DNA of 64,000 nt from Nitrososphaeria archaeon (GCA_029775855.1 JARVJZ010000006.1:76353-140352); one strand, 5' to 3'. Positions 1 to 64,000 are shown, counted from the stretch's first letter. Translations and numbers: made by a program. Notes: generated by a model not told the origin, from the sequence alone.

Positions 1-732
1 GCAAAGCTCTGTCAAGCCGTAGATGTCATAGAGATCCATATTATAAATTTGGCAGATACGCTTCCCCATCTCTGGAGTCCACATCTCTGAGCCTACAATC
101 CCCTTTCTAACCTTGGTGTCTTTAGCCAAGTCTACACCCATTTCAGCAGCGACTTCAGCTATTCTCAGCAAATAGGATACGATAGCTGCTATCATAGTTG
201 TTCCAAAATCGAGCATGTATTGAATCTGGCGTTTAGTGAAGCCTGCTGAGGCTGGCACAATCGTTGCACCAACCTTTCTCGCACCGTAAAAGAAGCCAAA
301 CCCTCCTGTAAACATGCCGAGAGTAGGTGTTATCTGGAACACATCATTCTTAGTCATACCAGACATAACTAAGCACCTAGCCATCATATCACCCCATTGA
401 TCTAAGTCTTGTAGGGTGTAGAGCCCTAAGGTAGGTGTGCCAGTCGTTCCAGACGACGCATGTATCTCAGCAACCTCATTAAGAGGAACCGCTGACAGCC
501 CGAATGGGTAATTACTCCTAAGGTCATCTTTGACCGTAAAAGGCAAACGCCTCAAATCATCCAGCGAATTTATATCATCCGGATGTATGTTAAGATCCTT
601 CAGCTTCTTTCTGTAGAAGGGGACTTTATCGTAAACCGTCCTTACAGTTTTTTTTAACCCTTTAAGTTGGATTGCTTCGAGTTCTCTCCTCGGCATCGTT
701 TCAAGAGCCTTCTGGAAGTATGCTTCTCCCAT
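1..732 (-). CDS. Phenylacetate-CoA ligase-like adenylate-forming enzyme (PaaK / coenzyme F390 synthetase family), N-terminal 244 aa; 3' end runs off the window
   Basis: Absent from the ORF track (no in-window stop). My reverse-strand translation from ATG at 732 gives MGEAYFQKALETMPRRELEAIQLKGLKKTVRTVYDKVPFYRKKLKDLNIHPDDI..LPFTVKDDLRSNYPFGL..HASSGTTGTPT. This is the PaaK-type N-terminus with the SSGTTG AMP-binding motif, in frame to position 1. Confidence 0.75.
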   Translation of the reverse strand, partial: MGEAYFQKALETMPRRELEAIQLKGLKKTVRTVYDKVPFYRKKLKDLNIHPDDINSLDDLRRLPFTVKDDLRSNYPFGLSAVPLNEVAEIHASSGTTGTPTLGLYTLQDLDQWGDMMARCLVMSGMTKNDVFQITPTLGMFTGGFGFFYGARKVGATIVPASAGFTKRQIQYMLDFGTTMIAAIVSYLLRIAEVAAEMGVDLAKDTKVRKGIVGSEMWTPEMGKRICQIYNMDLYDIYGLTELC

Positions 733-793
733 ACCGATTATCTGCCCTACAAATCCATAATAAAAATTTTTGCTAACCCTATTGAAAAAGCTT

Positions 794-1375
794 CTAACCT
801 CTTTTTAAGACCAAACTCAAATAAGCAATCTTAGCAGTTTCTTCAAGAAGATCAAGATTGTTATATGCATCCCAAAGATTTAACCCAACAACCAACACAC
901 CATGCGACTCCAATAAAGCACACTTCACAGCAGACCCCTTAAATACCTCTACACAGAGTCTTGTGAGCGCCTCTGAGCCCGGGTGCTCATATCTTATCAG
1001 CTTAACTTCACCGAGCAATTCTGAAGCTTGAACCGTTACAGAAGGGATAGCTCTGCCAACAGCCGCAAAAGCGGTAGCATATGGTGGATGAGCGTGGATG
1101 ACAGAGCCTACATCTAACCTAACCTTATACAGTGCTAAGTGAACAGGTGTCTCGGTCGAAGGTAAGCCGGAACCTTCAACTACTACACCATCTTGATTAA
1201 TAGTCAACACATCTTTATCACACAAATCTCTGAAGGATGAACCGCTTCTTGTTATAAGAAAACGCTCAGCACCTAACTTTACACTCAAATTACCTCCTGT
1301 CGCAGAAACCAAACCCCTCTGGTAGATTGATCTACAGACCTCTACGAGATCTCTTCGCACATCATCAGCCAACAT
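794..1375 (-). CDS. Class II aldolase/adducin-domain protein (fuculose-phosphate aldolase / methylthioribulose-phosphate dehydratase-like)
   Basis: Track ORF 794..1438. Motifs GGNLSVK and HAHPPYATAF are typical of class II aldolases. I place the start at Met22 (ATG 1375, MLADDVRRDL) because a start at 1438 leaves only 11 nt to the divergent gene at 1450. Confidence 0.7.
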   Translation of the reverse strand: MLADDVRRDLVEVCRSIYQRGLVSATGGNLSVKLGAERFLITRSGSSFRDLCDKDVLTINQDGVVVEGSGLPSTETPVHLALYKVRLDVGSVIHAHPPYATAFAAVGRAIPSVTVQASELLGEVKLIRYEHPGSEALTRLCVEVFKGSAVKCALLESHGVLVVGLNLWDAYNNLDLLEETAKIAYLSLVLKRG

Positions 1376-1449
1376 ACCACCCTCATCCACCAACATAAAC
1401 ACCCATACATATGTGGATTTATAAAAGCAAAACACCATACTAGATAAGG

Positions 1450-2823
1450 TTGCAAGCAGACCTACTCTTAAAAAACGGACTAGTATTCACACCAAAAGGC
1501 ATAATTGAAGCAGACATAGCAGTCAACGAAGAAAAGATAGTAAAAATAGCGAAGGAACCAAACACACCAAAAAGCGAAAAAACCATAGACTGCAGAGGAA
1601 AGATAATACTACCAGGCTTAATAGACCCACATGTCCACTTTCGCGACCCAGGAGAAACCGAAAAAGAAGACTTCTACACAGGTAGCTGCGCAGCAGCAGC
1701 AGGAGGCATAACACTTGTAGCAGATATGCCGAATAACCAGCCCCCAACATCCACAGTAAACGCTTTCAAGTCAAAGGTTGACGAAGCGCGCTCTAAGGCT
1801 GTAGTAGACTTCTGCCTCTACGCCGGCTGCGGCTCTAAAAACATAAGTGAGATGGTGGGTTTGGCTGGTGAAGGCGCTATAGCCTTCAAGACTTGGATGT
1901 ATCTGTCTTCTCCTTATTCTAGCCTCTTAAGCGTAAGAGATCAAGAAGAACTTATACAAATCTTCACAAACGCATCAAGACTGGATATGCCCATAGCAGT
2001 TCACGCAGAAGACGCAGAAATTATAGAGCAGGCAACAAAGCTCTTGAAAGCTTCCAGCAGAAAAGACCCTTTAGCGCACCACGAATCCAGACCAGCCTCA
2101 GCGGAATTAAAAGCTGTAAGACGATGCTTAGAAGCCGCAAAGAAGACAGGTGCAACACTATACCTTCTCCATCTAACCACTAAAGATGCGGTTGAAGAAG
2201 TCAAAGCAGCTAAAAGCCTAGGCATAAAAGTATTTGCGGAAACCTGCCCCCACTACCTACTCTTAACCGAAGATTATATCCTTCAGCTTGGCGCATACGC
2301 TAAGATCAACCCACCTCTTAGAGGAAAAGATGACCAAGAAGCCCTTTGGAGGGCTTTAGCAGAAGGGTTTATAGACTGTGTGGGTAGTGATCATGCGCCT
2401 CATCTTAAAAGCGAAAAAGAGCTTGGTCAATCGGATATATGGTGTGCACCCTCAGGAGCCCCCAACATAGAAGTCAGCCTACCTCTTATGCTTACAAAGG
2501 TAAACGATGGGGTAATGACGCTATCGAGACTCGTTGAACTGATGTCAACAAACATTGCAAAGGTATTCAACCTCTACCCTATGAGAGGCATCGTATGCGA
2601 GGGCGCTATAGGAAGCTTTACAATAATTGACCTTAAGGTTGAGTATAAGATTAGAGCGGACAAACTTTACACAAAAGCAAGGGAGTGTATGCTGTTTGAT
2701 GGCTGGAGGGTTAAAGGTAGAGCAACTCACACAATAATAAGAGGAGCGGTTGCTATGGAGGAAGGCGTTATAGCGGGTTCAAGAGGTTTAGGCAGATTTA
2801 CTCCACGCAGATTAAGCAGATGA
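1450..2823 (+). CDS. Cyclic amidohydrolase, dihydroorotase-like (dihydroorotase/allantoinase/dihydropyrimidinase family)
   Basis: TTG start. Ordered metal-ligand motifs GLIDPHVHFRDPG, AVHAED, LLHLTT, ETCPHYL and GSDHAPH. Substrate not assignable by eye. Confidence 0.7.
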   Translation: MQADLLLKNGLVFTPKGIIEADIAVNEEKIVKIAKEPNTPKSEKTIDCRGKIILPGLIDPHVHFRDPGETEKEDFYTGSCAAAAGGITLVADMPNNQPPTSTVNAFKSKVDEARSKAVVDFCLYAGCGSKNISEMVGLAGEGAIAFKTWMYLSSPYSSLLSVRDQEELIQIFTNASRLDMPIAVHAEDAEIIEQATKLLKASSRKDPLAHHESRPASAELKAVRRCLEAAKKTGATLYLLHLTTKDAVEEVKAAKSLGIKVFAETCPHYLLLTEDYILQLGAYAKINPPLRGKDDQEALWRALAEGFIDCVGSDHAPHLKSEKELGQSDIWCAPSGAPNIEVSLPLMLTKVNDGVMTLSRLVELMSTNIAKVFNLYPMRGIVCEGAIGSFTIIDLKVEYKIRADKLYTKARECMLFDGWRVKGRATHTIIRGAVAMEEGVIAGSRGLGRFTPRRLSR

Positions 2824-3141
2824 GATCTCATCTAGTAAGCTGACCAGATCAGATTCGTTTAAACCAACCCCACCTTTTGCTTCCCTCTTAGCTAATATAC
2901 GGCCATTCTTAAAGGCTATAACAGTAGGCACATAGCTGATGTTAAACCGCTCCCAAAAAGGATGCGAATCATCAGTAATATCAGCCTTAGCAAAGATATA
3001 CGCTTGGTTTACACTATGCTTCTCAAATATCGGAGCAAACCTCATACAGAACGGGCAGTAAGTCGCATAGAAGACCGTAACAATAGGCTTATCTCCTTTA
3101 ACCAACTCTTCCGAAAACACAGTCTTAATTTTCTCTAACAT
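2812..3141 (-). CDS. Thioredoxin-fold protein with CPFC redox motif
   Basis: Track ORF 2812..3162 (GTG start). An internal ATG at 3141 (MLEKIKTVFSEELV) gives the usual ~30 aa before FYATYCPFCMRF. Size and CxxC context fit the thioredoxin family. Confidence 0.7.
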   Translation of the reverse strand: MLEKIKTVFSEELVKGDKPIVTVFYATYCPFCMRFAPIFEKHSVNQAYIFAKADITDDSHPFWERFNISYVPTVIAFKNGRILAKREAKGGVGLNESDLVSLLDEISSA

Positions 3142-3245
3142 TACATTAAAATAAAGCAACACACCACCTATTAAGGTTTAACACCAAACTTAAGCTAATC
3201 AAGTAGAGAAGCCAAACCAAAGCAACACAAACGCTCAAACACAAA

Positions 3246-3256
3246 TTTTTATAATA
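3246..3256 (+). promoter_or_regulatory. Candidate TATA box for the rps12-rps7 transcript
   Basis: TTTTTATAATA ends 27 nt upstream of the rps12 ATG (3284). This spacing implies a very short or absent leader. Confidence 0.4.
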
Positions 3257-3283
3257 GGGCAACCTAAAGCCTCCACGACGCAC

Positions 3284-3718
3284 ATGAAGGCACCTACAGG
3301 AGAATACGCAGCAAGAAGCTTAAAAGAGAAAAGACAGAGGCTACGCTGGTCAGACAAATACTACAAAAGAAGAATGCTGATGCTAGATCAAAAAGCAGAC
3401 CCACTAGAAGGCGCACCCCAAGCCAGAGGCATCGTACTAGAAAAAGTAGGAATAGAATCAAAACAACCAAACTCAGCAATCAGAAAATGCGTAAGAATCC
3501 AACTAGTTAAAAACGGCAAACAGATCACAGCCTTCCTCCCAGGAGACGGCGCACTCAACTACGTCGACGAACACGACGAAGTTCACGTGCAAGGCATAGG
3601 AGGCTCCATGGGGCGCTCTATGGGAGATATACCTGGTGTGAGATGGATGGTCTTCAAAGTCAACGATGTTTCCCTTAAAGAACTCGTCTACGGAAGAAAG
3701 GAGAAGCCTAGAAGGTAG
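3284..3718 (+). CDS. rps12: 30S ribosomal protein S12 (uS12)
   Basis: 144 aa. [30 protein letters not shown] and the C-terminal KEKPRR are the conserved uS12 core. Followed by S7. Confidence 0.97.
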
Positions 3719-3733
3719 GTTTGGTGTAGATAA

Positions 3734-4366
3734 ATGGTCGAAGAAAAAGCAACCCTATCTATACAGCAAGAACTTCATAAAAATCTTAAACTCTTTAACA
3801 AATGGGACCTATCGGAAGTTGTAGTTTCAGATCCGGGGCTCAAGAGGGTTATATCCCTAAAGCCTCTGCTCGTGCCAACTTCTATGGGTAGGCATGAGCA
3901 TAAGAAGTTCGGTAAGGCTGAAGTTAACATAATAGAGAGGTTGGTCAACTCTATAATGCACTTTGGAAGAAAATACGCTAAGAACACTGGAAGGATGGGC
4001 GGTAAGAAGATGAAAGCAATAAACATAGTCAAGAGCGTACTCGACATAATACATTTGAAAACAGGCCAGAATCCAGTAGCAGTGGTTGTTAAAGCAATCG
4101 AAAACACCTCACCAAACGAAGACACAACAAGAATAGCTTACGGCGGCGTAGTATATCATGTCTCTGTAGATGTATCACCATTAAGGAGAGTAGACTTAGC
4201 GCTGAGATTCATATCAGAAGGAGCAAGAGAAGCCTGCTTTTCCTCACCTAAGAGCATAGAAGAAGCGCTTGCTGAAGAGATAATTTCAGCCGCAAATAAC
4301 GACCCTAACAGCTACGCTATAAAGAAGAAGAATGAGCAAGAACGCATAGCTATGGCTTCAAGGTAG
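3734..4366 (+). CDS. rps7: 30S ribosomal protein S7 (uS7)
   Basis: 210 aa. [10 protein letters not shown].., [23 protein letters not shown] and the C-terminal ERIAMASR are archaeal uS7 features. Lies 15 nt after rps12. Confidence 0.95.
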
Positions 4367-4378
4367 AGGAAGCAAACG

Positions 4379-5608
4379 CTAAACTAAATCTACAGACCTT
4401 ACTGTAAGACCACGCCGCATCACTAACTTTATCCTAGATTTATCCTGCAGCACCTTAATATCATCAAGAGGATTACCGTCAACAATAACGATATCAGCAT
4501 ATTTCCCCGCTTCAATCGTACCCACTTGGTCGCTTAATCCAACCGCTTCAGCAGCAACTAAGGTAGCAGCTCTAATTGCTTCCCAAGTTGTAAAGCCGCA
4601 ACGCTCAACCAGCAAAGCGAGCTCAAGCGCGTTTTCACCGTGCACATTAAAAGGCGTCCCAGCATCGCTTCCCGCCGCAATTTTAACACCAGCCTTGTGA
4701 GCCTTTTTCACACTTTCAACATGAGCGTCTACGACCTCCTCCGTCTTCTTTACAGACCACTCAGGTATACCTCCTTCGACCCCATGCTTCACTATCTGAT
4801 AAGCTGCGGTTAAGGTTGGGACAAGTATAGCACCACGCTCCTTCATCAAACTACAGCCCTCATCGTCTAGATAACACCCATGCTCAATCGTGTATACACC
4901 AGCGAGCAAGGCATTCTTAATACCTTGAGTGGCCATAGCGTGTGCTGCAACCCGCTTACCCCTGGCTTTAGCCTCTTCAACAGCAGCCCTTATCTCATCC
5001 ACAGTAAACTGTGTATCGGTCATTTTATCATAAGGTGAACCACCTCCACCACTAGCGCAAACTTTGATAAAGTCAGCTCCAGCCCTCAAGTTTTCTCTAG
5101 CAGCCTTTCTGACCTCATCAACACCATCACAAACACCTAAGTTAAAAATTCCGAAGTCCCCGTGTCCGCCGGTCTGCGAAAGCATCTTCCCACACGCTAA
5201 AATTGTAGGGCCTTGAAAGTATCCTTGCTCTATTGCCATCCTAAGCGATATGGCGAAAAAGTTGTGTTCACCACAGTCCCTAACTGTCGTGAAACCAGCT
5301 TGAAGCAAAGCTTGCGCATGTAAAAGAGACTTCAACGTTATAAGATCTGGTGGAGTTCTGATCAGAGTCTTCAACAGATCTGGTTCACCATTTGAACCGA
5401 GATGAAGATGGGCATCTATTAACCCAGGGATTGCTGTATATCGGGAAGCATCAACCTCCTTGGCACCGTCAGATATGCTCACCTCACTCTCCCGACCTAC
5501 ATCTTTAATCTTGTCGCCTTCAACCACTATCACAGCATTACGAATAGGGGCTGACTTACCATCTATCAGATAGCCAACGCGTATGACCTTAACACCACTC
5601 ATAACCAA
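4379..5608 (-). CDS. Metal-dependent amidohydrolase (imidazolonepropionase / Xaa-Pro dipeptidase-like subfamily)
   Basis: 409 aa. PGLIDAHLHLG (HxH metal site), later HA..., IEHG and GSDAG motifs of amidohydrolase family members. Confidence 0.7.
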   Translation of the reverse strand: MVMSGVKVIRVGYLIDGKSAPIRNAVIVVEGDKIKDVGRESEVSISDGAKEVDASRYTAIPGLIDAHLHLGSNGEPDLLKTLIRTPPDLITLKSLLHAQALLQAGFTTVRDCGEHNFFAISLRMAIEQGYFQGPTILACGKMLSQTGGHGDFGIFNLGVCDGVDEVRKAARENLRAGADFIKVCASGGGGSPYDKMTDTQFTVDEIRAAVEEAKARGKRVAAHAMATQGIKNALLAGVYTIEHGCYLDDEGCSLMKERGAILVPTLTAAYQIVKHGVEGGIPEWSVKKTEEVVDAHVESVKKAHKAGVKIAAGSDAGTPFNVHGENALELALLVERCGFTTWEAIRAATLVAAEAVGLSDQVGTIEAGKYADIVIVDGNPLDDIKVLQDKSRIKLVMRRGLTVRSVDLV

Positions 5609-5697
5609 TATGATAACAGAGCCAACTATATGAGCATTCAGACTTAACCCTTAAATAATCAAGTTTACTGCCAAATGGATGCAAAGGTGTAGCGTAA

Positions 5698-7011
5698 ATG
5701 CCTGAGAAGCCACATTTGAACCTCGTAATAACGGGTCACGTAGACCACGGTAAGTCAACCGCGATGGGCCACTTCCTATTTGACTTAGGTGTAGTAGATC
5801 AAAGGGTCATAGAAGAATATGCTAGAGAATCCGAGAAGACTGGCGCAGGAGACACATTCAAGTACGCTTGGGTACTCGACAGCCTAAAGGATGAACGCGA
5901 AAGAGGCGTAACAATAGACTTAGCCTTCCAAAAATTTGAGACAGAAAAATACTTCTTCACACTAATAGACGCACCGGGACACAGAGACTTCATAAAGAAC
6001 ATGATAACAGGAGCGAGTGAAGCAGATGCCTCAGTTCTAGTAATATCAGCGAAGAAAGGTGAATTTGAAGTAGGCACAGGTCCAGGTGGGCAGACCAGAG
6101 AGCACGCCTTCTTACTCCGCACACTCGGTGTAAACCAGATTATAGTCTTCTTCAGCAAATTCGATGACCCCTTGGTAAACTATAGTAAGGAAAGATACGA
6201 CGAGATCAAAGCGATAACAGAGAACCTACTTAGAAGTGTAGGCTATGATATCAAGAAGATTCCGTTTATACCCGGCTCAGGCTGGACTGGCGAAAACCTT
6301 GTGAGACGCTCTGATAAGATGCCTTGGTATACCGGTCCCACTTTATTTGAAGCTCTAGATCAACTTGCCGTTCCTGAGAAGCCTGTGGATAAGCCGCTGA
6401 GGATTCCGATTCAAGATGTCTACTCGATTACTGGTGTTGGTACAGTGCCGGTCGGTAGAGTTGAGACTGGGCGTATGAAGGTTGGTGATAAAGTTATCAT
6501 CATGCCCTCTGGCTTAATCGCTGAAGTTAAATCCATAGAAACTCATCACACACCTTTAAATGAGGCTGTAGCTGGAGACAACATAGGTTTCAACGTTAGG
6601 GGTGTGGATAAGCGTGATATCAAACGTGGTGATGTCGTTGGGAAGCCAGACAATCCACCTACAGTAGCCAAGGAGTTCGTAGCTCAGATTATAGTGGTTT
6701 ACCATCCAACAGCTATAGCCGCTGGATACACACCAGTACTTCACGCACATACGGCGCAAGTAGCTGCGACTATAAAGGAGATAATAGCTCGGATAGATCC
6801 TAGGACTGGTCAGCCTGTTGAAGAGAAGCCTAAATCTATTAAGACGGGTGACTCCGCTCTAGTTAGGATAGCTCCGCTCAGACCATTATGTATAGAGACG
6901 TTCAAGGAGTTTCCTGAGCTAGGTAGGTTCGCGCTCAGAGATATGGGCACTACTATAGCTGCTGGTGTAGTTAGGGAGATTACACAAAAGTATACTGGCC
7001 CAGAGAAGTAG
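5698..7011 (+). CDS. tuf: Translation elongation factor 1-alpha (aEF-1A)
   Basis: 437 aa. GHVDHGKST (G1), RGVTID (G2), DAPGHRDF (G3), and full domains II/III ending in the EF-1alpha-like tail. The G4 motif reads SKFD instead of NKxD (see findings). Confidence 0.96.
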   Translation: MPEKPHLNLVITGHVDHGKSTAMGHFLFDLGVVDQRVIEEYARESEKTGAGDTFKYAWVLDSLKDERERGVTIDLAFQKFETEKYFFTLIDAPGHRDFIKNMITGASEADASVLVISAKKGEFEVGTGPGGQTREHAFLLRTLGVNQIIVFFSKFDDPLVNYSKERYDEIKAITENLLRSVGYDIKKIPFIPGSGWTGENLVRRSDKMPWYTGPTLFEALDQLAVPEKPVDKPLRIPIQDVYSITGVGTVPVGRVETGRMKVGDKVIIMPSGLIAEVKSIETHHTPLNEAVAGDNIGFNVRGVDKRDIKRGDVVGKPDNPPTVAKEFVAQIIVVYHPTAIAAGYTPVLHAHTAQVAATIKEIIARIDPRTGQPVEEKPKSIKTGDSALVRIAPLRPLCIETFKEFPELGRFALRDMGTTIAAGVVREITQKYTGPEK

Positions 7012-7023
7012 GTTTAGAAGCGG

Positions 7024-8340
7024 TCAACAGTTTACCGTAGGAAGTGGTACTGTTAGTGAACCATGTGGTAGTAGAGTAGCTATTATTTTATCTACTTTAA
7101 ACGGCATATCATTTAGCGCTTCAGTGATGGAGCGGTAGCAAGTGTAGCCTGCTTCGCTTAGAGTTGATACTACTTCTCTAGGCGCTGAAGGGGATACAAC
7201 TTTTAGTGTAAACCTTTGCCGATCTATCGCCAGTCTATTTGGCCCTTGTGAAGTTTCTGTAAGAGAGCCTTCTTTAGCTCTTCTTTTAAGGTCTTCAAAG
7301 ACCTTCTCAGGAGACCAGCCGGCATACCTAGTTATTTCGTCTCTAAAACTTGGGTTTCCCACACCGTCAACTAGAGCAGCTACTAGAATCACTATGGGTT
7401 TGATGTCGCCTTGCTCGTCAATTATGTTAGATGCGTACCAAGCAGCCTTGAACGCTTGCATAAGGTTTCTACCTGTGGGCCAGTCAGCTACTGAGATAAC
7501 AAGTTTAGATGGCTTAGTTTTGACTACATAGAGTTTACTTGCATATTCTTCAACAAGGTGGCGGTGTGCTTCTAGTGGAGAGCCGTATGCCGCTGCTACT
7601 GGGCTATCGTCTGGGTTAAGCACAAAGTCTAGAATATGGTATCTATGCACCGTTTTTGATAGCAGTGCTGCGGCTTCCTCCATATCTTCTCTGAGAGGGT
7701 TCCCTTCTAGTATCAGCTCCTTTGCGTTTGGGTTGCCTATTGCTAGAGAGTGGTTTGCCACTATGGTCTTAAGGCTTGAGCATCCCGGCAGTATGGCTTT
7801 GGCTCCGCCGCTGTATCCTGCGAAAAAGTGTGGCTGCACATTTGAGGTTGTAATTATTGTGTCTCGATCTAGAAGCTCTTTATTCACTTCAACATCTACA
7901 CCTCTTGAAGTTTTACCGAGTAGGATGTATGTTGAGTTGATGCTTTGAGTTGAGGACGCGAAGATCGAGCCTTTATACCGCTCGTAAACATTTTCTCCTA
8001 ATACACGCTTATAGTATTCTTGTGTAGGAGGGGGGTGTGAGCCACCAGCACAAATTAGCTTAAGGTCAGATGCTCGTTTTTCTAGCCAGACAACCAAATC
8101 TGCTAAGAATGGTGAGGGGTGCCTAGTGTAATCGCCGAAGACAACAGCGACTCTGCCCACCTTCTCTAGTAAAGGGGCGCCTATAGGTTTTGTTAAAGCG
8201 TTTGTGAGCAGAGTTTTTGAGCTGACTGTATTTAGGCGGTTGGGCTCTACAATATTAAGGTTGGGGAGGCTTTGCTTTGGTATTTTTATCTTTAGGTCTA
8301 CGCCTAAAGAGAGTTCAATTTCTTCAAGTTCTTGCTTCAT
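7024..8340 (-). CDS. LarA-like protein (nickel-pincer-cofactor-dependent 2-hydroxyacid racemase family, DUF2088)
   Basis: 438 aa. CAGGSHPPP, QPHFFAGYSGGAKAILPG and ANHS align by eye with the LarA His/Lys/His cofactor-binding positions. Confidence 0.6.
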   Translation of the reverse strand: MKQELEEIELSLGVDLKIKIPKQSLPNLNIVEPNRLNTVSSKTLLTNALTKPIGAPLLEKVGRVAVVFGDYTRHPSPFLADLVVWLEKRASDLKLICAGGSHPPPTQEYYKRVLGENVYERYKGSIFASSTQSINSTYILLGKTSRGVDVEVNKELLDRDTIITTSNVQPHFFAGYSGGAKAILPGCSSLKTIVANHSLAIGNPNAKELILEGNPLREDMEEAAALLSKTVHRYHILDFVLNPDDSPVAAAYGSPLEAHRHLVEEYASKLYVVKTKPSKLVISVADWPTGRNLMQAFKAAWYASNIIDEQGDIKPIVILVAALVDGVGNPSFRDEITRYAGWSPEKVFEDLKRRAKEGSLTETSQGPNRLAIDRQRFTLKVVSPSAPREVVSTLSEAGYTCYRSITEALNDMPFKVDKIIATLLPHGSLTVPLPTVNC

Positions 8341-8382
8341 TTAATCCTCTTTATGTTGACCACTATATTAAACTTGACATCT

Positions 8383-8411
8383 AAAAAAAAGGGGGAAGGG
8401 CTTAAACCCTT
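8383..8411 (-). terminator. Hairpin plus T8 tract downstream of the XDH-family gene
   Basis: On the minus strand, the stop at 8419 is followed by AAGGG-TTTAAG-CCCTT (8411..8396), CCCCC, then TTTTTTTT (8390..8383). Oligo-T tracts are the known archaeal termination signal. Confidence 0.45.
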
Positions 8412-8418
8412 ATCCAAG

Positions 8419-10809
8419 CTAGACTTTCTTAGCTTTTGCTTCTTTTATGTAGCGTAGAACTCTTTCTGGTGAGAGTGGACCTGAGGTTATCTTTACTCCG
8501 AATGGCGCTAAAGCATCCTCTACTGCATTCATAATAGCTGCTGGCGCTGCTATAGTAGCTCCTTCACCCATACCTTTGAAGCCACCTAAACCTCTTGAAG
8601 GCGTCTCTATATGAGCAAAGTAAAGCTCTTTGGGGCAGCCGTCGACGGTTGTAGGTAGTAAGTAGTCCATGAAGGTTGACGATAAGAGCTGCCCCGTTGA
8701 GTCGTAAACGAGGTGCTCGTAGATAGCTCCACCGATACCGTGCAGCAGAGAGCCGTGAGACTGACCCTCAACAGTCATCGGATTAACAGGTATCCCACAG
8801 TCCTCTACAATATAGTATTTCAGTATGTCTATCTTACCTGTTTCAACATCTACTTCAACCACAGCTATATGGATGCCGAAGCTGCAGGTAGTCGGGCTCT
8901 CAGGCTCGTATGTGACCGCTACCTCTAACCCAGCATCAACGCCCGGAGGAAGTAAGGTTGGATCTCTGTAAGCTATGTATGCTACATCTTTAAAGAGCAT
9001 AGATTTAGATGGATCTGACTTGGACCAGATCTTACCCTCATCTATCACAAGATCAGCAGCAGGCACACCTAGCCTATGGGCTGCTATCGCTAGAACCTTC
9101 TCTTTGATCTTCAACGCTGCTTTGACACAAGCTCCACCTTCAGTGACAGTGCTTCTGCTGGCCCAAGCGCCCCAGCCATAGGGAGAAGATGCTGTGTCGC
9201 CTTCATCTACAGAGACATCGTCTAGCGGCACGCCAAGGTAGTCGGCAACGATCTGAGCGTAGATGGTCTCGTGAGCCATTCCTTGATGAGCTGTTCCTGT
9301 GTAGACCGTAACTTTACCCGTTGGATGCACGACTATCTTAGCGGAGCCGTATGTGCCTACCTTCCAACCTAGGTATTGTTTCGCTCTTGAGGAGTTTGGA
9401 GCTGTGTATTCAACATAGTTGGATATGCCTATCCCTATGTATCTGCCTTGTTTCCTCATTTCGGCTTGCCATTTTCTAAGGTTGTAGTAGTCGCTGAGTT
9501 GAAGCATCTTCTTATATGCTTCAGGGTAGTTTCCTGTGTCGTAGATTACCCCGCTTGCGCACCTATATGGGAACTCATTTGGCTGTATCAAGTTCTTCAT
9601 TCTCATCTCTAATGGGTCCATTCCTATCGCTTTAGCAGCCAGATCAACCATCCTCTCCATGGCTAAGCAGGCTACTGGTCTCCAGAAGCCTCGATGCGCA
9701 CCAGTCATAGACTTGTTAGTTACTACACCTATTGTCTCATAAGCGTAGTTTTGGAATCTGTATGGTCCTGGAAGGGAGACTACTATTAGTTGCGATGGTT
9801 GGGCTTCGGTCCAAAATATTCCAGAGATGCCGTAGTCTACTACCGCTCTTGTTCTAACTCCAAGTATGGTGCCATCCTTCTTTACAGCTATCTCTATGTC
9901 GTGGTAGCCTTCTCTCTCGCTGAACATAGTTAAGTGTTCTCTTCTATCTTCAACCCACTTCACCGGCCTACCAAGTTTAATCGCTAAAGCTACAAGAGCA
10001 ATTTCATCTTGGTAAACGTGTGATTTGGGGCCGAAGCCTCCGCCAACATCTATCGCTATAACTCGAATCTTATCTTCAGGTATGCCGAAGATCTCTGAAA
10101 TGTATGTCTTTAGAACATGGGGGAACTGAGTTGTCGACCTAATGAATAGGTTGCCCGTATTCCTATTATAATCAACAAGCCAAGCTCTGGGCTCAAGAGG
10201 TGTCGGCACATATCTGTGGCTTGATATTCTCTCCTTTAAGACTACATCGGCCTCTGCAAACGCCTTCTCAACATCACCGTTCTTATAAGTTGCGTGGTAG
10301 TATATGTTGTCTCCCCATTCCTCCCACACTAGCGGTGCTCCTGGCTTAAGCGCTTCATCAGCATTAACAACTGGTGGCAGAGGCTCGTATTCAACCTCTA
10401 TAAGTTCAACGGCGTCTTCAGCTACTCCTCTATCTACCGCTGCCACCACTGCTACGGGTTCGCCTACATACCTTACTTTGTCTGTTGGTAGTGAGTAGCG
10501 TGGTGGTTGAGGTCCGTGTTTCATCGCAGGGTGCTCCATCCAGGAGTGTAGTAGTCTACTGTCTTCTTTGCCTGTCATGACTTTTACTACACCTGGTAAG
10601 GCTTCTGCTTTTGATGTGTCGATCTTCTTTATCCTTGCGTGCGCATACGGTGATCTTAGGAAGGCGGCGTAAAGCATGTTTGGTAGTTTGAAGTCGTCAA
10701 CAAATTGACCTTTACCAGTTAGAAGTCGAGGATCCTCCTTTCTTTTCACGCTTGAACCTACATACCTTCTCTTGAGCTGGGCTAAAACGGCTGGAGAAAC
10801 AGTGCTCAT
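8419..10809 (-). CDS. Xanthine dehydrogenase / aldehyde oxidase / CoxL-family molybdopterin-binding large subunit
   Basis: 796 aa. N-terminal a/b-hammerhead region (GKGQFVDDFKLPNMLYAAFLRSPYAHARIKKID), GGGFGPK, TGAHRGFWRP and a C-terminal MGEGA-type segment. It lacks the form-I CODH VAYRCSFR loop. Confidence 0.8.
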   Translation of the reverse strand: MSTVSPAVLAQLKRRYVGSSVKRKEDPRLLTGKGQFVDDFKLPNMLYAAFLRSPYAHARIKKIDTSKAEALPGVVKVMTGKEDSRLLHSWMEHPAMKHGPQPPRYSLPTDKVRYVGEPVAVVAAVDRGVAEDAVELIEVEYEPLPPVVNADEALKPGAPLVWEEWGDNIYYHATYKNGDVEKAFAEADVVLKERISSHRYVPTPLEPRAWLVDYNRNTGNLFIRSTTQFPHVLKTYISEIFGIPEDKIRVIAIDVGGGFGPKSHVYQDEIALVALAIKLGRPVKWVEDRREHLTMFSEREGYHDIEIAVKKDGTILGVRTRAVVDYGISGIFWTEAQPSQLIVVSLPGPYRFQNYAYETIGVVTNKSMTGAHRGFWRPVACLAMERMVDLAAKAIGMDPLEMRMKNLIQPNEFPYRCASGVIYDTGNYPEAYKKMLQLSDYYNLRKWQAEMRKQGRYIGIGISNYVEYTAPNSSRAKQYLGWKVGTYGSAKIVVHPTGKVTVYTGTAHQGMAHETIYAQIVADYLGVPLDDVSVDEGDTASSPYGWGAWASRSTVTEGGACVKAALKIKEKVLAIAAHRLGVPAADLVIDEGKIWSKSDPSKSMLFKDVAYIAYRDPTLLPPGVDAGLEVAVTYEPESPTTCSFGIHIAVVEVDVETGKIDILKYYIVEDCGIPVNPMTVEGQSHGSLLHGIGGAIYEHLVYDSTGQLLSSTFMDYLLPTTVDGCPKELYFAHIETPSRGLGGFKGMGEGATIAAPAAIMNAVEDALAPFGVKITSGPLSPERVLRYIKEAKAKKV

Positions 10810-10951
10810 TTCTAATGCTTCACCAACCCATAACCGAAAAAGGTCACATAAAAGATTAACTGTAGACTTTATTTTGAGGTAAAGTCGATTCGTATGGTAT
10901 ATACTTTATAGTGTTTAACATAATAAACTCGGCTTAGGTATATATTGCGGG

Positions 10952-13300
10952 TTGGAAAATATTAGGATTAAGGTAGATAAAGTAAAGACACCCTCATTGC
11001 ATCTCTCTAACCTAGAGATAACACTGGGTAAAGTCTTAGAAGAAGAATGGGAAGAGAAGATGGGGCCAACACCCTTCCCAACATCCACAGACCTACGCAG
11101 CTGGGATCATAAGCTGCTGCAGAAGTATAAGCCGGTCTATCTGCCTTACTGTGATGTTTGCTGTTTATGCACGATGGGTAAGTGTGATCTGACATCTGGC
11201 AAGAGGGGTGCTTGTGGGTTAGATATCTGGGCGCAGCAGTCTCGTATAGTGTTGGTTGCTTGCTGCATAGGTGCTTCAACACACGTTGGACACGCTAGGC
11301 ATCTGGTTGAATATTTGATCAATAGGTTTGGGCGCGATGCACCTATCGACATAGGCTCGAAGGTGGGAGTCGAGATTGAAGCCCCAGTAACTAGGCTTGT
11401 CTGCGGCATCAAACCCAAGAAGTTAGGTGACTTAGAGGAGGTCCTTTCTTATCTTGAGAGGGAGATAGTTCAGCTACTTGCAGCAACTCATACGGGTCAA
11501 GAGGGAGATAACATAGACTTCGAATCCAAGGTTTTCCACGCTGGTATGATTGACCAAGTTGGAATGGAGGTTGCAGACATAGCTCAGATCTCTGCGCTGG
11601 GCTATCCTAAGGCAGATCCTGAGGCGCCTCTTGTGGAGTTGGGTATGGGCACTATAGATTCGAGTAAGCCTATGGTGTTGGTGATAGGGCATAATGTTCC
11701 GCCAGCAGCGCATATAATCGATTATCTTCAAGATCATGGGTTAATGGGTAAGGTTGAGGTTGCTGGTATATGCTGCACCGCACACGACTTAACTAGATAT
11801 AATCCTAAGGCTAAGATCGTTGGGCCTCTGTCTTGGCAGCTTAGATTTATACGGAGTGGGGTTCCTGATGTTATTGTTGTGGATGAGCAGTGTATAAGGA
11901 CTGATGTGCTTAAAGAAGCTCAAGCCATTAAGGCGCCTGTCATAGCAACGACCGCTAAAGATTGTCAAGGTCTACCAGACTTAACGAAGGAGGACGCGGA
12001 TGAGATAGTTAAGAGGATCGTTGAAGGACAGATTCCAGGCGCTTTAATATTGAAGCCTGAGAAGGCGGGGGAGGTTGCAGCTAGAGTCGCTACACTAATT
12101 GCACCTAAGAGGATGAAGTTTAAAGTTATACCAGATGTAAGCGTGGTTATAGAATGGGGTAAGAGATGCGCTCAATGCAAAGACACACCTTGTAGAAGAG
12201 CTTGCCCAAACGATCTACCTATTCCTGAAGCGATGGATGCTGCTGAGAAAGGGGACATATCTAAATTCGCCCTACTCTATGACCTATGCATAGGTTGCGG
12301 TAGGTGTGAGCACGCTTGCACAAACGCTGCACCCATACACAGCTTGATAGTCGCTTCAGCGCAGAAGCAGATCAGAGACGAGAAGTTTTATGTCAGATCT
12401 GGTAGGGGCGCGGTGCAAGATGTTGAGATCAGAAGGGTAGGTGGTCCGATAGTTTTAGGTGAAATACCTGGTGTCATAGCTCTTGTAGGCTGCTCGAACT
12501 ACCCTGCTAGTGGTGTGGAGGTTGCTCAGATAGCTGAGGAATTCGCTAAGCGCAGATACATCGTGGTAACCTCAGGCTGCTCAGCTATGTCAATAGGGAT
12601 GTATAGAGATGAGGAAGGCAAAACGATCTACGAAACTTTCCCAGGCAGCTTTGACGCAGGCGGAGTAACAAATGTAGGATCCTGTGTAGCTAATGCGCAT
12701 ATAGCTGGCGCAGCGATTAAGATAGCGAGCATATTCGCTAAGAGGAGCCTTAGGGGCAACTACGAAGAGATAGCTGACTATATACACAATAGAGTGGGTG
12801 CTGTAGGTATAGCGTGGGGTGCGATGAGCCAAAAGGCTGCTGCTATAGCAAGCGGCTTCTGGAGGCTTGGTGTCCCTGTAATAGTTGGTCCACACGGCTC
12901 TAAGTATAGGAGGATGCTTCTGGGTAGGAGTGATAGGGATGAAGATTGGATGGTCTATGACGCGAGAACCGGCGAGAAGGTGTATGCTGGACCTTGCCCT
13001 GAGCACCTCTTCTACGCAGCAGAGACAAAAGAGGAGGCTATGGTTATGGCTGCTAAGCTCGTTATGCGAGCCAACGACACAGCTAAGGGTAGGGCTATCA
13101 AGCTCTCACACTACATAGATCTTCACAAGAAGTTTTACGGTGTGGCTCCTAGTGACCTGCACCTATTTGTAAGAAGTGAGTCAGACCTATCTGTGACTAT
13201 AAGGGAAGAAGTTATGAAAGTGTTGAAGGAGAAGGGTTGGAAGGAGAAACCTATACCAGACCCAACTCTACTACCTAGAATGATAAGGAAAGAGGGTTAG
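10952..13300 (+). CDS. cdhA: Acetyl-CoA decarbonylase/synthase complex alpha subunit (Ni-CODH catalytic subunit)
   Basis: 782 aa. MGPTPFP..LRSWDHKLLQKYKPVYLPYCDVCCLCTMGKCDL, plus an internal 2x[4Fe-4S] ferredoxin insert (CAQCKDTPCRRACP, CIGCGRCEHACTNAAP). Confidence 0.9.
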   Translation: MENIRIKVDKVKTPSLHLSNLEITLGKVLEEEWEEKMGPTPFPTSTDLRSWDHKLLQKYKPVYLPYCDVCCLCTMGKCDLTSGKRGACGLDIWAQQSRIVLVACCIGASTHVGHARHLVEYLINRFGRDAPIDIGSKVGVEIEAPVTRLVCGIKPKKLGDLEEVLSYLEREIVQLLAATHTGQEGDNIDFESKVFHAGMIDQVGMEVADIAQISALGYPKADPEAPLVELGMGTIDSSKPMVLVIGHNVPPAAHIIDYLQDHGLMGKVEVAGICCTAHDLTRYNPKAKIVGPLSWQLRFIRSGVPDVIVVDEQCIRTDVLKEAQAIKAPVIATTAKDCQGLPDLTKEDADEIVKRIVEGQIPGALILKPEKAGEVAARVATLIAPKRMKFKVIPDVSVVIEWGKRCAQCKDTPCRRACPNDLPIPEAMDAAEKGDISKFALLYDLCIGCGRCEHACTNAAPIHSLIVASAQKQIRDEKFYVRSGRGAVQDVEIRRVGGPIVLGEIPGVIALVGCSNYPASGVEVAQIAEEFAKRRYIVVTSGCSAMSIGMYRDEEGKTIYETFPGSFDAGGVTNVGSCVANAHIAGAAIKIASIFAKRSLRGNYEEIADYIHNRVGAVGIAWGAMSQKAAAIASGFWRLGVPVIVGPHGSKYRRMLLGRSDRDEDWMVYDARTGEKVYAGPCPEHLFYAAETKEEAMVMAAKLVMRANDTAKGRAIKLSHYIDLHKKFYGVAPSDLHLFVRSESDLSVTIREEVMKVLKEKGWKEKPIPDPTLLPRMIRKEG

Positions 13301-13304
13301 AGAA

Positions 13305-13847
13305 ATGGCTGCAGAACCTTGGCAAGTAGCTGAAATTTCTGGACCTGTGAAGGCGTTTGTCATACAGAAGCCAGCGGTAGTAGTAGGGATGATGAGGAAG
13401 GCTCAGAGAGCGGTGTTAGTAGCTGGACACTTATCGCTCCAGAGGTTAAAAGAAGGCTCAGCGCTAGACTACGCTCTTGACATCGCCAAGTTTGGTGGAG
13501 CGGACTTCGTAGCAACAGCGCACATCATAGGTGAAGTGAAGAATAGAGGATACGATAATGCGTATTCTATGCCGGCAATGGATATAGCTGGTAGGCTTCA
13601 GGACGCCGAATGGAGCGGGTTAGACGGTAAAGGAAGATATGATTTAGCCCTATTCATAGGGCTGCCTTACTATATGGCTTGGACCATCCTTTCAGGCTTA
13701 AAGCATCGTGCAACGCATCTTAAAACCATCTCGATAGACAAATATTATCAGCCACACGCTACTTGGTCATTCCCAAACCTTACAGAGCAAGCTTGGGAGG
13801 AGAATCTAAAGGCTGTTAAAGAGGCGCTTAGAGGCGTAAGGCGTTAG
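13305..13847 (+). CDS. cdhB: Acetyl-CoA decarbonylase/synthase complex epsilon subunit
   Basis: 180 aa, 4 nt after cdhA. WSGLDGKGRYDL and LSGLKH...KTISIDKYYQPHATWSFPN resemble the remembered CdhB pattern (W.GLDG.G.YD, ISI..Y..A..SF.N). Confidence 0.8.
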   Translation: MAAEPWQVAEISGPVKAFVIQKPAVVVGMMRKAQRAVLVAGHLSLQRLKEGSALDYALDIAKFGGADFVATAHIIGEVKNRGYDNAYSMPAMDIAGRLQDAEWSGLDGKGRYDLALFIGLPYYMAWTILSGLKHRATHLKTISIDKYYQPHATWSFPNLTEQAWEENLKAVKEALRGVRR

Positions 13848-14413
13848 CTCTTTCTATCGAAGTATATGCTCTTACCTGTTGCAGATAAGGGTATACCCAT
13901 AACGATGTCAGCATCGCCTAGGTAGCCAAGCCTCTTGGCTGCGGTGCCGATTCGATACATTATCCTATTATCTACATTATGTATACTGGCGGTCTTTACA
14001 GCTGAACCCAAAGCGATTCCGAAGTCAGAAACCTTAAAGATGCACGCTGGTCCGACATAATCATTGCCCTTAATCTTAGCGGCAGCATCAAATGCTTCAC
14101 ATGAGATGTAGCCGCATCCTCCACAATTCATTCCAAAGCTTTTAGTCGATTTCACACCAATTAAAACTAAACATTTAGAGCTGCGTAGATTCTTTGCATC
14201 TCTTATGAATCCAGGTATGTTTCTCTCTTCAGCTATCTTCTCCATCTCTTCGGCTACGCGAATCATCTCTTCGCCTGAAAGTATTAAGGTGTGTATGTCG
14301 TCTACACCCCCAGATTTCGGCGCGGTTCTAGCTGAGAGTAGCATAAGTTTCGCAACCTGCATGACAGCTTCTTCTTCAGCGGTTTGGCTGTCTATCATAA
14401 CCATCGAATACAC
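13844..14413 (-). CDS. DUF2148-type protein with ferredoxin-like Cys cluster (COG4739-like)
   Basis: 189 aa. ARTAPKSGGVDDI and MNCGGCGYISCEAF match my recollection of this uncharacterised family. Convergent with cdhB, overlapping it by 4 nt. Confidence 0.5.
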   Translation of the reverse strand: MYSMVMIDSQTAEEEAVMQVAKLMLLSARTAPKSGGVDDIHTLILSGEEMIRVAEEMEKIAEERNIPGFIRDAKNLRSSKCLVLIGVKSTKSFGMNCGGCGYISCEAFDAAAKIKGNDYVGPACIFKVSDFGIALGSAVKTASIHNVDNRIMYRIGTAAKRLGYLGDADIVMGIPLSATGKSIYFDRKS

Positions 14414-14445
14414 CTGTGTTTAGCACCCATATTCTAGTTAAATAA

Positions 14446-14595
14446 ACTGTTCTAGTAAGGTTAATTTATGGTTTAGGTGATTTAATTTTGCATAAGACTG
14501 CGGTGGATATAGGTGGCACATTCACAAGCCTCAACATTTACGATGAAGATCTGAAGCTACGCACATACTCAATTTATCTGCAACAAAGAGTCTGA
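14446..14595 (+). pseudogene. Short remnant resembling the N-terminus of a hydantoinase/oxoprolinase (HyuA-type) gene
   Basis: The open frame reads ..LILHKTAVDIGGTFTSLNIYDEDLKLRTYSIYLQQRV*. AVDIGGTFT is the HyuA/acetone-carboxylase N-terminal signature (DIGGTFTD). Only ~35 aa survive, inside a 317-nt non-coding gap. Confidence 0.35.
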
Positions 14596-14740
14596 GAGGG
14601 CGGATATGAAAGCCCTTGAAGAAGCCGCTGAAAGATGGCGTAAGGCGGATCTACCGAATAGAGTACGAAAGAGCAACATTAACCATATTAATTGATAGGC
14701 ATAAGATTAGTCGTAAGGTCTATGTGGCGGAGGCTTCGGT

Positions 14741-15352
14741 TTAACTTAACTCTTTATAGCCGACTGGAATTATGTAGATCGGCTCTGCTTCACCGTTAAG
14801 AAGCTGCTTCACAGCGTTATCGTTGAAAGCGCCAACCATTACAGTTGCTAGACCTAAGCTTACCGCTTCAAGGCTTATGTTTTGCCCCACGTGTCCTACT
14901 TCAAGATGTACATATCTTACTCCTCTATTACCATATCGAGTAGTTGTCCTTTCGTATCTTGCCGCAATAACTATATTCAAAGGCGCTTCAGCTATAAACT
15001 CTTGGTAGAGAGCAGCTTCCATTAGAGCCTTGACCTTATCCTCTGAAGACACCTTAATAAGTGAGTGGTCAAGGGGTCTATATTTGTAGATGCCAGCATC
15101 AACCCCTTTAACTCCGTTCTGCTTTATGAATACGAAGATTTCAAGAGGGTAAGTAGCTCCGGCTGAAGGCGCGCTTCTAGCGCCAGATTCAGGGTCAGTG
15201 ATGCCTTGGGCGGCCCACAAAAGTTGTGAGAGGTCATCAAGTGATAAAGGCTTTGTAGAATATTCTCTTACTGAGCGTCTAAGCAGGATGGCTTCCTCTA
15301 CTGAGAGAGGACCTTTAGACTTAGGTGTAGGGAGCCTAATGACAAAAGGCAA
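14741..15352 (-). CDS. SagB/ThcOx-type nitroreductase-family protein
   Basis: 203 aa. LLRRSVREYS..LSLDDLSQLLWAAQGIT....RSAPSAGATYPLEIFV is the SagB-type dehydrogenase-domain signature. Confidence 0.65.
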   Translation of the reverse strand: MPFVIRLPTPKSKGPLSVEEAILLRRSVREYSTKPLSLDDLSQLLWAAQGITDPESGARSAPSAGATYPLEIFVFIKQNGVKGVDAGIYKYRPLDHSLIKVSSEDKVKALMEAALYQEFIAEAPLNIVIAARYERTTTRYGNRGVRYVHLEVGHVGQNISLEAVSLGLATVMVGAFNDNAVKQLLNGEAEPIYIIPVGYKELS

Positions 15353-15399
15353 GCTTAAGCATCCGAGGAAAGTAGGCTGTTAGAGAGTTTAAGGTTTAC

Positions 15400-15696
15400 T
15401 CAGAGGTTAAAGTTCCTTCTAGCCTCTGCGCTCATTCTATCAGGTGTCCAGCGTTCATTAACCAGCATTACATCCACATTCTTTACACCCTCAATCGCTG
15501 ACACGGCTTCCTTCACTTGCTCGACTAGGTAAAAGCCCATAGGGCAGCCCGGTGCGGTCAAGATCATCTTAATTTTGACATCTCCATCTTCAACTTTAAG
15601 GTCATAGATTAAACCCAAATCTACTATGTTTATTGGGATTTCTGGGTCATAGCAGTTTTTGAGGGCTTCAATAACTTTCGCTTTAAGATCAGCCAA
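15400..15696 (-). CDS. DUF59 / MIP18-family Fe-S assembly protein (SufT/PaaD-like)
   Basis: 98 aa. CYDPEIPINIVDLGLIYDL and LTAPGCPMG are the family hallmarks. Confidence 0.75.
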   Translation of the reverse strand: MADLKAKVIEALKNCYDPEIPINIVDLGLIYDLKVEDGDVKIKMILTAPGCPMGFYLVEQVKEAVSAIEGVKNVDVMLVNERWTPDRMSAEARRNFNL

Positions 15697-15760
15697 CTAA
15701 ACCATCCACATTTAACTTTACACACGTCAAGGATATTACTTTTGCGCTTCGCATCACCCT

Positions 15761-16813
15761 TTAAGTGCCTTCAAGTCTTCTAAGCATAGATTCTAACTCT
15801 ACATAGATCAGCCTTCCGATATCCCAGAAGAAGAGGACCACAATTGCTCCAACAACTACTTGACCCGCTGCACCCAAGTATCCGCCTATGTTAGGTATGG
15901 TGGATAGGTAAGGTGATATTATGAAGAAGAAGATTACGATAGCAACTACGATAAAGAAGTTTAGGGCAGCCTTCTTTAGATAAGACATACGCCGCACATC
16001 CAACACGGGAATGATCCTTGAGAGCACTTCTTGATCAATCCTAAAGAGGTAGAGAAGGTTCCTAATTAAAGAGAAGACAAAGAGAACTATGGCAGCTAAA
16101 GCGACGACCCAGTATAGTGTGCCTAGATTAAGGTTAGTGTTAGGGATGAGAATATCTGCGCCTAAAGAAATCGACGGAAAAAGTGCGTAGGCTATAATCA
16201 ACACCACAGCTGTCATCAATAGGTATACGAAGGATTTAAGCACCTTAACTTTAAGCAAGGCTTCACCACCCACGCCATGCGTCTCAATTCTTTTGCTTAA
16301 CGCCTGATCTAACGCTCTATACACCATACCACCAAAGCTCCAGAAGAATATAGCTACAACAGCAGCTATAGCCAGTTGTATGCTAGCCGCAACATGTGGA
16401 CCAAACACTGGAATCAAGTATAACGCTGGAGATAGAAGCCAATAGGCTACCAAAATCACAGCCAAGCCAGCTATATTTAAAAGAAAATGACTTACTGCGT
16501 TAGGGTTCTTTGGCTTTAGGTTTAGAAAGCGTAGGATTAAGCTTGGATTTAGGCGAAGAAAGTTAAGGAAAGCTTTGAAAAAATCGATAAGAGAGTATAC
16601 GAAGGTAGCGGCGATTACAAGAAATAAAATAGTGCTTGTCTGAAGACCAAAAAAGGGTATACTAACTTCAGGTAAAAGAACTATTAAAGGTGCCAACGTA
16701 TAGCCAGCGATTAAGACGATGGTTAAGATAATAGAAGCTCTAAGTAATTTACGTAGGCTTAAGAAAGCAGCACGTGACTCTTCTATGTCTAGACTCTTTC
16801 CCATAAGCTGCAC
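15761..16813 (-). CDS. Polytopic membrane protein of unknown function with an internal two-fold duplication (about 2 x 4 TM)
   Basis: 350 aa, strongly hydrophobic. Halves 1-175 and 176-350 align by eye (each ends FFW(S/D)xG..(V/I)Y..L...L..R(I/L)E). No family recognised. Confidence 0.6.
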   Translation of the reverse strand: MQLMGKSLDIEESRAAFLSLRKLLRASIILTIVLIAGYTLAPLIVLLPEVSIPFFGLQTSTILFLVIAATFVYSLIDFFKAFLNFLRLNPSLILRFLNLKPKNPNAVSHFLLNIAGLAVILVAYWLLSPALYLIPVFGPHVAASIQLAIAAVVAIFFWSFGGMVYRALDQALSKRIETHGVGGEALLKVKVLKSFVYLLMTAVVLIIAYALFPSISLGADILIPNTNLNLGTLYWVVALAAIVLFVFSLIRNLLYLFRIDQEVLSRIIPVLDVRRMSYLKKAALNFFIVVAIVIFFFIISPYLSTIPNIGGYLGAAGQVVVGAIVVLFFWDIGRLIYVELESMLRRLEGT

Positions 16814-16872
16814 ACACAGAAATTATTATTTAACAGATTTATAAGCTAGTCTTCTCCTACTAATCATCACAC

Positions 16873-17229
16873 ATGCTCAATATTGAAGCCTTTGGTGTAG
16901 TGTTGAAGCTGACACCTGAGTATCTAAGTTTAAACGTCAGCGAGGCTGCAGTCCAAGAGTTAAAGCATCTCACTAGCAAATATCCTCTACTAAGAGAGAC
17001 CCTTGACACCCTCTTGCGGTGGGTAGATTCCCCTTTGATCTTGGTTAAAGATATAGTGGAAGTTGAATTACAAGCTGTCCCGGCTATACCTGAAAGTGAG
17101 CACCTTCTTAAATTAGTGCTTGTAGCTAGATACCGTGGCGGATATAGAACCTATGAGATCAATCTAAAGCCTGAGGATGCTGAGAGGGTTGCGTCAGAGC
17201 TCAAGAAGATCATTCAGAAGAGGTTTTAG
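16873..17229 (+). CDS. Hypothetical protein
   Basis: 118-aa ORF filling the gap between divergent or neighbouring genes. No motif recognised. Confidence 0.45.
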   Translation: MLNIEAFGVVLKLTPEYLSLNVSEAAVQELKHLTSKYPLLRETLDTLLRWVDSPLILVKDIVEVELQAVPAIPESEHLLKLVLVARYRGGYRTYEINLKPEDAERVASELKKIIQKRF

Positions 17230-17276
17230 AAGCTGGGTAAAGAGTATGATTATATTTTGTGAATTAAGGTAGGATC

Positions 17277-18587
17277 TTGATGACTCGTCTAGATGACTAC
17301 ATCAGCATAGTTGGGGAGGAAAACATAAACGAGATAAAAGAAATGGGGGAGAGACTAGCAAGCTCTAAAGTTGTTCATGTAAATTCAACACGCATAGGAG
17401 GCGGTGTTGCCGAGATTCTTGAGAAGCTTATACCCCTCCTTAAGGATAGTGGTTTAGATGCTGAGTGGCTAGTCATTAAAGGCGATGAAAAATTTTTTAG
17501 AGTAACAAAGGATTTTCACAACGCTCTCCACGGTGCCTCAGTTCAGATTAAGCAAGATAGCTTCGAACATTACTTAGAGGTCAACAAGCAGAATGCAGAA
17601 GAGATGAGTGCTCTCAACGATGCAGACTTTGTGGTCATACATGACCCTCAACCAGCAGCGTTAATCAAATACTTTCCAAAACGTAAAGGCCGATGGATTT
17701 GGCGCTGTCATATCGACGTTTCAACACCTAACCTTTTAATATGGGATTTCCTAAAAGAATTCATAAAACAGTATGATGCTGCTGTCTTCCACGTAGATAA
17801 ATTTGCGAAAAAAGATCTAATGATAAGGCAGTTTATTGTGCCACCTTCCATTGACCCCCTAAACCCAAAGAACCGAGAAATGAAGATGGAGGAAGTTGAG
17901 AAAATCTTTAAGAAGCATGGACTTGATACAAAGAAACCTACTATAACACAGATAGGAAGATTTGATAAGCTTAAAGATCCTGAGGGTGTCGTCAAAGTCT
18001 ATCAACACCTTAAATATCCTGAAGGCGTTATCGAGTTTGGAAGATTTCTAAGAGGCGGAAATCTCTTTGACATAACATATCTAGCGAGTGAGCGGGTAGA
18101 GTGTCAACTTCTACTCGCAGGGGGTCTTGCTTCAGATGATCCTGAAGGTGAAGAAGTCTACAGATCTGTATTACAACAAGCTGGGAATGATAAAGACGTG
18201 CATATACTACTTCTTCCACCTCAAGCTGATGTTGATATCAACGCTATGCAGAGGGGTTCAAGTGTAGTGCTTCAAAAGTCGCTTAAAGAAGGATTTGCCC
18301 TTACAGTCAGCGAAGCCTTATGGAAAGGGAAGCCAGTAGTCGGAGGATACACAGGAGGCATACCGCTCCAGATAATAGATGGTGTAAACGGCTTTTTGGT
18401 CAACAGCATAGAAGAAGCAGCGGCTAGAGTAAGATTTCTACTTAAGAACCCTAAGAAGGCTGAAGAGATGGGTAAGGTTGGTGTAGAGCATGTCCGTCGA
18501 AATTTTATTATTACACGCCAAGTTAGAGACCACTTGCTGATGTATCTGACGCTTAAATATATTCCTAGGAAGCTTGTGCAGCTTTAA
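17277..18587 (+). CDS. treT: Trehalose glycosyltransferring synthase-like GT4 glycosyltransferase
   Basis: 436 aa. LDDYISIVGEE..VVHVNSTRIGGGVAEIL, VIHDPQPAAL, WIWRCHIDVSTPN, PPSIDPL, DDPEG, EGFALTVSEALWKGKPVVGG and FLV..IEEAA follow the Thermococcales TreT sequence as I remember it. It carries a ~25-aa insert. Confidence 0.7.
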   Translation: MMTRLDDYISIVGEENINEIKEMGERLASSKVVHVNSTRIGGGVAEILEKLIPLLKDSGLDAEWLVIKGDEKFFRVTKDFHNALHGASVQIKQDSFEHYLEVNKQNAEEMSALNDADFVVIHDPQPAALIKYFPKRKGRWIWRCHIDVSTPNLLIWDFLKEFIKQYDAAVFHVDKFAKKDLMIRQFIVPPSIDPLNPKNREMKMEEVEKIFKKHGLDTKKPTITQIGRFDKLKDPEGVVKVYQHLKYPEGVIEFGRFLRGGNLFDITYLASERVECQLLLAGGLASDDPEGEEVYRSVLQQAGNDKDVHILLLPPQADVDINAMQRGSSVVLQKSLKEGFALTVSEALWKGKPVVGGYTGGIPLQIIDGVNGFLVNSIEEAAARVRFLLKNPKKAEEMGKVGVEHVRRNFIITRQVRDHLLMYLTLKYIPRKLVQL

Positions 18588-18604
18588 ACTATATGTTAAG
18601 TGTC

Positions 18605-20422
18605 CTATTGGAAGCAGGCTGATGCTCTGTATTCAGCCATCTTCCGCGCTTCATCGTAACAGCGCTTTGCCATCTCAGTAGCGTTACTCCAACGGAAGTG
18701 GTCACTCACCCTACTTATGCAGTTGTGCCGTATGCGTGAACATAGCCTTGGATTGTTTAAGAGCATATCACGAATCTGCTGATTAGGAACCAACTCTATA
18801 TAACGCTTTGATTCTGATAATAGACCTTGAGCAGTAAGTTCATCAACCTTCGTTATCACTAGAATGGAGATAATACCTTCAGCTAACGCTTCAGGAGATT
18901 CTGGAGGCACAAGCAAGCCAGTAGATTTCTCACGATGCTCATTTATGTCTAAAACAGTTTCTCTTAACCCACCTACATTCGAACCTACAACAGGTGTTCC
19001 ACAAGCCATAGCTTCTAGCGCAGCTATGCCGAAGGGCTCCCAACGTGAGGGCAACGTGTATGCGTCTGCAGATAAGTAACTTAAATGGAATAAGTTTGTT
19101 TCTCCGAAAAGCAGCCTTACATTTTTAGGGTATTTGGATGCTTCGTAGACAACTTTGTGTATGAGTTCCTGGTGGTTAATAGGCATCAGTAGGAGCAGAA
19201 ACCTGGCTTCAGCTAAGCGGCGTATGATAGTCGGCACAGCTTCAAGTAGTATGTCCACACCTTTCTGCCAATCTAATCTACTTGTCATCAATACGAGAGG
19301 GCCGTCGTCGTCAAACGATTTAACTGAGCCTTCTTCTTGTATAGCCCCCACACCCTTTAGACCAAAGATTACTTTTCTTAAGCCCTCGTCTCTGATGTAT
19401 GGCTTATTTTCACCTAATGCTTTTGTTAAAAGAAATCTTCTTAAGTCCCACCTTTTCACCTCATTTAAACCATAAAGTGATTTAATTCGCCCTCCAAAGG
19501 TTTTGAGCACCTCTTCTCTAAGAACATCATACTCCCAGTCGCAGCCATTATAGATTACACAACTCTTCCCTTCAACATCCGCTCCAAGAAAAGATAGTAT
19601 GTCTTTAAGATACGAGTAGCTTACGGTGGTAAGAAGATCTGCTTCATACGCTCCGAACCGCTCAATGTATCCCTTAGCTAGAACATCCCACACTTCTCTG
19701 TATCCGCCTTTAAAGCTAGACCTACCTTGAAGCCAGATGAAGTGGGCTTCGTCTCTGATCTGACTCCATTCTTCAGAGATAAAATGCCAACTAGCACGCT
19801 GTAAACTTAGCAGATGAATCGTAAAGACAGTTGGACAAAAGTATCTTCTATCTTCTAACTCTTGCTTGACAGCTATACCAGCGGGAACGCTATGCCAGTC
19901 GTGTATATGTAATATGTGCGGTAGCTTATCCAGAGCGCTGTTTACGCAGAGTTGAACTACGTAAGCTCTTAATCCTCTAGCAAACAGAGCCATCTTTTCA
20001 TATGTGATATCATGATCATAAATTATTTGATTATCTAGCCAGCGGCTTGTGGCTGGGTCAGCACCCTCGAATAGATAGTAATCTACGTTATCCAGACTAC
20101 CGTGCTCCAAAGCTATTCTATATGGGTAGATGTTTCTGTCCTCGCCTACTCTGTAGCCTACAGCTAAATAATTAGGCACCTCACTAAGATTATACTTCGC
20201 CCGGATAGATGGTATTAGGTGGCTGCCGTGGCTTGGCATGAACACACTTACCTGATGTTTTCGCGCCAATATTCGTGCTAGGTTGTAGACCGCTACACCT
20301 AGCCCTCCTACAGAAGCTAAGCCTTGACATTCGAAGCTCAGCATCCAGATGTTCTTATCTACTTCGAGATCGTCTGGCACCCACGCGCTAGCTGTTCTTC
20401 GCATAACCTTTTCTGCGTGCAC
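18605..20422 (-). CDS. Glycogen/starch synthase-like glycosyltransferase (GT5, GlgA-type)
   Basis: 605 aa. N-terminal E.QGLASVGGLGVAVYNLAR (KxGGL-like), HIHDWH, and C-terminal PSRWEPFGIAALEAMACGTPVVGSNVGGLRE. Confidence 0.7.
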   Translation of the reverse strand: MHAEKVMRRTASAWVPDDLEVDKNIWMLSFECQGLASVGGLGVAVYNLARILARKHQVSVFMPSHGSHLIPSIRAKYNLSEVPNYLAVGYRVGEDRNIYPYRIALEHGSLDNVDYYLFEGADPATSRWLDNQIIYDHDITYEKMALFARGLRAYVVQLCVNSALDKLPHILHIHDWHSVPAGIAVKQELEDRRYFCPTVFTIHLLSLQRASWHFISEEWSQIRDEAHFIWLQGRSSFKGGYREVWDVLAKGYIERFGAYEADLLTTVSYSYLKDILSFLGADVEGKSCVIYNGCDWEYDVLREEVLKTFGGRIKSLYGLNEVKRWDLRRFLLTKALGENKPYIRDEGLRKVIFGLKGVGAIQEEGSVKSFDDDGPLVLMTSRLDWQKGVDILLEAVPTIIRRLAEARFLLLLMPINHQELIHKVVYEASKYPKNVRLLFGETNLFHLSYLSADAYTLPSRWEPFGIAALEAMACGTPVVGSNVGGLRETVLDINEHREKSTGLLVPPESPEALAEGIISILVITKVDELTAQGLLSESKRYIELVPNQQIRDMLLNNPRLCSRIRHNCISRVSDHFRWSNATEMAKRCYDEARKMAEYRASACFQ

Positions 20423-20495
20423 ACTAGTTTAGGGACTTTTTATTGTTTACCGAGCTTCCTTCAGATGCGTATCAAGGATTACCTCCTATATGTAG

Positions 20496-20994
20496 TTATA
20501 CAATATGAGGTGGCTTACGATGAACACTTTTATGGATTTGAGGATTGAGTTGATGGGGGCTATTCCCAAATCTCATGGTCCTCTTCTTCACTGTATCAAA
20601 GAACCTCTCTACACTATTCCTCACACCGAACCTTTCATACCTCCACTTCTCTAACTCATTCAAAGCCCAGCTGTACCAAAGCCCTCTATCCACTGTTATC
20701 AGAGGCTTACTTTCACAGCACTCTCGCATATCGTTTAGGAACATGTATGCATCCAGCGCACTTCTCGTATAAGATATTCTTACAGCCAAACATCTTCCAT
20801 ATCCACATCTCCGGCTATCCATAAGAAGAATACATGACCTCAATCTTCAACAGCTACTTTGGCCCTATGCTTCTTCTCAGGCTTGGTATAGCTTTAGCTA
20901 CCCTCCTGCACCATAACCTGACAGCCTCATTAGAAACTAGGAAAGGTGGCTGCAGACTTCCTATAAGATAAACGTGAGAAGGATAGGTAAGATG
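20496..20994 (-). pseudogene. Decayed DDE transposase gene (IS remnant); family not assignable by eye
   Basis: ORF 20496..20843 carries a transposase C-terminal pattern (PLITVDRGLWYSWALNELEKWRYERFGVRNSVERFFDTVKKRTMRF). Upstream, in another frame, 20994..20857 reads ..FLVSNEAVRLWCRRVAKAIPSLRRSIGPK*, an HTH-like transposase N-terminus. The two parts are separated by a stop, a frameshift and loss of the middle part. Confidence 0.5.
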
Positions 20995-21229
20995 CTAGAA
21001 CCTTGATGAATAGAGGAAACCTACCCACCTGAACACCTTAGAAGATCTGACCATCTTTATAAGCTCAAACCACACCCTCATAATAATGAGTAGGAAAGGC
21101 TGACTCATAATTCTTGATAAGCATCCTTCCTTCATAGCAAGGTTTAAATAAGGTACTTGGGGAGAGGTATGTGGTCGTTTTGAGAGGGAAGTTTTAGTGA
21201 CCGCATAGGCTCGAGTGTGATTGTAAAAT

Positions 21230-21496
21230 ATGCAAGAAGAAGATGTAGAAAAAGAAAAAATTGTTGGGTTTAGAGTATCCGACCACATCTACGTTCCCAA
21301 ACACGAAATACTATCCGAAGAAGAAGCAAAAGAACTACTACAAAAAGTACATGCAAAACCAGAGCAACTCCCCTACATACACATTTCAGACCCCGTAGTT
21401 AGAGAAATAGGCGCCAAACCTGGTCAGATACTTAAGATAACACGCAAAAGTGAGACTGCTGGCGAATCAGTCTACTATAGATACGTGGTGGAGTGA
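21230..21496 (+). CDS. rpoH: DNA-directed RNA polymerase subunit H (Rpo5)
   Basis: 88 aa. HIYVPKHEILSEEEAKELL...PEQLPYIHISDPVVREIGAKPGQILKITRKS....YYRYVV is the RpoH/Rpb5 C-terminal domain. Abuts rpoB. Confidence 0.9.
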   Translation: MQEEDVEKEKIVGFRVSDHIYVPKHEILSEEEAKELLQKVHAKPEQLPYIHISDPVVREIGAKPGQILKITRKSETAGESVYYRYVVE

Positions 21497-24400
21497 ATGA
21501 GTCAAGAATTATTGGACAGCTGGGTTGTTCTTCAAGACATACTTGAGAGAGAGGGTGTTGCTAGACAGCATCTTAACTCCTATAACGAATTTATCGAAAA
21601 GCAGCTACAGAGCATAGTAGATGAAGTTGGAGCAATAGATGTTGAGACACCAACTGCAGCCTATAAAGTAAGATTAGGCAGAGTTAGACTTGGTCAGCCT
21701 AGAGTAGTGGAAAGGGATGGCTCAATTAGCAACATACAGCCTCTTGAAGCACGCCTAAGAAACCTAACCTACGCTTCACCAATCTACCTAGAGATGATGA
21801 TTGAAGAAAACGGAATCATAAAAGATTCACAATTCCACCACATAGGTGACCTACCAGTGATGGTCAAATCAAACCTATGTGTACTGAGCAGAATTCCTGA
21901 GGAGCAACTTATAGAGCTTGGTGAAGACCCCAAAGACCCTGGAGGATACTTTATAATAAACGGCAGCGAAAGAGTGATTATAGGGCTAGAAGATCTTTCA
22001 CCTAACAGGATTCTTGTAGATGTAGAGAAGCAGAGCGGCTCTACGCTCTACGTTGCTCGAGTCTATTCATCTATAATAGGGTATAGATCCAAGCTTGAGG
22101 TAATTCTGAAGCAAGATGGGTCAATTGTAGTTAAGCTGCCGACTTCGCCGGTAGAGCTACCGCTAGTAATTGTTATGCGTGCTTTAGGAATTGAAGTAGA
22201 TAAGGATATAGCTGAGATTATATCTTTAAAGCCGGAAATACAAGACTTCTTAGAGGTTTCATTTGAAAAAGCATCAGATGCTCTAACTCAGCATGAGGCT
22301 TTAATCTACATAGGGAACCGTGTAGCCCACGGTATGATTGACGAGTTAAGGATGAAAAGAGCTGAGACACTCCTAGACTGGGGCCTCCTCCCACACATCG
22401 GCAAGACAGCAAACGAGCGCTACAGCAAAGCAGTATTTCTTGGCGAAGTGGTATGTAAGCTGCTTGAGTTGAGGTTGGGGTGGATTCAACCAGATGACAA
22501 AGATCACTATGGAAACAAGGTTATAAAGTTCGCTGGGCAGCTGCTCGCAGACCTCTTTAGAACCGCCTTCCGCAATCTTATACGTGACGTAAAGTATCAA
22601 CTTGGGAGAATGGGGCAGAGAAGGGGAACTAACGTGATCGGCGCAGCGATAAGACCCGGTATAATAACTGATAAGTTAAGGAACGCCATAGCGACTGGGA
22701 ACTGGGGCAAAGGTAAGGTTGGGATAACACAACTTCTAGACCGAACCAACTACCTTTCAACAATAAGCCACCTTAGGAGGATACAGTCTCCTTTAAGTAG
22801 AGGGCAACCTAACTTCGAGGCAAGAGACCTCCACTCCACACACTTTGGTAGAATCTGCCCTAACGAGACACCTGAAGGATCTAACTGTGGATTAGTCAAG
22901 AACTTGGCGCTTTCAGCCTTAATATCTATTGATGTTCCTCAAGAGGATATTATAAACAAGCTATTCGAGCTAGGTGTTCAAAATATAAAGGATGCATCTG
23001 CAGACCTTAAGAGGGATGGATGCAAGGTTTTCGTTGAGGGAAAGTTTATAGGTTTTGTTGAAGATGGAAACACTCTTGTTAAAAACTTTAGGGAACTTAG
23101 GCGTGAGGGGCAGATACACCCACACGTTAGCATATACTACTATGTTCCTAAACATCCTAAAGCATCTAGACGCATATATGTCAACACCAGTTCTGGTAGA
23201 GTTTTGAGACCGCTTATCGTTGTGAAGAACGGAAAACCTTTACTCACAAGCGAGCATATAAGTAAGATATTAACAAAAGAGCTCAGTTGGCGCGATCTTC
23301 TACACAGCGGTGTTATAGAGCTTATCGATGCAAATGAAGAAGAAAACACCTACATAGCCATCAAACCCGATGAACTCACAGACAAGCATACCCATCTTGA
23401 ACTCCATCCAGCAGCCATCCTAGGTGTCACAGCTTCGATTATACCTTATCCTGAGCACAATCAATCACCACGCAACACATATGAGGCAGCGATGGCGAAA
23501 CAGTCTCTAGGCTTCCTCTCACCGATTCTTCCGTTTAATACATATGTTAGACAACACTTTATGGTTTACCCCCAACGCCAGTTAGTCAAGACCAAAGCCG
23601 CAGATCTACTCAACCTTAACGAAAGACCTACTGGTCAGAATTTCGTTGTAGCAGTCCTCTCTTACGAAGGATACAATATAGAGGATGCGGTAATCATGAA
23701 CAAATCTTCGATTGACAGAGGGTTAGCTAGATCGTTCTTCTATAGACTATACGAAGCAGAGGCAAAACAATACCTTGGGGGCATGAAAGACAACTTTGAA
23801 ATACCTACACCAGACGCTAATGTTAGAGGATATCGTGGAGAAAAGTATTACCGCCTACTTGAATCTGATGGCGTCGTAGCACATGAATCTATAGTGTCTG
23901 GAGGAGATGTAATAATCGGCAAAACAAGCCCACCTAGGTTCATGGAAGAATATAAAGAATTTGAAATTAAAGGGCCGTATAGGCGTGACACATCTATAAG
24001 CATCAGACCTTCTGAGTCTGGTGTTGCTGACGCTGTCTTCGTGACTGAAAATGTTGACGGCGAGAAGATGTACAAAGTTAGAGTTAGAGATCTAAGGATA
24101 CCTGAGATAGGCGATAAGTTTGCTTCAAGGCATGGTCAGAAGGGTGTAGTTGGGATGGTCTTCAGACAAGTTGATATGCCTTATACTGAGGAGGGCATAG
24201 TTCCTGACATAATAATCAACCCACACGCTTTCCCTTCGAGAATGACTGTTGGACAGTTCATAGAATCTATAGCTGGTAAGGCTGCTGCACTCCGTGGAAG
24301 AGAAGTCGACGGCACCGCATTTGTAGGAGAGAAGGTTAAAGACTTGGAGCAGATCCTAATTTCATATGGCTTCAAGCCTTCTGGGAAGGAGGTTATGTAT

Positions 24401-24847
24401 GACGGAAGAACTGGTAAGAAGTTTGTAGCTGATATATTCATAGGTGTAGTCTACTACCAAAAGCTACATCACATGGTTGCTGATAAAATACATGCAAGAG
24501 CAAGAGGGCAAGTTCAGATGTTGACCAAGCAGCCTACTGAAGGTAGGGCAAGGGGAGGAGGACTTAGATTTGGAGAGATGGAGAGAGATTGCCTAATAGC
24601 TTACGGCACTTCAATGGTTCTAAAAGATAGACTTCTAGACGAAGCTGATAAGACAGAAATCTATGTATGCGAGGAGTGCGGGCTGATAGCATATTACGAT
24701 GCAAGGACTAGAAAGTATGTATGTAGGCTCTGTGGCGAAAAGGCAAACATTTCGAAGGTAGTTATGGCTTACGCCTTCAAACTTTTACTCCAAGAAATGA
24801 TGAGCCTAAACATAGCTCCTAGACTTAAATTAAAAGAGAAGGTGTGA
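21497..24847 (+). CDS. rpoB: DNA-directed RNA polymerase subunit B (Rpo2), unsplit
   Basis: 1116 aa continuous ORF. GGYFIINGSERV, SRHGQKGV, GLRFGEMERD and a C-terminal Zn ribbon (CEECG...CRLCG). Confidence 0.98.
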   Translation: MSQELLDSWVVLQDILEREGVARQHLNSYNEFIEKQLQSIVDEVGAIDVETPTAAYKVRLGRVRLGQPRVVERDGSISNIQPLEARLRNLTYASPIYLEMMIEENGIIKDSQFHHIGDLPVMVKSNLCVLSRIPEEQLIELGEDPKDPGGYFIINGSERVIIGLEDLSPNRILVDVEKQSGSTLYVARVYSSIIGYRSKLEVILKQDGSIVVKLPTSPVELPLVIVMRALGIEVDKDIAEIISLKPEIQDFLEVSFEKASDALTQHEALIYIGNRVAHGMIDELRMKRAETLLDWGLLPHIGKTANERYSKAVFLGEVVCKLLELRLGWIQPDDKDHYGNKVIKFAGQLLADLFRTAFRNLIRDVKYQLGRMGQRRGTNVIGAAIRPGIITDKLRNAIATGNWGKGKVGITQLLDRTNYLSTISHLRRIQSPLSRGQPNFEARDLHSTHFGRICPNETPEGSNCGLVKNLALSALISIDVPQEDIINKLFELGVQNIKDASADLKRDGCKVFVEGKFIGFVEDGNTLVKNFRELRREGQIHPHVSIYYYVPKHPKASRRIYVNTSSGRVLRPLIVVKNGKPLLTSEHISKILTKELSWRDLLHSGVIELIDANEEENTYIAIKPDELTDKHTHLELHPAAILGVTASIIPYPEHNQSPRNTYEAAMAKQSLGFLSPILPFNTYVRQHFMVYPQRQLVKTKAADLLNLNERPTGQNFVVAVLSYEGYNIEDAVIMNKSSIDRGLARSFFYRLYEAEAKQYLGGMKDNFEIPTPDANVRGYRGEKYYRLLESDGVVAHESIVSGGDVIIGKTSPPRFMEEYKEFEIKGPYRRDTSISIRPSESGVADAVFVTENVDGEKMYKVRVRDLRIPEIGDKFASRHGQKGVVGMVFRQVDMPYTEEGIVPDIIINPHAFPSRMTVGQFIESIAGKAAALRGREVDGTAFVGEKVKDLEQILISYGFKPSGKEVMYDGRTGKKFVADIFIGVVYYQKLHHMVADKIHARARGQVQMLTKQPTEGRARGGGLRFGEMERDCLIAYGTSMVLKDRLLDEADKTEIYVCEECGLIAYYDARTRKYVCRLCGEKANISKVVMAYAFKLLLQEMMSLNIAPRLKLKEKV

Positions 24848-24851
24848 GAAA

Positions 24852-27800
24852 ATGGTAGAAGAAGGTGTTAAAGCGGTCTCTGCTATAAAATTCTCAGTTT
24901 TTTCACCAAATGAGATTAGAAAATATTCTGTGACAGAAATCTCAGCCCCTGAAACATATGATGAAGATGGCATGCCAGTCACAGGCGGACTTATGGACAG
25001 TAGACTTGGAACTCTAGAGCCGGGGCAAAAATGTGCAACTTGTGGTAACACCGCTGCTAGATGCCCGGGGCATTTTGGGCATATTGAGTTAGCTGAACCA
25101 GTCCTACACATATCCTTCGTAGATGATATTAGAAAGATACTAGTTTCAACCTGTAGGTCGTGTGGAAGGCTTCTGCTTCCTCAAGAAGCTATTGATGAAT
25201 ATAGGGCTAAGTTGTCAGAGAATAAACCGTACGCGCCTTCTCTTGCTGAAGAGATAACTAAGGAGATTCTGGCTAAAACTAAAAAAGTCAAGGTATGCCC
25301 GCATTGCGGAAAACCTCAGTATGAAATTGAGTTTACTAAACCTACTACCTTCCATGAAATTACAGAATGGGGTGGTGCTACGCGCCTACTCTCAGTAGCC
25401 ATACGCGAAAGGCTTGAGAGAGTGCCAGATGACGATCTTAGGCTCTTAGGGTATGACCCTTCATCAACTAGACCTGAGTGGTTTGTTCTGCAGGTTCTTC
25501 CAGTGCCTCCCGTCAACGTAAGGCCTTCTATTACTTTAGAGTCAGGTATAAGATCTGAAGATGATTTAACACATAAAATCGTTGATATACTGAGGGTTAA
25601 TCAGAGGGTTAAAGAGAGCAAGGAGTCTGGCACTCCACCTTTGATAGTGCAAGACTTGGTTGATTTGCTTCAGTATCAAGTTACAACCTATTTTGACAAT
25701 GAGGTCTCGGGAATACCTCAAGCGCACCACCGTTCAGGTAGACCCCTAAAGACGCTAAGCCAAAGGTTAAAGGGTAAAGAGGGGCGATTTAGAGGAAGCC
25801 TATCTGGGAAAAGAGTTGACTTCTCAAGTCGAACAGTGATCTCTCCAGATGCTAATTTAGATATATGCGAAGTCGGTGTCCCCTATGAGGTTGCGAAGAA
25901 GCTAACTATACCTGAGCGTGTAGCTCCTTGGAACATAGAGTTTTTGAGGAAACTTGTTCTTAATGGTCCGGATAAGCATCCTGGGGCTAATTATATAATT
26001 AGGCCCGATGGTGTAAAGATTCGTCTAGACTATGCTTCAGACCGTTCTGCTATAGCTGAGAGTTTAGGTTTAGGCTATGTGGTTGAGAGACATCTGATGG
26101 ATGGGGATATTGTGCTATTTAACAGACAACCTTCGCTGCACAGAATGTCTATAATGGCGCATTATGTTAAAGTTTTACCCTACCGCACATTTAGGCTTCA
26201 CCCAGCGGTATGCCCACCCTATAATGCAGACTTCGACGGCGATGAAATGAATCTGCATGTGCCTCAAAGCGAAGAGGCTAGAGCAGAGGCACTCATGCTT
26301 ATGAGGGTTCAAGATCAAATAATATCGCCTAGATACGGTGGACCTATCATAGGTGCCATACGCGACTATCTTACTGCTGCATATCTTTTGACTCATGATT
26401 CGACTAGATTGACTAAAGAAGAGTTTACGAATCTGGCTTTGGCTGGAGGGTATGTTGGTGAGCTACCTGAGCCGGTTGAAAAGACACCTGAACCGCTTTA
26501 CAGCGGTAAGCAGCTCTTCTCACTGTTTTTACCTAAGGACTTTAACTATGTTATGGCTTCTAAATGGGCTAAAGGTAATGTTAAGGATGTTGTAGTTAAG
26601 AACGGCGAGCTGATCAGTGGTGTCATAGATAGGGCTTCTATAGGTGCTGAAGAACCTAATAGCTTACTACATCGAATAACAAAGGATTACGGCACAGAAG
26701 AAGCGAGAAGGTTCTTAAACGCTATTCTCTCAGTTTTGAGGGCATACATAACGAGAAGAGGGTTCACCTATGGATACGACGACCTCAATCTATCAAGCGA
26801 TGTTCTGCAGAAGATAGAAGAAGCAATAAAGGAGGCATATAATGAAGTGGCTAAGCTCTTTACCCTCTACGAAAAGAAGCAACTTCCTTTGGCTCGCGGC
26901 TTATCGCCTGAAGACGCTCTTGAACTCTACATAGTAAATGAACTTCAGAGGGCAAGAGATAGAGCTGGAAGAATAGCTGACAAAGCCTTCCCACCACACA
27001 ACCCAGGTGTAATTATGGCTAGAACTGGAGCAAGAGGCTCTCTGCTCAACATAGGGCAGATGTCCGCATCTTTAGGGCAGCAGTCTGTGCGTGGGCGTAG
27101 GATAGAGAAAGGCTATCAAGATAGGGCTCTTCCGCATTTTATGCCTGGTGAACGGTCTCCTGACGCGAAAGGATTTGTTAAGTCTAATTATAGGGATGGG
27201 TTATCACCTGTTGAATTTTTCTTCCACGCGATGGGTGGGCGTGAAGGGCTTGTAGATACCGCGGTTAGAACTCAGCAGAGCGGGTATATGCAGCGTAGAC
27301 TTGTTAACGCTATGGAGCATCTTAGAGTTGAATATGATCTGAGTGTAAGAGACCCCTATGGGCACATTATTCAATTTGTATACGGTGAGGATGGCATAGA
27401 CCCTGCGAAGAGCGACCACGGTATGGCGGTCAACATACCTAGACTTGTGGATACAGAAGCACTCATATCAAAACCTTCTAAGCCGGCTTCAGAAGAAGAA
27501 GTCAACAAGATCATTAAGAAATATGTTAAAGTATTTAACCCCCGTTTAATTCAAGAATTGCAAGCAGCGCTCAAAGAAAACCCACTTAACAAAGAATCTA
27601 TTGAAAACGTCTGTAAACGCATAGTTGAACTGATTAAAAAGGCTACGGTTGAACCTGGAGAAGCGGTTGGTGTAGTTGCAGCACAATCGGTAGGTGAACC
27701 CGGCACTCAGATGACTCTGAGAACCTTCCACTTTGCTGGTGTTAGAGAAAAGGATGTCACCTTGGGCTTACCTCGTCTAATAGAGTTGGTTGATGCGAGG

Positions 27801-28715
27801 AAACAACCTAGCAAAGCATCCATGACAGTTTACATAGATCCCAAATACGCTGCGGCTGCGCTTAAGAGGGCTGAAGAGGAGAATAAGAGCAGATGGGCTG
27901 AGTTGAAGCCTGAGGAGCTGGAGCAAGAGAAGAATAAGATATTAAACCAGGTCGCACTTAAGGTTGCTAAGCAGATTCTATTCACTAAAGTTAACGATCT
28001 AGTAGCCAACGCTGAAGTTGACTACACAAATGAGGCAATTGTAATAAAAGTTGATAGAGATAAACTTGCTGAAAGGGACTGCACACTGGAGGAACTAAAG
28101 AAGGTAGTAGAAACTGGTAAACGCAAAGTCGAAATCGACGAGGAAAACGCTGTTTTGAGGGTTTACTTAGAGGGGCTAGACATAATCGGCTTAAACATCC
28201 AACTAGATAAAATACTGAATATGAAAGTTAAAGGCATACCAAACATCAGCAGAGTGACTGTTGAAAAAGAAGGACAGGAATGGGTCATAAGAACTTCAGG
28301 CTCAAACTTCTCAAGAACACTTAAAGTTGAAGGAGTAGACGCTACCAGAACCATAACCAACAACATCTTCGAAATAGCTCAAGTGCTAGGCATAGAAGCT
28401 GCCAGAACAGCGCTAGTAAAGGAGATCATGAGCACACTCGACGAGCAAGGACTTGAAGTAGACATTAGACACATCTATTTAATAGCTGATCTAATGACGG
28501 CAAAGGGCTCTGTACAACAGATAGGTAGGCACGGCATAGCAGGCACAAAGACCAGCGTGCTTGCAAGAGCTGCCTTTGAGATAACAGTACCAACGATAGC
28601 TGAAGCATCAGTTAAAGGTGAAGTGGAGGAACTTAGAGGTGTAACAGAGAATGTAATTGTAGGTCTGACGATACCAGTAGGCACAGGTATGGTAGACCTC
28701 TTTATGCAGAGTTGA
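24852..28715 (+). CDS. rpoA: DNA-directed RNA polymerase subunit A, A' and A'' portions fused in one ORF (Rpo1)
   Basis: 1287 aa. A'-type motifs (CATCG..[26 protein letters not shown]) run without a stop into the A''-type region ([32 protein letters not shown] ... [11 protein letters not shown]). Confidence 0.98.
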   Translation: [1287 protein letters not shown]

Positions 28716-28722
28716 GTTAAGT

Positions 28723-29043
28723 ATGAGCGAAAGAGAGCTGGGGTTAATACTCTCAAAAGCTGTCAAGACGGGCAAATGTGTCCTTGGGCTTAAAGAGGTT
28801 CAGAAGTCAGTACGAGGTTCTAAGATAGTGATCTATTCAACCCTTGCTCCCAAAGATAAACTCAAAACCCTAATCGAAGCATGTCGAGCTGCAAATGTAC
28901 CAACACTACCATATAACAAAAAGCCTTTTGAGTTAGGTTTACTATGTGGTAAGAGGTTTAGAGTTTCAGCTTTGGCTATAAAGTCGGCTGGAGATGCTGA
29001 TCTTACACCATTACTTGCCGCACAAGAAAGGGAGAAGATGTAG
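28723..29043 (+). CDS. rpl30e: 50S ribosomal protein L30e (eL30)
   Basis: 106 aa. KTGKCVLGLKEVQKSVRGSKIVIYS and ELGLLCGKRFRVSALAIKSAGDADL. In the canonical position after rpoA. Confidence 0.9.
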   Translation: MSERELGLILSKAVKTGKCVLGLKEVQKSVRGSKIVIYSTLAPKDKLKTLIEACRAANVPTLPYNKKPFELGLLCGKRFRVSALAIKSAGDADLTPLLAAQEREKM

Positions 29044-29099
29044 CTATGCTTAAATTTATCTTCTGTATGAGTGTATTTGTTGGTTAAGGTAGTGAAGGA

Positions 29100-29552
29100 G
29101 TGGGCATGGCTGCACAGAGAATCAAGTTAACATCTGAAGAACTAGGATTAATGTCTCTTTTTCAAAATGTGACTGGCGCTGGAGTTAGAGACTGTGTCAT
29201 AGACAACAAGAATGGGCGAGTCATCTATGTGGTTAACCCAGGGGAGATGGGAAAGGCTATAGGCAAAAATGGTATAGTTGTTAAGACGCTTCAGAAGCTG
29301 GTAGGTAAACCTGTTGAACTCGTTGAATACTCTGAAGATCCTAAGACCTTTATCAAGAACGCTCTTGACCCAAAGCATGTTATTGATGTGCGTCTTACAG
29401 AGAAGCTGGATGGGTCGAAGATAGCGGTAGTTGTAGTGGCTGCTAAAAAGAAGAGCGCAGTCGTTGGTAGAAATGGTAAGAACGCTGAGAAGGCTAGACT
29501 TTTAGCTAAACGCTACTTTCAAATCTCAAATGTTCATATAGTTTCACAGTAA
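29100..29552 (+). CDS. nusA: Archaeal NusA-like KH-domain transcription termination/antitermination protein
   Basis: 150 aa. LTSEELGLMSLFQNVTGAGVRDCV plus two KH-like GxxG segments (GKAIGKNG, VVGRNGKN). Canonical position after rpl30e. The start may be ATG 29106. Confidence 0.85.
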   Translation: MGMAAQRIKLTSEELGLMSLFQNVTGAGVRDCVIDNKNGRVIYVVNPGEMGKAIGKNGIVVKTLQKLVGKPVELVEYSEDPKTFIKNALDPKHVIDVRLTEKLDGSKIAVVVVAAKKKSAVVGRNGKNAEKARLLAKRYFQISNVHIVSQ

Positions 29553-29565
29553 GGAGGCTATATAC

Positions 29566-30354
29566 TCATAAACCTTCGTCTAAGAAGGCTAAGACTACTT
29601 TAGCGAAATACTCCGGCATCTGATCCACCAGAGCAACTGTGCCACCTACAATTGGCAACATTTCACTGTTCTTTATGGCGTTTGCCACACGCTGCATATG
29701 TGGATAAGAGAAGGGGTCTTCAGTGCCGCAGATTACTAATGTGGGGCATTTTACAAGAGGCGCTTTATCCTCCATCCTATAGTTTGAGACAGCGATGTGC
29801 CCTTCAAATGCTTTTTCTCCAGCTTTGATGGCGTCGACTATAAAGCGCATAAGTAGATCTGGTCTATTTGGAGGGTAGAATGGTTGCCTACCTCGCCATA
29901 ACTCAATTAAATGTGAACCATCCTCTTTTATTTCATAGTAGTCTATGACTTTTTTGCCTTTCCTTCTACGCCTCTCTTCTTCATCTATGTATGGTATGGC
30001 TGATAATACAAGCTTCTCTACACGCTCAGGGTAGCTTGCAGCAACCTCGAGGGCTATTACTCCTCCTGTGTGATGCCCAACTAAACTCGCCTTTTCGATA
30101 CCAATATGATTTAAGAAGGTGATAACACCTTGGGCATAATCTTCTATGCTGCAGCTCTTTTTTGGCTTATATGAATCTCCGAATCCTATTGTGTCCATAG
30201 CTATAGCGTGATACCTTTGTCCAATTATAGGTAGAACATCTAGGTATTCGTCTGAAGACCTTGGTGTCTGATGGAGCAGTAAAACGGGTTTACCTACCCC
30301 ATCTTCTCGATAATGTATCTGCCCTTCTGCGGTATCTACAAACCCCCTCCGCAT
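29566..30354 (-). CDS. Alpha/beta-hydrolase-fold protein with non-canonical catalytic positions
   Basis: 262 aa. PVLLLHQTPRSS and MDTIGFGDS fit the fold, but the nucleophile elbow reads GHHTGG (see findings). Confidence 0.7.
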   Translation of the reverse strand: MRRGFVDTAEGQIHYREDGVGKPVLLLHQTPRSSDEYLDVLPIIGQRYHAIAMDTIGFGDSYKPKKSCSIEDYAQGVITFLNHIGIEKASLVGHHTGGVIALEVAASYPERVEKLVLSAIPYIDEEERRRRKGKKVIDYYEIKEDGSHLIELWRGRQPFYPPNRPDLLMRFIVDAIKAGEKAFEGHIAVSNYRMEDKAPLVKCPTLVICGTEDPFSYPHMQRVANAIKNSEMLPIVGGTVALVDQMPEYFAKVVLAFLDEGL

Positions 30355-30469
30355 AGTTAGACTAAGCCATCAAAGAATAGATAAACTTACGCATCTCTGT
30401 TAATGCTTAACTAAAGGTATATATGAGGGGGTTATCGTCAGCTAGTGTGGTTTAGGGCGAAAGGTAACC

Positions 30470-30640
30470 TTGGGCTTGAGAAATTTCATAACTTCGGCTT
30501 GGCAGACGCTGAAGCTAGCTAAGAAGTCCAGTAGAGAGGAGTTCCTACTCTACCTTAAACTAGTGTTTTTAGGACTTTTTGCAGTGGGAAGTGTAGGTTT
30601 CTTAATCCTCTTTGTAAGTGCTCTTATAAAATTAGGCTAA
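30470..30640 (+). CDS. secE: Preprotein translocase subunit SecE (Sec61-gamma)
   Basis: Not in the track (56 aa, TTG start at 30470 or 30476). My translation is LGLRNFITSAWQTLKLAKKSSREEFLLYLKLVFLGLFAVGSVGFLILFVSALIKLG*: an amphipathic N-terminus, the KKxxREEF motif and a single C-terminal TM. In the canonical position immediately upstream of spt5/nusG. Confidence 0.7.
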   Translation: MGLRNFITSAWQTLKLAKKSSREEFLLYLKLVFLGLFAVGSVGFLILFVSALIKLG

Positions 30641-30654
30641 GATAGGATGGTAAA

Positions 30655-31140
30655 TTGGATCAATCTAAAAGTGGAGCAGCTGTAGGTTCAAGGTTCTTCG
30701 CGGTCAAGACTACGGGAGGGCAAGAAAAGACCGTGGCTAACTATGCTTACAACACGCTTATTCGGAGACCTAAGCCAATATACTCTATTCTTGTATTAGA
30801 GGGTGTGAGGGGATATGTTTTATTTGAAGCACCTAATGCGCAAGTAGTTATCGAGACGGTCACGGGATTCAAACATGTGAGGAGCACAGTTCAGGGGATG
30901 ATGCTCTTTAGCGACATAGAGAGGTTCCTCGTGTCAAAACCAACTATATCTGAGTTGAATGTTAACGATATTGTTGAAATAGTTGCAGGTCCATTCAAAG
31001 GCATGAAGGCGAGGATAGATAGGCTAGAGGTCTCTAGAGGAGAAGCCACAATAGTCTTACTTGACGCACCATATCAACTCCCTGTCACTGTTGACGCTAA
31101 CTATTTGAAGCTACTTAAGAAGACAGAAAGAGGAGAATAA
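30655..31140 (+). CDS. spt5: Transcription elongation factor Spt5 (NusG)
   Basis: 161 aa. FFAVKTTGGQEKTVA (NGN domain) and a C-terminal KOW (IVEIVAGPFKGMKARI). Confidence 0.9.
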   Translation: MDQSKSGAAVGSRFFAVKTTGGQEKTVANYAYNTLIRRPKPIYSILVLEGVRGYVLFEAPNAQVVIETVTGFKHVRSTVQGMMLFSDIERFLVSKPTISELNVNDIVEIVAGPFKGMKARIDRLEVSRGEATIVLLDAPYQLPVTVDANYLKLLKKTERGE

Positions 31141-31143
31141 GAT

Positions 31144-31632
31144 ATGGGTGAGCAGAAGACCGTCATGGCGTTAATAGTCGGCGGAGAAGCTAACGCAGGC
31201 CCACCATTAGGCCCAGCGCTAGGTCCTCTTGGGGTCAATGTTATGGCTGTAGTCAAGAAGATCAATGAAGCTACAAGCAGCTACAAAGGGATGAGAGTCC
31301 CAGTTAAGATAACGGTAGACACAGAGACGAAGAGTTTCGAAGTAGAAGTAGGCACACCTACTACATCAGCGCTGCTTGTTAAGGAGGCTGGGATAGAGAA
31401 AGGCGCGAGCAACCCTAAAGCTAACTTCGTAGGCAACTTAACTAGAGAGCAGGTAGTTTCGATAGCAAAGGTGAAGATGGGAGATTCATATGCGTCTAAG
31501 CTTAAGTCAGCGGTAAAAGAGGTTCTAGGCTCTTGTGTGAGCATGGGAATAAAGGTTGGAAACAAAGATCCTAGAGAAGTGCTAAAGGAAGTCGATAGTG
31601 GTGGGTGGGACGACATACTATCTAAGGGATAA
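31144..31632 (+). CDS. rpl11: 50S ribosomal protein L11 (uL11)
   Basis: 162 aa. GGEANAGPPLGPALGPLGVNVM is the uL11 hallmark. Confidence 0.95.
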   Translation: MGEQKTVMALIVGGEANAGPPLGPALGPLGVNVMAVVKKINEATSSYKGMRVPVKITVDTETKSFEVEVGTPTTSALLVKEAGIEKGASNPKANFVGNLTREQVVSIAKVKMGDSYASKLKSAVKEVLGSCVSMGIKVGNKDPREVLKEVDSGGWDDILSKG

Positions 31633-31689
31633 CAAGCTTTTATAACCCCAGTTTAGCCACACCACATACATTAAAGAGGGTGTTTAAGA

Positions 31690-32337
31690 ATGCTGAATGC
31701 TGAGAGCGTAAAGCAGCTCGTTCAAGAAGCTAGGAGGAAAGCTGCTAAAAGAAACTTTAATCAAGCCTTTGAGCTTATCTTAACATTTAAGGATCTGAAT
31801 CCTAAGCAGCCCATAAACATAAATGAGATTGTCTTTCTTCCGCATCCCTTTGAAAAAAGACCTAAGATCTGTGTGATTGCTTCTGGCGACTTTGCTTTAA
31901 GGGCACGCAATTCGGGTGCTGATCTCGTCATAGAAGGTGACGAGTTGGATAGGCTTGCTAACCAGAAGAGAGAGATTAGAAAGCTCGCTTCGAACTATGA
32001 CTTCTTCTTGGCTGAGGCTTCGCTTATGCCGAAGGTGGGTAAGATTCTTGGGCAATATTTTGGTCCAAGAGGGAAGATGCCTACTCCTATAGCTCCTAAT
32101 GCTCCGTTAGAGCAGATCTTGGAGAGATATCGTAGTGCTGTTAGAGTTAGGAGTAGAAATCAGCTCGCTGCAGCTTGTAAAGTTGGTGATGAGAAGATGG
32201 CTGACGAGAGAATCATAGATAACGCTTTAGCTGTGGCTGATGCGGTTGTTAAGAAGCTACCTTTAGGTTTAAAGAATATTGGTGGGGTGCTTGTAAAGCT
32301 GACTATGAGCCCCCCAGCCGCCTTTAAGGTTAAGTGA
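31690..32337 (+). CDS. rpl1: 50S ribosomal protein L1 (uL1)
   Basis: 215 aa. F.Q.FELILTFKDL, LPHP, GPRGKMPTP. Canonical position. Confidence 0.95.
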   Translation: MLNAESVKQLVQEARRKAAKRNFNQAFELILTFKDLNPKQPININEIVFLPHPFEKRPKICVIASGDFALRARNSGADLVIEGDELDRLANQKREIRKLASNYDFFLAEASLMPKVGKILGQYFGPRGKMPTPIAPNAPLEQILERYRSAVRVRSRNQLAAACKVGDEKMADERIIDNALAVADAVVKKLPLGLKNIGGVLVKLTMSPPAAFKVK

Positions 32338-33206
32338 TGAATATGTCTAAAGTTAGACTTGAATACCCAGCAAGAAAAGTAGAGGCATTAACTAAGCTTG
32401 AAGAGCTGATCTCACATTCAAGCGTTATAGCTTTAGCTAAGCTGAATAAGGTAAGAGCTTCCCAGCTGATGAATCTTAGAAAGAAGCTAGCTGGTCAAGT
32501 TCAATTTCTGGTTGCTAAGAATAATCTGGCTAAAAAGGCGTTAAAGAAGCTTAAGAACTCTGAGGACTTCTTGAATCTCCTTGAAGGGCAGAATCTGCTT
32601 ATATTTACAAACATGAACCCCTTTAAACTTAGTTTGATTTTGGAGAAGAATAAGGTGTATCTCCCCGCACGCGCTGGCGATGTCGCTACAGATCCCATAA
32701 TGGTGCCTGCTGGCAACACAGGTTTACCCCCTGGGCCAGTATTAAGTGAGTTTAAGGAGTGTGGTGTGCCTACTAGGATAGATAGTGGAAGCATATGGGT
32801 TGCTAAAGATACGGTAGTTAGACAGAGAGGTGAGGTTATTTCTCTTAAGCTTGCTAGTCTGCTTGCTAAGCTTGGTATAAAACCGATTAGAGCGGGCATA
32901 TCGATATACGCTGCTTATACAGATGGTATGATATTACGCGAAGAAGATCTAAGGCTTGACTTGGAGGAATATAGTAAGCAGATTAGCGGGTTGCATTCTC
33001 AAGCTTTGGCTCTGGCGGTTGAGGTAGGTTATGCTTGTAGGGAGAGCTTACCGCTGATTATAGTTAAAGCTGTGCAGCAGAGTGTTGCGTTAGCCTTCTC
33101 AGCCGGCTATCCAGCTGATAAATCGACGACAGAAAGGATTATTGGTGATGCGTATCTGAAGGCGTCAGCTTTAATGAAAGAGCTTGCTAAGAGGGGGTAT
33201 TCTTAA
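32334..33206 (+). CDS. rplP0: 50S ribosomal stalk protein P0 (uL10), lacking the usual acidic C-terminal tail
   Basis: 290 aa, GTG start overlapping the rpl1 stop. uL10 N-domain (SQLMNLRKKL....FLVAKNNL), then three spine-helix-like segments. It ends ..LMKELAKRGYS without an Ala/Glu/Lys hinge or LFG terminus. Confidence 0.88.
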   Translation: MMNMSKVRLEYPARKVEALTKLEELISHSSVIALAKLNKVRASQLMNLRKKLAGQVQFLVAKNNLAKKALKKLKNSEDFLNLLEGQNLLIFTNMNPFKLSLILEKNKVYLPARAGDVATDPIMVPAGNTGLPPGPVLSEFKECGVPTRIDSGSIWVAKDTVVRQRGEVISLKLASLLAKLGIKPIRAGISIYAAYTDGMILREEDLRLDLEEYSKQISGLHSQALALAVEVGYACRESLPLIIVKAVQQSVALAFSAGYPADKSTTERIIGDAYLKASALMKELAKRGYS

Positions 33207-33214
33207 GAGGGGTT

Positions 33215-33529
33215 TTAGCCGAAGAGCGAAGCTAGACCAGCTAGCGCTTCTTCTTCACCCTTCTTTTCCTCTTCCTTCTTCTCTTCTTTAGCTGGTGCAG
33301 CCGGTGCTTGTGTTGGTGCTTGTGCTGGAGCTGCTGGTGCTGTGATAGGTGTTAGCGTTGCGTTCTTTAATGCTTCCTCGATGTTGATTTCTGAGAGAGC
33401 TGAGACTAATGCCTTTACCTTTACTTCGTTAGGGGTTATACCCGCTGCTGCGATTACCTTCTTTATATTTTCTTCATTTATAGGCTGCTGTAGCCTATGC
33501 AGGAGCAGAGCAGCGTATATGTATTCCAT
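33215..33529 (-). CDS. rpl12: 50S ribosomal stalk protein P1 (archaeal L12)
   Basis: 104 aa. [11 protein letters not shown]..., a [16 protein letters not shown] hinge and [24 protein letters not shown] tail. Encoded on the opposite strand to rplP0. Confidence 0.92.
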
Positions 33530-33608
33530 AGACCTTCGTCATCTGCTCGGGGATGCGGGTTGACTATTTAAGAGTTTTGAGCATCATAAACCTATCCTTA
33601 GAAGCGCA

Positions 33609-33655
33609 TCAACCTAATTGGAAAATGAGTCGCTAACCTGAGAATCTTAGGTTGA
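33609..33655. repeat. Perfect 9-bp inverted repeat (TCAACCTAA / TTAGGTTGA) with 29-nt spacer
   Basis: Read directly: 33609-33617 and 33647-33655. The right arm overlaps the nucS stop codon (33647-33649, minus strand). Lies between nucS and rpl12. Confidence 0.5.
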
Positions 33656-34441
33656 CTTATCACTCTGCTCTAAAAGGGAAGTCTTCATCCGCTCTTTGTG
33701 TGCGGCTACACATTTACTTAGGTCTATCTTCTTGAACTCGATGCCAAGTAAAGTGGCAAGCCTACTTGCTTCTGAGCTGATGGATGGGGCGGCGATTATC
33801 CCTCTGACAGAGGCGCCTTTACCCTTGAAGCCTGACAGATATTTGTATGCCTGCTTCACAGCTTTTACATCAACAGTCCTCCTCTTAACTTCAACTATAG
33901 TGTATCTACCTTGGTTGTCATAGCCGGTAAAGTCAGCTACTCCTGCGTCGATTCGGCGTTGCTGAGAAAGTATTCTAAATCCTGGCTCTAATATATCTGG
34001 ATTTGAGGATATGGTCTCATACATTTCGTCTTCGCTTAGGTGCATCTCGAATTCCGCTTCATCTACAAGCTTTAGGCTTGTTAGCAGCGTGATGTCTCTA
34101 AAGGAAATAGTAAGTGTTTCTTGATGCTCCTTCCTATAAGATTTGATAACCAAGAGCCCGCCTTCCTGTTTAATTGTAAATATGCTTCCGGGAGGCTGCC
34201 AGTTTACAGCTTCAAATCCTTTTGCTCGATGTATGAGCAGTGAGCCGTCTTGCTTTATTAGTAGTACCCGCTCTCCCCAATCGAGTTTAGATGCTGCTCG
34301 CCCAACATAATCTACTTTACATAATCCAGTGACTATGATAAAGCGCTTTTTTGATAGGGATTCTTTTAGTAGGTTGTATGCGTCTTCTACCGTTGGTTGA
34401 AGAATCCAGCTGACTTTTTCATTCAACCCTACACTTAACAC
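33647..34441 (-). CDS. nucS: Endonuclease NucS (EndoMS, mismatch-specific RecB-like nuclease)
   Basis: 264 aa. N-domain CKVDYVGRAASKLDWGERVLLIKQDGSLLIH....VNWQPPGS. C-terminal RecB-like motif GVADFTGYDNQGRYTIVEVKRR...AVKQAYKYL. Confidence 0.85.
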   Translation of the reverse strand: MLSVGLNEKVSWILQPTVEDAYNLLKESLSKKRFIIVTGLCKVDYVGRAASKLDWGERVLLIKQDGSLLIHRAKGFEAVNWQPPGSIFTIKQEGGLLVIKSYRKEHQETLTISFRDITLLTSLKLVDEAEFEMHLSEDEMYETISSNPDILEPGFRILSQQRRIDAGVADFTGYDNQGRYTIVEVKRRTVDVKAVKQAYKYLSGFKGKGASVRGIIAAPSISSEASRLATLLGIEFKKIDLSKCVAAHKERMKTSLLEQSDKST

Positions 34442-34483
34442 ATAATTTGGCTAAAAGGCTTATCTGCTTAACATATTCAACTT

Positions 34484-35191
34484 ATGAAGGGAGTAAAAGT
34501 GGGCGCAAGTGTCTTCAGCATCCCCACTGGCGTCAGAGGTTTAGATAAAATGCTGTTAGGCGGTCTACAACTAGGCACCGTATCCGACTTCTTTGGCGTC
34601 AGCGGGGTAGGTAAGACACAGCTATGCCTACAAGTCTCAGCTTTAACCGCGGCTCCAAAAGAGAAGGGCGGGTTAGACTCACTAGTATTATATGTCGATC
34701 CAACCGGCTCTTTTAGACCAGAGCGGCTTAAGGAGTTAGCTGAAGCGCGTAATTTAGACGCTAACAAGGCGCTCTCGCAGATATATGTGTATGAACCTAG
34801 GGTGATGGAGGAGCAGATAGCTTTGCTTAACCAAATTAAGAAGATGGATAGAAAACCTATGCTGGTTGTTGTCGATAGTGTTGCAGAACTTTTTTTAGCA
34901 AGCGAAGACGCTTCTATAAGAGGCATGTTAGGCAGACATCTGCATTCGCTCTGCTTAACAGCCCTAAAGGATAATATGGCTTTCCTTTTAACTAATTCTG
35001 TGAGGACAAGATTAGACAAAGGGGGCTTAACTGTTGAAGCTGGAGGAAACATTATGGCTCAAGGCGCACACTTTAGAATAAAACTATCTAAAAAGTTGGA
35101 GAGGCTGTTTTCAGCTGAGGCTGTTCAACCACCTCTAAGACCTAGAGAAGTGTATTATAAGATTACTACTGCTGGGTTGGTTGACGCTTAA
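34484..35191 (+). CDS. radB: RadA-paralog recombinase RadB (RecA-fold ATPase without the N-terminal HhH domain)
   Basis: 235 aa. IPTGVRGLDKMLLGGLQLGTVSDFFGVSGVGKTQLCLQ (Walker A), LVVVDSV (Walker B). Confidence 0.75.
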   Translation: MKGVKVGASVFSIPTGVRGLDKMLLGGLQLGTVSDFFGVSGVGKTQLCLQVSALTAAPKEKGGLDSLVLYVDPTGSFRPERLKELAEARNLDANKALSQIYVYEPRVMEEQIALLNQIKKMDRKPMLVVVDSVAELFLASEDASIRGMLGRHLHSLCLTALKDNMAFLLTNSVRTRLDKGGLTVEAGGNIMAQGAHFRIKLSKKLERLFSAEAVQPPLRPREVYYKITTAGLVDA

Positions 35192-35543
35192 ATTGGATAC
35201 CTTAGATCCGGCTACGGAGCAGTTTCTTGCATACATATTGGCTAAACGCTATAGTGAGGCTAAGGATATTGTGTTGAACACTTCTCTGTGGTCTGGTTCA
35301 GAGAGGTTAATCGGTAGGAGGGCTGGTTGTTTAGGTCTTATCTCGAAGATTGCTCAGAGGGCAGATGATTTTTTTAACACTCAGTGGTTTGCCGAGTTAA
35401 AACAGATGCTTCTTAGACTTCAATCATCATTTGACTGCGACGAATTTGAGAAGGGCTACATCGATGTCTGGCTAAAGTTCATCGACAATAGTTTAAGCGG
35501 CGAAGAAGAGGGTGTTAAGGAGAATCCAAGTGAAGAGGAATAG
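35181..35543 (+). CDS. Hypothetical protein with acidic C-terminus
   Basis: 120-aa ORF with a TTG start overlapping the radB end by 11 nt. No motif recognised. Confidence 0.4.
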   Translation: MTLKLDTLDPATEQFLAYILAKRYSEAKDIVLNTSLWSGSERLIGRRAGCLGLISKIAQRADDFFNTQWFAELKQMLLRLQSSFDCDEFEKGYIDVWLKFIDNSLSGEEEGVKENPSEEE

Positions 35544-35777
35544 CATTATGAAGCTACCCAAGCCATGTGTGTAGATCTTGCGTAAACTAACCCCTAAATT
35601 TTTGAATATTTGGTATCTTGCTGCGTAGCTCGTCAACGCATAAACCGCTAGTGCCAAGATCACACCTCTATATGCTTCTGGTTGATTCACACCAATAAAC
35701 CCTAGTAGGGTTGCAAGTATCCCAGCGGCAACCCCAGCAGCAACTCTAAGCCAATACAGTTTATCTAACGGTGTCAA
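35493..35777 (-). CDS. Small membrane protein (about three TM helices), unknown function
   Basis: Track ORF 35493..35891. I shorten it to TTG 35777 (LTPLDKLYWLRVAAGVAAGILATLLGF...) because the longer form overlaps the NFACT gene start and adds a non-hydrophobic Ser/Ala-rich leader. Confidence 0.45.
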   Translation of the reverse strand: MTPLDKLYWLRVAAGVAAGILATLLGFIGVNQPEAYRGVILALAVYALTSYAARYQIFKNLGVSLRKIYTHGLGSFIMLFLFTWILLNTLFFAA

Positions 35778-35826
35778 GCAGCGCTGTTTTCGAACACCAC
35801 CTATATATCCCTTAACCCCCTTTGAG

Positions 35827-37752
35827 TTGGCTGTGGAGCTCTCTGGAATAGACCTTGCAAGAGTGGTTGCTGAGCTTAATGCTGCGCTCAACGACTATTA
35901 TGTGAATAGCATAGGCTCTGTTGACGATGTAACTTGGCTTATCCGGCTGCACCACTCAACCAATCCAGAGAAGAGGCTAATAATTTCATTAAACAAAGGC
36001 ATATGGCTCACATCTTATGAGGTGCCAACGAAGCCTCCAGATGCTTTTTCAGCGCATCTTAGAGAATATCTTCTCAGAGGGCGTTTTTTAAAAGTAGAGC
36101 AGCCTGATGTTGAAAGGCTGGTTAAGATTTGGTTTACGGTTGATGGTTTAGGAAGGGTGCTTGTAGCAGAGTTTTTTGGAGGGGGAAACCTACTTGTCCT
36201 TGATGCTGAAGAGCGTATACTAACCTTATTTAGGAAGATAGATGTGAGACATCGAAGACTTGCTCAAGGTTTGCAATATGTGCCGCCGCCTCCTCGAGGT
36301 AAGAACCCCTTTACAGCACATGAAGATATTTTAAAGGATGTAGCAAGCAGCGATTTAGAGATCGCAAGATACCTTGGTAGAGAACTTGCATTATCGCGCA
36401 AATATGTTGAGGAGGTTCTACGCAGAGCCGATATCGATCCTAAGGCTCGAAGCCTCAACAAAGAGCAGAGCGTTAAGCTACGCGATGCTCTCATTAATCT
36501 AAAGGATTTAATCTTTGGAGCAGAGTCTAAGCCTACTATACTACTTAAGGATGGGAAGCCTATAGATGCTTCTCCCTTCAAGCTCACAACATACTCTGTA
36601 GAGGATTATAGACACACAGACAGCTTTATTGAAGCGGTGGATGAGGTTCAGACTTTAAGCCTACTTGAGGAACTTAAAAAGAAAGAAGAGGAGCCGACTC
36701 AAAGAAGAATAGAGGAGCTGAACAGAGCACTTGAAGCGCAAGCAAAGAGCAGACTGGAATTAGAGAAGCAGGCTAAAAAACTTCGTGAAATAGCTACGGC
36801 TCTAAGAAGCGCTGCTTCAGAAAGCAAAGACCTACCAACAATTCTTACAACACTCGGAGTAGAATATACACAAAGCAAAGGAGACTACATAGAGGTTAAG
36901 GAGTTTACTGAACCCATCAAGATCCCAAAGACATCATCTACCGTGAGCGCAGCCTCCGTGATCTTCGATGCCGCGAAAGTTTTAGAATCTAAAATAAGGG
37001 CTATCAAAGAGGCGGAGAAAAGCCTCTTTGAGAAAAAGGCGCTTCTACTCACCAAAGCCGCTAAGGAAGAAACCAAGCCATTAAAGCGTATCAGAGTCAA
37101 GAAGTGGTTTGAGAGATATAGGTGGTTCTACACATCAAAAGGGCTGCTAGCAGTTGGAGGTAGGGATGCTGCTTCGAATACAGTGATACTCAGAAGATAC
37201 CTTCAAGAAGATGATATAGTATTTCACGCAGACATACACGGCTCACCCTTCTTTATACTTAAAGGCGGCGCAGAAGCAAATGAAGAGAGTATAAGAGAGT
37301 GCTGCGAAGCTGTAGCTGCATACAGCTCAGCTTGGAAGGCGGAGCTCACAGCGGTTGATGTCTACTGGATAAAACCAAATCAGATCAAGTTCACCGGCCC
37401 TTCCGGCACATACCTACCTAAAGGCGCATTCTTAATTGAAGGCGCAAAGAATTGGGTTAAGAATGTAAAGGTGTATGCTGGTGTTGGTCTTACTATCTTA
37501 GACGAAGAGATTGTAGTGGTTGGCGGACCTCCAAGCGCTCTTAAAGCGAATAGCATAGCATATGCGACGCTAGTTCCGGAAAAGGGCAAAGTGAGCGAAA
37601 CCGCTAAGCGGGTTAAGAGCGGGTTGATTGCAGCAGTAGGTCGGGAGTTAGGATTGAGGGTTAAAGAGATACCCTTAGACGACTTCATAAGAGCTCTGCC
37701 TAATGGAGGAGGAAAGGTTACTTCAATAAATTTAGGGGAGCAAAAGTCTTAA
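35827..37752 (+). CDS. NFACT-family protein (archaeal Rqc2/FbpA homolog, ribosome quality control)
   Basis: 641 aa. NFACT-N start (AVELSGIDLARVVAELN), a central coiled-coil (EELKKKEEE...LELEKQAKKLRE) and an NFACT-R/DUF814 region (VGGRDAASNTVILRRYL..DIVFHADIHGSPFFILKG). Confidence 0.8.
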   Translation: MAVELSGIDLARVVAELNAALNDYYVNSIGSVDDVTWLIRLHHSTNPEKRLIISLNKGIWLTSYEVPTKPPDAFSAHLREYLLRGRFLKVEQPDVERLVKIWFTVDGLGRVLVAEFFGGGNLLVLDAEERILTLFRKIDVRHRRLAQGLQYVPPPPRGKNPFTAHEDILKDVASSDLEIARYLGRELALSRKYVEEVLRRADIDPKARSLNKEQSVKLRDALINLKDLIFGAESKPTILLKDGKPIDASPFKLTTYSVEDYRHTDSFIEAVDEVQTLSLLEELKKKEEEPTQRRIEELNRALEAQAKSRLELEKQAKKLREIATALRSAASESKDLPTILTTLGVEYTQSKGDYIEVKEFTEPIKIPKTSSTVSAASVIFDAAKVLESKIRAIKEAEKSLFEKKALLLTKAAKEETKPLKRIRVKKWFERYRWFYTSKGLLAVGGRDAASNTVILRRYLQEDDIVFHADIHGSPFFILKGGAEANEESIRECCEAVAAYSSAWKAELTAVDVYWIKPNQIKFTGPSGTYLPKGAFLIEGAKNWVKNVKVYAGVGLTILDEEIVVVGGPPSALKANSIAYATLVPEKGKVSETAKRVKSGLIAAVGRELGLRVKEIPLDDFIRALPNGGGKVTSINLGEQKS

Positions 37753-37787
37753 GAGAGAGGGTAAGATACAGCATTGGTTGGACAACA

Positions 37788-38375
37788 TTGGCTTCAGAGC
37801 CTATGATTAGGACGAAGATCCTTGTAAGGGAAGTCATGAACAGCCCAGTGATAACCGCAGATGTTGACGAATCTGTTAAAGATGCTGCTAAGAAGATGGC
37901 GCGCTTTAAGATAGGTAGCGTAGTAGTCACTAAAGATGGCAAGCCTTTAGGTATAGTTACTGAAGGTGACATCGTGAGGAAGGTTGCAGCAGAAGACCTT
38001 AAACCCAGCAAAGTGAAGCTCAGCGAAATTGTCTCCAAACCTCTATACACAATAGATGCTGAAAGCGATGTTACCGAAGCAGCAAAGATGATGCGCAGAC
38101 TTAACATAAAGAAGCTTGGCGTCACATACAAGAATGAGCTTCTAGGCATAGTCACTACATCAGACCTAAATGCCGTCACACCTGAACTTATAGGTCTGTT
38201 GTCTGAGAAGGTTAAAATCACTACAGGTGAATCGCTTAGGATTAAAGGTCCTCTCGCCGGCTACTGTGACTCGTGCGGCGAATGGTCAGATATGCTTGTT
38301 GAAGTAGATGGGCGGTTCCTATGTGAAGACTGCAGAGCTGAAGTTGTGCACGAACCCGCAGAAGCTCCTGAATAA
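37788..38375 (+). CDS. CBS-pair protein with C-terminal four-Cys Zn-ribbon (TA0289-like architecture)
   Basis: 195 aa. Two CBS repeats (VMNSPVITADVDESVKDAAKKM...GIVTEGDIVRKV and a second), then CDSCGEWS...FLCEDC. Confidence 0.8.
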   Translation: MASEPMIRTKILVREVMNSPVITADVDESVKDAAKKMARFKIGSVVVTKDGKPLGIVTEGDIVRKVAAEDLKPSKVKLSEIVSKPLYTIDAESDVTEAAKMMRRLNIKKLGVTYKNELLGIVTTSDLNAVTPELIGLLSEKVKITTGESLRIKGPLAGYCDSCGEWSDMLVEVDGRFLCEDCRAEVVHEPAEAPE

Positions 38376-38390
38376 TAGCTGCGTGTTAAC

Positions 38391-39230
38391 ATGATTAAAG
38401 TATCTGATTACATGACACCTATTGTAGCTATAGCTTCTCCTCAAGATACTCTTGCAGCCATTAGAAACATTATGCTTAGAAGACGCGTTGGAAGAGTCCC
38501 AGTCGTTGATGGAAGTAGACTTGTTGGTATAGTAAGCCGAACAGACCTAGCTTTAGCATTAAGACCGAATGGGCCAGCTTGGCGCCGTAGACCACTCGAA
38601 TACACTAGTGTATGGGAGATCATGTCGAAACCTGTCATAACGATCTCTGTAAATGAGTCTATATCTAAGGCTGCTGAAACTATGTTAAATAGTGGTGTGA
38701 CAGGGCTTCCTGTATTAGATGATGACAAGATCGTTGGGATGATTACTACAAGTGATTTAACGAGGTGCCTTAAGGAGCATGGAGACCCGTCTAAAAAGGT
38801 TAAGGAGCATATGTGTGTAGAGGTCGCTGTGGCTAAACCACTCCATCCAATTAGTCGAGTCATCAAGATTTTGGTTAAATCACCTAGCCACAGAGTTATC
38901 GTTGTAGATGCTGAAGGCAGACCTATAGGTATAGTTACACCCACAGATCTAGCTTTTGTTAGAGTATCTGCTGGAAGCTCGAAGAGCAAAGTAGTTTATG
39001 ACAGCGAGGCGCCCAAAAGGAGTAGAAAGATAGAGTTTCTGGGGCTGACCTACGCCAAAGATGTCATGAGGAGCCCAATACATTTTATATCTGAAGAGGC
39101 GTCAGTAGTAGACGCTGCATCTCTAATGAGCAGCGCCAAGATAGGAGGCTTGCCAGTATTAGATAAGAAGAAGAATTTATCCGGACTCTTTTCTAAGATA
39201 GAGGTTTTAAGACTTGTCAAAGATCTTTAG
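38391..39230 (+). CDS. CBS-domain-only protein (four CBS repeats)
   Basis: 279 aa. The pattern ..M....v.....s...a...M......g.PV.d....vG(I/M)(V/I)(S/T)..DL recurs four times. Confidence 0.8.
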   Translation: MIKVSDYMTPIVAIASPQDTLAAIRNIMLRRRVGRVPVVDGSRLVGIVSRTDLALALRPNGPAWRRRPLEYTSVWEIMSKPVITISVNESISKAAETMLNSGVTGLPVLDDDKIVGMITTSDLTRCLKEHGDPSKKVKEHMCVEVAVAKPLHPISRVIKILVKSPSHRVIVVDAEGRPIGIVTPTDLAFVRVSAGSSKSKVVYDSEAPKRSRKIEFLGLTYAKDVMRSPIHFISEEASVVDAASLMSSAKIGGLPVLDKKKNLSGLFSKIEVLRLVKDL

Positions 39231-40053
39231 TCTTGAATCCAAGCTCTCTGAACTACATCTTGAAACTGCTTATCTTGTAAGTAAGGCGCAGAAGATTCCT
39301 ATGGTTATAGAAGTTATGAGGAGATATGATGTAGATAGAGTGATAGTAGTCTCAGACTCTAAGTTAGTTGGTGTGGTTACAGTCAAAGACATATTCTCCA
39401 AGATCTCTTCAAAGAGGATGAGCAGACTTTCACCCACATCACTTTCCGTAGCAGCCTTCACTTCACCCAATATAATCACAGCACACCCCGAAGATACCGC
39501 TCTACAGGCTGCTGAAAGGTTACTTGAATATAACATAGCTGCGTTGCCTGTGGTAGGAAATGATGGAGTGGTGAGGGGGTTAGTGACGAAGTTGCTGCTT
39601 GTTCCTCTGATGGTTAAATCAAGTATGTGTTGTAGAGACTTTATGCAGCCACCTTTTGTAGTTGTTGGCTTGAGGTCTAAGCTTTCTACCGCCCTTGAGA
39701 AGCTCAGCAACACACCTATCCGTGAGCTTGTGGTGGTTGAAGGTGATAAGCCTGTTGGGATTATAAGTGAGCGTGAAGCTGCTTTCACATTATTTAACCT
39801 TTTGAGAGTTGAGCAGATAAGGCACTTTGACACCTTCATCAAGAGGCTTCTTGTGCTGGATGCTATGAGGGGGCTTACAGCAGCGTTAAGCGGCGAAGAG
39901 AGTGTAAAAGAGGCCGCTAAAGTTATGAGGAGCATCCGGGTCAACACCTTACCCATAGTTAAGAACGATAAGATAGTTGGTTTAGTAAATAGGGACAACA
40001 TATTCGAGAGACTTCTGAAGCTAGAGGTAGAAGAAAGAGGGGGTAAGGTGTAA
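39214..40053 (+). CDS. CBS-domain-only protein (four CBS repeats)
   Basis: 279 aa, TTG start overlapping the previous gene by 17 nt. Repeated LVGVVTVKDI / VRGLVTKL / PVGIISEREA / IVGLVNRDNI CBS cores. Confidence 0.75.
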   Translation: MSKIFSLESKLSELHLETAYLVSKAQKIPMVIEVMRRYDVDRVIVVSDSKLVGVVTVKDIFSKISSKRMSRLSPTSLSVAAFTSPNIITAHPEDTALQAAERLLEYNIAALPVVGNDGVVRGLVTKLLLVPLMVKSSMCCRDFMQPPFVVVGLRSKLSTALEKLSNTPIRELVVVEGDKPVGIISEREAAFTLFNLLRVEQIRHFDTFIKRLLVLDAMRGLTAALSGEESVKEAAKVMRSIRVNTLPIVKNDKIVGLVNRDNIFERLLKLEVEERGGKV

Positions 40054-40081
40054 TATACCGCTGAGATTCCTTGTAGACTCT

Positions 40082-40522
40082 ATGCACGGCAGCTTAGCCA
40101 GAAAGCTAAGACTCTACGGCTACGATGTATCATACAACACCAACCTAGACGATAAGGCTCTCATAAGTAAGGCTGCTGAGGAGGACAGATGGCTCCTAAC
40201 CTCTGACCGAAACCTCTACTTAACAGCATTAAAAAGAGGGGTAAAAGCCTGCTTACTCTTAGGCAAGGATGACGCAAGTAGAGCTGCTGAAGTATTCAAG
40301 AAGATTGGTTTAGAGCCGCCTACATTAAAGCCTGAAACTTCAAGATGCCCAATCTGTAATGGGCTGCTTCAAATCTGTAGCCCAGAAGAGGTTGAGGTTA
40401 AGCACAAGCCTAAGAGCACATACTATAAATGTGTAGTCTGCGGTAAACTCTACTGGATAGGAAGCCATTGGCCCAGAATTGTGGGCTTCGATAGGCGTCT
40501 AAGGCAGCTCCTTAAGACTTAA
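40082..40522 (+). CDS. Mut7-C / DUF82 PIN-like ribonuclease with C-terminal Zn ribbon
   Basis: 146 aa from the first ATG. GSLARKLRLYGYDV, CPICNG...YYKCVVCGKLYWIGSHW. The conserved RFLVD N-terminal motif is encoded in frame upstream of this ATG (see findings). Confidence 0.7.
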   Translation: MHGSLARKLRLYGYDVSYNTNLDDKALISKAAEEDRWLLTSDRNLYLTALKRGVKACLLLGKDDASRAAEVFKKIGLEPPTLKPETSRCPICNGLLQICSPEEVEVKHKPKSTYYKCVVCGKLYWIGSHWPRIVGFDRRLRQLLKT

Positions 40523-40548
40523 AGGAGACCCTAGCTGGTGAAGATGCG

Positions 40549-41166
40549 ATGATCGAGCTTAGTGACGAAGAAGGCGAATTGCTTGTAAAAACGGCTAGAA
40601 GAGCAGCTGAAGAGTATGTAGTCAGCAGAAGAAGACTGAAAGTAGGCGAGGAATTTCAGAAAAGGTTCAGCGAGAAATTAGGTGTATTCGTTACGATAAA
40701 CACATTAAAAGGAAAGGAGCATGAACTCAGAGGATGTATAGGGTTAGTTCAACCAAAAATACCCTTAAGCGAAGCGCTAATCGAAGCAGCTATAAGCGCA
40801 GCCACAGAAGACCCACGCTTTGAACCTATCAAACCCCAAGAACTCAACAACCTAATCTTTGAAGTAAGCGTTTTAACACCGCCTGAGAGACTCAAAGCAG
40901 CATCACCGAGAGAGTATCTTAACTTGATAAAGATAGGAAGAGATGGCTTGATAGTCGAATACAGATTTCTAAGCGGGCTTCTACTTCCTCAAGTCCCAGT
41001 CGAAGAAGGTTGGGATGTTGAACAATACCTTTCATACGCCTGTATGAAGGCTGGTGCACCACCTGACATCTGGCTTCTGCCGGAGACAAAGCTCTACCGC
41101 TTTGAGGCAGTGGTCTTTGCTGAAGAAGAGCCGAATGGTAGGGTTATTAGGAGAAGGCTGGTTTGA
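40549..41166 (+). CDS. AMMECR1-domain protein
   Basis: 205 aa. GVFVTINT...LRGCIG, DPRF.P, and LLPQV are AMMECR1 hallmarks. Confidence 0.85.
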   Translation: MIELSDEEGELLVKTARRAAEEYVVSRRRLKVGEEFQKRFSEKLGVFVTINTLKGKEHELRGCIGLVQPKIPLSEALIEAAISAATEDPRFEPIKPQELNNLIFEVSVLTPPERLKAASPREYLNLIKIGRDGLIVEYRFLSGLLLPQVPVEEGWDVEQYLSYACMKAGAPPDIWLLPETKLYRFEAVVFAEEEPNGRVIRRRLV

Positions 41167-41181
41167 GGGGAAAGACTTGGC

Positions 41182-42351
41182 TTGAAAAGAGTCTATTTCC
41201 CCATCTTCGGTTCAGGTCTTGGTCACGCTGCTAGAATGGTTACTTTAGCTTCGAGGCTTGTTGCACTAGGATTTGAAGCAGCTTTCTCCTCATACTATGA
41301 AGCAGCTGATTATGTGGAGCAGAAGGGCTTCCTCTGCTTTAGAGTGCCTAGGTTAGATGTAGGTTGGACAGCGTCAGGAAAATTTGAAGGGCTTTTAAAG
41401 ACCTCTAAGAGACTGCCTTGGCATATAGCCACATTTATCCGTCAAACAGTAATAGAGAGAAAGATTATGCAGAGTTGGAAACCAGATCTTGTCATCTCAG
41501 ATTCACGCCTTTCTGCGGTTATAGCTGCTAAGACCTTGGGTTTAAGATGCTTTGTAGTCACTAATCAGCTGCGTATACTTCTACCACCTAAGAAGAGAAG
41601 TAAGCGTACAAAGCCCATCGAACGCTTCCTCAACGAGATCTTAGGTAAACTGTGGAATTTAGCCGACAGAATCTTCTTCCCAGACCTACCGCCACCATAC
41701 ACCATTTCTGAGGAGAATCTGTGGTGGGTTTCTGCTGTGAGGAAAAAAGCTGAGTATATTGGTTTTCTTGTTCAACCAACCAAGAAGAGTAGAGAGGAGC
41801 TCGAAGAGAGTCTCCGTAAAACTGGGTTAAACATAGATAAGCCTATAGTCTTTATTCACATAAGCGGGCCAGCATTTACAAAGCCAGCGCTTCTAAGAAA
41901 ACTCCTTAAAGCTGCAACACTACTAAAGGATTTTCAAGTAGTTATATCTGAAGGCAGAACCAAAGGGAGCACAGAAGTTAAAAGATTAGATTCAATCTAC
42001 TACTTTGAATGGTGCCCGATAAGTGAAGACCTTATGCAGATTTCAGACATACTTGTGGTTAGGGGAGGGCATTCAACCCTTGGCTCAGCTCTTCTGCTTG
42101 GAAAGCCTATGCTTATAATACCGATAGCAGACCATAGTGAACAATTTAGCAACACATTTAAAATGGTTAGGCTCGGTGTGGCTCTTTGGCTCGACCCGCT
42201 TGAGTCAAATCCTGAAGACATCTGTGAAGCTGTACATACGCTTCATGGTGATGGCGCCTATAGGAGTAGAGTTTCAGTTCTTTCACAGTTAGCTTCAAAG
42301 TATGATGGGTTAAGTAGGTTTACTGATGCAGTTCTTGAGGCGTTAAGATAA
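41182..42351 (+). CDS. Glycosyltransferase, MurG/UDP-glycosyltransferase-like GT-B fold (MJ1255-type)
   Basis: 389 aa, TTG start. N-terminal FGSGLGHAARM, and a C-terminal RGGHSTLGSALLLGKPMLIIP donor-binding segment. Confidence 0.6.
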   Translation: MKRVYFPIFGSGLGHAARMVTLASRLVALGFEAAFSSYYEAADYVEQKGFLCFRVPRLDVGWTASGKFEGLLKTSKRLPWHIATFIRQTVIERKIMQSWKPDLVISDSRLSAVIAAKTLGLRCFVVTNQLRILLPPKKRSKRTKPIERFLNEILGKLWNLADRIFFPDLPPPYTISEENLWWVSAVRKKAEYIGFLVQPTKKSREELEESLRKTGLNIDKPIVFIHISGPAFTKPALLRKLLKAATLLKDFQVVISEGRTKGSTEVKRLDSIYYFEWCPISEDLMQISDILVVRGGHSTLGSALLLGKPMLIIPIADHSEQFSNTFKMVRLGVALWLDPLESNPEDICEAVHTLHGDGAYRSRVSVLSQLASKYDGLSRFTDAVLEALR

Positions 42352-43482
42352 ACTATCTACAATTTCGTGTGCGTCTAAAAGACCCTTCACCACTTCTAGC
42401 CTTACAACATCTTTCCAAGCATCTCTTGCAGCGTCCTCTAAACTTGAAAGAGTTCTTCCAGAAGCGTCTAACATACTTAACCTACATTCGTTTAAATCAA
42501 TCTGAAGCTTAGAGTGAAGACCTATCATACGCGCGTAACACAGCATCTCATCATTAGTCAAGAAGGATGCTGGTGAGAACATGGTAACTGATTCTCTACA
42601 AGCTCTTTCAACAACATTCGTTGCGCTACCCCCTAGGATAAGCGGCAAAGAGACAGCCTTAACATTAGTCTCTTTAGCCGCTTTAAGGGCTAATGTTGCT
42701 GTAAACTCAAACCAACTATAGCTTCCATCCCCAGTTCTATAACGATTTGCTGCATCAACATAGAACACTTGAACAATCTTTTTAGGCATACATCGTCTGA
42801 GCAGAGTAAAGACTTCAAAGGAGTGGTATAGCAGCTTAGAGGAGGGTTGAGGTTGGCTGATGATAATATATTTAGCGTCAAATCCAGCTCTTTGCGTAAG
42901 CCAAGCGTTCACCAGAGACCTCACTGTAGGTTCAACCACTATTATGCATTCCCCTAAAGAGCCGCAGGGAAGCCCACAGGAGCCTAGATAGCGGTGAGTG
43001 AAGATGTATGCGTCTTCTTTTGTGACTAGAGTGTAGACAACCTTATCGGGCTTCTTCTCATCTGGTTTAGCGCCTCTATCACTAACTTCACCTATGAGTA
43101 TAGATGTTGCTAGAGATTCTAGATCTTTGGGTTCAAAGTTTAGGTTTTGGGTTGTCTCAACTTTAACCATAAAACGCTCTTTCTCAAAGATACCTTTTTT
43201 ACCCATTCTCACTATGGCTTGCAGAACTTCGTCAAATTCTGGATTTACTCTTTCAGCCAAAGCCACATAAGCTACGCCAGAGAATCTGGATATAGTTTCA
43301 GCAACCTCAACTAGGTTTTGGGCTTCTACCTCTATGATATCCCCCTTTACTTTAATCGAATACTTTGAATCCGTAAAGGATGGTAAAGACTCTATTAGTA
43401 GATGCTTCAACAAATCTATCTGGGCAGCAGTCTCAGCTGAAGGTTTGACGACGCAGCGCATAAGCAAGGTAAGCCTAACCAT
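42343..43482 (-). CDS. ThiI-like THUMP-domain protein with degenerate PP-loop
   Basis: 379 aa. Ferredoxin-like N-domain plus THUMP (FMVKVETTQNLNF...AYIFTHRYLGSCGLPCGSLG). The position of the ThiI SGGIDS PP-loop reads EPTVRS (IIVVEPTVRSLVNAWLTQRAGF). Confidence 0.5.
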   Translation of the reverse strand: MVRLTLLMRCVVKPSAETAAQIDLLKHLLIESLPSFTDSKYSIKVKGDIIEVEAQNLVEVAETISRFSGVAYVALAERVNPEFDEVLQAIVRMGKKGIFEKERFMVKVETTQNLNFEPKDLESLATSILIGEVSDRGAKPDEKKPDKVVYTLVTKEDAYIFTHRYLGSCGLPCGSLGECIIVVEPTVRSLVNAWLTQRAGFDAKYIIISQPQPSSKLLYHSFEVFTLLRRCMPKKIVQVFYVDAANRYRTGDGSYSWFEFTATLALKAAKETNVKAVSLPLILGGSATNVVERACRESVTMFSPASFLTNDEMLCYARMIGLHSKLQIDLNECRLSMLDASGRTLSSLEDAARDAWKDVVRLEVVKGLLDAHEIVDSLS

Positions 43483-43514
43483 CCTTATAAGAATCTACTT
43501 AACCTTACCTAAAC

Positions 43515-44819
43515 TTGGAGGTAGGTAGATTGAGTCAAGTCGAGATTTCAGAGGCCTTTCAGCTGCCTGAAGGCTCAGCGGTTAAACTTAGAGGCTGGGT
43601 GGCTTCGAAGTCAGAGGTGGGTGGCATAATCTTCATCACTTTAAGAGACGGCACAGGATACATTCAAGCAGCGGGTAAGAAGGGAGTTATTGGTGAAGAA
43701 GATTTTCAGAGACTAAAGCGGGTTACAAAAGAAACAGCGGTTGAGTTGGAGGGAAGCATAAGGGTAGATAAGAGGGCGCCAAAGGGAAGAGAAGTAGCCA
43801 TAAAATCTCTGAGTATTATAGCTTTGGCTGATAAATGGCCTATAACTAAAAGCGCCGTTAAATCAACATCATTCCTTTATGACTATAGGCACCTCTCAAT
43901 AAGAGGGCGTAAGGCTTCAGCTGTAATCAAGATAAGATGGGGCATCATGAAAGCGGCGATAGAATTCTTCTCGCAGCGTGGCTACTGCCTAATAAGCTCG
44001 CCTACAATAGTTCAGTCGGCTTGCGAGGGAGGGGCTACGCTTTTTGAACTCGACTACTTTGGTCAAAAAGCTTACCTTAGTCAAAGTGCACAATTTTATG
44101 AAGAGGCTGCGATTTGTGCATTAGGGAAGGTTTTCATTCTTCAACCAGCATTTAGAGCAGAGAAGTCTAAGACACCAAAGCATCTCACTGAATTTTGGAT
44201 GATAGAAGCAGAAAAGGCATTCATGGATCAAGAGGAGAATATGAAGCTCCAAGAAGACCTTATTACATACATCTGCAACAGAGTGGTGGAAGATTGTAAA
44301 GAGGAACTGGAGGTGCTTGGGCGAAGATTTAAGCCTCCTGAACCGCCTTTCCCACGCATAACCTATGATGAAGTTTTGAAGTTCGCGTCTGAGCAGAATC
44401 TAGGCTTCAAATGGGGTGAAGACATTCCAACAGTGGTGGAAACGCTACTCTCTAAGAGCCAGACCAAACCATTCTTCATAACAGACTACCCTTTGAGCGC
44501 AAGAAGTTTCTACCATATGACTAAGCCTGATAACGAAAACATAACTCTTTCAGCAGACCTAATTGCACCAGAGGGGCATGGTGAAATAGCTACTGGCGGG
44601 CAAAGAATACACGACTACCAAACCTTGCTTAAAAGAATAGAGTCCCAAGAACTGCCGATGGAGAACTTCAGATGGTACCTTGAACTAAGAAGATATGGTA
44701 TGCCCCCTCACTCTGGCTTTGGAGTAGGTGTAGAAAGGCTTACTAAGTGGGTCGCTGGGTTAAAACATATAAGGGCTGCAAGCCTATTTCCACGCACACC
44801 AACCAGAGTCAACCCCTAA
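43515..44819 (+). CDS. asnS: Asparaginyl-tRNA synthetase (class IIb; AsnRS more likely than AspRS)
   Basis: 434 aa. OB-fold N-domain, motif 2 FRAEKSKTPKHLTEFWMIEAE (the EFWM pattern is typical of AsnRS), motif 3 GFGVGVERL. Confidence 0.75.
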   Translation: MEVGRLSQVEISEAFQLPEGSAVKLRGWVASKSEVGGIIFITLRDGTGYIQAAGKKGVIGEEDFQRLKRVTKETAVELEGSIRVDKRAPKGREVAIKSLSIIALADKWPITKSAVKSTSFLYDYRHLSIRGRKASAVIKIRWGIMKAAIEFFSQRGYCLISSPTIVQSACEGGATLFELDYFGQKAYLSQSAQFYEEAAICALGKVFILQPAFRAEKSKTPKHLTEFWMIEAEKAFMDQEENMKLQEDLITYICNRVVEDCKEELEVLGRRFKPPEPPFPRITYDEVLKFASEQNLGFKWGEDIPTVVETLLSKSQTKPFFITDYPLSARSFYHMTKPDNENITLSADLIAPEGHGEIATGGQRIHDYQTLLKRIESQELPMENFRWYLELRRYGMPPHSGFGVGVERLTKWVAGLKHIRAASLFPRTPTRVNP

Positions 44820-44820
44820 G

Positions 44821-45783
44821 CTACTTAGATTTAAGACGAGCAACCTCCTCAGCAACCTTTATAGCCTTTTGAGCGACTTCAACAGCATTACTCCCAAATA
44901 TGTATGCTGATGGCTCTATCCAATATCCACCAGCATCTACAAACACTTCTGGTAGAGGTTCACCTCGCTTACCAAGGTTCAACACCTCCTCTATAACACG
45001 AGTCTGAGCCATATTTGCGTTGGTTGGTGTCTCACGCCTATCGAATATGTAGACGCTGAAACCCAGCTTTGTAAACGCACCTCTTACAAACCTATTATAC
45101 GCAATGTTTATGGCTGCACGAACATCGGGATTAACACGCATCGCTGCGAGCAAAACAGAAGCTAGATGCTCCGAGGCGCCAAACTCAGGAGGCATAAAGG
45201 CTCTTGGCATACCCTCAACCTTAGATATGCGCCCGGGTATACCAGCGACATCTTTGACGCTCTTAGCATTAGGTGTTGCTTCAACTATATTAACTAAGAC
45301 TTCAGGTATAACTTCACTAAACTCCTTTGATGCATGGATAAGGTTCAGTGCAGCCTTTAAGTTGCTTAAAGCAACATACCGTTTATCTACAGTTGGGAGA
45401 CCCTTTGAATAGAGTTGGATACATATATCACATCCTTCTGCTTGTAAACTTGGAAACCTAAGCTTATGCAGCGTGCAAACCGAGCCTTGACACTTTAGGG
45501 TTGTGCATAGGGTGCAGATGCCTTTTACCGCCTCAGAGTATGATAAATTGCCTGAGGCTAGACCCGAGGCGAGCCATTTTGATAGAGCAACAACTTCTTC
45601 TGAATAGAGAGGTTCATTCTTATCTATCTGCTGTTTAAGGTATCCGCTTACCGCTGGCTGTGTTACACCTACCATCTCAGCTATCTTGGCTTGGCTTAAA
45701 CCTTTTGCCTTCAGATCTTTGGCTACGAGGGCTCTGATGAGTGGTAGAAGGTCTTTTATGGCTACTTCACAAGGAGGCTTCAT
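44821..45783 (-). CDS. thiR: ThiR-like transcriptional regulator: N-terminal HTH plus C-terminal ThiN-like (thiamine-phosphate-synthase-derived) sensor domain
   Basis: Track ORF 44821..45909. I start it at Met43 (ATG 45783), which removes the overlap with the divergent cytX. HTH LSQAKIAEMVGVTQPAVSGYL. The C-domain is paralogous to the ThiN half of the ThiDN gene in this window (IPGRI, FGASEHLAS versus [16 protein letters not shown]). Confidence 0.6.
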   Translation of the reverse strand: MKPPCEVAIKDLLPLIRALVAKDLKAKGLSQAKIAEMVGVTQPAVSGYLKQQIDKNEPLYSEEVVALSKWLASGLASGNLSYSEAVKGICTLCTTLKCQGSVCTLHKLRFPSLQAEGCDICIQLYSKGLPTVDKRYVALSNLKAALNLIHASKEFSEVIPEVLVNIVEATPNAKSVKDVAGIPGRISKVEGMPRAFMPPEFGASEHLASVLLAAMRVNPDVRAAINIAYNRFVRGAFTKLGFSVYIFDRRETPTNANMAQTRVIEEVLNLGKRGEPLPEVFVDAGGYWIEPSAYIFGSNAVEVAQKAIKVAEEVARLKSK

Positions 45784-45839
45784 CAATATAACCGATTTAT
45801 CAACAATGTTATAAGCTGATCGCTCTTGGACTTCTGTGG

Positions 45840-47147
45840 ATGAAGATCCGTAAGCCTCCTGAATGGGGCATAACGCCTGTGCCTCCGAGTCAGAGGATAC
45901 TTCGCCCAATAGATTTAGCGGTCTTCTGGACTAGCTTGGGGACGGGGCTGCTGGTTTACCAAGCTGGTGCGCTTCTTGTGCCTTCTTTAGACTTCTTAAC
46001 ATCATTTCTAGTGATTACAGTAGGCACAGTCATAGGAACCTTGCCGCTTGCTTTGGCTGGTATGATAGGTGGGAAGTGTGGAGTACCTACCATGGTTTCG
46101 CTACGCCCAGCCTTCGGTATACGGGGCTCCTACTTTCCAACTTGGCTTAATGTTGCGCAGCTCGTAGGCTGGGGCACATTGGAGATAGTGGTGATGGCTA
46201 AGGCTGGTGACCTCATTTTATCCACTACTACTGGGTTCTCAGCATATTGGCTTTGGGTAATCATCTTCACAATCTTCACGATAATTATGGGTATAGGGGG
46301 ACCTTTGATGGTTGTTAAGCAGTGGCTTGAAAGATTCGCCTTCTGGCTTCTCTACGGCTCAGCAGCTTGGGTAACCTTTTGGGCTCTTCAGAATGGAGGT
46401 TTAAGCAGAGTTATGGGCGCCAAGGCTGAAGGCGGGTTGCCTCTTCTAATGGCTCTTGACATTGTAATAGCGATGCCTCTATCTTGGATGCCTCTTGCAG
46501 CAGACTACAATAGGTTTGCGAGCACAGCAAAAGGTGGCTTTTTAGGCACCTACTTAGGGTTTATAGTAGGAAACATCTCAGGATACACAATAGGAAGCAT
46601 ACTCATATTAGCCACTGGTTCAGCTGATATAGTTGGTTCTTTCGGCTACCTATTTCTCGGAGCACCAGCCCTACTACTTATCTTAGTTTACGAGTTGGAT
46701 AACTGCTTTGCAGATGTGTACTCAGCAGCGGTCTCGGTGCAAAATAATCTACCTAAGTTAAAGCAGTGGACGCTCATCGTGTTCATAGGCGGCTTATGCG
46801 CAGCATTAGCTCTATTCATCAACATCGAAAACTATGTCTGGTTCCTACTCTGGATAGGCGCAACATTCTCACCAATCTTTGGCGTCGTATTGAGCGACCA
46901 CTACATCTTAGCGAAGCAGAAGTTTGATGTAGAGCATCTATATATCAAAGGCGGCAGCTACTGGTATACTAAAGGTGTTAACATCTCAGCAATAGTTTCT
47001 TGGGCCGCTGGATTCATAATGTATGTAGCTATAACAACATACATATCTTGGTTAGGTGCTACTATACCCAGCATGCTCACGGCAGCAGCCCTTTATGTAA
47101 TCTTTGTTAAGATGGCTAGGCGTAAGCAGTTAGTGGTGAGGGTGTAG
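45840..47147 (+). CDS. cytX: NCS1-family permease, CytX-like (probable hydroxymethylpyrimidine/thiamine-precursor transporter)
   Basis: 435 aa, about 12 TM. N-terminal [20 protein letters not shown] is typical of CytX/CodB-type NCS1 carriers. Sits 6 nt upstream of thiDN. Confidence 0.65.
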
Positions 47148-47153
47148 GTTTCT

Positions 47154-48524
47154 ATGGAAGATGTTGCAAGAGCACTTACAATAGCCGGCTCAGATTCTGG
47201 TGGAGGAGCGGGTATACAAGCAGACCTTAAGACATTTGCAGCCCTTGGAGTATATGGGATGTGTGTAATTACAGCAGTAACGGCGCAGAACACGACTGGC
47301 GTTTCAGCGGTTCAGCCTATAGATGATGAGGTGGTTAGGGAGCAGATTAGAGTGGTTGTTTCAGATATTGGTGTTGACGCTGTGAAGACTGGTATGCTTT
47401 ACAGCCGTGGAATAATTGAGGTTGTTGCTGATGAACTCGAGAACATCAAGGCACCTCTGGTTGTAGATCCGGTTATGGTGGCTAAGAGCGGCGCTCGGTT
47501 GCTTAAAGAGGATGCTGAAGAAGCGTTGATAAAAAAGATACTCCCCTTGGCAACAGTCGTAACCCCCAACTTAGATGAAGCTGCTCGGTTAGCTGGGTTA
47601 AGCATTAAGAGCTTAGAGGACGCTGAGGAGGCTGCAAAGAAGATAGCAACCCTAGGGCCGAAGGCGGTAGTGGTTAAAGGTGGGCATTTGGATTTAGAGG
47701 AGAGTGTGGATACATTATATTATAATGGTGTAGTAAGAAAGTATGCTTCAAAGAGGGTGAGTGGAGGCACACATGGCACTGGATGCACCTTCGCCTCAGC
47801 CATAGCAGCACTCTTAGCCAAAGGATATGACATCTTCTCTGCAGTAGAGGAGGCAAAACGCTTTGTAGCAGACGCTATCTTACACAGCCCTAAAGTTGGT
47901 AGAGGCGTTGCACCAGTATCACCCTTAGGTAAGACTGTGCTCTACGCTGAGAAGATGAAAGTTCTAGAGAGCGTAGGAGAAGCGGTAAACTTACTTGAAA
48001 ACAACTCAGCCTTTGCAGACCTCATACCCGAATGCCAAACCAACATAGCTATGGCTCTACCGCAACCAAAGAAACTAGAGGACATCGCTGCCATCCCAGG
48101 AAGGATTGTAAACGCCATGGGTAAGGTCAAGGCTTCTGGCTGCCCAAAATTTGGCGCATCGAGACACCTCGCATCAACTCTGCTTGCTATCTCAGAATAC
48201 ACACCTTTGGTTAGAGCCGCTCTGAACATAAGATTTGACGAACGGATTTTGGATGCTGCGCGTAAATTAGGCTATTTATGCTCAGAGTATGATAGGTCAA
48301 AGGAGCCTCCCGAAGTAAAGGCTGCTGAAGGCGAGACAACCAAATGGGGCGCAAGAGAGGCGGTGAAGAGCATAGGCGCAGTACCAGATATAATATTTCA
48401 TAGAGGTGATGTTGGAAAAGAGGCTATGATAGTCATATTAGGTAGGGATGCTGTTGAAGCTGTTCATAAAGCTCTAAAGATCTTAACTCAATACAAAAAT
48501 TTGAAAGAGTGTAGTAAAAGTTAA
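47154..48524 (+). CDS. thiDN: Bifunctional HMP/HMP-P kinase (ThiD) fused to ThiN-type thiamine-phosphate synthase
   Basis: 456 aa. ThiD half ([44 protein letters not shown]). ThiN half ([22 protein letters not shown]). Confidence 0.85.
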
Positions 48525-48560
48525 TAGACCTATCATATATAGTGTGCCCAGTGTATCCAA

Positions 48561-51092
48561 ATGGTTTCTAATGATTCTGATGTAAAGATATGCTATGTTA
48601 GCGGCGGGTTATGTGGTCATTCACGCTCCGGACCTCCTATGGAGGTTCATGTTAAGGATGGTAAGATCATTAGGGTGCTGCCCTTCCGAGTACCGGATGA
48701 AGTTAGACTCTATAAGATCAAGACGAGCAAAGGCGAGTTCACAAGACCCAGGAGAACTGTGCCAGCAGCATTTATGCTCGCTCACAAAAAGAGAGTGGAT
48801 TCGCCGAATAGATTAAAGTATCCTTTGAAGAGAGTGGATTGGAGCCCTGAAAATAGGAACCCTCAGAATAGGGGTAAGAGTGGATATGTTAGGATAAGCT
48901 GGGATGAAGCTATAGAAATAATCGTTAACGAGATCAAAAGGATAAAGGAGGTTTACGGCACAACCGAAGCGGTTTTGGTGCAAGCTGATGGGCATGGTCA
49001 ATCAGGGCTGCTGCACACATTCCATTGTTACGGCCACTATCTATTCGACAAGCTAGGAGGCTACACCTCACAAGTGAGGAACCCAGACAGCTGGGAAGGC
49101 TACTACTGGGGCGCAAAGCATGTATGGGGCTTCGATGCTCAAGTAGGTGAGCCGATTCAAGACGCGATCTTTGATGACATCTTAGAGAATTGTGAGATGC
49201 TGATATTCAGCGGCTGCGACCCTGAAACTACGCCAGCAGGCTTCGCTGGGCAGATAGGCACAATAATGTGCAGATGGATAAAACAGGCTGGAATAAAGAT
49301 CGTTGGTATATCGCCTGACTTAAATTACGCTGAAGCCGTGCACGCTGATAAATGGATACCCATTAAACCCAACACAGACGCAGCCTTATACTTGGCGATA
49401 GCATACACTTGGATCAAAGAGGACACATACGACAAGAAGTTTGTGCAGACACACTGCATCGGCTTCGAAGAATTCAAGAAGTATGTTTTAGGTGAAGAAG
49501 ATGGTGTTCCAAAGACACCAGAGTGGGCTGAGAGAATCTGTGGAGTGCCTGTTGAGACGATAAAGGCGCTTGCAAGAGCTTGGGCTAAGAAGAGAACATC
49601 CCTAGCAGTATTCTTCGGAGGACCTAAGATAAGGGGGCCTTATTGTAGTGAGGTTGCGAGGATAGAAGCGATAGTCTTATCTATGCAAGGACTTGGTAAG
49701 CCGGGTAGGCAATTCTTTAGATTTTGGTATAGGCTTGGCTTAGGCTGTAAGAAGCTTTCGCCTATACCTAGATATCCTGAGGTGGATGCTGAGGGGACTC
49801 CTCCGAACTTTGCTGAACCTTATGTATATATGCCTCCAACCAGCAGATCTTTCGTTATTAAAACGCTGGTGCCAGAAGCTATTCTTAATCCTCCTGTTAG
49901 TTGGTATTGTGCCGGCTCTATTATTTGCCCTCGTGAAGATCAGTTCACCAAATACACCTTCCCACCTTCAAAAGATCATCCTGGTATACATATGATTTGG
50001 AACGAGAATGCTTGCTGGACTGCTTGCTGGAGCAACGGCTATAAGATGATTGAGGCTTTAAGGAGCGAGAAGATAGATTTTGTAGTCGGTATACATCCCT
50101 GGTTGGAGAATGATCTGCTGTATGCTGACCTTATACTTCCAGCCCAGACCATATTTGAGCATGATGACATAGTTCCAGTGAATCATACAGATATTGTAGG
50201 TTTGGTTTATCAAGATAAGTGCATAGAGCCTGTTGGTGAATCTAAGAGCGACTATGAGATACACCGCCTTATAGCTGAGAAACTTGGTATCGGCGATGCG
50301 TTTCCACCGCCTGAGGAGGCGTTAAAGAAAGCCTATGAGAAGACATTGGCAGCTAAGAAGATGAGTTGGGAGGAGTTCAAGAAGAAGAAGGTTGTGATCT
50401 ACGACTGCCCAACTCCAGAGGAGTGGGAAGAAATTAAGAGGAAGTATAATGTTAAGCCTGGGTTGACTTGGTTCTATGAAATGCCTGAGGGTAAGGGTTT
50501 GGAGACACCAACTGGGAAACTTGAATTCTACTCTACGGGTCTTGCCGAGCACTTTCCAGACGATAAAGAAAGACCACCTTTACCACGCTATTTGCCTCAT
50601 GGTGAAGCACATCAAGAGAGCTTAAGTCATCTTAGGGCTGAGAAGTACCCTCTGCTTCTTATGTCTAACCATCCAAGGTGGAGGCTTCACTCTCAAGGCG
50701 ATGATATATCTTGGACAAGAGAGATACCTACCTGCAAAGTTAAAGGGTCTGATGGCTACCTCTATGAGCCTCTTTGGATTCACCCTATAGATGCTGAGAA
50801 AAGGGGTATAAAGAGCGGAGATGTAGTTATGATATTTAACGAGCGCGGCGTGGTTCTTGGAGGCGCATATGTGACTGAGAGGATAATGCCTGGCACGGTA
50901 TACATGGATCACGGTGCTAACCATGATCCAATAGAAGATAAAGTAGATAGAGGTGGATGCATAAATCTGATAGCGCCACCGCCTCACGAGAAGAGAATTG
51001 CGGGGATGGAGGTTAGGGTTCCAGAGATGTGCGCAAGCGGCTATTTGGTTGAAGTTCAAAAGTTGGATGAAGATTATCTGGTAGGTGAGTAA
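48561..51092 (+). CDS. DMSO-reductase-superfamily molybdopterin enzyme, large subunit, pyrogallol-hydroxytransferase-like; no N-terminal FeS motif, no Tat leader
   Basis: 843 aa. VHVKDGKIIRVLP, NPDSWEGYYWGAKHVWGF, AIAYTWIKEDTYDKKFV, GFEEFKKYVLGEEDGVPKTPEWAE, C-terminal RGGCINLI. Confidence 0.75.
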   Translation: MVSNDSDVKICYVSGGLCGHSRSGPPMEVHVKDGKIIRVLPFRVPDEVRLYKIKTSKGEFTRPRRTVPAAFMLAHKKRVDSPNRLKYPLKRVDWSPENRNPQNRGKSGYVRISWDEAIEIIVNEIKRIKEVYGTTEAVLVQADGHGQSGLLHTFHCYGHYLFDKLGGYTSQVRNPDSWEGYYWGAKHVWGFDAQVGEPIQDAIFDDILENCEMLIFSGCDPETTPAGFAGQIGTIMCRWIKQAGIKIVGISPDLNYAEAVHADKWIPIKPNTDAALYLAIAYTWIKEDTYDKKFVQTHCIGFEEFKKYVLGEEDGVPKTPEWAERICGVPVETIKALARAWAKKRTSLAVFFGGPKIRGPYCSEVARIEAIVLSMQGLGKPGRQFFRFWYRLGLGCKKLSPIPRYPEVDAEGTPPNFAEPYVYMPPTSRSFVIKTLVPEAILNPPVSWYCAGSIICPREDQFTKYTFPPSKDHPGIHMIWNENACWTACWSNGYKMIEALRSEKIDFVVGIHPWLENDLLYADLILPAQTIFEHDDIVPVNHTDIVGLVYQDKCIEPVGESKSDYEIHRLIAEKLGIGDAFPPPEEALKKAYEKTLAAKKMSWEEFKKKKVVIYDCPTPEEWEEIKRKYNVKPGLTWFYEMPEGKGLETPTGKLEFYSTGLAEHFPDDKERPPLPRYLPHGEAHQESLSHLRAEKYPLLLMSNHPRWRLHSQGDDISWTREIPTCKVKGSDGYLYEPLWIHPIDAEKRGIKSGDVVMIFNERGVVLGGAYVTERIMPGTVYMDHGANHDPIEDKVDRGGCINLIAPPPHEKRIAGMEVRVPEMCASGYLVEVQKLDEDYLVGE

Positions 51093-51924
51093 GGTGGGTA
51101 AGGTTCTCATTATAGATGTTTCTGAATGCGTAGGATGCTACTGCTGCCAAATAGTATGTAAAGATGAACATGTTGGAAACGATTGGTCACCTTACGCTAA
51201 ACCTCAACCCGACACTGGTCACTTCTGGCTTAAAGTAGATGAAATGGAGCGGGGTACCATACCTAAAGTTAAGGTCACATATACCCCGATCTTATGTATG
51301 CACTGCGACAACGCACCTTGCATACCAGCGTGTCCAGACAACGCCATAGTGAAGAGAGAGGACGGTATAGTGCTCATAAAACCGGAGAAGTGTAGTGGCT
51401 GCAAACTCTGCTTAGACGCTTGCCCATACGGTGTGATCTACTTTAACAGCGAATTGAACATCGCTCAAAAATGCACTCTCTGTGCACACCTCCTTGATAA
51501 AGGCTGGAGTGAGACAAGGTGTGTAGGCGCTTGCCAACGCGAAGCGCTTATATTAGGAGAGGAGGGTGACCCTAAGATCAAAAGTTTAATTGAGAAGAGT
51601 GAGGTGTTCCACCCAGAGTATGGAACTAAACCTAGGGTCTATTATCTTAACTTGCCCAAGCCGTTTATAGCTGGGACCATAGTAGATTCATCTATTAGGG
51701 AATGTGTTGAGGGAGCTACGGTGGTTGCCTTGGATCTAGTTGAGGGTGTGAGGCATCAAACGGTTTCAGACGAGTTCGGGGACTTCTGGCTTAGGGATTT
51801 AAAGTGGATGCACCGATACCTAATTGAGGTATCTAAGGAAGGCTATGCTTCAAAGAAGGTTTGCGTAGTCCATACTGCTAAGGATGTGAATCTAGGCACG
51901 ATAACCCTAACTAAACTCATTTGA
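51085..51924 (+). CDS. Fe-S subunit of the Mo enzyme (four Cys motifs) with a C-terminal all-beta Ig/carboxypeptidase-regulatory-like domain
   Basis: 279 aa, GTG start at 51085 or 51094. CVGCYCCQIVC, CMHCDNAPCIPACP, CSGCKLCLDACP, CTLCAHLL...CVGAC, then IAGTIVDS...FGDFWLRDL...GTITLTKL. Confidence 0.8.
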   Translation: MSKVGKVLIIDVSECVGCYCCQIVCKDEHVGNDWSPYAKPQPDTGHFWLKVDEMERGTIPKVKVTYTPILCMHCDNAPCIPACPDNAIVKREDGIVLIKPEKCSGCKLCLDACPYGVIYFNSELNIAQKCTLCAHLLDKGWSETRCVGACQREALILGEEGDPKIKSLIEKSEVFHPEYGTKPRVYYLNLPKPFIAGTIVDSSIRECVEGATVVALDLVEGVRHQTVSDEFGDFWLRDLKWMHRYLIEVSKEGYASKKVCVVHTAKDVNLGTITLTKLI

Positions 51925-53381
51925 CCATCTATAGTGGGATAGGTTTGTCTTTCCTATTTAGGAGAAAGACAGTAAGCACAGCTCTGAAGGTTTATCCGCC
52001 TAACTTTCAGGTGGAGTCTGGTAGGAGTGTGACATTAAAGGCTCATCTGAATCCTGAGAAGGCGCCTGTGGAGCGTGTTGAGTGGCGTTTAGAGGGTTTA
52101 GGTATACTTTCTGAATCAAAGGGTCCTTCCACTGTGTATACTGCGCCTAATGTAGAGCAGGAGACTAAAGTTAGGGTTGTAGCGTCTTTCCCTAAGATGA
52201 GTGAATACTTAGAGAGCTCATCTTATGCTGAGGGTGTGATCTTACCTTCTGGCTTGGCTGCTAAGTCTTCTACATTTCTTACAATATCTCCTATAAGTTT
52301 TTCGATAAATGCAGGTGAAAACATTGATTTAACAGCTGTTTTGACAGACATGCAAGGAAATCTCTTAGGCAGTAAAGAGATCGTGTGGTTCATACAACCT
52401 CAACTAGGCAAATTAACACCAACATCAAACAACACAGCAGTATACACCGCACCTAAAGTAGATGTTGAAAACCAAATCTTAATCAAAGCAGTCTTTCAAG
52501 GCGATGAGCAGCACCTACCTTGTGAAGGTGTCTCAATAGGCTTAGTGACGCCACCTACACTTAACGACGAATACATACTCAGCTTTAGTAGGGCAGAGGT
52601 ATCAAACCTTAAGATCGATGGTGGAGCTGAGGTTGATGGTGTAAGGGTTGTTAGGATCAGTGTTGACTTGCTTGAAATATCTGATATGAGGATAAGTAGA
52701 GTGAATCTATCCTCGCAAAGCGGAGTTCTACAGAAGGTTGAGATATACGCAACACGCCTCACAGCGCGCATACCAGATTCAGACAAGGGGTTAGATGTTA
52801 AAGGCGAAGATGATATACATCTTAACGCTTCTGAAGCCAGCTTAGATAACGGTGTAATCTACTTTGTGAAGATGAGTTGTCTAAGTGGGGAATTAACTCA
52901 ACCTGAAGTTTTAGGGCGGTATGCTGGTGGAGATGAGCCATACCTACCTATATTACTTACGACATCAAACATAACTATGGATAGGGGCTTTTCAGTTACA
53001 GGACCAGAGACATATGGCATGTTGGAGAATAAAGCTACTAAGATACTCTGCGGGAGAATCTCTGCATCAAACTTCTTCTTAAAATGCCCTAGCAGATACA
53101 GCTTAGATAGAGAGGGAAATAATCACGAGTTTGTTGAAAAGTGGGCTCTAAACGCTTCATCAGCAGCAATAGAGGATGCTGAGATATATGCAATATACTT
53201 CAAGGTAAGAGCCCTATTGGTATGGAGAGTTAAGGCTACTGGAGAAGAGTATATCCCAAGCATAATACCAGAAGGCCTCCACAGAGGAGAAAAAGCGCCG
53301 ATAAACGAGGCGGATGTGGACATAATCTACCTCAAAGCCACTAAACTAAAGGTCAATAACGCATCATTCACTTTAAAGTAG
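51921..53381 (+). CDS. Uncharacterised protein: two Ig-like repeats followed by an unassigned ~280-aa domain
   Basis: 486 aa. Its TTG start shares TTGA with the stop of the preceding gene. Two ~70-aa repeats each carry a (T/A)VYTAPxV motif. No catalytic motif recognised. Confidence 0.6.
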   Translation: MTIYSGIGLSFLFRRKTVSTALKVYPPNFQVESGRSVTLKAHLNPEKAPVERVEWRLEGLGILSESKGPSTVYTAPNVEQETKVRVVASFPKMSEYLESSSYAEGVILPSGLAAKSSTFLTISPISFSINAGENIDLTAVLTDMQGNLLGSKEIVWFIQPQLGKLTPTSNNTAVYTAPKVDVENQILIKAVFQGDEQHLPCEGVSIGLVTPPTLNDEYILSFSRAEVSNLKIDGGAEVDGVRVVRISVDLLEISDMRISRVNLSSQSGVLQKVEIYATRLTARIPDSDKGLDVKGEDDIHLNASEASLDNGVIYFVKMSCLSGELTQPEVLGRYAGGDEPYLPILLTTSNITMDRGFSVTGPETYGMLENKATKILCGRISASNFFLKCPSRYSLDREGNNHEFVEKWALNASSAAIEDAEIYAIYFKVRALLVWRVKATGEEYIPSIIPEGLHRGEKAPINEADVDIIYLKATKLKVNNASFTLK

Positions 53382-55716
53382 AGCGATTCTTCAACAACCA
53401 AAAGACCTTCTCAGGGGTTATAGGAAGACTGGTAACCCTAACCCCTATAGCATCCTTAACACCATTACCTATAGCTGGCGCTATAGGCAGAACCCCTAGC
53501 TCGCCTACCGAGCGTGAGCCGAAAGGCCCAGGCCCTATGCCGCTCTCTAGAATTGTAGTTTCTATGTTAGGTGTCTCAGATATAGATGCTATTAGGTAAT
53601 CCATAAAGGTGCCGTTGAAGATCTGCCCTTCTTCTATAACAAGTTCTTCAAAGAGAGATGTGCTGAAACCCATCCAAGCACCTCCCTTTAGCTGCCCCTC
53701 TACTAAAGCGGGGTTGACCGCTCTACCTACATCGGCTATAACTTTGATGTTCAAGACCTTTATTGACCCACTTTCCGGGTCTACTGCTAAGTCTACTGCT
53801 GCGCAGATAGGCGTGTATTCTAGTGCTACTCTAGGCTTGGATGCTTGCCCTGTTTCTGGGTCTATCTCCGCTAAATCTTCGTAGAAGAAGCCTCTGCCTA
53901 GCAGTAGGCCTGTTTGCTCTATGTATGCTCCACCCATGGGTCCTGCTGTGAAGAGGGTTTCGAGGGGTATCTCTTCAGTTGTATTTTCTGACTCTACCTT
54001 CAACTTTCCGTTGCTGAATGATATTTTATCTTTTGGTTTAGAGAGGATTTTGGAGGCTGCTTCGACTATCTGCCCCTTAAGATCTTTGACTGCTGCCAGC
54101 ACGGCATTACCTAACTGGACGAGCTGCCTACTTCCGCTTGAGCCTGGTGATATAGGCGTTAGGAGGGTATCTGACGAGATCACCCTAACTTTGCTGAGTG
54201 GTATATTGAACTCTTTAGCAACGATCTGAGCAAGCCCAGTAAATGTCCCTTGACCTATGTCTGTAGCGCCGATGTAGAGGTCGATGGTTAGATCTTCGTT
54301 TAGGCGTATAAGTGCTACGCTTGGATAGGTTATGTCACATTGATGCTTCGCTATGGCTACACCCCGACCTACAACCCAACCGTCTATGGGGCTCTTTGGT
54401 TTTGGGTTTTCATCTAAGAGCTTCTTTAATGTGTTTATGCAAAGCCTCATTGTATCGCTGTGTATCTTCTCTCCTATACAGCTCACATCGCTATCCTTTA
54501 AGATGTTTTTCAGCCTAAGTTCTAAGGGGTCTATGTTAAGCCTCTGAGCGATTTCGTTCATCTGAGACTCTATAGCCCAATATATTTGTGTTGAACCGAA
54601 GCCTCTGAACGCGCCTCCTTGAACCTGATTTGTGTAGACTCGATAGATGTCTGCCTTAAAGTTAGGTATATTGTAGACTGAGCTTATGGCGTAGATTGCG
54701 TTTCTTACAACTACATTCCCAGCTACAGAGTATGCTCCGCCGTTATATACTATGCTCATTACTCTACCAATTATCCGCCCATCTTTAGTTACAGCATCAC
54801 TTAACTTAATCTCTGCCTGGTGGCGTGTAGTTGTATACATTAGGTCTTCAAGCCTCGACAAAACGAGCTTAACAGGCCTACCCTGAGTCTTTAGGGCTAG
54901 GGCTGCTACTATCGGCTCATACACAGCTGCACCTCGATTACCAAAACCTCCACCAACATGCTTTGGCACTATGACTCTAATCTTCTGCTCCGGAATCTCT
55001 AAAGCGTCTGAAATCTCTTTTCTGGTTCTAAATGGTGTTTGCCCTGAGGTGTAGATTGTAAGGGAACCATCTGGCTCCTGTTTCGCTATAATAGATGTGG
55101 GTTCAAGTTGTGCGTGCTGCACCGCTTGCGTTGTATAAGTGTTAGTGATGATAAAATCTGCTTGTTTGAATGCTTCTTCTACATCGCCAAACCTTATCTT
55201 TTGCAAAGCCGATACATTCGGTTTATTAGGTGTTAAAGCAACCCTATACAGCTTTGACTTCAGCCGCTTGTAGCGCGATAGATCCTCATGCACAACTGTA
55301 GGAGGCTCTTCAAGTAAGGCCTCTTTGAAGTCAAAGAGAGGTGTAAGAGGTTCATACTCAACATCGACCAACTCACAAGCTGCAAAAGCTATGTCAAAAG
55401 ACTCAGCAGCTACAGCTACTACAGGCTCTCCAATATACCTAACCTTACCCCTTGCAAGTATAGGTGTGTCTAGTAGCCCTCTACCGTGCAGCCCCTTCGG
55501 CACATCTTCTGCAGTGATTACAGCAACTACGCCGCTAAGTGATGTGGCTCTACTTGTGTCCACCTTTTTTATGAGGGCGTGTGGTAATGGGCTCCTCTTT
55601 AAGCACGCATAGAGCATATAAGGTAGGGTGATGTCAGTTGTATACACTGCTTTACCAGTAACCTTCTCTAATCCATATAGATTGGGTGCGCGACTTAAAT
55701 TGTTCATCTTAAACAT
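53368..55716 (-). CDS. Xanthine dehydrogenase / aldehyde oxidase-family molybdopterin-binding large subunit (second copy)
   Basis: 782 aa. GKAVYTTDITLPYMLYACLKRSPLPHALIKKVD, GGGFGNRG, QGGAFRGFGSTQ. Confidence 0.8.
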   Translation of the reverse strand: MFKMNNLSRAPNLYGLEKVTGKAVYTTDITLPYMLYACLKRSPLPHALIKKVDTSRATSLSGVVAVITAEDVPKGLHGRGLLDTPILARGKVRYIGEPVVAVAAESFDIAFAACELVDVEYEPLTPLFDFKEALLEEPPTVVHEDLSRYKRLKSKLYRVALTPNKPNVSALQKIRFGDVEEAFKQADFIITNTYTTQAVQHAQLEPTSIIAKQEPDGSLTIYTSGQTPFRTRKEISDALEIPEQKIRVIVPKHVGGGFGNRGAAVYEPIVAALALKTQGRPVKLVLSRLEDLMYTTTRHQAEIKLSDAVTKDGRIIGRVMSIVYNGGAYSVAGNVVVRNAIYAISSVYNIPNFKADIYRVYTNQVQGGAFRGFGSTQIYWAIESQMNEIAQRLNIDPLELRLKNILKDSDVSCIGEKIHSDTMRLCINTLKKLLDENPKPKSPIDGWVVGRGVAIAKHQCDITYPSVALIRLNEDLTIDLYIGATDIGQGTFTGLAQIVAKEFNIPLSKVRVISSDTLLTPISPGSSGSRQLVQLGNAVLAAVKDLKGQIVEAASKILSKPKDKISFSNGKLKVESENTTEEIPLETLFTAGPMGGAYIEQTGLLLGRGFFYEDLAEIDPETGQASKPRVALEYTPICAAVDLAVDPESGSIKVLNIKVIADVGRAVNPALVEGQLKGGAWMGFSTSLFEELVIEEGQIFNGTFMDYLIASISETPNIETTILESGIGPGPFGSRSVGELGVLPIAPAIGNGVKDAIGVRVTSLPITPEKVFWLLKNRSTLK

Positions 55717-55877
55717 GCTTCACCTATTTTGTGGGTTAACTTTTAATTATACTTTAATAATAGCAACTAAATTAATTACTATTATCGTGTAAACGGTAGA
55801 AAGCTAGATGTAAAAGAATTATTAGCGCGTTTTAAAAATTGCAATTAAATCCTTATATGAGGAATCGCAATAATAGA

Positions 55878-57587
55878 ATGTTAGAGTTGGAGGTTTATAG
55901 CCACGACATATTAATTATCGGCGCCGGTCTTGCGGGTCTCAGAGCAGCAATCGCAGCTGCAGAAGTAAGCAAAAACTTGGACATCGCGGTAATCTCAAAG
56001 GTGTATCCAATGAGGTCTCACTCAGTCTGCGCCCAAGGGGGCACAGCAGCGGTAATGAGAGAGGGCGATAGCCACGATCTACACGCTTATGATACCGTCA
56101 AAGGAAGTGACTTCTTAGCAGACCAAGATGTTGTAGAATTCTTTGTAAAAAGAGCAAGTGTAGAACTTGTGAAGCTGGAGCATTGGGGTATGCCTTGGAG
56201 CAGAACAGAAGATGGAAAGATAGCTCAAAGAGCGTTTGGTGGGCATAGCTTCAATAGAACATGTTATTCAGCAGATCTTGTGGGTTTTCAAGAAATGCAC
56301 ACGCTGTATGGGCGCGCCTTAGCATATGACAACATAGGCTTCTATGACGAATGGTTCGTTACATCTCTGATAGCTGAAGAGGGACAAGCAAAGGGTGTAA
56401 CAGCTATAGAACTCAAAACAGGAAGAATGAGCGCGTTCAGGGCGAAGGCGATAATAATGGCAACTGGAGGAGCCTGCAGAATATACCGTTTCACAACCTA
56501 TTCACACACAGCCACAGGCGACGGTATGGCTATAGCCTATAGGGCTGGTGCACCTCTTGAAGATATGGAGTTCGTTCAATTCCATCCAACAGCGCTTGTG
56601 CCAAGCGGTGTATTAATAACTGAAGCAGCCCGTGGAGAAGGCGGCTACCTCCTAAACAGCAAAAAAGAGCGTTTTATGGAAAAGTATGCAAAGGAGAAGA
56701 TGGAACTGGCGCCACGCGACATAGTATCAAGGGCTGAAATGACCGAGATAATGGAGGGAAGAGCATACACTGGACCAGATAGACCCTACATAGCCCTTGA
56801 TCTAACACACTTAGGCGAGGAAAAGATAAACGAACGCCTCCCGTTTATACGCGAAGTAGCGCAGAGGTTAATAGGCGTAGACCCGGTTCATGAGCATATA
56901 CCAGTAGCACCCGCTGCACACTACTCTATGGGCGGTATATCTGCGAACATAAGGACAGCAACGCCTTTGCCTCATCTATTTGCAGCTGGCGAATGTGCTT
57001 GCCTTAGCCTACACGGCGCCAACAGGTTGGGCTCTAACTCTACAGCGGAATGTCTGGTTTTTGGTGCTGTAGCTGGTGAAGAAGCAGCAAAACTTGCGCT
57101 TTCCTCAACGCTCCCAAGTCTACCTAGCGATAAGCTTAGAGAAGAAGAGAAGCGTGTCTTTGACCAAGTTTTGGGAAATGAAGGCGGTGAGAGGATCTCA
57201 GAGATTAGAAGACAAATGATGAATATTATGGATGATAAAGTATGGATCTTTAGAGACGAGCATGGATTAGCAGAAGCGGTTAAGGCGATAAGAGCCTTAA
57301 AGGAGAAGTTTAGAAGGGCTAAAGTTGAAGACACTTCAAGAGTGTTTAATTTAGGTTTGGTAAACGCTCTTGAACTGGACTTTATGCTTGATTTAGCCGA
57401 GGTTACAGCCTTCTCAGCGTTAAACAGAAGAGAGTCAAGAGGGGCACATTCAAGAATAGATTACCCCAAGCGTAATGATACGGATTGGCTTAAACACACC
57501 TTAGCCTACCACACACCAGACGGACCGAAATTAGAATATATGCCAGTAACCATAACGAAGTGGAAACCTGTCGAAAGAAAGTATTGA
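55878..57587 (+). CDS. sdhA: Succinate dehydrogenase / fumarate reductase flavoprotein subunit
   Basis: Track ORF starts at 55839. I favour ATG 55878 ([24 protein letters not shown]). [10 protein letters not shown] (His of the covalent-FAD motif), HPT, RGEGG, and GANRLG.NS present. Confidence 0.9.
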
Positions 57588-59107
57588 AGGAGGTTAAGCT
57601 TTTGGTGGAAGAGAAGATAATCACACTTAATGTGCAGCGATATCAACCAGAGAAAGGGCAGTTCACGACATCAACATATAGGATTCCTGTGAAAAAGGGA
57701 ATGACACTACTCGACGCTCTACTATATGTGCGAGACAACATAGATGGGACATTAACCATCAGACACTCTTGCAGAATGGGCATCTGCGGAAGCTGCTCAG
57801 TAATAGCTAATGGCAAACACCTTCTAGCTTGCTATACACAAGTCCTTGACTTAGGTTCAGACACCATAACTGTTACTCCGATGCAGAACCTCCCCATGAT
57901 AAGAGATCTAGTCCCAGACCTAAAACCATTCTTTGATAAGTATAAACCGATTCAACCCTACCTCATAAAACCAGATAAAGATATGCTTATGGAAGCAGAG
58001 TTCACACAGAAGCCTGAAGAACTCAAAAAGTATTGGAATACAACACTCTGTATAAAATGCGGACTCTGCTACTCCGCTTGCCCAGTCGTCAAATCTAACC
58101 CAGATTTCCCTGGGCCTGCTGCTACCACAACACTATACCGCTTCACAATAGATAGTAGGGACAGCGGTGGAGAAGCTAGGCTTCAGCATACAGGTCCTTG
58201 GCTATGCTACTATTGTGGGGACTGCTCTATAAGCTGCCCTAAAGGAGTTGAACCCGCTGAGTCAATTATGTCTATGCGGCGGCATCTAATAACCAACTAC
58301 GATTGGACGGGGATCTCACGCATGCTCTACAATTCAAAGAAAGCATCGATAATATTCACATTAGGTTTAGCACTACTAACACTGCTCTTAGTCTGGTTCC
58401 TACACGGACCTATAATTACAGATAGAATTGAACTCACAACATTCGCACCAATCGAAATTGTGCACAACGGCGGAATAATATACGGTTTGCTACTTGCTGC
58501 TCTACTACTTAGCAACCTCGGTAGAATGTATTGGTTCACTGTGAAGAAGAGAACTAACGGAAAGCATATACCATTAAGCACCTACTTCAAAGCGTTAAAA
58601 CATGTGGTCTCAGAGTTTCTAGCACAAGCAGGCTACTCCAGATGCACACCAAAACGCGCTTGGATCAACCACTTAATACTCATGTGGGGTTACACAAGCC
58701 TATTCATACTATTTGCAATTCTGCTGCCTTACACACTAGTTAATACTATACTTCCCTTGAGCAACCCACTGCGTTTAGCAGGCTACTTTGGCTTCACAGC
58801 TTTAACATATGCTACCCTCTACGCCATCATAGGAAGAGTTAGAAAGAAGGAGGAGTTTAGGAAATACTCACACCACACAGATTGGATGTTCCTAATACTA
58901 CTCTTACTCACATCCATAACAGGTATATTAATTCACATATTCATAGCGCTCAACTGGCCTCTTCCAACCTACATAATCTTCGCCATACACCTTGCTGTAG
59001 TCGTGCCGCTACTTGCTGAAGTGCCCTTCGGCAAATGGACTCACCTCGCCTACAGACCTTTCGCACTCTACTTTAATAGACTCAAAAGAGAAGCGGGCAT
59101 CCAATAA
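57560..59107 (+). CDS. SdhB/TfrB-like iron-sulfur subunit fused to a six-helix NarI/DsrM/HdrE-like membrane domain
   Basis: 515 aa. The start is more likely TTG 57602 or GTG 57605, behind GAAGGAGG at 57587-57594. CRMGICGSC...C (2Fe-2S), [24 protein letters not shown], then six hydrophobic helices with His residues and a terminal [11 protein letters not shown] motif. Confidence 0.8.
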
Positions 59108-59189
59108 CACCCTAAAGTCATTGAAGCGTAAAACTATGATGCTCAAAGTATTTTAATTCTTCTACCGATAATAAAGAGGTGAGAGAAGA

Positions 59190-59939
59190 TTGATTAAACG
59201 CATCCACATATTAGATTGCGGCACACTTGAAATAGACATGTCATACTTTACTTGGAAGGTGAACATAGGCAAACCATACCGCTTTCCAGTTTGGTGCACC
59301 TACGTGGAGAGCGACGAAGCTAAGATTATGATAGATACTGGCTACAACCTTGAAAACGCCTTACAATACTACAGCTGGGAGAAGCCTCAGCAGAGTGAAG
59401 AGCAGAGGCTTGACAAACAACTAGCTCTAATCGGTGTGAAGCCAGAAGATATAGATATCGTGGTTATAACACACCTCCACTTCGACCACGCAGGCTACCT
59501 CTACCTATTCAAGAACGCTAGAATAATCGTGCAAAAAGAGGAGCTAAGACATGCCTATGTGCCTGAGCCGTTTGAAGCGATAGGCTACAGCAGACCAACC
59601 TTTGACATACCAGGGTTAAAATGGGAGTGTGTTAGCGGAGACCAAAAGATAGTCGATGGGCTTAGAACCGTCTTAGCCCCTGGGCACAGCGCTGGGCATC
59701 AGATACCCATTATAGATAGTAAAGAGCTTAACACAATAATAATTGAAAGCGACGTTATAAGCACACGCGCCAACCTAGAGAAGCACATAGTAGGTGGAAT
59801 ACATCTAGACCCGATGGCTCAATACGAATCTATGCTTAAACTTGAGAGAATCGCCAAAGAGACTGGGGGGAAGATATTTCTAGCGCATGACACTGAATTC
59901 TATAACACGCTTAAACGTGGTAAAGAGTATTATACTTAA
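59190..59939 (+). CDS. Metallo-beta-lactamase-fold hydrolase (lactonase-like)
   Basis: 249 aa, TTG start. ITHLHFDHAG (HxHxDH), a later PGHSAGH and a terminal AHD. Confidence 0.8.
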   Translation: MIKRIHILDCGTLEIDMSYFTWKVNIGKPYRFPVWCTYVESDEAKIMIDTGYNLENALQYYSWEKPQQSEEQRLDKQLALIGVKPEDIDIVVITHLHFDHAGYLYLFKNARIIVQKEELRHAYVPEPFEAIGYSRPTFDIPGLKWECVSGDQKIVDGLRTVLAPGHSAGHQIPIIDSKELNTIIIESDVISTRANLEKHIVGGIHLDPMAQYESMLKLERIAKETGGKIFLAHDTEFYNTLKRGKEYYT

Positions 59940-59986
59940 GACATTGGACTAAGGAGGTCAGCGGATTCGTAAGAGTCCTAGTCAAG

Positions 59987-60235
59987 ATGTTGGGGTTGGG
60001 AATATTTACAGAGGGAGAAAACGAGGTTATTGTAGATGCTTATGACGTCTTTGGTGTGATAGAGGCTCTAAAGAACAAATATCCACTCTTTAAAGAGAAG
60101 TTATGTGACCCAAGAACTGGTAGACTATATCCTGGGTTCGACATATTCGTGAATGAGCATCCTACATTGGATGAGAAGCATGTGTTAAAGGACGGGGACG
60201 TTGTAACTATAGTTCCGATCTTTGCTGGTGGATAA
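59987..60235 (+). CDS. MoaD/ThiS-family ubiquitin-like beta-grasp protein ending in Gly-Gly
   Basis: 82 aa from the ATG. FVNEHP....VLKDGDVVTIVPIFAGG* is the MoaD/SAMP-type C-terminus. An in-frame VRVLVK strand-like extension lies upstream, behind AAGGAGG (59951-59957), but has no canonical start codon. Confidence 0.65.
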   Translation: MLGLGIFTEGENEVIVDAYDVFGVIEALKNKYPLFKEKLCDPRTGRLYPGFDIFVNEHPTLDEKHVLKDGDVVTIVPIFAGG

Positions 60236-60297
60236 TAGAAAAGAGCTTATAATGGGGAATTAAAATCTAATATAGATGCAGATAGGTTGAGTCTAAA

Positions 60298-62172
60298 TTG
60301 AGCGATTTTAAATACAAAGGCTACTGCTCTAAACTGCTGAGAGTAAATCTAACTTCACAAACCGCTTCTGAAGAACCTTTGAATGAATCTGATGTAGAAA
60401 GATTTATCGGTGGTAGAGGACTTGGCGCGAAGATACTTTTTGACGAAGTCAAAGAAGGCGTTGAACCCCTAAGCCCAGAAAACAAGCTCATAATAACCAC
60501 TGGACCATTAACGGGAACGAGGGTACCTACTAGTACAAACCGCTTTGTAATTACAACAAAATCTCCTCTAACAGGTATCTACGGCTTTTCAGTTTCAGGA
60601 GGAGCATTTGGCTTAGAGTTAAAGAAGGCTGGATACGATGGATTAGTGATAGAAGGCAAAGCGAATAAACCAACATACTTACAGATAGAAGATGGAGAAC
60701 TACATTTTAGAGACGCAGGCTGGCTCTGGGGCATACCAGTATTCGAAGCAACCAGGCTTCTGAGAGAAACCTTAGGTTATGACTACAGAACAATAATGAT
60801 AGGCCCTTCTGGGGAGAAGTTGGTTAAGATCGCAGGCATAATTTCAGACGACCGAAGAGCATCAGCAAGGTGTGGTGTTGGAGCGGTAATGGGCTCAAAG
60901 CTACTAAAGGCAGTGGCGGTCAAAGGCTCAAAAGAATACACATTTGCAGACCCCGCTAAATTCGACGAAGCGTTAAAAGAAGCATTCAAGAACATTGGGA
61001 TACAACCCGGCCCATGGAAGGAGTTCAGACAGACAGGCACCCAATCTGGGCCGATAAAGAACAACGCTTGGGGTATCTTACCTACAGCTAACTGGCGTGA
61101 ATCTGTATTCGATAAAGCTGCTGAAATAAGCTACCCTCTGTTAAGAGAGAGGTTTGTCGTCAAAGATACTGGCTGTAACCAGTGCCCGATAAGATGCACA
61201 AAACTAACCTTGGTTAAGGATGGGCCTTATGCTGGTGCTGCAACTGATGGGCCTGAGTATGAGACGATTTACGCGTTTGGCAGCGCTTGCAAGATAGGTG
61301 ACCCGAGACCTATTATAGCGGCTGATATGCTCTGTGACGATCTAGGGCTTGATACCATGTCTACTGGGCTTACTATAGCTTGGGCTATGGAGGCTCTTGA
61401 GAAGAATGCTATCTCAAAGAGCGAGTTGGATGGGTTAAATTTGAGATTTGGGAGCGACGAAGGACTGCTGAACGCTATCAAGAAGATGGCTTATAGGGAT
61501 GGAGCATTAGGCAAACTACTTTCAGATGGCGTAAGAGAGGCTGCTAGAAAGGTTGGGAAAGGCTCCGAAAGCTATGCTATGCACGTTAAGGGTCTTGAGA
61601 TAGGAGGTTATGACCCAAGAGGCTCAAAGGGGCAGGGATTAGTGTTGGCTGCTGGTTCAAGAGGCGGATGCCATCACGCATATGGTGTGGCTTCCTTTGT
61701 TGAAATACCTCAAGGTACTGCTACAAGCGCTAAAGGAAAGGGGTTGCTCGTTAAGGGAACATTAAGGGTTAGGGTTATGATAGATTCATCCCCTTTATGC
61801 GCCTTCGCAGCATCCAGGGTGCCACCGCCGCTGCTGGCTAGATTAATTTCAGCTGCCACTGGAATGGAGATGCAGCTCTCTGATTTGGAGAGAGCTGCTG
61901 ATAGAATAGCGACACTCGAAAGAGCATATAACGCTAGAGAAGGGGTAAGAAGGGAGCATGACACTCTGCCGGATAGGTTGCTAAAGGAAGCTGTGCCAGA
62001 TGGGCCGAACAAAGGTGCGGTTCTTACACCTGAAGAACTTGAACTTATGAAGACAGAGCTCTATGAAGCCATGGGTTGGGATACTTCTACTGGCATACCT
62101 AAGAGGAGCACGCTGGAGGCTTTAGGGTTGGCTGATGTAGCTTCAGATCTAGCTAGGGCTGGATGTCTGTAG
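60298..62172 (+). CDS. aor: Tungsten-type aldehyde:ferredoxin oxidoreductase family protein
   Basis: 624 aa, TTG start. LLRVNLTS...E, GGRGLGAKIL, GLELKKAGYDGLVIEG, a CNQCPIRC FeS ligand motif, and EYETIYAFGS. Confidence 0.9.
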   Translation: MSDFKYKGYCSKLLRVNLTSQTASEEPLNESDVERFIGGRGLGAKILFDEVKEGVEPLSPENKLIITTGPLTGTRVPTSTNRFVITTKSPLTGIYGFSVSGGAFGLELKKAGYDGLVIEGKANKPTYLQIEDGELHFRDAGWLWGIPVFEATRLLRETLGYDYRTIMIGPSGEKLVKIAGIISDDRRASARCGVGAVMGSKLLKAVAVKGSKEYTFADPAKFDEALKEAFKNIGIQPGPWKEFRQTGTQSGPIKNNAWGILPTANWRESVFDKAAEISYPLLRERFVVKDTGCNQCPIRCTKLTLVKDGPYAGAATDGPEYETIYAFGSACKIGDPRPIIAADMLCDDLGLDTMSTGLTIAWAMEALEKNAISKSELDGLNLRFGSDEGLLNAIKKMAYRDGALGKLLSDGVREAARKVGKGSESYAMHVKGLEIGGYDPRGSKGQGLVLAAGSRGGCHHAYGVASFVEIPQGTATSAKGKGLLVKGTLRVRVMIDSSPLCAFAASRVPPPLLARLISAATGMEMQLSDLERAADRIATLERAYNAREGVRREHDTLPDRLLKEAVPDGPNKGAVLTPEELELMKTELYEAMGWDTSTGIPKRSTLEALGLADVASDLARAGCL

Positions 62173-62192
62173 CAAGTTAGCAGATGCTTGTG

Positions 62193-63140
62193 TTAACGCG
62201 TCTTCCGCTCACGGAGTATCTTTATTAGATATTCGTCTCTTAGCTTCATCACTTCGCTTGCCGACCTCTTTGACCAGTCGTAAAAGCCTTTACCAGTCTT
62301 CACACCGAATTCGTTTCTCTCAACCATCTGCTTGACGATATTATGGGGCTCGGTTGAGTTGTCAAGATCCTTATAGACTATTTTAGAAACTGCATAAAGT
62401 ATGTTTACACCTGAGAGGTCAACTAGGTCAAAGACACCTAAAACTGGAAAGCGTGTGCCGAGTGTTTCTTTTATGACCGTATCTATATCCTCTGGTGTGG
62501 CTACACCCTTCTCTACAAGAGAAGTTGCTTCCCTTATGATAGCATATAGGATTCTTATTCCAATCTGACCAGGAATATCTTTGTTCACTACAACAGGCTT
62601 TTTCCCGACCTTCTCAAGCAGAGCTTTAGCGGTCTGAATGGTTGCATCTGAAGTCTTCTCACCTCTAACTATCTCTACAGCTTGAAGTAAGGTTGGTGGG
62701 TTCCAGAAATGCGTTCCAACCACCTTATCTGGGCGGTTTGTTGCTGAGGCTAGTAATGTTATGGGAATGCCTGAAGTGTTGCTTGCAAGAATTGTATGTT
62801 GAGGTGCTGATTGATCTAATGTTGTAAAAACACTTCGTTTAACATCGACATTCTCTGTGACAGCTTCGACTACAAAGTCTGCACCCCTACCGGCTTCTTT
62901 AAGGTCTAAGATTGGGCAGATGTTTGATAGAGCGGCTTTGGCTTCGCTTTCACTTAGAAGCCCGTATTGAGTAAACTTCTTCAGATCAGATTCTATTGAT
63001 GAAAGAGCATTGTCAAGTAGAGTCTTATTCACATCATTTAGTAGCACCTTGTAGCCGGCTTGAGCGAAAACTTGTGCTATACCATGCCCCATAAGGCCAG
63101 CTCCTACAACCGCGACTGTTTTAATCTGGTTTAGAGACAT
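62193..63140 (-). CDS. hbd: 3-hydroxyacyl-CoA (3-hydroxybutyryl-CoA) dehydrogenase
   Basis: 315 aa. VAVVGAGLMGHGIAQVFAQAGYKV Rossmann motif, SNTSGI, HFWNPP, and a C-terminal dimerisation domain (G.KTGKGFYDW). Confidence 0.85.
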   Translation of the reverse strand: MSLNQIKTVAVVGAGLMGHGIAQVFAQAGYKVLLNDVNKTLLDNALSSIESDLKKFTQYGLLSESEAKAALSNICPILDLKEAGRGADFVVEAVTENVDVKRSVFTTLDQSAPQHTILASNTSGIPITLLASATNRPDKVVGTHFWNPPTLLQAVEIVRGEKTSDATIQTAKALLEKVGKKPVVVNKDIPGQIGIRILYAIIREATSLVEKGVATPEDIDTVIKETLGTRFPVLGVFDLVDLSGVNILYAVSKIVYKDLDNSTEPHNIVKQMVERNEFGVKTGKGFYDWSKRSASEVMKLRDEYLIKILRERKTR

Positions 63141-63247
63141 AAGCTAGCGTATAGGAAAATTAAGTATTTTAACACTCACTTAATTTGTTGGCGTCAACAG
63201 ATTTTAGAGGCATAGATATTTTACCTTGTCTAATATATGGTAGCACT

Positions 63248-64000
63248 GTGAGCGGGCGCTCATCAGAAGAAGAGAAGATTATTGATGCATTAAGGGACTT
63301 TGGTCTAACACGCCTACAGGCTGAGGTCTACTTAACATTAAGAAGACTGGGCTCAGCATACGCAAGGGAACTCATAGCAGAGTTAAAGGCTAACAGAGTT
63401 GACATCTACCGTGCATTACGAACCTTACGCAACCTTGAATTGGTAGAGGTTCAATTAGGTAATCCTACTCGTTTTCAGAGTGTAGCGCCGAGAAACGCGA
63501 TTGAAGCGCTACTTAATAGAAAAGAAGAAGCGTTGGCAAATCTAAAAGAGCGAGGTAAAGAAATCTTACCAAAGCTTGAAGCTCTAACACAAGAACCTAA
63601 GGCTTTCACACGCACTGAGAAAAGACTATTCTTAAGGCTGCTTTCAGGTGCACAAGTCTTTCGTAGAGTAGCTGACTTGGTTAAAGATGCTAGGTATGTG
63701 TTGAAGATGATTTCTCCTCGAGGGCTCTATTTACACTGGCAGTCTGGGATATATGATGCTGAAACCCTTAGTGTGCAGCGTGGGGCTAAGATAAGAATAC
63801 TAACTTACATCGGTAAGCAGAATGTTGAATGTGTAAGGGAGTATTCCAATATAGCTTCTATACGCCACTTGGATGATCTAGCAGCCAGAATAAGGTATAT
63901 AGTTGTAGATGAAAATCAGCTCGTTTTACCAGTTTCTTCTCCCCCGCAAGGTTTAAAAGATCCGGTTGTAATTTGGAGTAATAGTTCAACCCTAATAGAC
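63248..64000 (+). CDS. TrmB-family transcriptional regulator, N-terminal 251 aa; runs off the window
   Basis: Not in the track (no in-window stop). My translation from GTG 63248 is VSGRSSEEEKIIDALRDFGLTRLQAEVYLTLRRLGSAYARELIAELKANRVDIYRALRTLRNLELVEVQLGNPTRFQSVAP..AIEALL, the TrmB winged-HTH signature. The start codon is uncertain (TTG 63185/63188 are also in frame). Confidence 0.7.
   Translation, partial: MSGRSSEEEKIIDALRDFGLTRLQAEVYLTLRRLGSAYARELIAELKANRVDIYRALRTLRNLELVEVQLGNPTRFQSVAPRNAIEALLNRKEEALANLKERGKEILPKLEALTQEPKAFTRTEKRLFLRLLSGAQVFRRVADLVKDARYVLKMISPRGLYLHWQSGIYDAETLSVQRGAKIRILTYIGKQNVECVREYSNIASIRHLDDLAARIRYIVVDENQLVLPVSSPPQGLKDPVVIWSNSSTLID

Follow-up and report, generated by a model that had tools for sequence, protein, structure and literature searches.

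Complex II enzymes are classified by their membrane anchor, and a review gives six classes, A–F. Types A–D and F have separate anchors of the SdhC/SdhD/FrdC/FrdD kind. In type B (Bacillus subtilis SQR and Wolinella succinogenes QFR), the anchor is a single, separate, five-helix SdhC of the SdhC/D family; below the Fe-S subunit, haem(s) b are stacked across the membrane, and coupling to the membrane potential is possible. Type E SQR (SdhABEF in Sulfolobales and sdhABE in Campylobacterota) and TfrAB have a CCG/HdrB-like domain, as a separate SdhE or joined to SdhB.

QmoC, found in QmoABC and in Hdr/Qmo-like operons, has QmoA and QmoB as partners, and QmoC of sulfate reducers is reported to bind two haems b. 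EtfD/EMO and HdrDE pair an HdrE-like membrane domain of five helices with an HdrC-like ferredoxin domain, and also have CCG domains; they receive electrons from ETF or methanophenazine. EtfD is a haem-b menaquinone reductase with one haem, menaquinone 4–5 Å away, and a retained distal histidine. TcuAB is a precedent for an FrdA-like flavoprotein that is able to work with a fused Fe-S/membrane protein. The EMO preprint describes archaeal succinate dehydrogenase as having no haem-b transmembrane domain, reports a three-histidine pattern for the NarI-family cytochrome b domains of HdrE/EMO, and gives a range of one to three haems for the NarI superfamily.

Here we analyze a locus in a 64-kb stretch of archaeal DNA ("the window"), whose host is labelled Nitrososphaerales by NCBI. 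We conclude that the locus probably encodes a two-subunit menaquinol:fumarate/succinate:menaquinone oxidoreductase, a complex II homolog with a fused QmoC-type anchor. Two genes would suffice because the Fe-S subunit is spliced onto a putative haem-binding membrane module of QmoC/HdrE type, acquired from a complex of sulfur metabolism.

Organization of the two-gene locus

The locus has the following features, with positions counted from the first nucleotide of the window.

55878..57587, plus strand: sdhA/frdA flavoprotein subunit gene, 569 aa plus stop, ATG start at 55878 (NCBIfam PRK06069, FrdA alignment)
57586..57593, plus strand: ribosome-binding site GAAGGAGG for the fusion gene (read from the sequence)
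57602..59107, plus strand: SdhB::QmoC-type fusion gene, 501 aa plus stop, TTG start (ORF list, homolog P0001, orthologs, dN/dS)
57602..57946, plus strand: SdhB [2Fe-2S] domain, residues 1–115, with Cys57/62/65/77 (Pfam Fer2_3, E 3e-29)
57947..58186, plus strand: SdhB-derived first half of the ferredoxin-like domain, residues 116–195 (tracks SdhB P0022)
58187..58336, plus strand: QmoC/HdrC-derived second half of the ferredoxin-like domain, residues 196–245 (identity switch)
58337..59104, plus strand: six-helix membrane domain, residues 246–501 (AlphaFold, NCBIfam, hydropathy)

The original prediction placed sdhA at ATG 55878 with an HSVCAQGG motif, and both the coordinates and the motif hold; the 570 aa given there correspond to 569 aa plus the stop. 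The covalent-FAD position is His48, inside this motif. SdhA scores 888 bits against NCBIfam PRK06069 (cutoff 826) and aligns with E. coli FrdA (1kf6_A) at E 2e-157, and the equivalents of FrdA H44, H232, T244/E245, R287, H355 and R390 are all kept. SdhA thus has both the covalent-FAD histidine and the dicarboxylate-site residues of a complex II flavoprotein.

The GAAGGAGG element overlaps GA, the last two bases of the sdhA stop codon TGA (57585–57587), and the TTG at 57602 lies 8 nt after it, just past the sdhA stop. A database homolog, P0001, is a gene-caller form starting at this TTG and is 100% identical to the 501-aa protein. The 515-aa ORF described originally does exist, from an alternative upstream start (GTG 57560), but we consider TTG 57602 the most likely start and the 501-aa protein the likelier product.

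SdhB makes up the N-terminal half of the fusion, which scores 244.6 bits against PRK05950 (cutoff 228) and matches FrdB (1kf6_B) at 3e-47. The [2Fe-2S] domains of the fusion orthologs and of the free-standing SdhB at locus L088 are 80–93% identical. Two cubane motifs follow, C150/153/156/160 and C202/205/208/212, and all eight of their cysteines are invariant across homologs. Hence, the SdhB cluster motifs quoted previously are all present, and the protein has the [2Fe-2S] domain and two cubane cysteine motifs of a complex II Fe-S subunit.

An SdhB–QmoC chimera joined within the ferredoxin domain

Comparison with the free-standing SdhB P0022 and the QmoC-like protein P0007 indicates that the fusion protein is a chimera whose junction lies inside the ferredoxin domain. 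Residues 116–195 follow P0022 and not P0007, and at about residue 191–197 the higher identity passes from SdhB to the QmoC-like protein. Since the junction falls between the two cubane motifs, the third cysteine motif, with four cysteines, came with the QmoC segment. The original prediction had likened this motif to that of TfrB; the four cysteines are indeed there (C202–212), but in this protein they are QmoC-derived rather than an SdhB/TfrB feature. A four-cysteine second cubane motif also occurs in the free-standing SdhB of the type E-like sister.

The QmoC-derived ferredoxin segment (residues 196–245) has a conserved linker, RRxLxxxYDWTG, and in this segment the QmoC-like profile matches HdrC (7bkb_C) at E 1.6e-19. 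The whole NCBIfam qmoC model (20–360 of 360) is covered by residues 164–505 of the 515-aa ORF, at E 1.8e-38, against E 0.007 for Pfam NarI. The score of the fusion against the qmoC equivalog NF038018, 133 bits, is far under the 300-bit cutoff; likewise, the QmoC-like protein of a Desulfofundulus apr-qmo cluster reaches only 195 bits. Free-standing QmoC-like proteins from QmoA/QmoB-type operons are 51–57% identical to the QmoC part of the fusion, and the protein encoded in the Desulfofundulus aprBA-qmoAB cluster is 45% identical.

From these matches, we class the anchor as QmoC-type. Proteins of this type form a branch of the NarI superfamily and combine an HdrC-like ferredoxin half with an HdrE-like six-helix domain. 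QmoC-like proteins align end to end with residues ~140–501 of the fusion and have in common with it the six helices, the invariant His/Cys/Arg/Lys positions and the HdrC-like cysteine motif. They differ in that the first cysteine motif of the fusion and everything upstream of it are SdhB, not HdrC-like, in having QmoA/QmoB rather than SdhA as partners, and in being one residue longer between the two histidines of the last helix. The claim that the locus encodes a two-gene, complex-II-like enzyme with a built-in NarI-superfamily anchor, putatively of haem-b type, is supported and held up in each test applied.

The ferredoxin domain, which holds two clusters and is pseudo-symmetric, is spliced at its middle, and each half would therefore keep its native docking surface: the SdhB–SdhA interface on one side of the break, and the QmoC Fe-S/membrane interface on the other.

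A six-helix membrane domain with conserved histidines

The six hydrophobic helices described for the C-terminal half are recovered by both the AlphaFold model and hydropathy. The model helices are TM1 (246–267), TM2 (284–318), TM3 (351–373), TM4 (389–414), TM5 (425–449) and TM6 (453–472 plus 478–497), with pLDDT >90 across residues 230–500; the Fe-S region (residues 100–200) is poorly modelled. On its own, the membrane half matches NCBIfam qmoC at E 5e-24 and TcuB at 7e-8. Sequence and profile searches with the membrane half gave no match among PDB sequences, and no sequence or profile similarity to SdhC/D and FrdC family models. The membrane domain of EtfD (9ojn) is the only confident match among solved structures (probability 1.00); Foldseek gives a probability of 0.35 for NarI (1siw_C).

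Direct resemblance of this half to the NarI family, as originally proposed, is weak; it shows indirectly, through the qmoC model and through homologs. The fusion itself scores 16.4 bits against Pfam Nitrate_red_gam (PF02665), below the gathering score of 22.9, and 29 of 110 homologs with 40–57% identity match this model (best E 4e-7). Comparisons with E. coli NarI were non-significant, whether by hhalign of the QmoC-like profile (probability 2.6%) or by Smith-Waterman alignment with a shuffle control (z = 2.1).

Four histidines are candidate haem ligands.

58403..58405, plus strand: His268 (WFLHGP, outer end of TM1), candidate second distal-haem ligand, conserved in 103/115
58670..58672, plus strand: His357 (INHL, cytoplasmic end of TM3), proposed proximal haem b ligand, invariant (115/115)
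58988..58990, plus strand: His463 (AIHL, outer end of TM6), proposed distal haem b ligand, invariant (115/115)
59042..59044, plus strand: His481 (KWTHLAYRP, cytoplasmic end of the last helix), proposed second proximal haem b ligand, invariant (115/115)

The counts refer to fusion and QmoC-like sequences, in which K478, W479 and R485, around His481, are invariant too; conserved histidines are thus present across homologs, as anticipated. The assignment of His268 follows from predicted topology. A different group of histidines, "HH...20 residues...H", had been singled out in the original prediction. Those residues are present but only partly conserved (H424 89%, H425 not conserved, H445 55%), and the haem ligands are likely to be H357, H463 and H481 instead.

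These three histidines satisfy the pattern of the HdrE/EMO domains, with H463 and H481 18 residues apart on the last helix and H357 on TM3, and His357 would correspond to the TM II histidine described in the EMO preprint. The last-helix motif, H-L-x10-P-F-x4-H, has the same form as E. coli NarI H187..H205. The second histidine of NarI helix II has no counterpart. The canonical four-histidine ligation of NarI (H56, H66, H187, H205) is not reproduced, there being no histidine 10 residues past H357, and the candidates for a fourth histidine, H268 (90%) and H445 (55%), sit on other helices. NarI also differs in having five helices; the fusion has six, and its N-terminus is cytoplasmic. We considered the 18-residue spacing as a family constant and dropped it: the spacing is 19 in free-standing QmoC-like proteins and is therefore not diagnostic.

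The fusion is conserved and under purifying selection

Orthologs of the fusion with 73–89% identity and the same architecture are found on independent contigs, with conserved synteny around the gene. Five more 90%-identity clusters and one GenBank MAG contig also contain the fusion. Among 1.84 billion representatives, the architecture is confined to one cluster, and its carriers are a small group of uncultured soil archaea. Both halves of the gene are under purifying selection (dN/dS 0.07–0.13), and the QmoC-derived ferredoxin segment is the most constrained, with the lowest dN/dS of the gene (0.007–0.05).

Could a frameshift, a chimeric assembly or a gene-calling error have joined sdhB to an unrelated qmoC? 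We give this explanation almost no credence. Six protein clusters and at least 10 NCBI MAG accessions, from assemblies of independent origin (ENA, JGI, Logan and GenBank), have an identical junction; the reading frame of the gene runs through uninterrupted and contains no remnant of a qmoC 5ʹ end; and the junction segment is where dN/dS is lowest. A frameshift joining two genes was looked for and none was seen, and we reject an artefact given the orthologs on independent contigs and the purifying selection on both halves. The only oddity pointing the other way is one 90%-identity cluster that also holds lactonase sequences and a 727-aa call, which are probably read-through or mis-clustering in other assemblies.

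Two sets of candidates for additional fusions were discarded. For L059 (Bacteroidales), a tblastn match covered query residues 37–498, but this locus has a separate 376-aa QmoC-like gene behind an HdrA-like gene and is therefore not a fusion. P0376 and other long SdhB-containing representatives lack transmembrane segments: their additional regions are soluble tails or domains of the CCG, molybdopterin, cytochrome c or Rieske kind.

Exchange of the output module at a type E-like locus

As originally noted, the flanks contain no sdhC/D/E/F-like gene. The CCG motif is also missing from every frame of the 64-kb window, and the fusion protein has no match to the CCG domain (PF02754). In the window, the neighbours of the fusion gene are sdhA, a lactonase gene and genes for Mo enzymes, with no QmoA/QmoB partner genes; free-standing QmoC-like relatives do have QmoA/QmoB (HdrA-like) partners.

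The closest relatives of SdhA and of the SdhB part belong to type E SQR and TfrAB, and the next relatives on this side, P0076 and P0103, are SdhB-CCG fusions. Where these proteins have the CCG/HdrB-like domain, the fusion instead has an integral six-helix domain with conserved histidines. A sister locus has sdhA-sdhB-CCG (SdhE-like) genes at the same position, and close relatives with sdhB and a CCG gene have 93% identical SdhA and flanking DNA that is 86% identical at the nucleotide level. The occurrence of sdhB and a CCG gene at this locus in such near-identical relatives shows that the output module was exchanged as a cassette. Sequence comparison thus indicates that the ancestor at this locus is an sdhA-sdhB-sdhE (CCG) operon, and that the QmoC-type module replaced the 3ʹ end of sdhB together with the CCG (SdhE-like) gene at the same chromosomal position.

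Proposed electron path and alternative functions

We propose that electrons pass from the FAD of SdhA to the [2Fe-2S] cluster of the SdhB domain, then to a first [4Fe-4S] cluster held by three SdhB cysteines and one QmoC cysteine, and then to a second held by three QmoC cysteines and one SdhB cysteine. The next carrier would be a proximal haem b with His357/His481 as ligands, followed, probably, by a distal haem b with His463 plus His268 or another ligand, and the path would end at menaquinone/menaquinol. We infer a quinone partner and a quinone-binding site. Genes for CODH/ACS and aldehyde:ferredoxin oxidoreductase in the host are suggestive of an anaerobe, and we therefore lean slightly toward menaquinol:fumarate reduction as the physiological direction. 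Gln53 of SdhA, at the position of E. coli FrdA Glu49, is SdhA-like and speaks weakly against the fumarate-reductase direction.

The number of haems bears on whether electron transfer could be coupled to the membrane potential. A mono-haem variant would be electroneutral: with the proximal haem (His357/His481) as the only one and menaquinone beside it on the cytoplasmic side, as in EtfD of Mycobacterium smegmatis, electrons would be exchanged with the quinone pool uncoupled from the membrane potential. EtfD is the only confident structural match and has a single haem although its distal histidine is retained, and TM3 of the fusion has no counterpart of the second helix-II histidine of NarI. Invariance of His463 (115/115) and 90% conservation of His268 are, however, hard to explain without a distal cofactor, and the QmoC of sulfate reducers is reported to have two haems b; we regard the mono-haem variant as rather unlikely. 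EtfD/EMO are also built differently from the fusion, with the domain order reversed (the membrane domain is N-terminal), and in these proteins and HdrDE a succinate dehydrogenase core is not the electron donor.

Two further alternatives concern the partner and the substrate. The membrane domain might serve a non-quinone partner, such as an extracellular acceptor or the Mo enzyme of the DMSO-reductase family that is encoded nearby, and the fusion would then wire succinate/fumarate chemistry to another redox enzyme. Just upstream, in the window and in L001, there are indeed genes for a Mo catalytic subunit, a four-cluster Fe-S subunit and a ~480-aa protein, and no anchor gene. However, this block is an insertion: in L087, L091 and L092 it is absent, thiamine genes directly abut sdhA, and the fusion is still present. 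In the window, moreover, an opposite-strand gene separates the Mo cluster from the sdhA-fusion cluster. Because the insertion is missing from other fusion loci, we reject the link to the Mo enzymes as a general explanation and consider a non-quinone partner very unlikely. It is similarly improbable that the substrate is something other than succinate/fumarate (cf. TcuA and tricarballylate) and that the fusion is a TcuB-like FADH2:quinone oxidoreductase. TcuAB does resemble this pair in having two genes, for an FrdA-like flavoprotein and a protein with cubane Fe-S motifs and a related membrane domain, and the fusion matches the TcuB model, weakly (E 6.5e-10, residues 215–504 only, at 38.5 bits, below the family cutoff of 524). 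Against this, the FrdA/SdhA dicarboxylate-site residues are all kept, SdhA passes its SdhA/FrdA subfamily cutoff and is not orthologous to TcuA, and class I fumarase genes are found near orthologous loci. Furthermore, the complete SdhB [2Fe-2S] domain is retained, whereas TcuB appears to have none (the NCBIfam alignment begins at the second cysteine motif).

A possible new class of complex II

The enzyme matches no named complex II type, as the original prediction held, since it has neither an SdhC/D anchor nor CCG. A QmoC/NarI-type anchor is not among the complex II classes in the published reviews that we examined. No description of an SdhB-QmoC/NarI fusion was found in the literature searched, the coverage of which did not extend to Karavaeva and Sousa 2023, on complex II modularity. 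The closest functional parallel is type B: the two likely have a working principle in common, menaquinone-linked with stacked haem(s) b, although in the fusion this would be achieved by a NarI-superfamily domain joined to SdhB. There is about an even chance that the fusion enzyme represents a seventh structural class, in which an anchor recruited from the Hdr/Qmo family through recombination within the ferredoxin fold gives a two-subunit enzyme that is di-haem and menaquinone-linked, making membrane-potential coupling possible in archaea. Such a class would add an anchor of NarI/HdrE ancestry, rather than of SdhC/D or CCG origin, and the first of this kind to be fused to SdhB. Automated annotation hides such architectures: depending on the pipeline, this one protein is called SdhB, QmoC or NarI.

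What is the broader significance of this arrangement? The fusion is a natural example of the "redox construction kit", and a splice in the middle of a ferredoxin domain is a design principle that could be copied in engineered electron-transfer proteins. If our interpretation is correct, CCG (SdhE) and QmoC-type modules are naturally interchangeable electron outlets, since near-identical SdhA/SdhB cores carry either one, and this would bear on the role of the CCG subunit in type E enzymes. The exchange of a CCG module for a putative haem-b module on almost identical cores is a natural experiment on type E anchors, and may inform how anaerobic archaea link the fumarate/succinate couple to the quinone pool.

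Results

Gene calls and SdhA

Both ORFs of the predicted complex II pair were found where they had originally been placed:

55878–57587 (+), sdhA, from ATG 55878, 569 aa
57560–59107 (+), downstream ORF encoding the fusion, from GTG 57560, 515 aa

A 501-aa fusion product is likelier than one of 515 aa, since the sdhA stop codon is at 57585–57587, GAAGGAGG at 57586–57593 and a TTG at 57602. Public gene calls use the 501-aa form (database protein P0001, 100% identical), as do the residue numbers given here unless stated; adding 14 converts them to 515-aa numbering. SdhA scores 888 bits against PRK06069, the NCBIfam model of the SdhA/FrdA subfamily (cutoff 826), and aligns over its full length with E. 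coli FrdA (1kf6_A, E = 2e-157). In this alignment, SdhA retains the covalent-FAD histidine (His48 in HSVCAQGG) and equivalents of FrdA H232, T244/E245, R287, H355 and R390. By residue content, SdhA is catalytically complete. Gln53 occupies the FrdA Glu49 position; Gln is the SdhA-type residue.

Identity of the membrane half

The Cys and His motifs quoted in the original prediction are all present, and the built-in membrane anchor that it proposed for SdhB is confirmed and can be sharpened to QmoC type. Pfam detects only the Fe-S domains and a NarI match below threshold (16.4 bits). The NCBIfam qmoC model is matched at positions 20–360 of 360 by residues 164–505 in 515-aa numbering (E = 1.8e-38), with weaker matches to TcuB (6.5e-10) and TmcC. 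Outside the fusions, QmoC-like proteins of 365–409 aa are the best homologs, with 51–57% identity over residues ~140–501. The closest of these, P0007, is encoded alongside TusA, two HdrA-like proteins and an MvhD/FlpD-like protein in the operon of a Qmo/Hdr-type complex. A 45%-identical QmoC-like relative lies in an aprB-aprA-qmoA-qmoB cluster of Desulfofundulus australicus. Furthermore, the N-terminal 90 residues of the QmoC-like profile match HdrC (7bkb_C, E = 1.6e-19). Together, the model match, the homologs with their operons and the HdrC match indicate that the partner module is of QmoC type, in which a two-cluster ferredoxin resembling HdrC is joined to an HdrE-like membrane domain.

AlphaFold places the six transmembrane helices of the original prediction in the C-terminal half. 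The pLDDT of the membrane domain exceeds 90 in the full-length model and in that of residues 140–501 alone (mean 87, pTM 0.87). The predicted topology, read from the sequence against the model helix boundaries, is set by loops rich in Lys and Arg: the Fe-S part at the N-terminus, the C-terminus and the loops TM2-3 and TM4-5 would be cytoplasmic.

Among six fusions and 109 QmoC-like proteins (n = 115), three histidines are invariant (115/115): H357 in INHL, at the cytoplasmic end of TM3; H463 in AIHL, at the outer end of TM6; and H481 in KWTHL, where the last helix ends on the cytoplasmic side. H268, at the outer end of TM1, is kept in 103. The HH...H pair originally singled out within one helix survives only in part: H424 is kept in 102 of the 115 and H445 in 63, and H425 is not conserved. 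The three-His pattern is also that of HdrE/EMO-type domains. An EMO structure preprint assigns these domains to the NarI family, with one to three haems within the family, and describes exactly three His ligands: two, on TM II and the last helix, bind the proximal haem, and the third, on the last helix 18 residues earlier, is the ligand of the distal haem. The last-helix motif of the fusion, H-L-x10-P-F-x4-H, has the same form as H187..H205 of E. coli NarI. The spacing of 18 is found in all six fusions (window 58988–59044), as in E. coli NarI, and is 19 in all 109 free-standing QmoC-like proteins examined, with the extra residue at the helix break. Relative to these, the fusions lack one residue between the last-helix histidines.

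Direct comparison with NarI gave weak statistics (hhalign probability, 2.6%; pairwise alignment, z = 2.1; Foldseek probability, 0.35). Indirect support for the relationship is better. The Pfam NarI model is matched by 29 of 110 close homologs (best E = 4e-7). Among solved structures, the membrane half has a single confident match, M. smegmatis EtfD (9ojn, probability 1.00, 255 columns), whose membrane domain holds haem b between two His, 7 Å from a cubane cluster and 4–5 Å from menaquinone.

The junction

Where do the two proteins meet? We compared the fusion with its nearest free-standing SdhB (P0022, 314 aa) and with P0007. The fusion is SdhB-like to about residue 190, including the first cubane motif, and QmoC-like from there on, in the linker RRxLxxxYDWTG as well as in each of the six helices. 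It is therefore a chimera spliced within the ferredoxin domain. In a ferredoxin fold with two clusters, each cluster is bound by three Cys of one motif and a single Cys of the other. Hence, the cluster next to the [2Fe-2S] would be mostly SdhB-ligated and the membrane-proximal one mostly QmoC-ligated. Such a splice may be tolerated because each half keeps its own surface, SdhB facing SdhA and QmoC facing the membrane. The third motif is of the four-Cys type, as first described, and is QmoC-derived; the free-standing sister SdhB likewise has four Cys (CARCYLCVEACP).

Recurrence and rarity

Accidental joining of two genes can be rejected, since the architecture recurs in independent assemblies and both halves are under purifying selection. 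Independent assemblies (ENA, JGI and Logan) supply five more 90%-identity clusters with the same full-length fusion (P0002–P0006, 73–84% identical). The fusion also occurs in a MAG contig in GenBank (L007, "uncultured Nitrososphaerales archaeon", 89% identity) and in at least 10 NCBI MAG protein accessions. In every case, sdhA is directly upstream. Compared pairwise with four orthologs, the window gave dN/dS of 0.07–0.09 in the SdhB part, 0.07–0.13 in the membrane part and 0.007–0.05 around the junction, so purifying selection acts on both halves and on the joint. The P0002 cluster also holds lactonase sequences of 249 aa and an "SdhB" call of 727 aa, probably because in some assemblies read-through or mis-called genes join the fusion to the downstream lactonase and chain the cluster.

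In an exhaustive HMMER scan of 1.84 billion cluster representatives, only P0002 among the matches listed spans both halves; the others cover residues ~2–232 or ~139–498. Long SdhB-containing matches lack transmembrane segments; their additional domains are of the HdrB-like (CCG), molybdopterin, cytochrome c or Rieske kind. Metagenome representatives join an SdhB-like [2Fe-2S] and ferredoxin part to a molybdopterin oxidoreductase (P0344, 929 aa), a cytochrome c domain (P0377, 499 aa) or a Rieske domain (P0310, 418 aa). NCBI names the fusion [quoted passage not shown]; JGI names it "QmoC" or "nitrate reductase gamma subunit". One review of complex II recognizes classes A–F and a second six types. 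A full-text literature search, with the most relevant comparative paper outside it, returned no description of an SdhB-QmoC/NarI fusion. The architecture is rare, conserved and evolutionarily informative, and is not a wholly new system.

Locus history

At the P0022 locus (L088), sdhA and sdhB are followed by an SdhE-like CCG protein (291 aa) and then pdxT/pdxS on the opposite strand; at fusion loci L087, L091 and L092, sdhA and the fusion are followed by the same pdxT/pdxS. By SdhA and the SdhB [2Fe-2S] domain (93% identical to L087 in each), the fusion clade encloses the free-standing lineage, whose identity to L087 exceeds that of the window copy (83% and 79%). From SdhB residue ~116 on, its identity to any fusion is only ~54%. 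The DNA of the two locus types is collinear at ~86% from upstream of sdhA to about sdhB codon 105–155, and this identity restarts exactly at pdxT. The intervening 1.2–1.5 kb is unrelated:

L087:9311–10632, QmoC-type fusion
L088:3234–4706, SdhB C-domain and separate CCG gene

These collinear flanks around unrelated DNA, with breakpoints near SdhB codon 105–155 and the end of pdxT, indicate that close relatives have exchanged the electron-output module as a cassette. The older state is probably CCG, since more distant SdhA relatives (73–76%) pair with SdhB-CCG fusions. The simplest reading is a single origin of the fusion and later replacement in the L088 lineage; spread of the fusion as a cassette is a possible alternative history.

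In the Gram-positive sulfate reducer D. australicus (L021:8780–11128), aprBA-qmoAB is followed by a CCG protein (400 aa), resembling HdrCB and the TfrB C-terminal part, and by a membrane protein of QmoC-like type (381 aa), so that one operon holds the two kinds of output module side by side.

Other features of the window

10952–13847, cdhA (CODH/ACS alpha, 1182 bits) and a CO_dh epsilon-like gene
24852–28715, RNA polymerase subunits A' and A'' as a single 1287-aa ORF; both NCBIfam models match
48561–55716, Mo-enzyme block between thiD and sdhA
60298–62172, aldehyde:ferredoxin oxidoreductase

The Mo-enzyme block is an insertion relative to L087/L091, because the window genes at 41–48.5 kb match those directly upstream of sdhA there. 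It encodes a DMSO/TMAO-reductase-family Mo subunit (843 aa) that falls under every equivalog cutoff and shows no obvious twin-arginine signal. The block further encodes an Fe-S subunit (279 aa) with four clusters and a CarboxypepD_reg-like tail, a protein of 486 aa that matches no family and, in opposite orientation, an XDH/4-hydroxybenzoyl-CoA-reductase-like Mo subunit. No membrane subunit was found within the block.

Discussion

In the fusion, an SdhB core with three cluster sites is covalently joined to a membrane domain of QmoC type, which carries conserved His resembling haem ligands. No other anchor gene lies near the pair. We propose that electrons would pass from FAD through [2Fe-2S] and two [4Fe-4S] clusters to haem bP (putative ligands H357/H481), and on through haem bD (H463 and H268 or another ligand) to menaquinone, or in reverse.

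By its sequence, the enzyme might run in either direction. Gln53 is SdhA-like. The CODH/ACS genes and the aldehyde:ferredoxin oxidoreductase point to an anaerobic, non-ammonia-oxidising lineage, labelled Nitrososphaerales in NCBI MAG records. Together with fumarase genes near orthologous loci, these genes suggest an anaerobe possibly needing fumarate reduction.

In di-haem type B complex II, succinate oxidation by menaquinone depends on the proton-motive force. The fusion enzyme would resemble these enzymes if its quinone site is at the distal haem: menaquinone-linked succinate oxidation would then depend on the proton-motive force because electrons cross the membrane. A quinone site at the proximal haem, the arrangement in EtfD, would instead make the reaction electroneutral.
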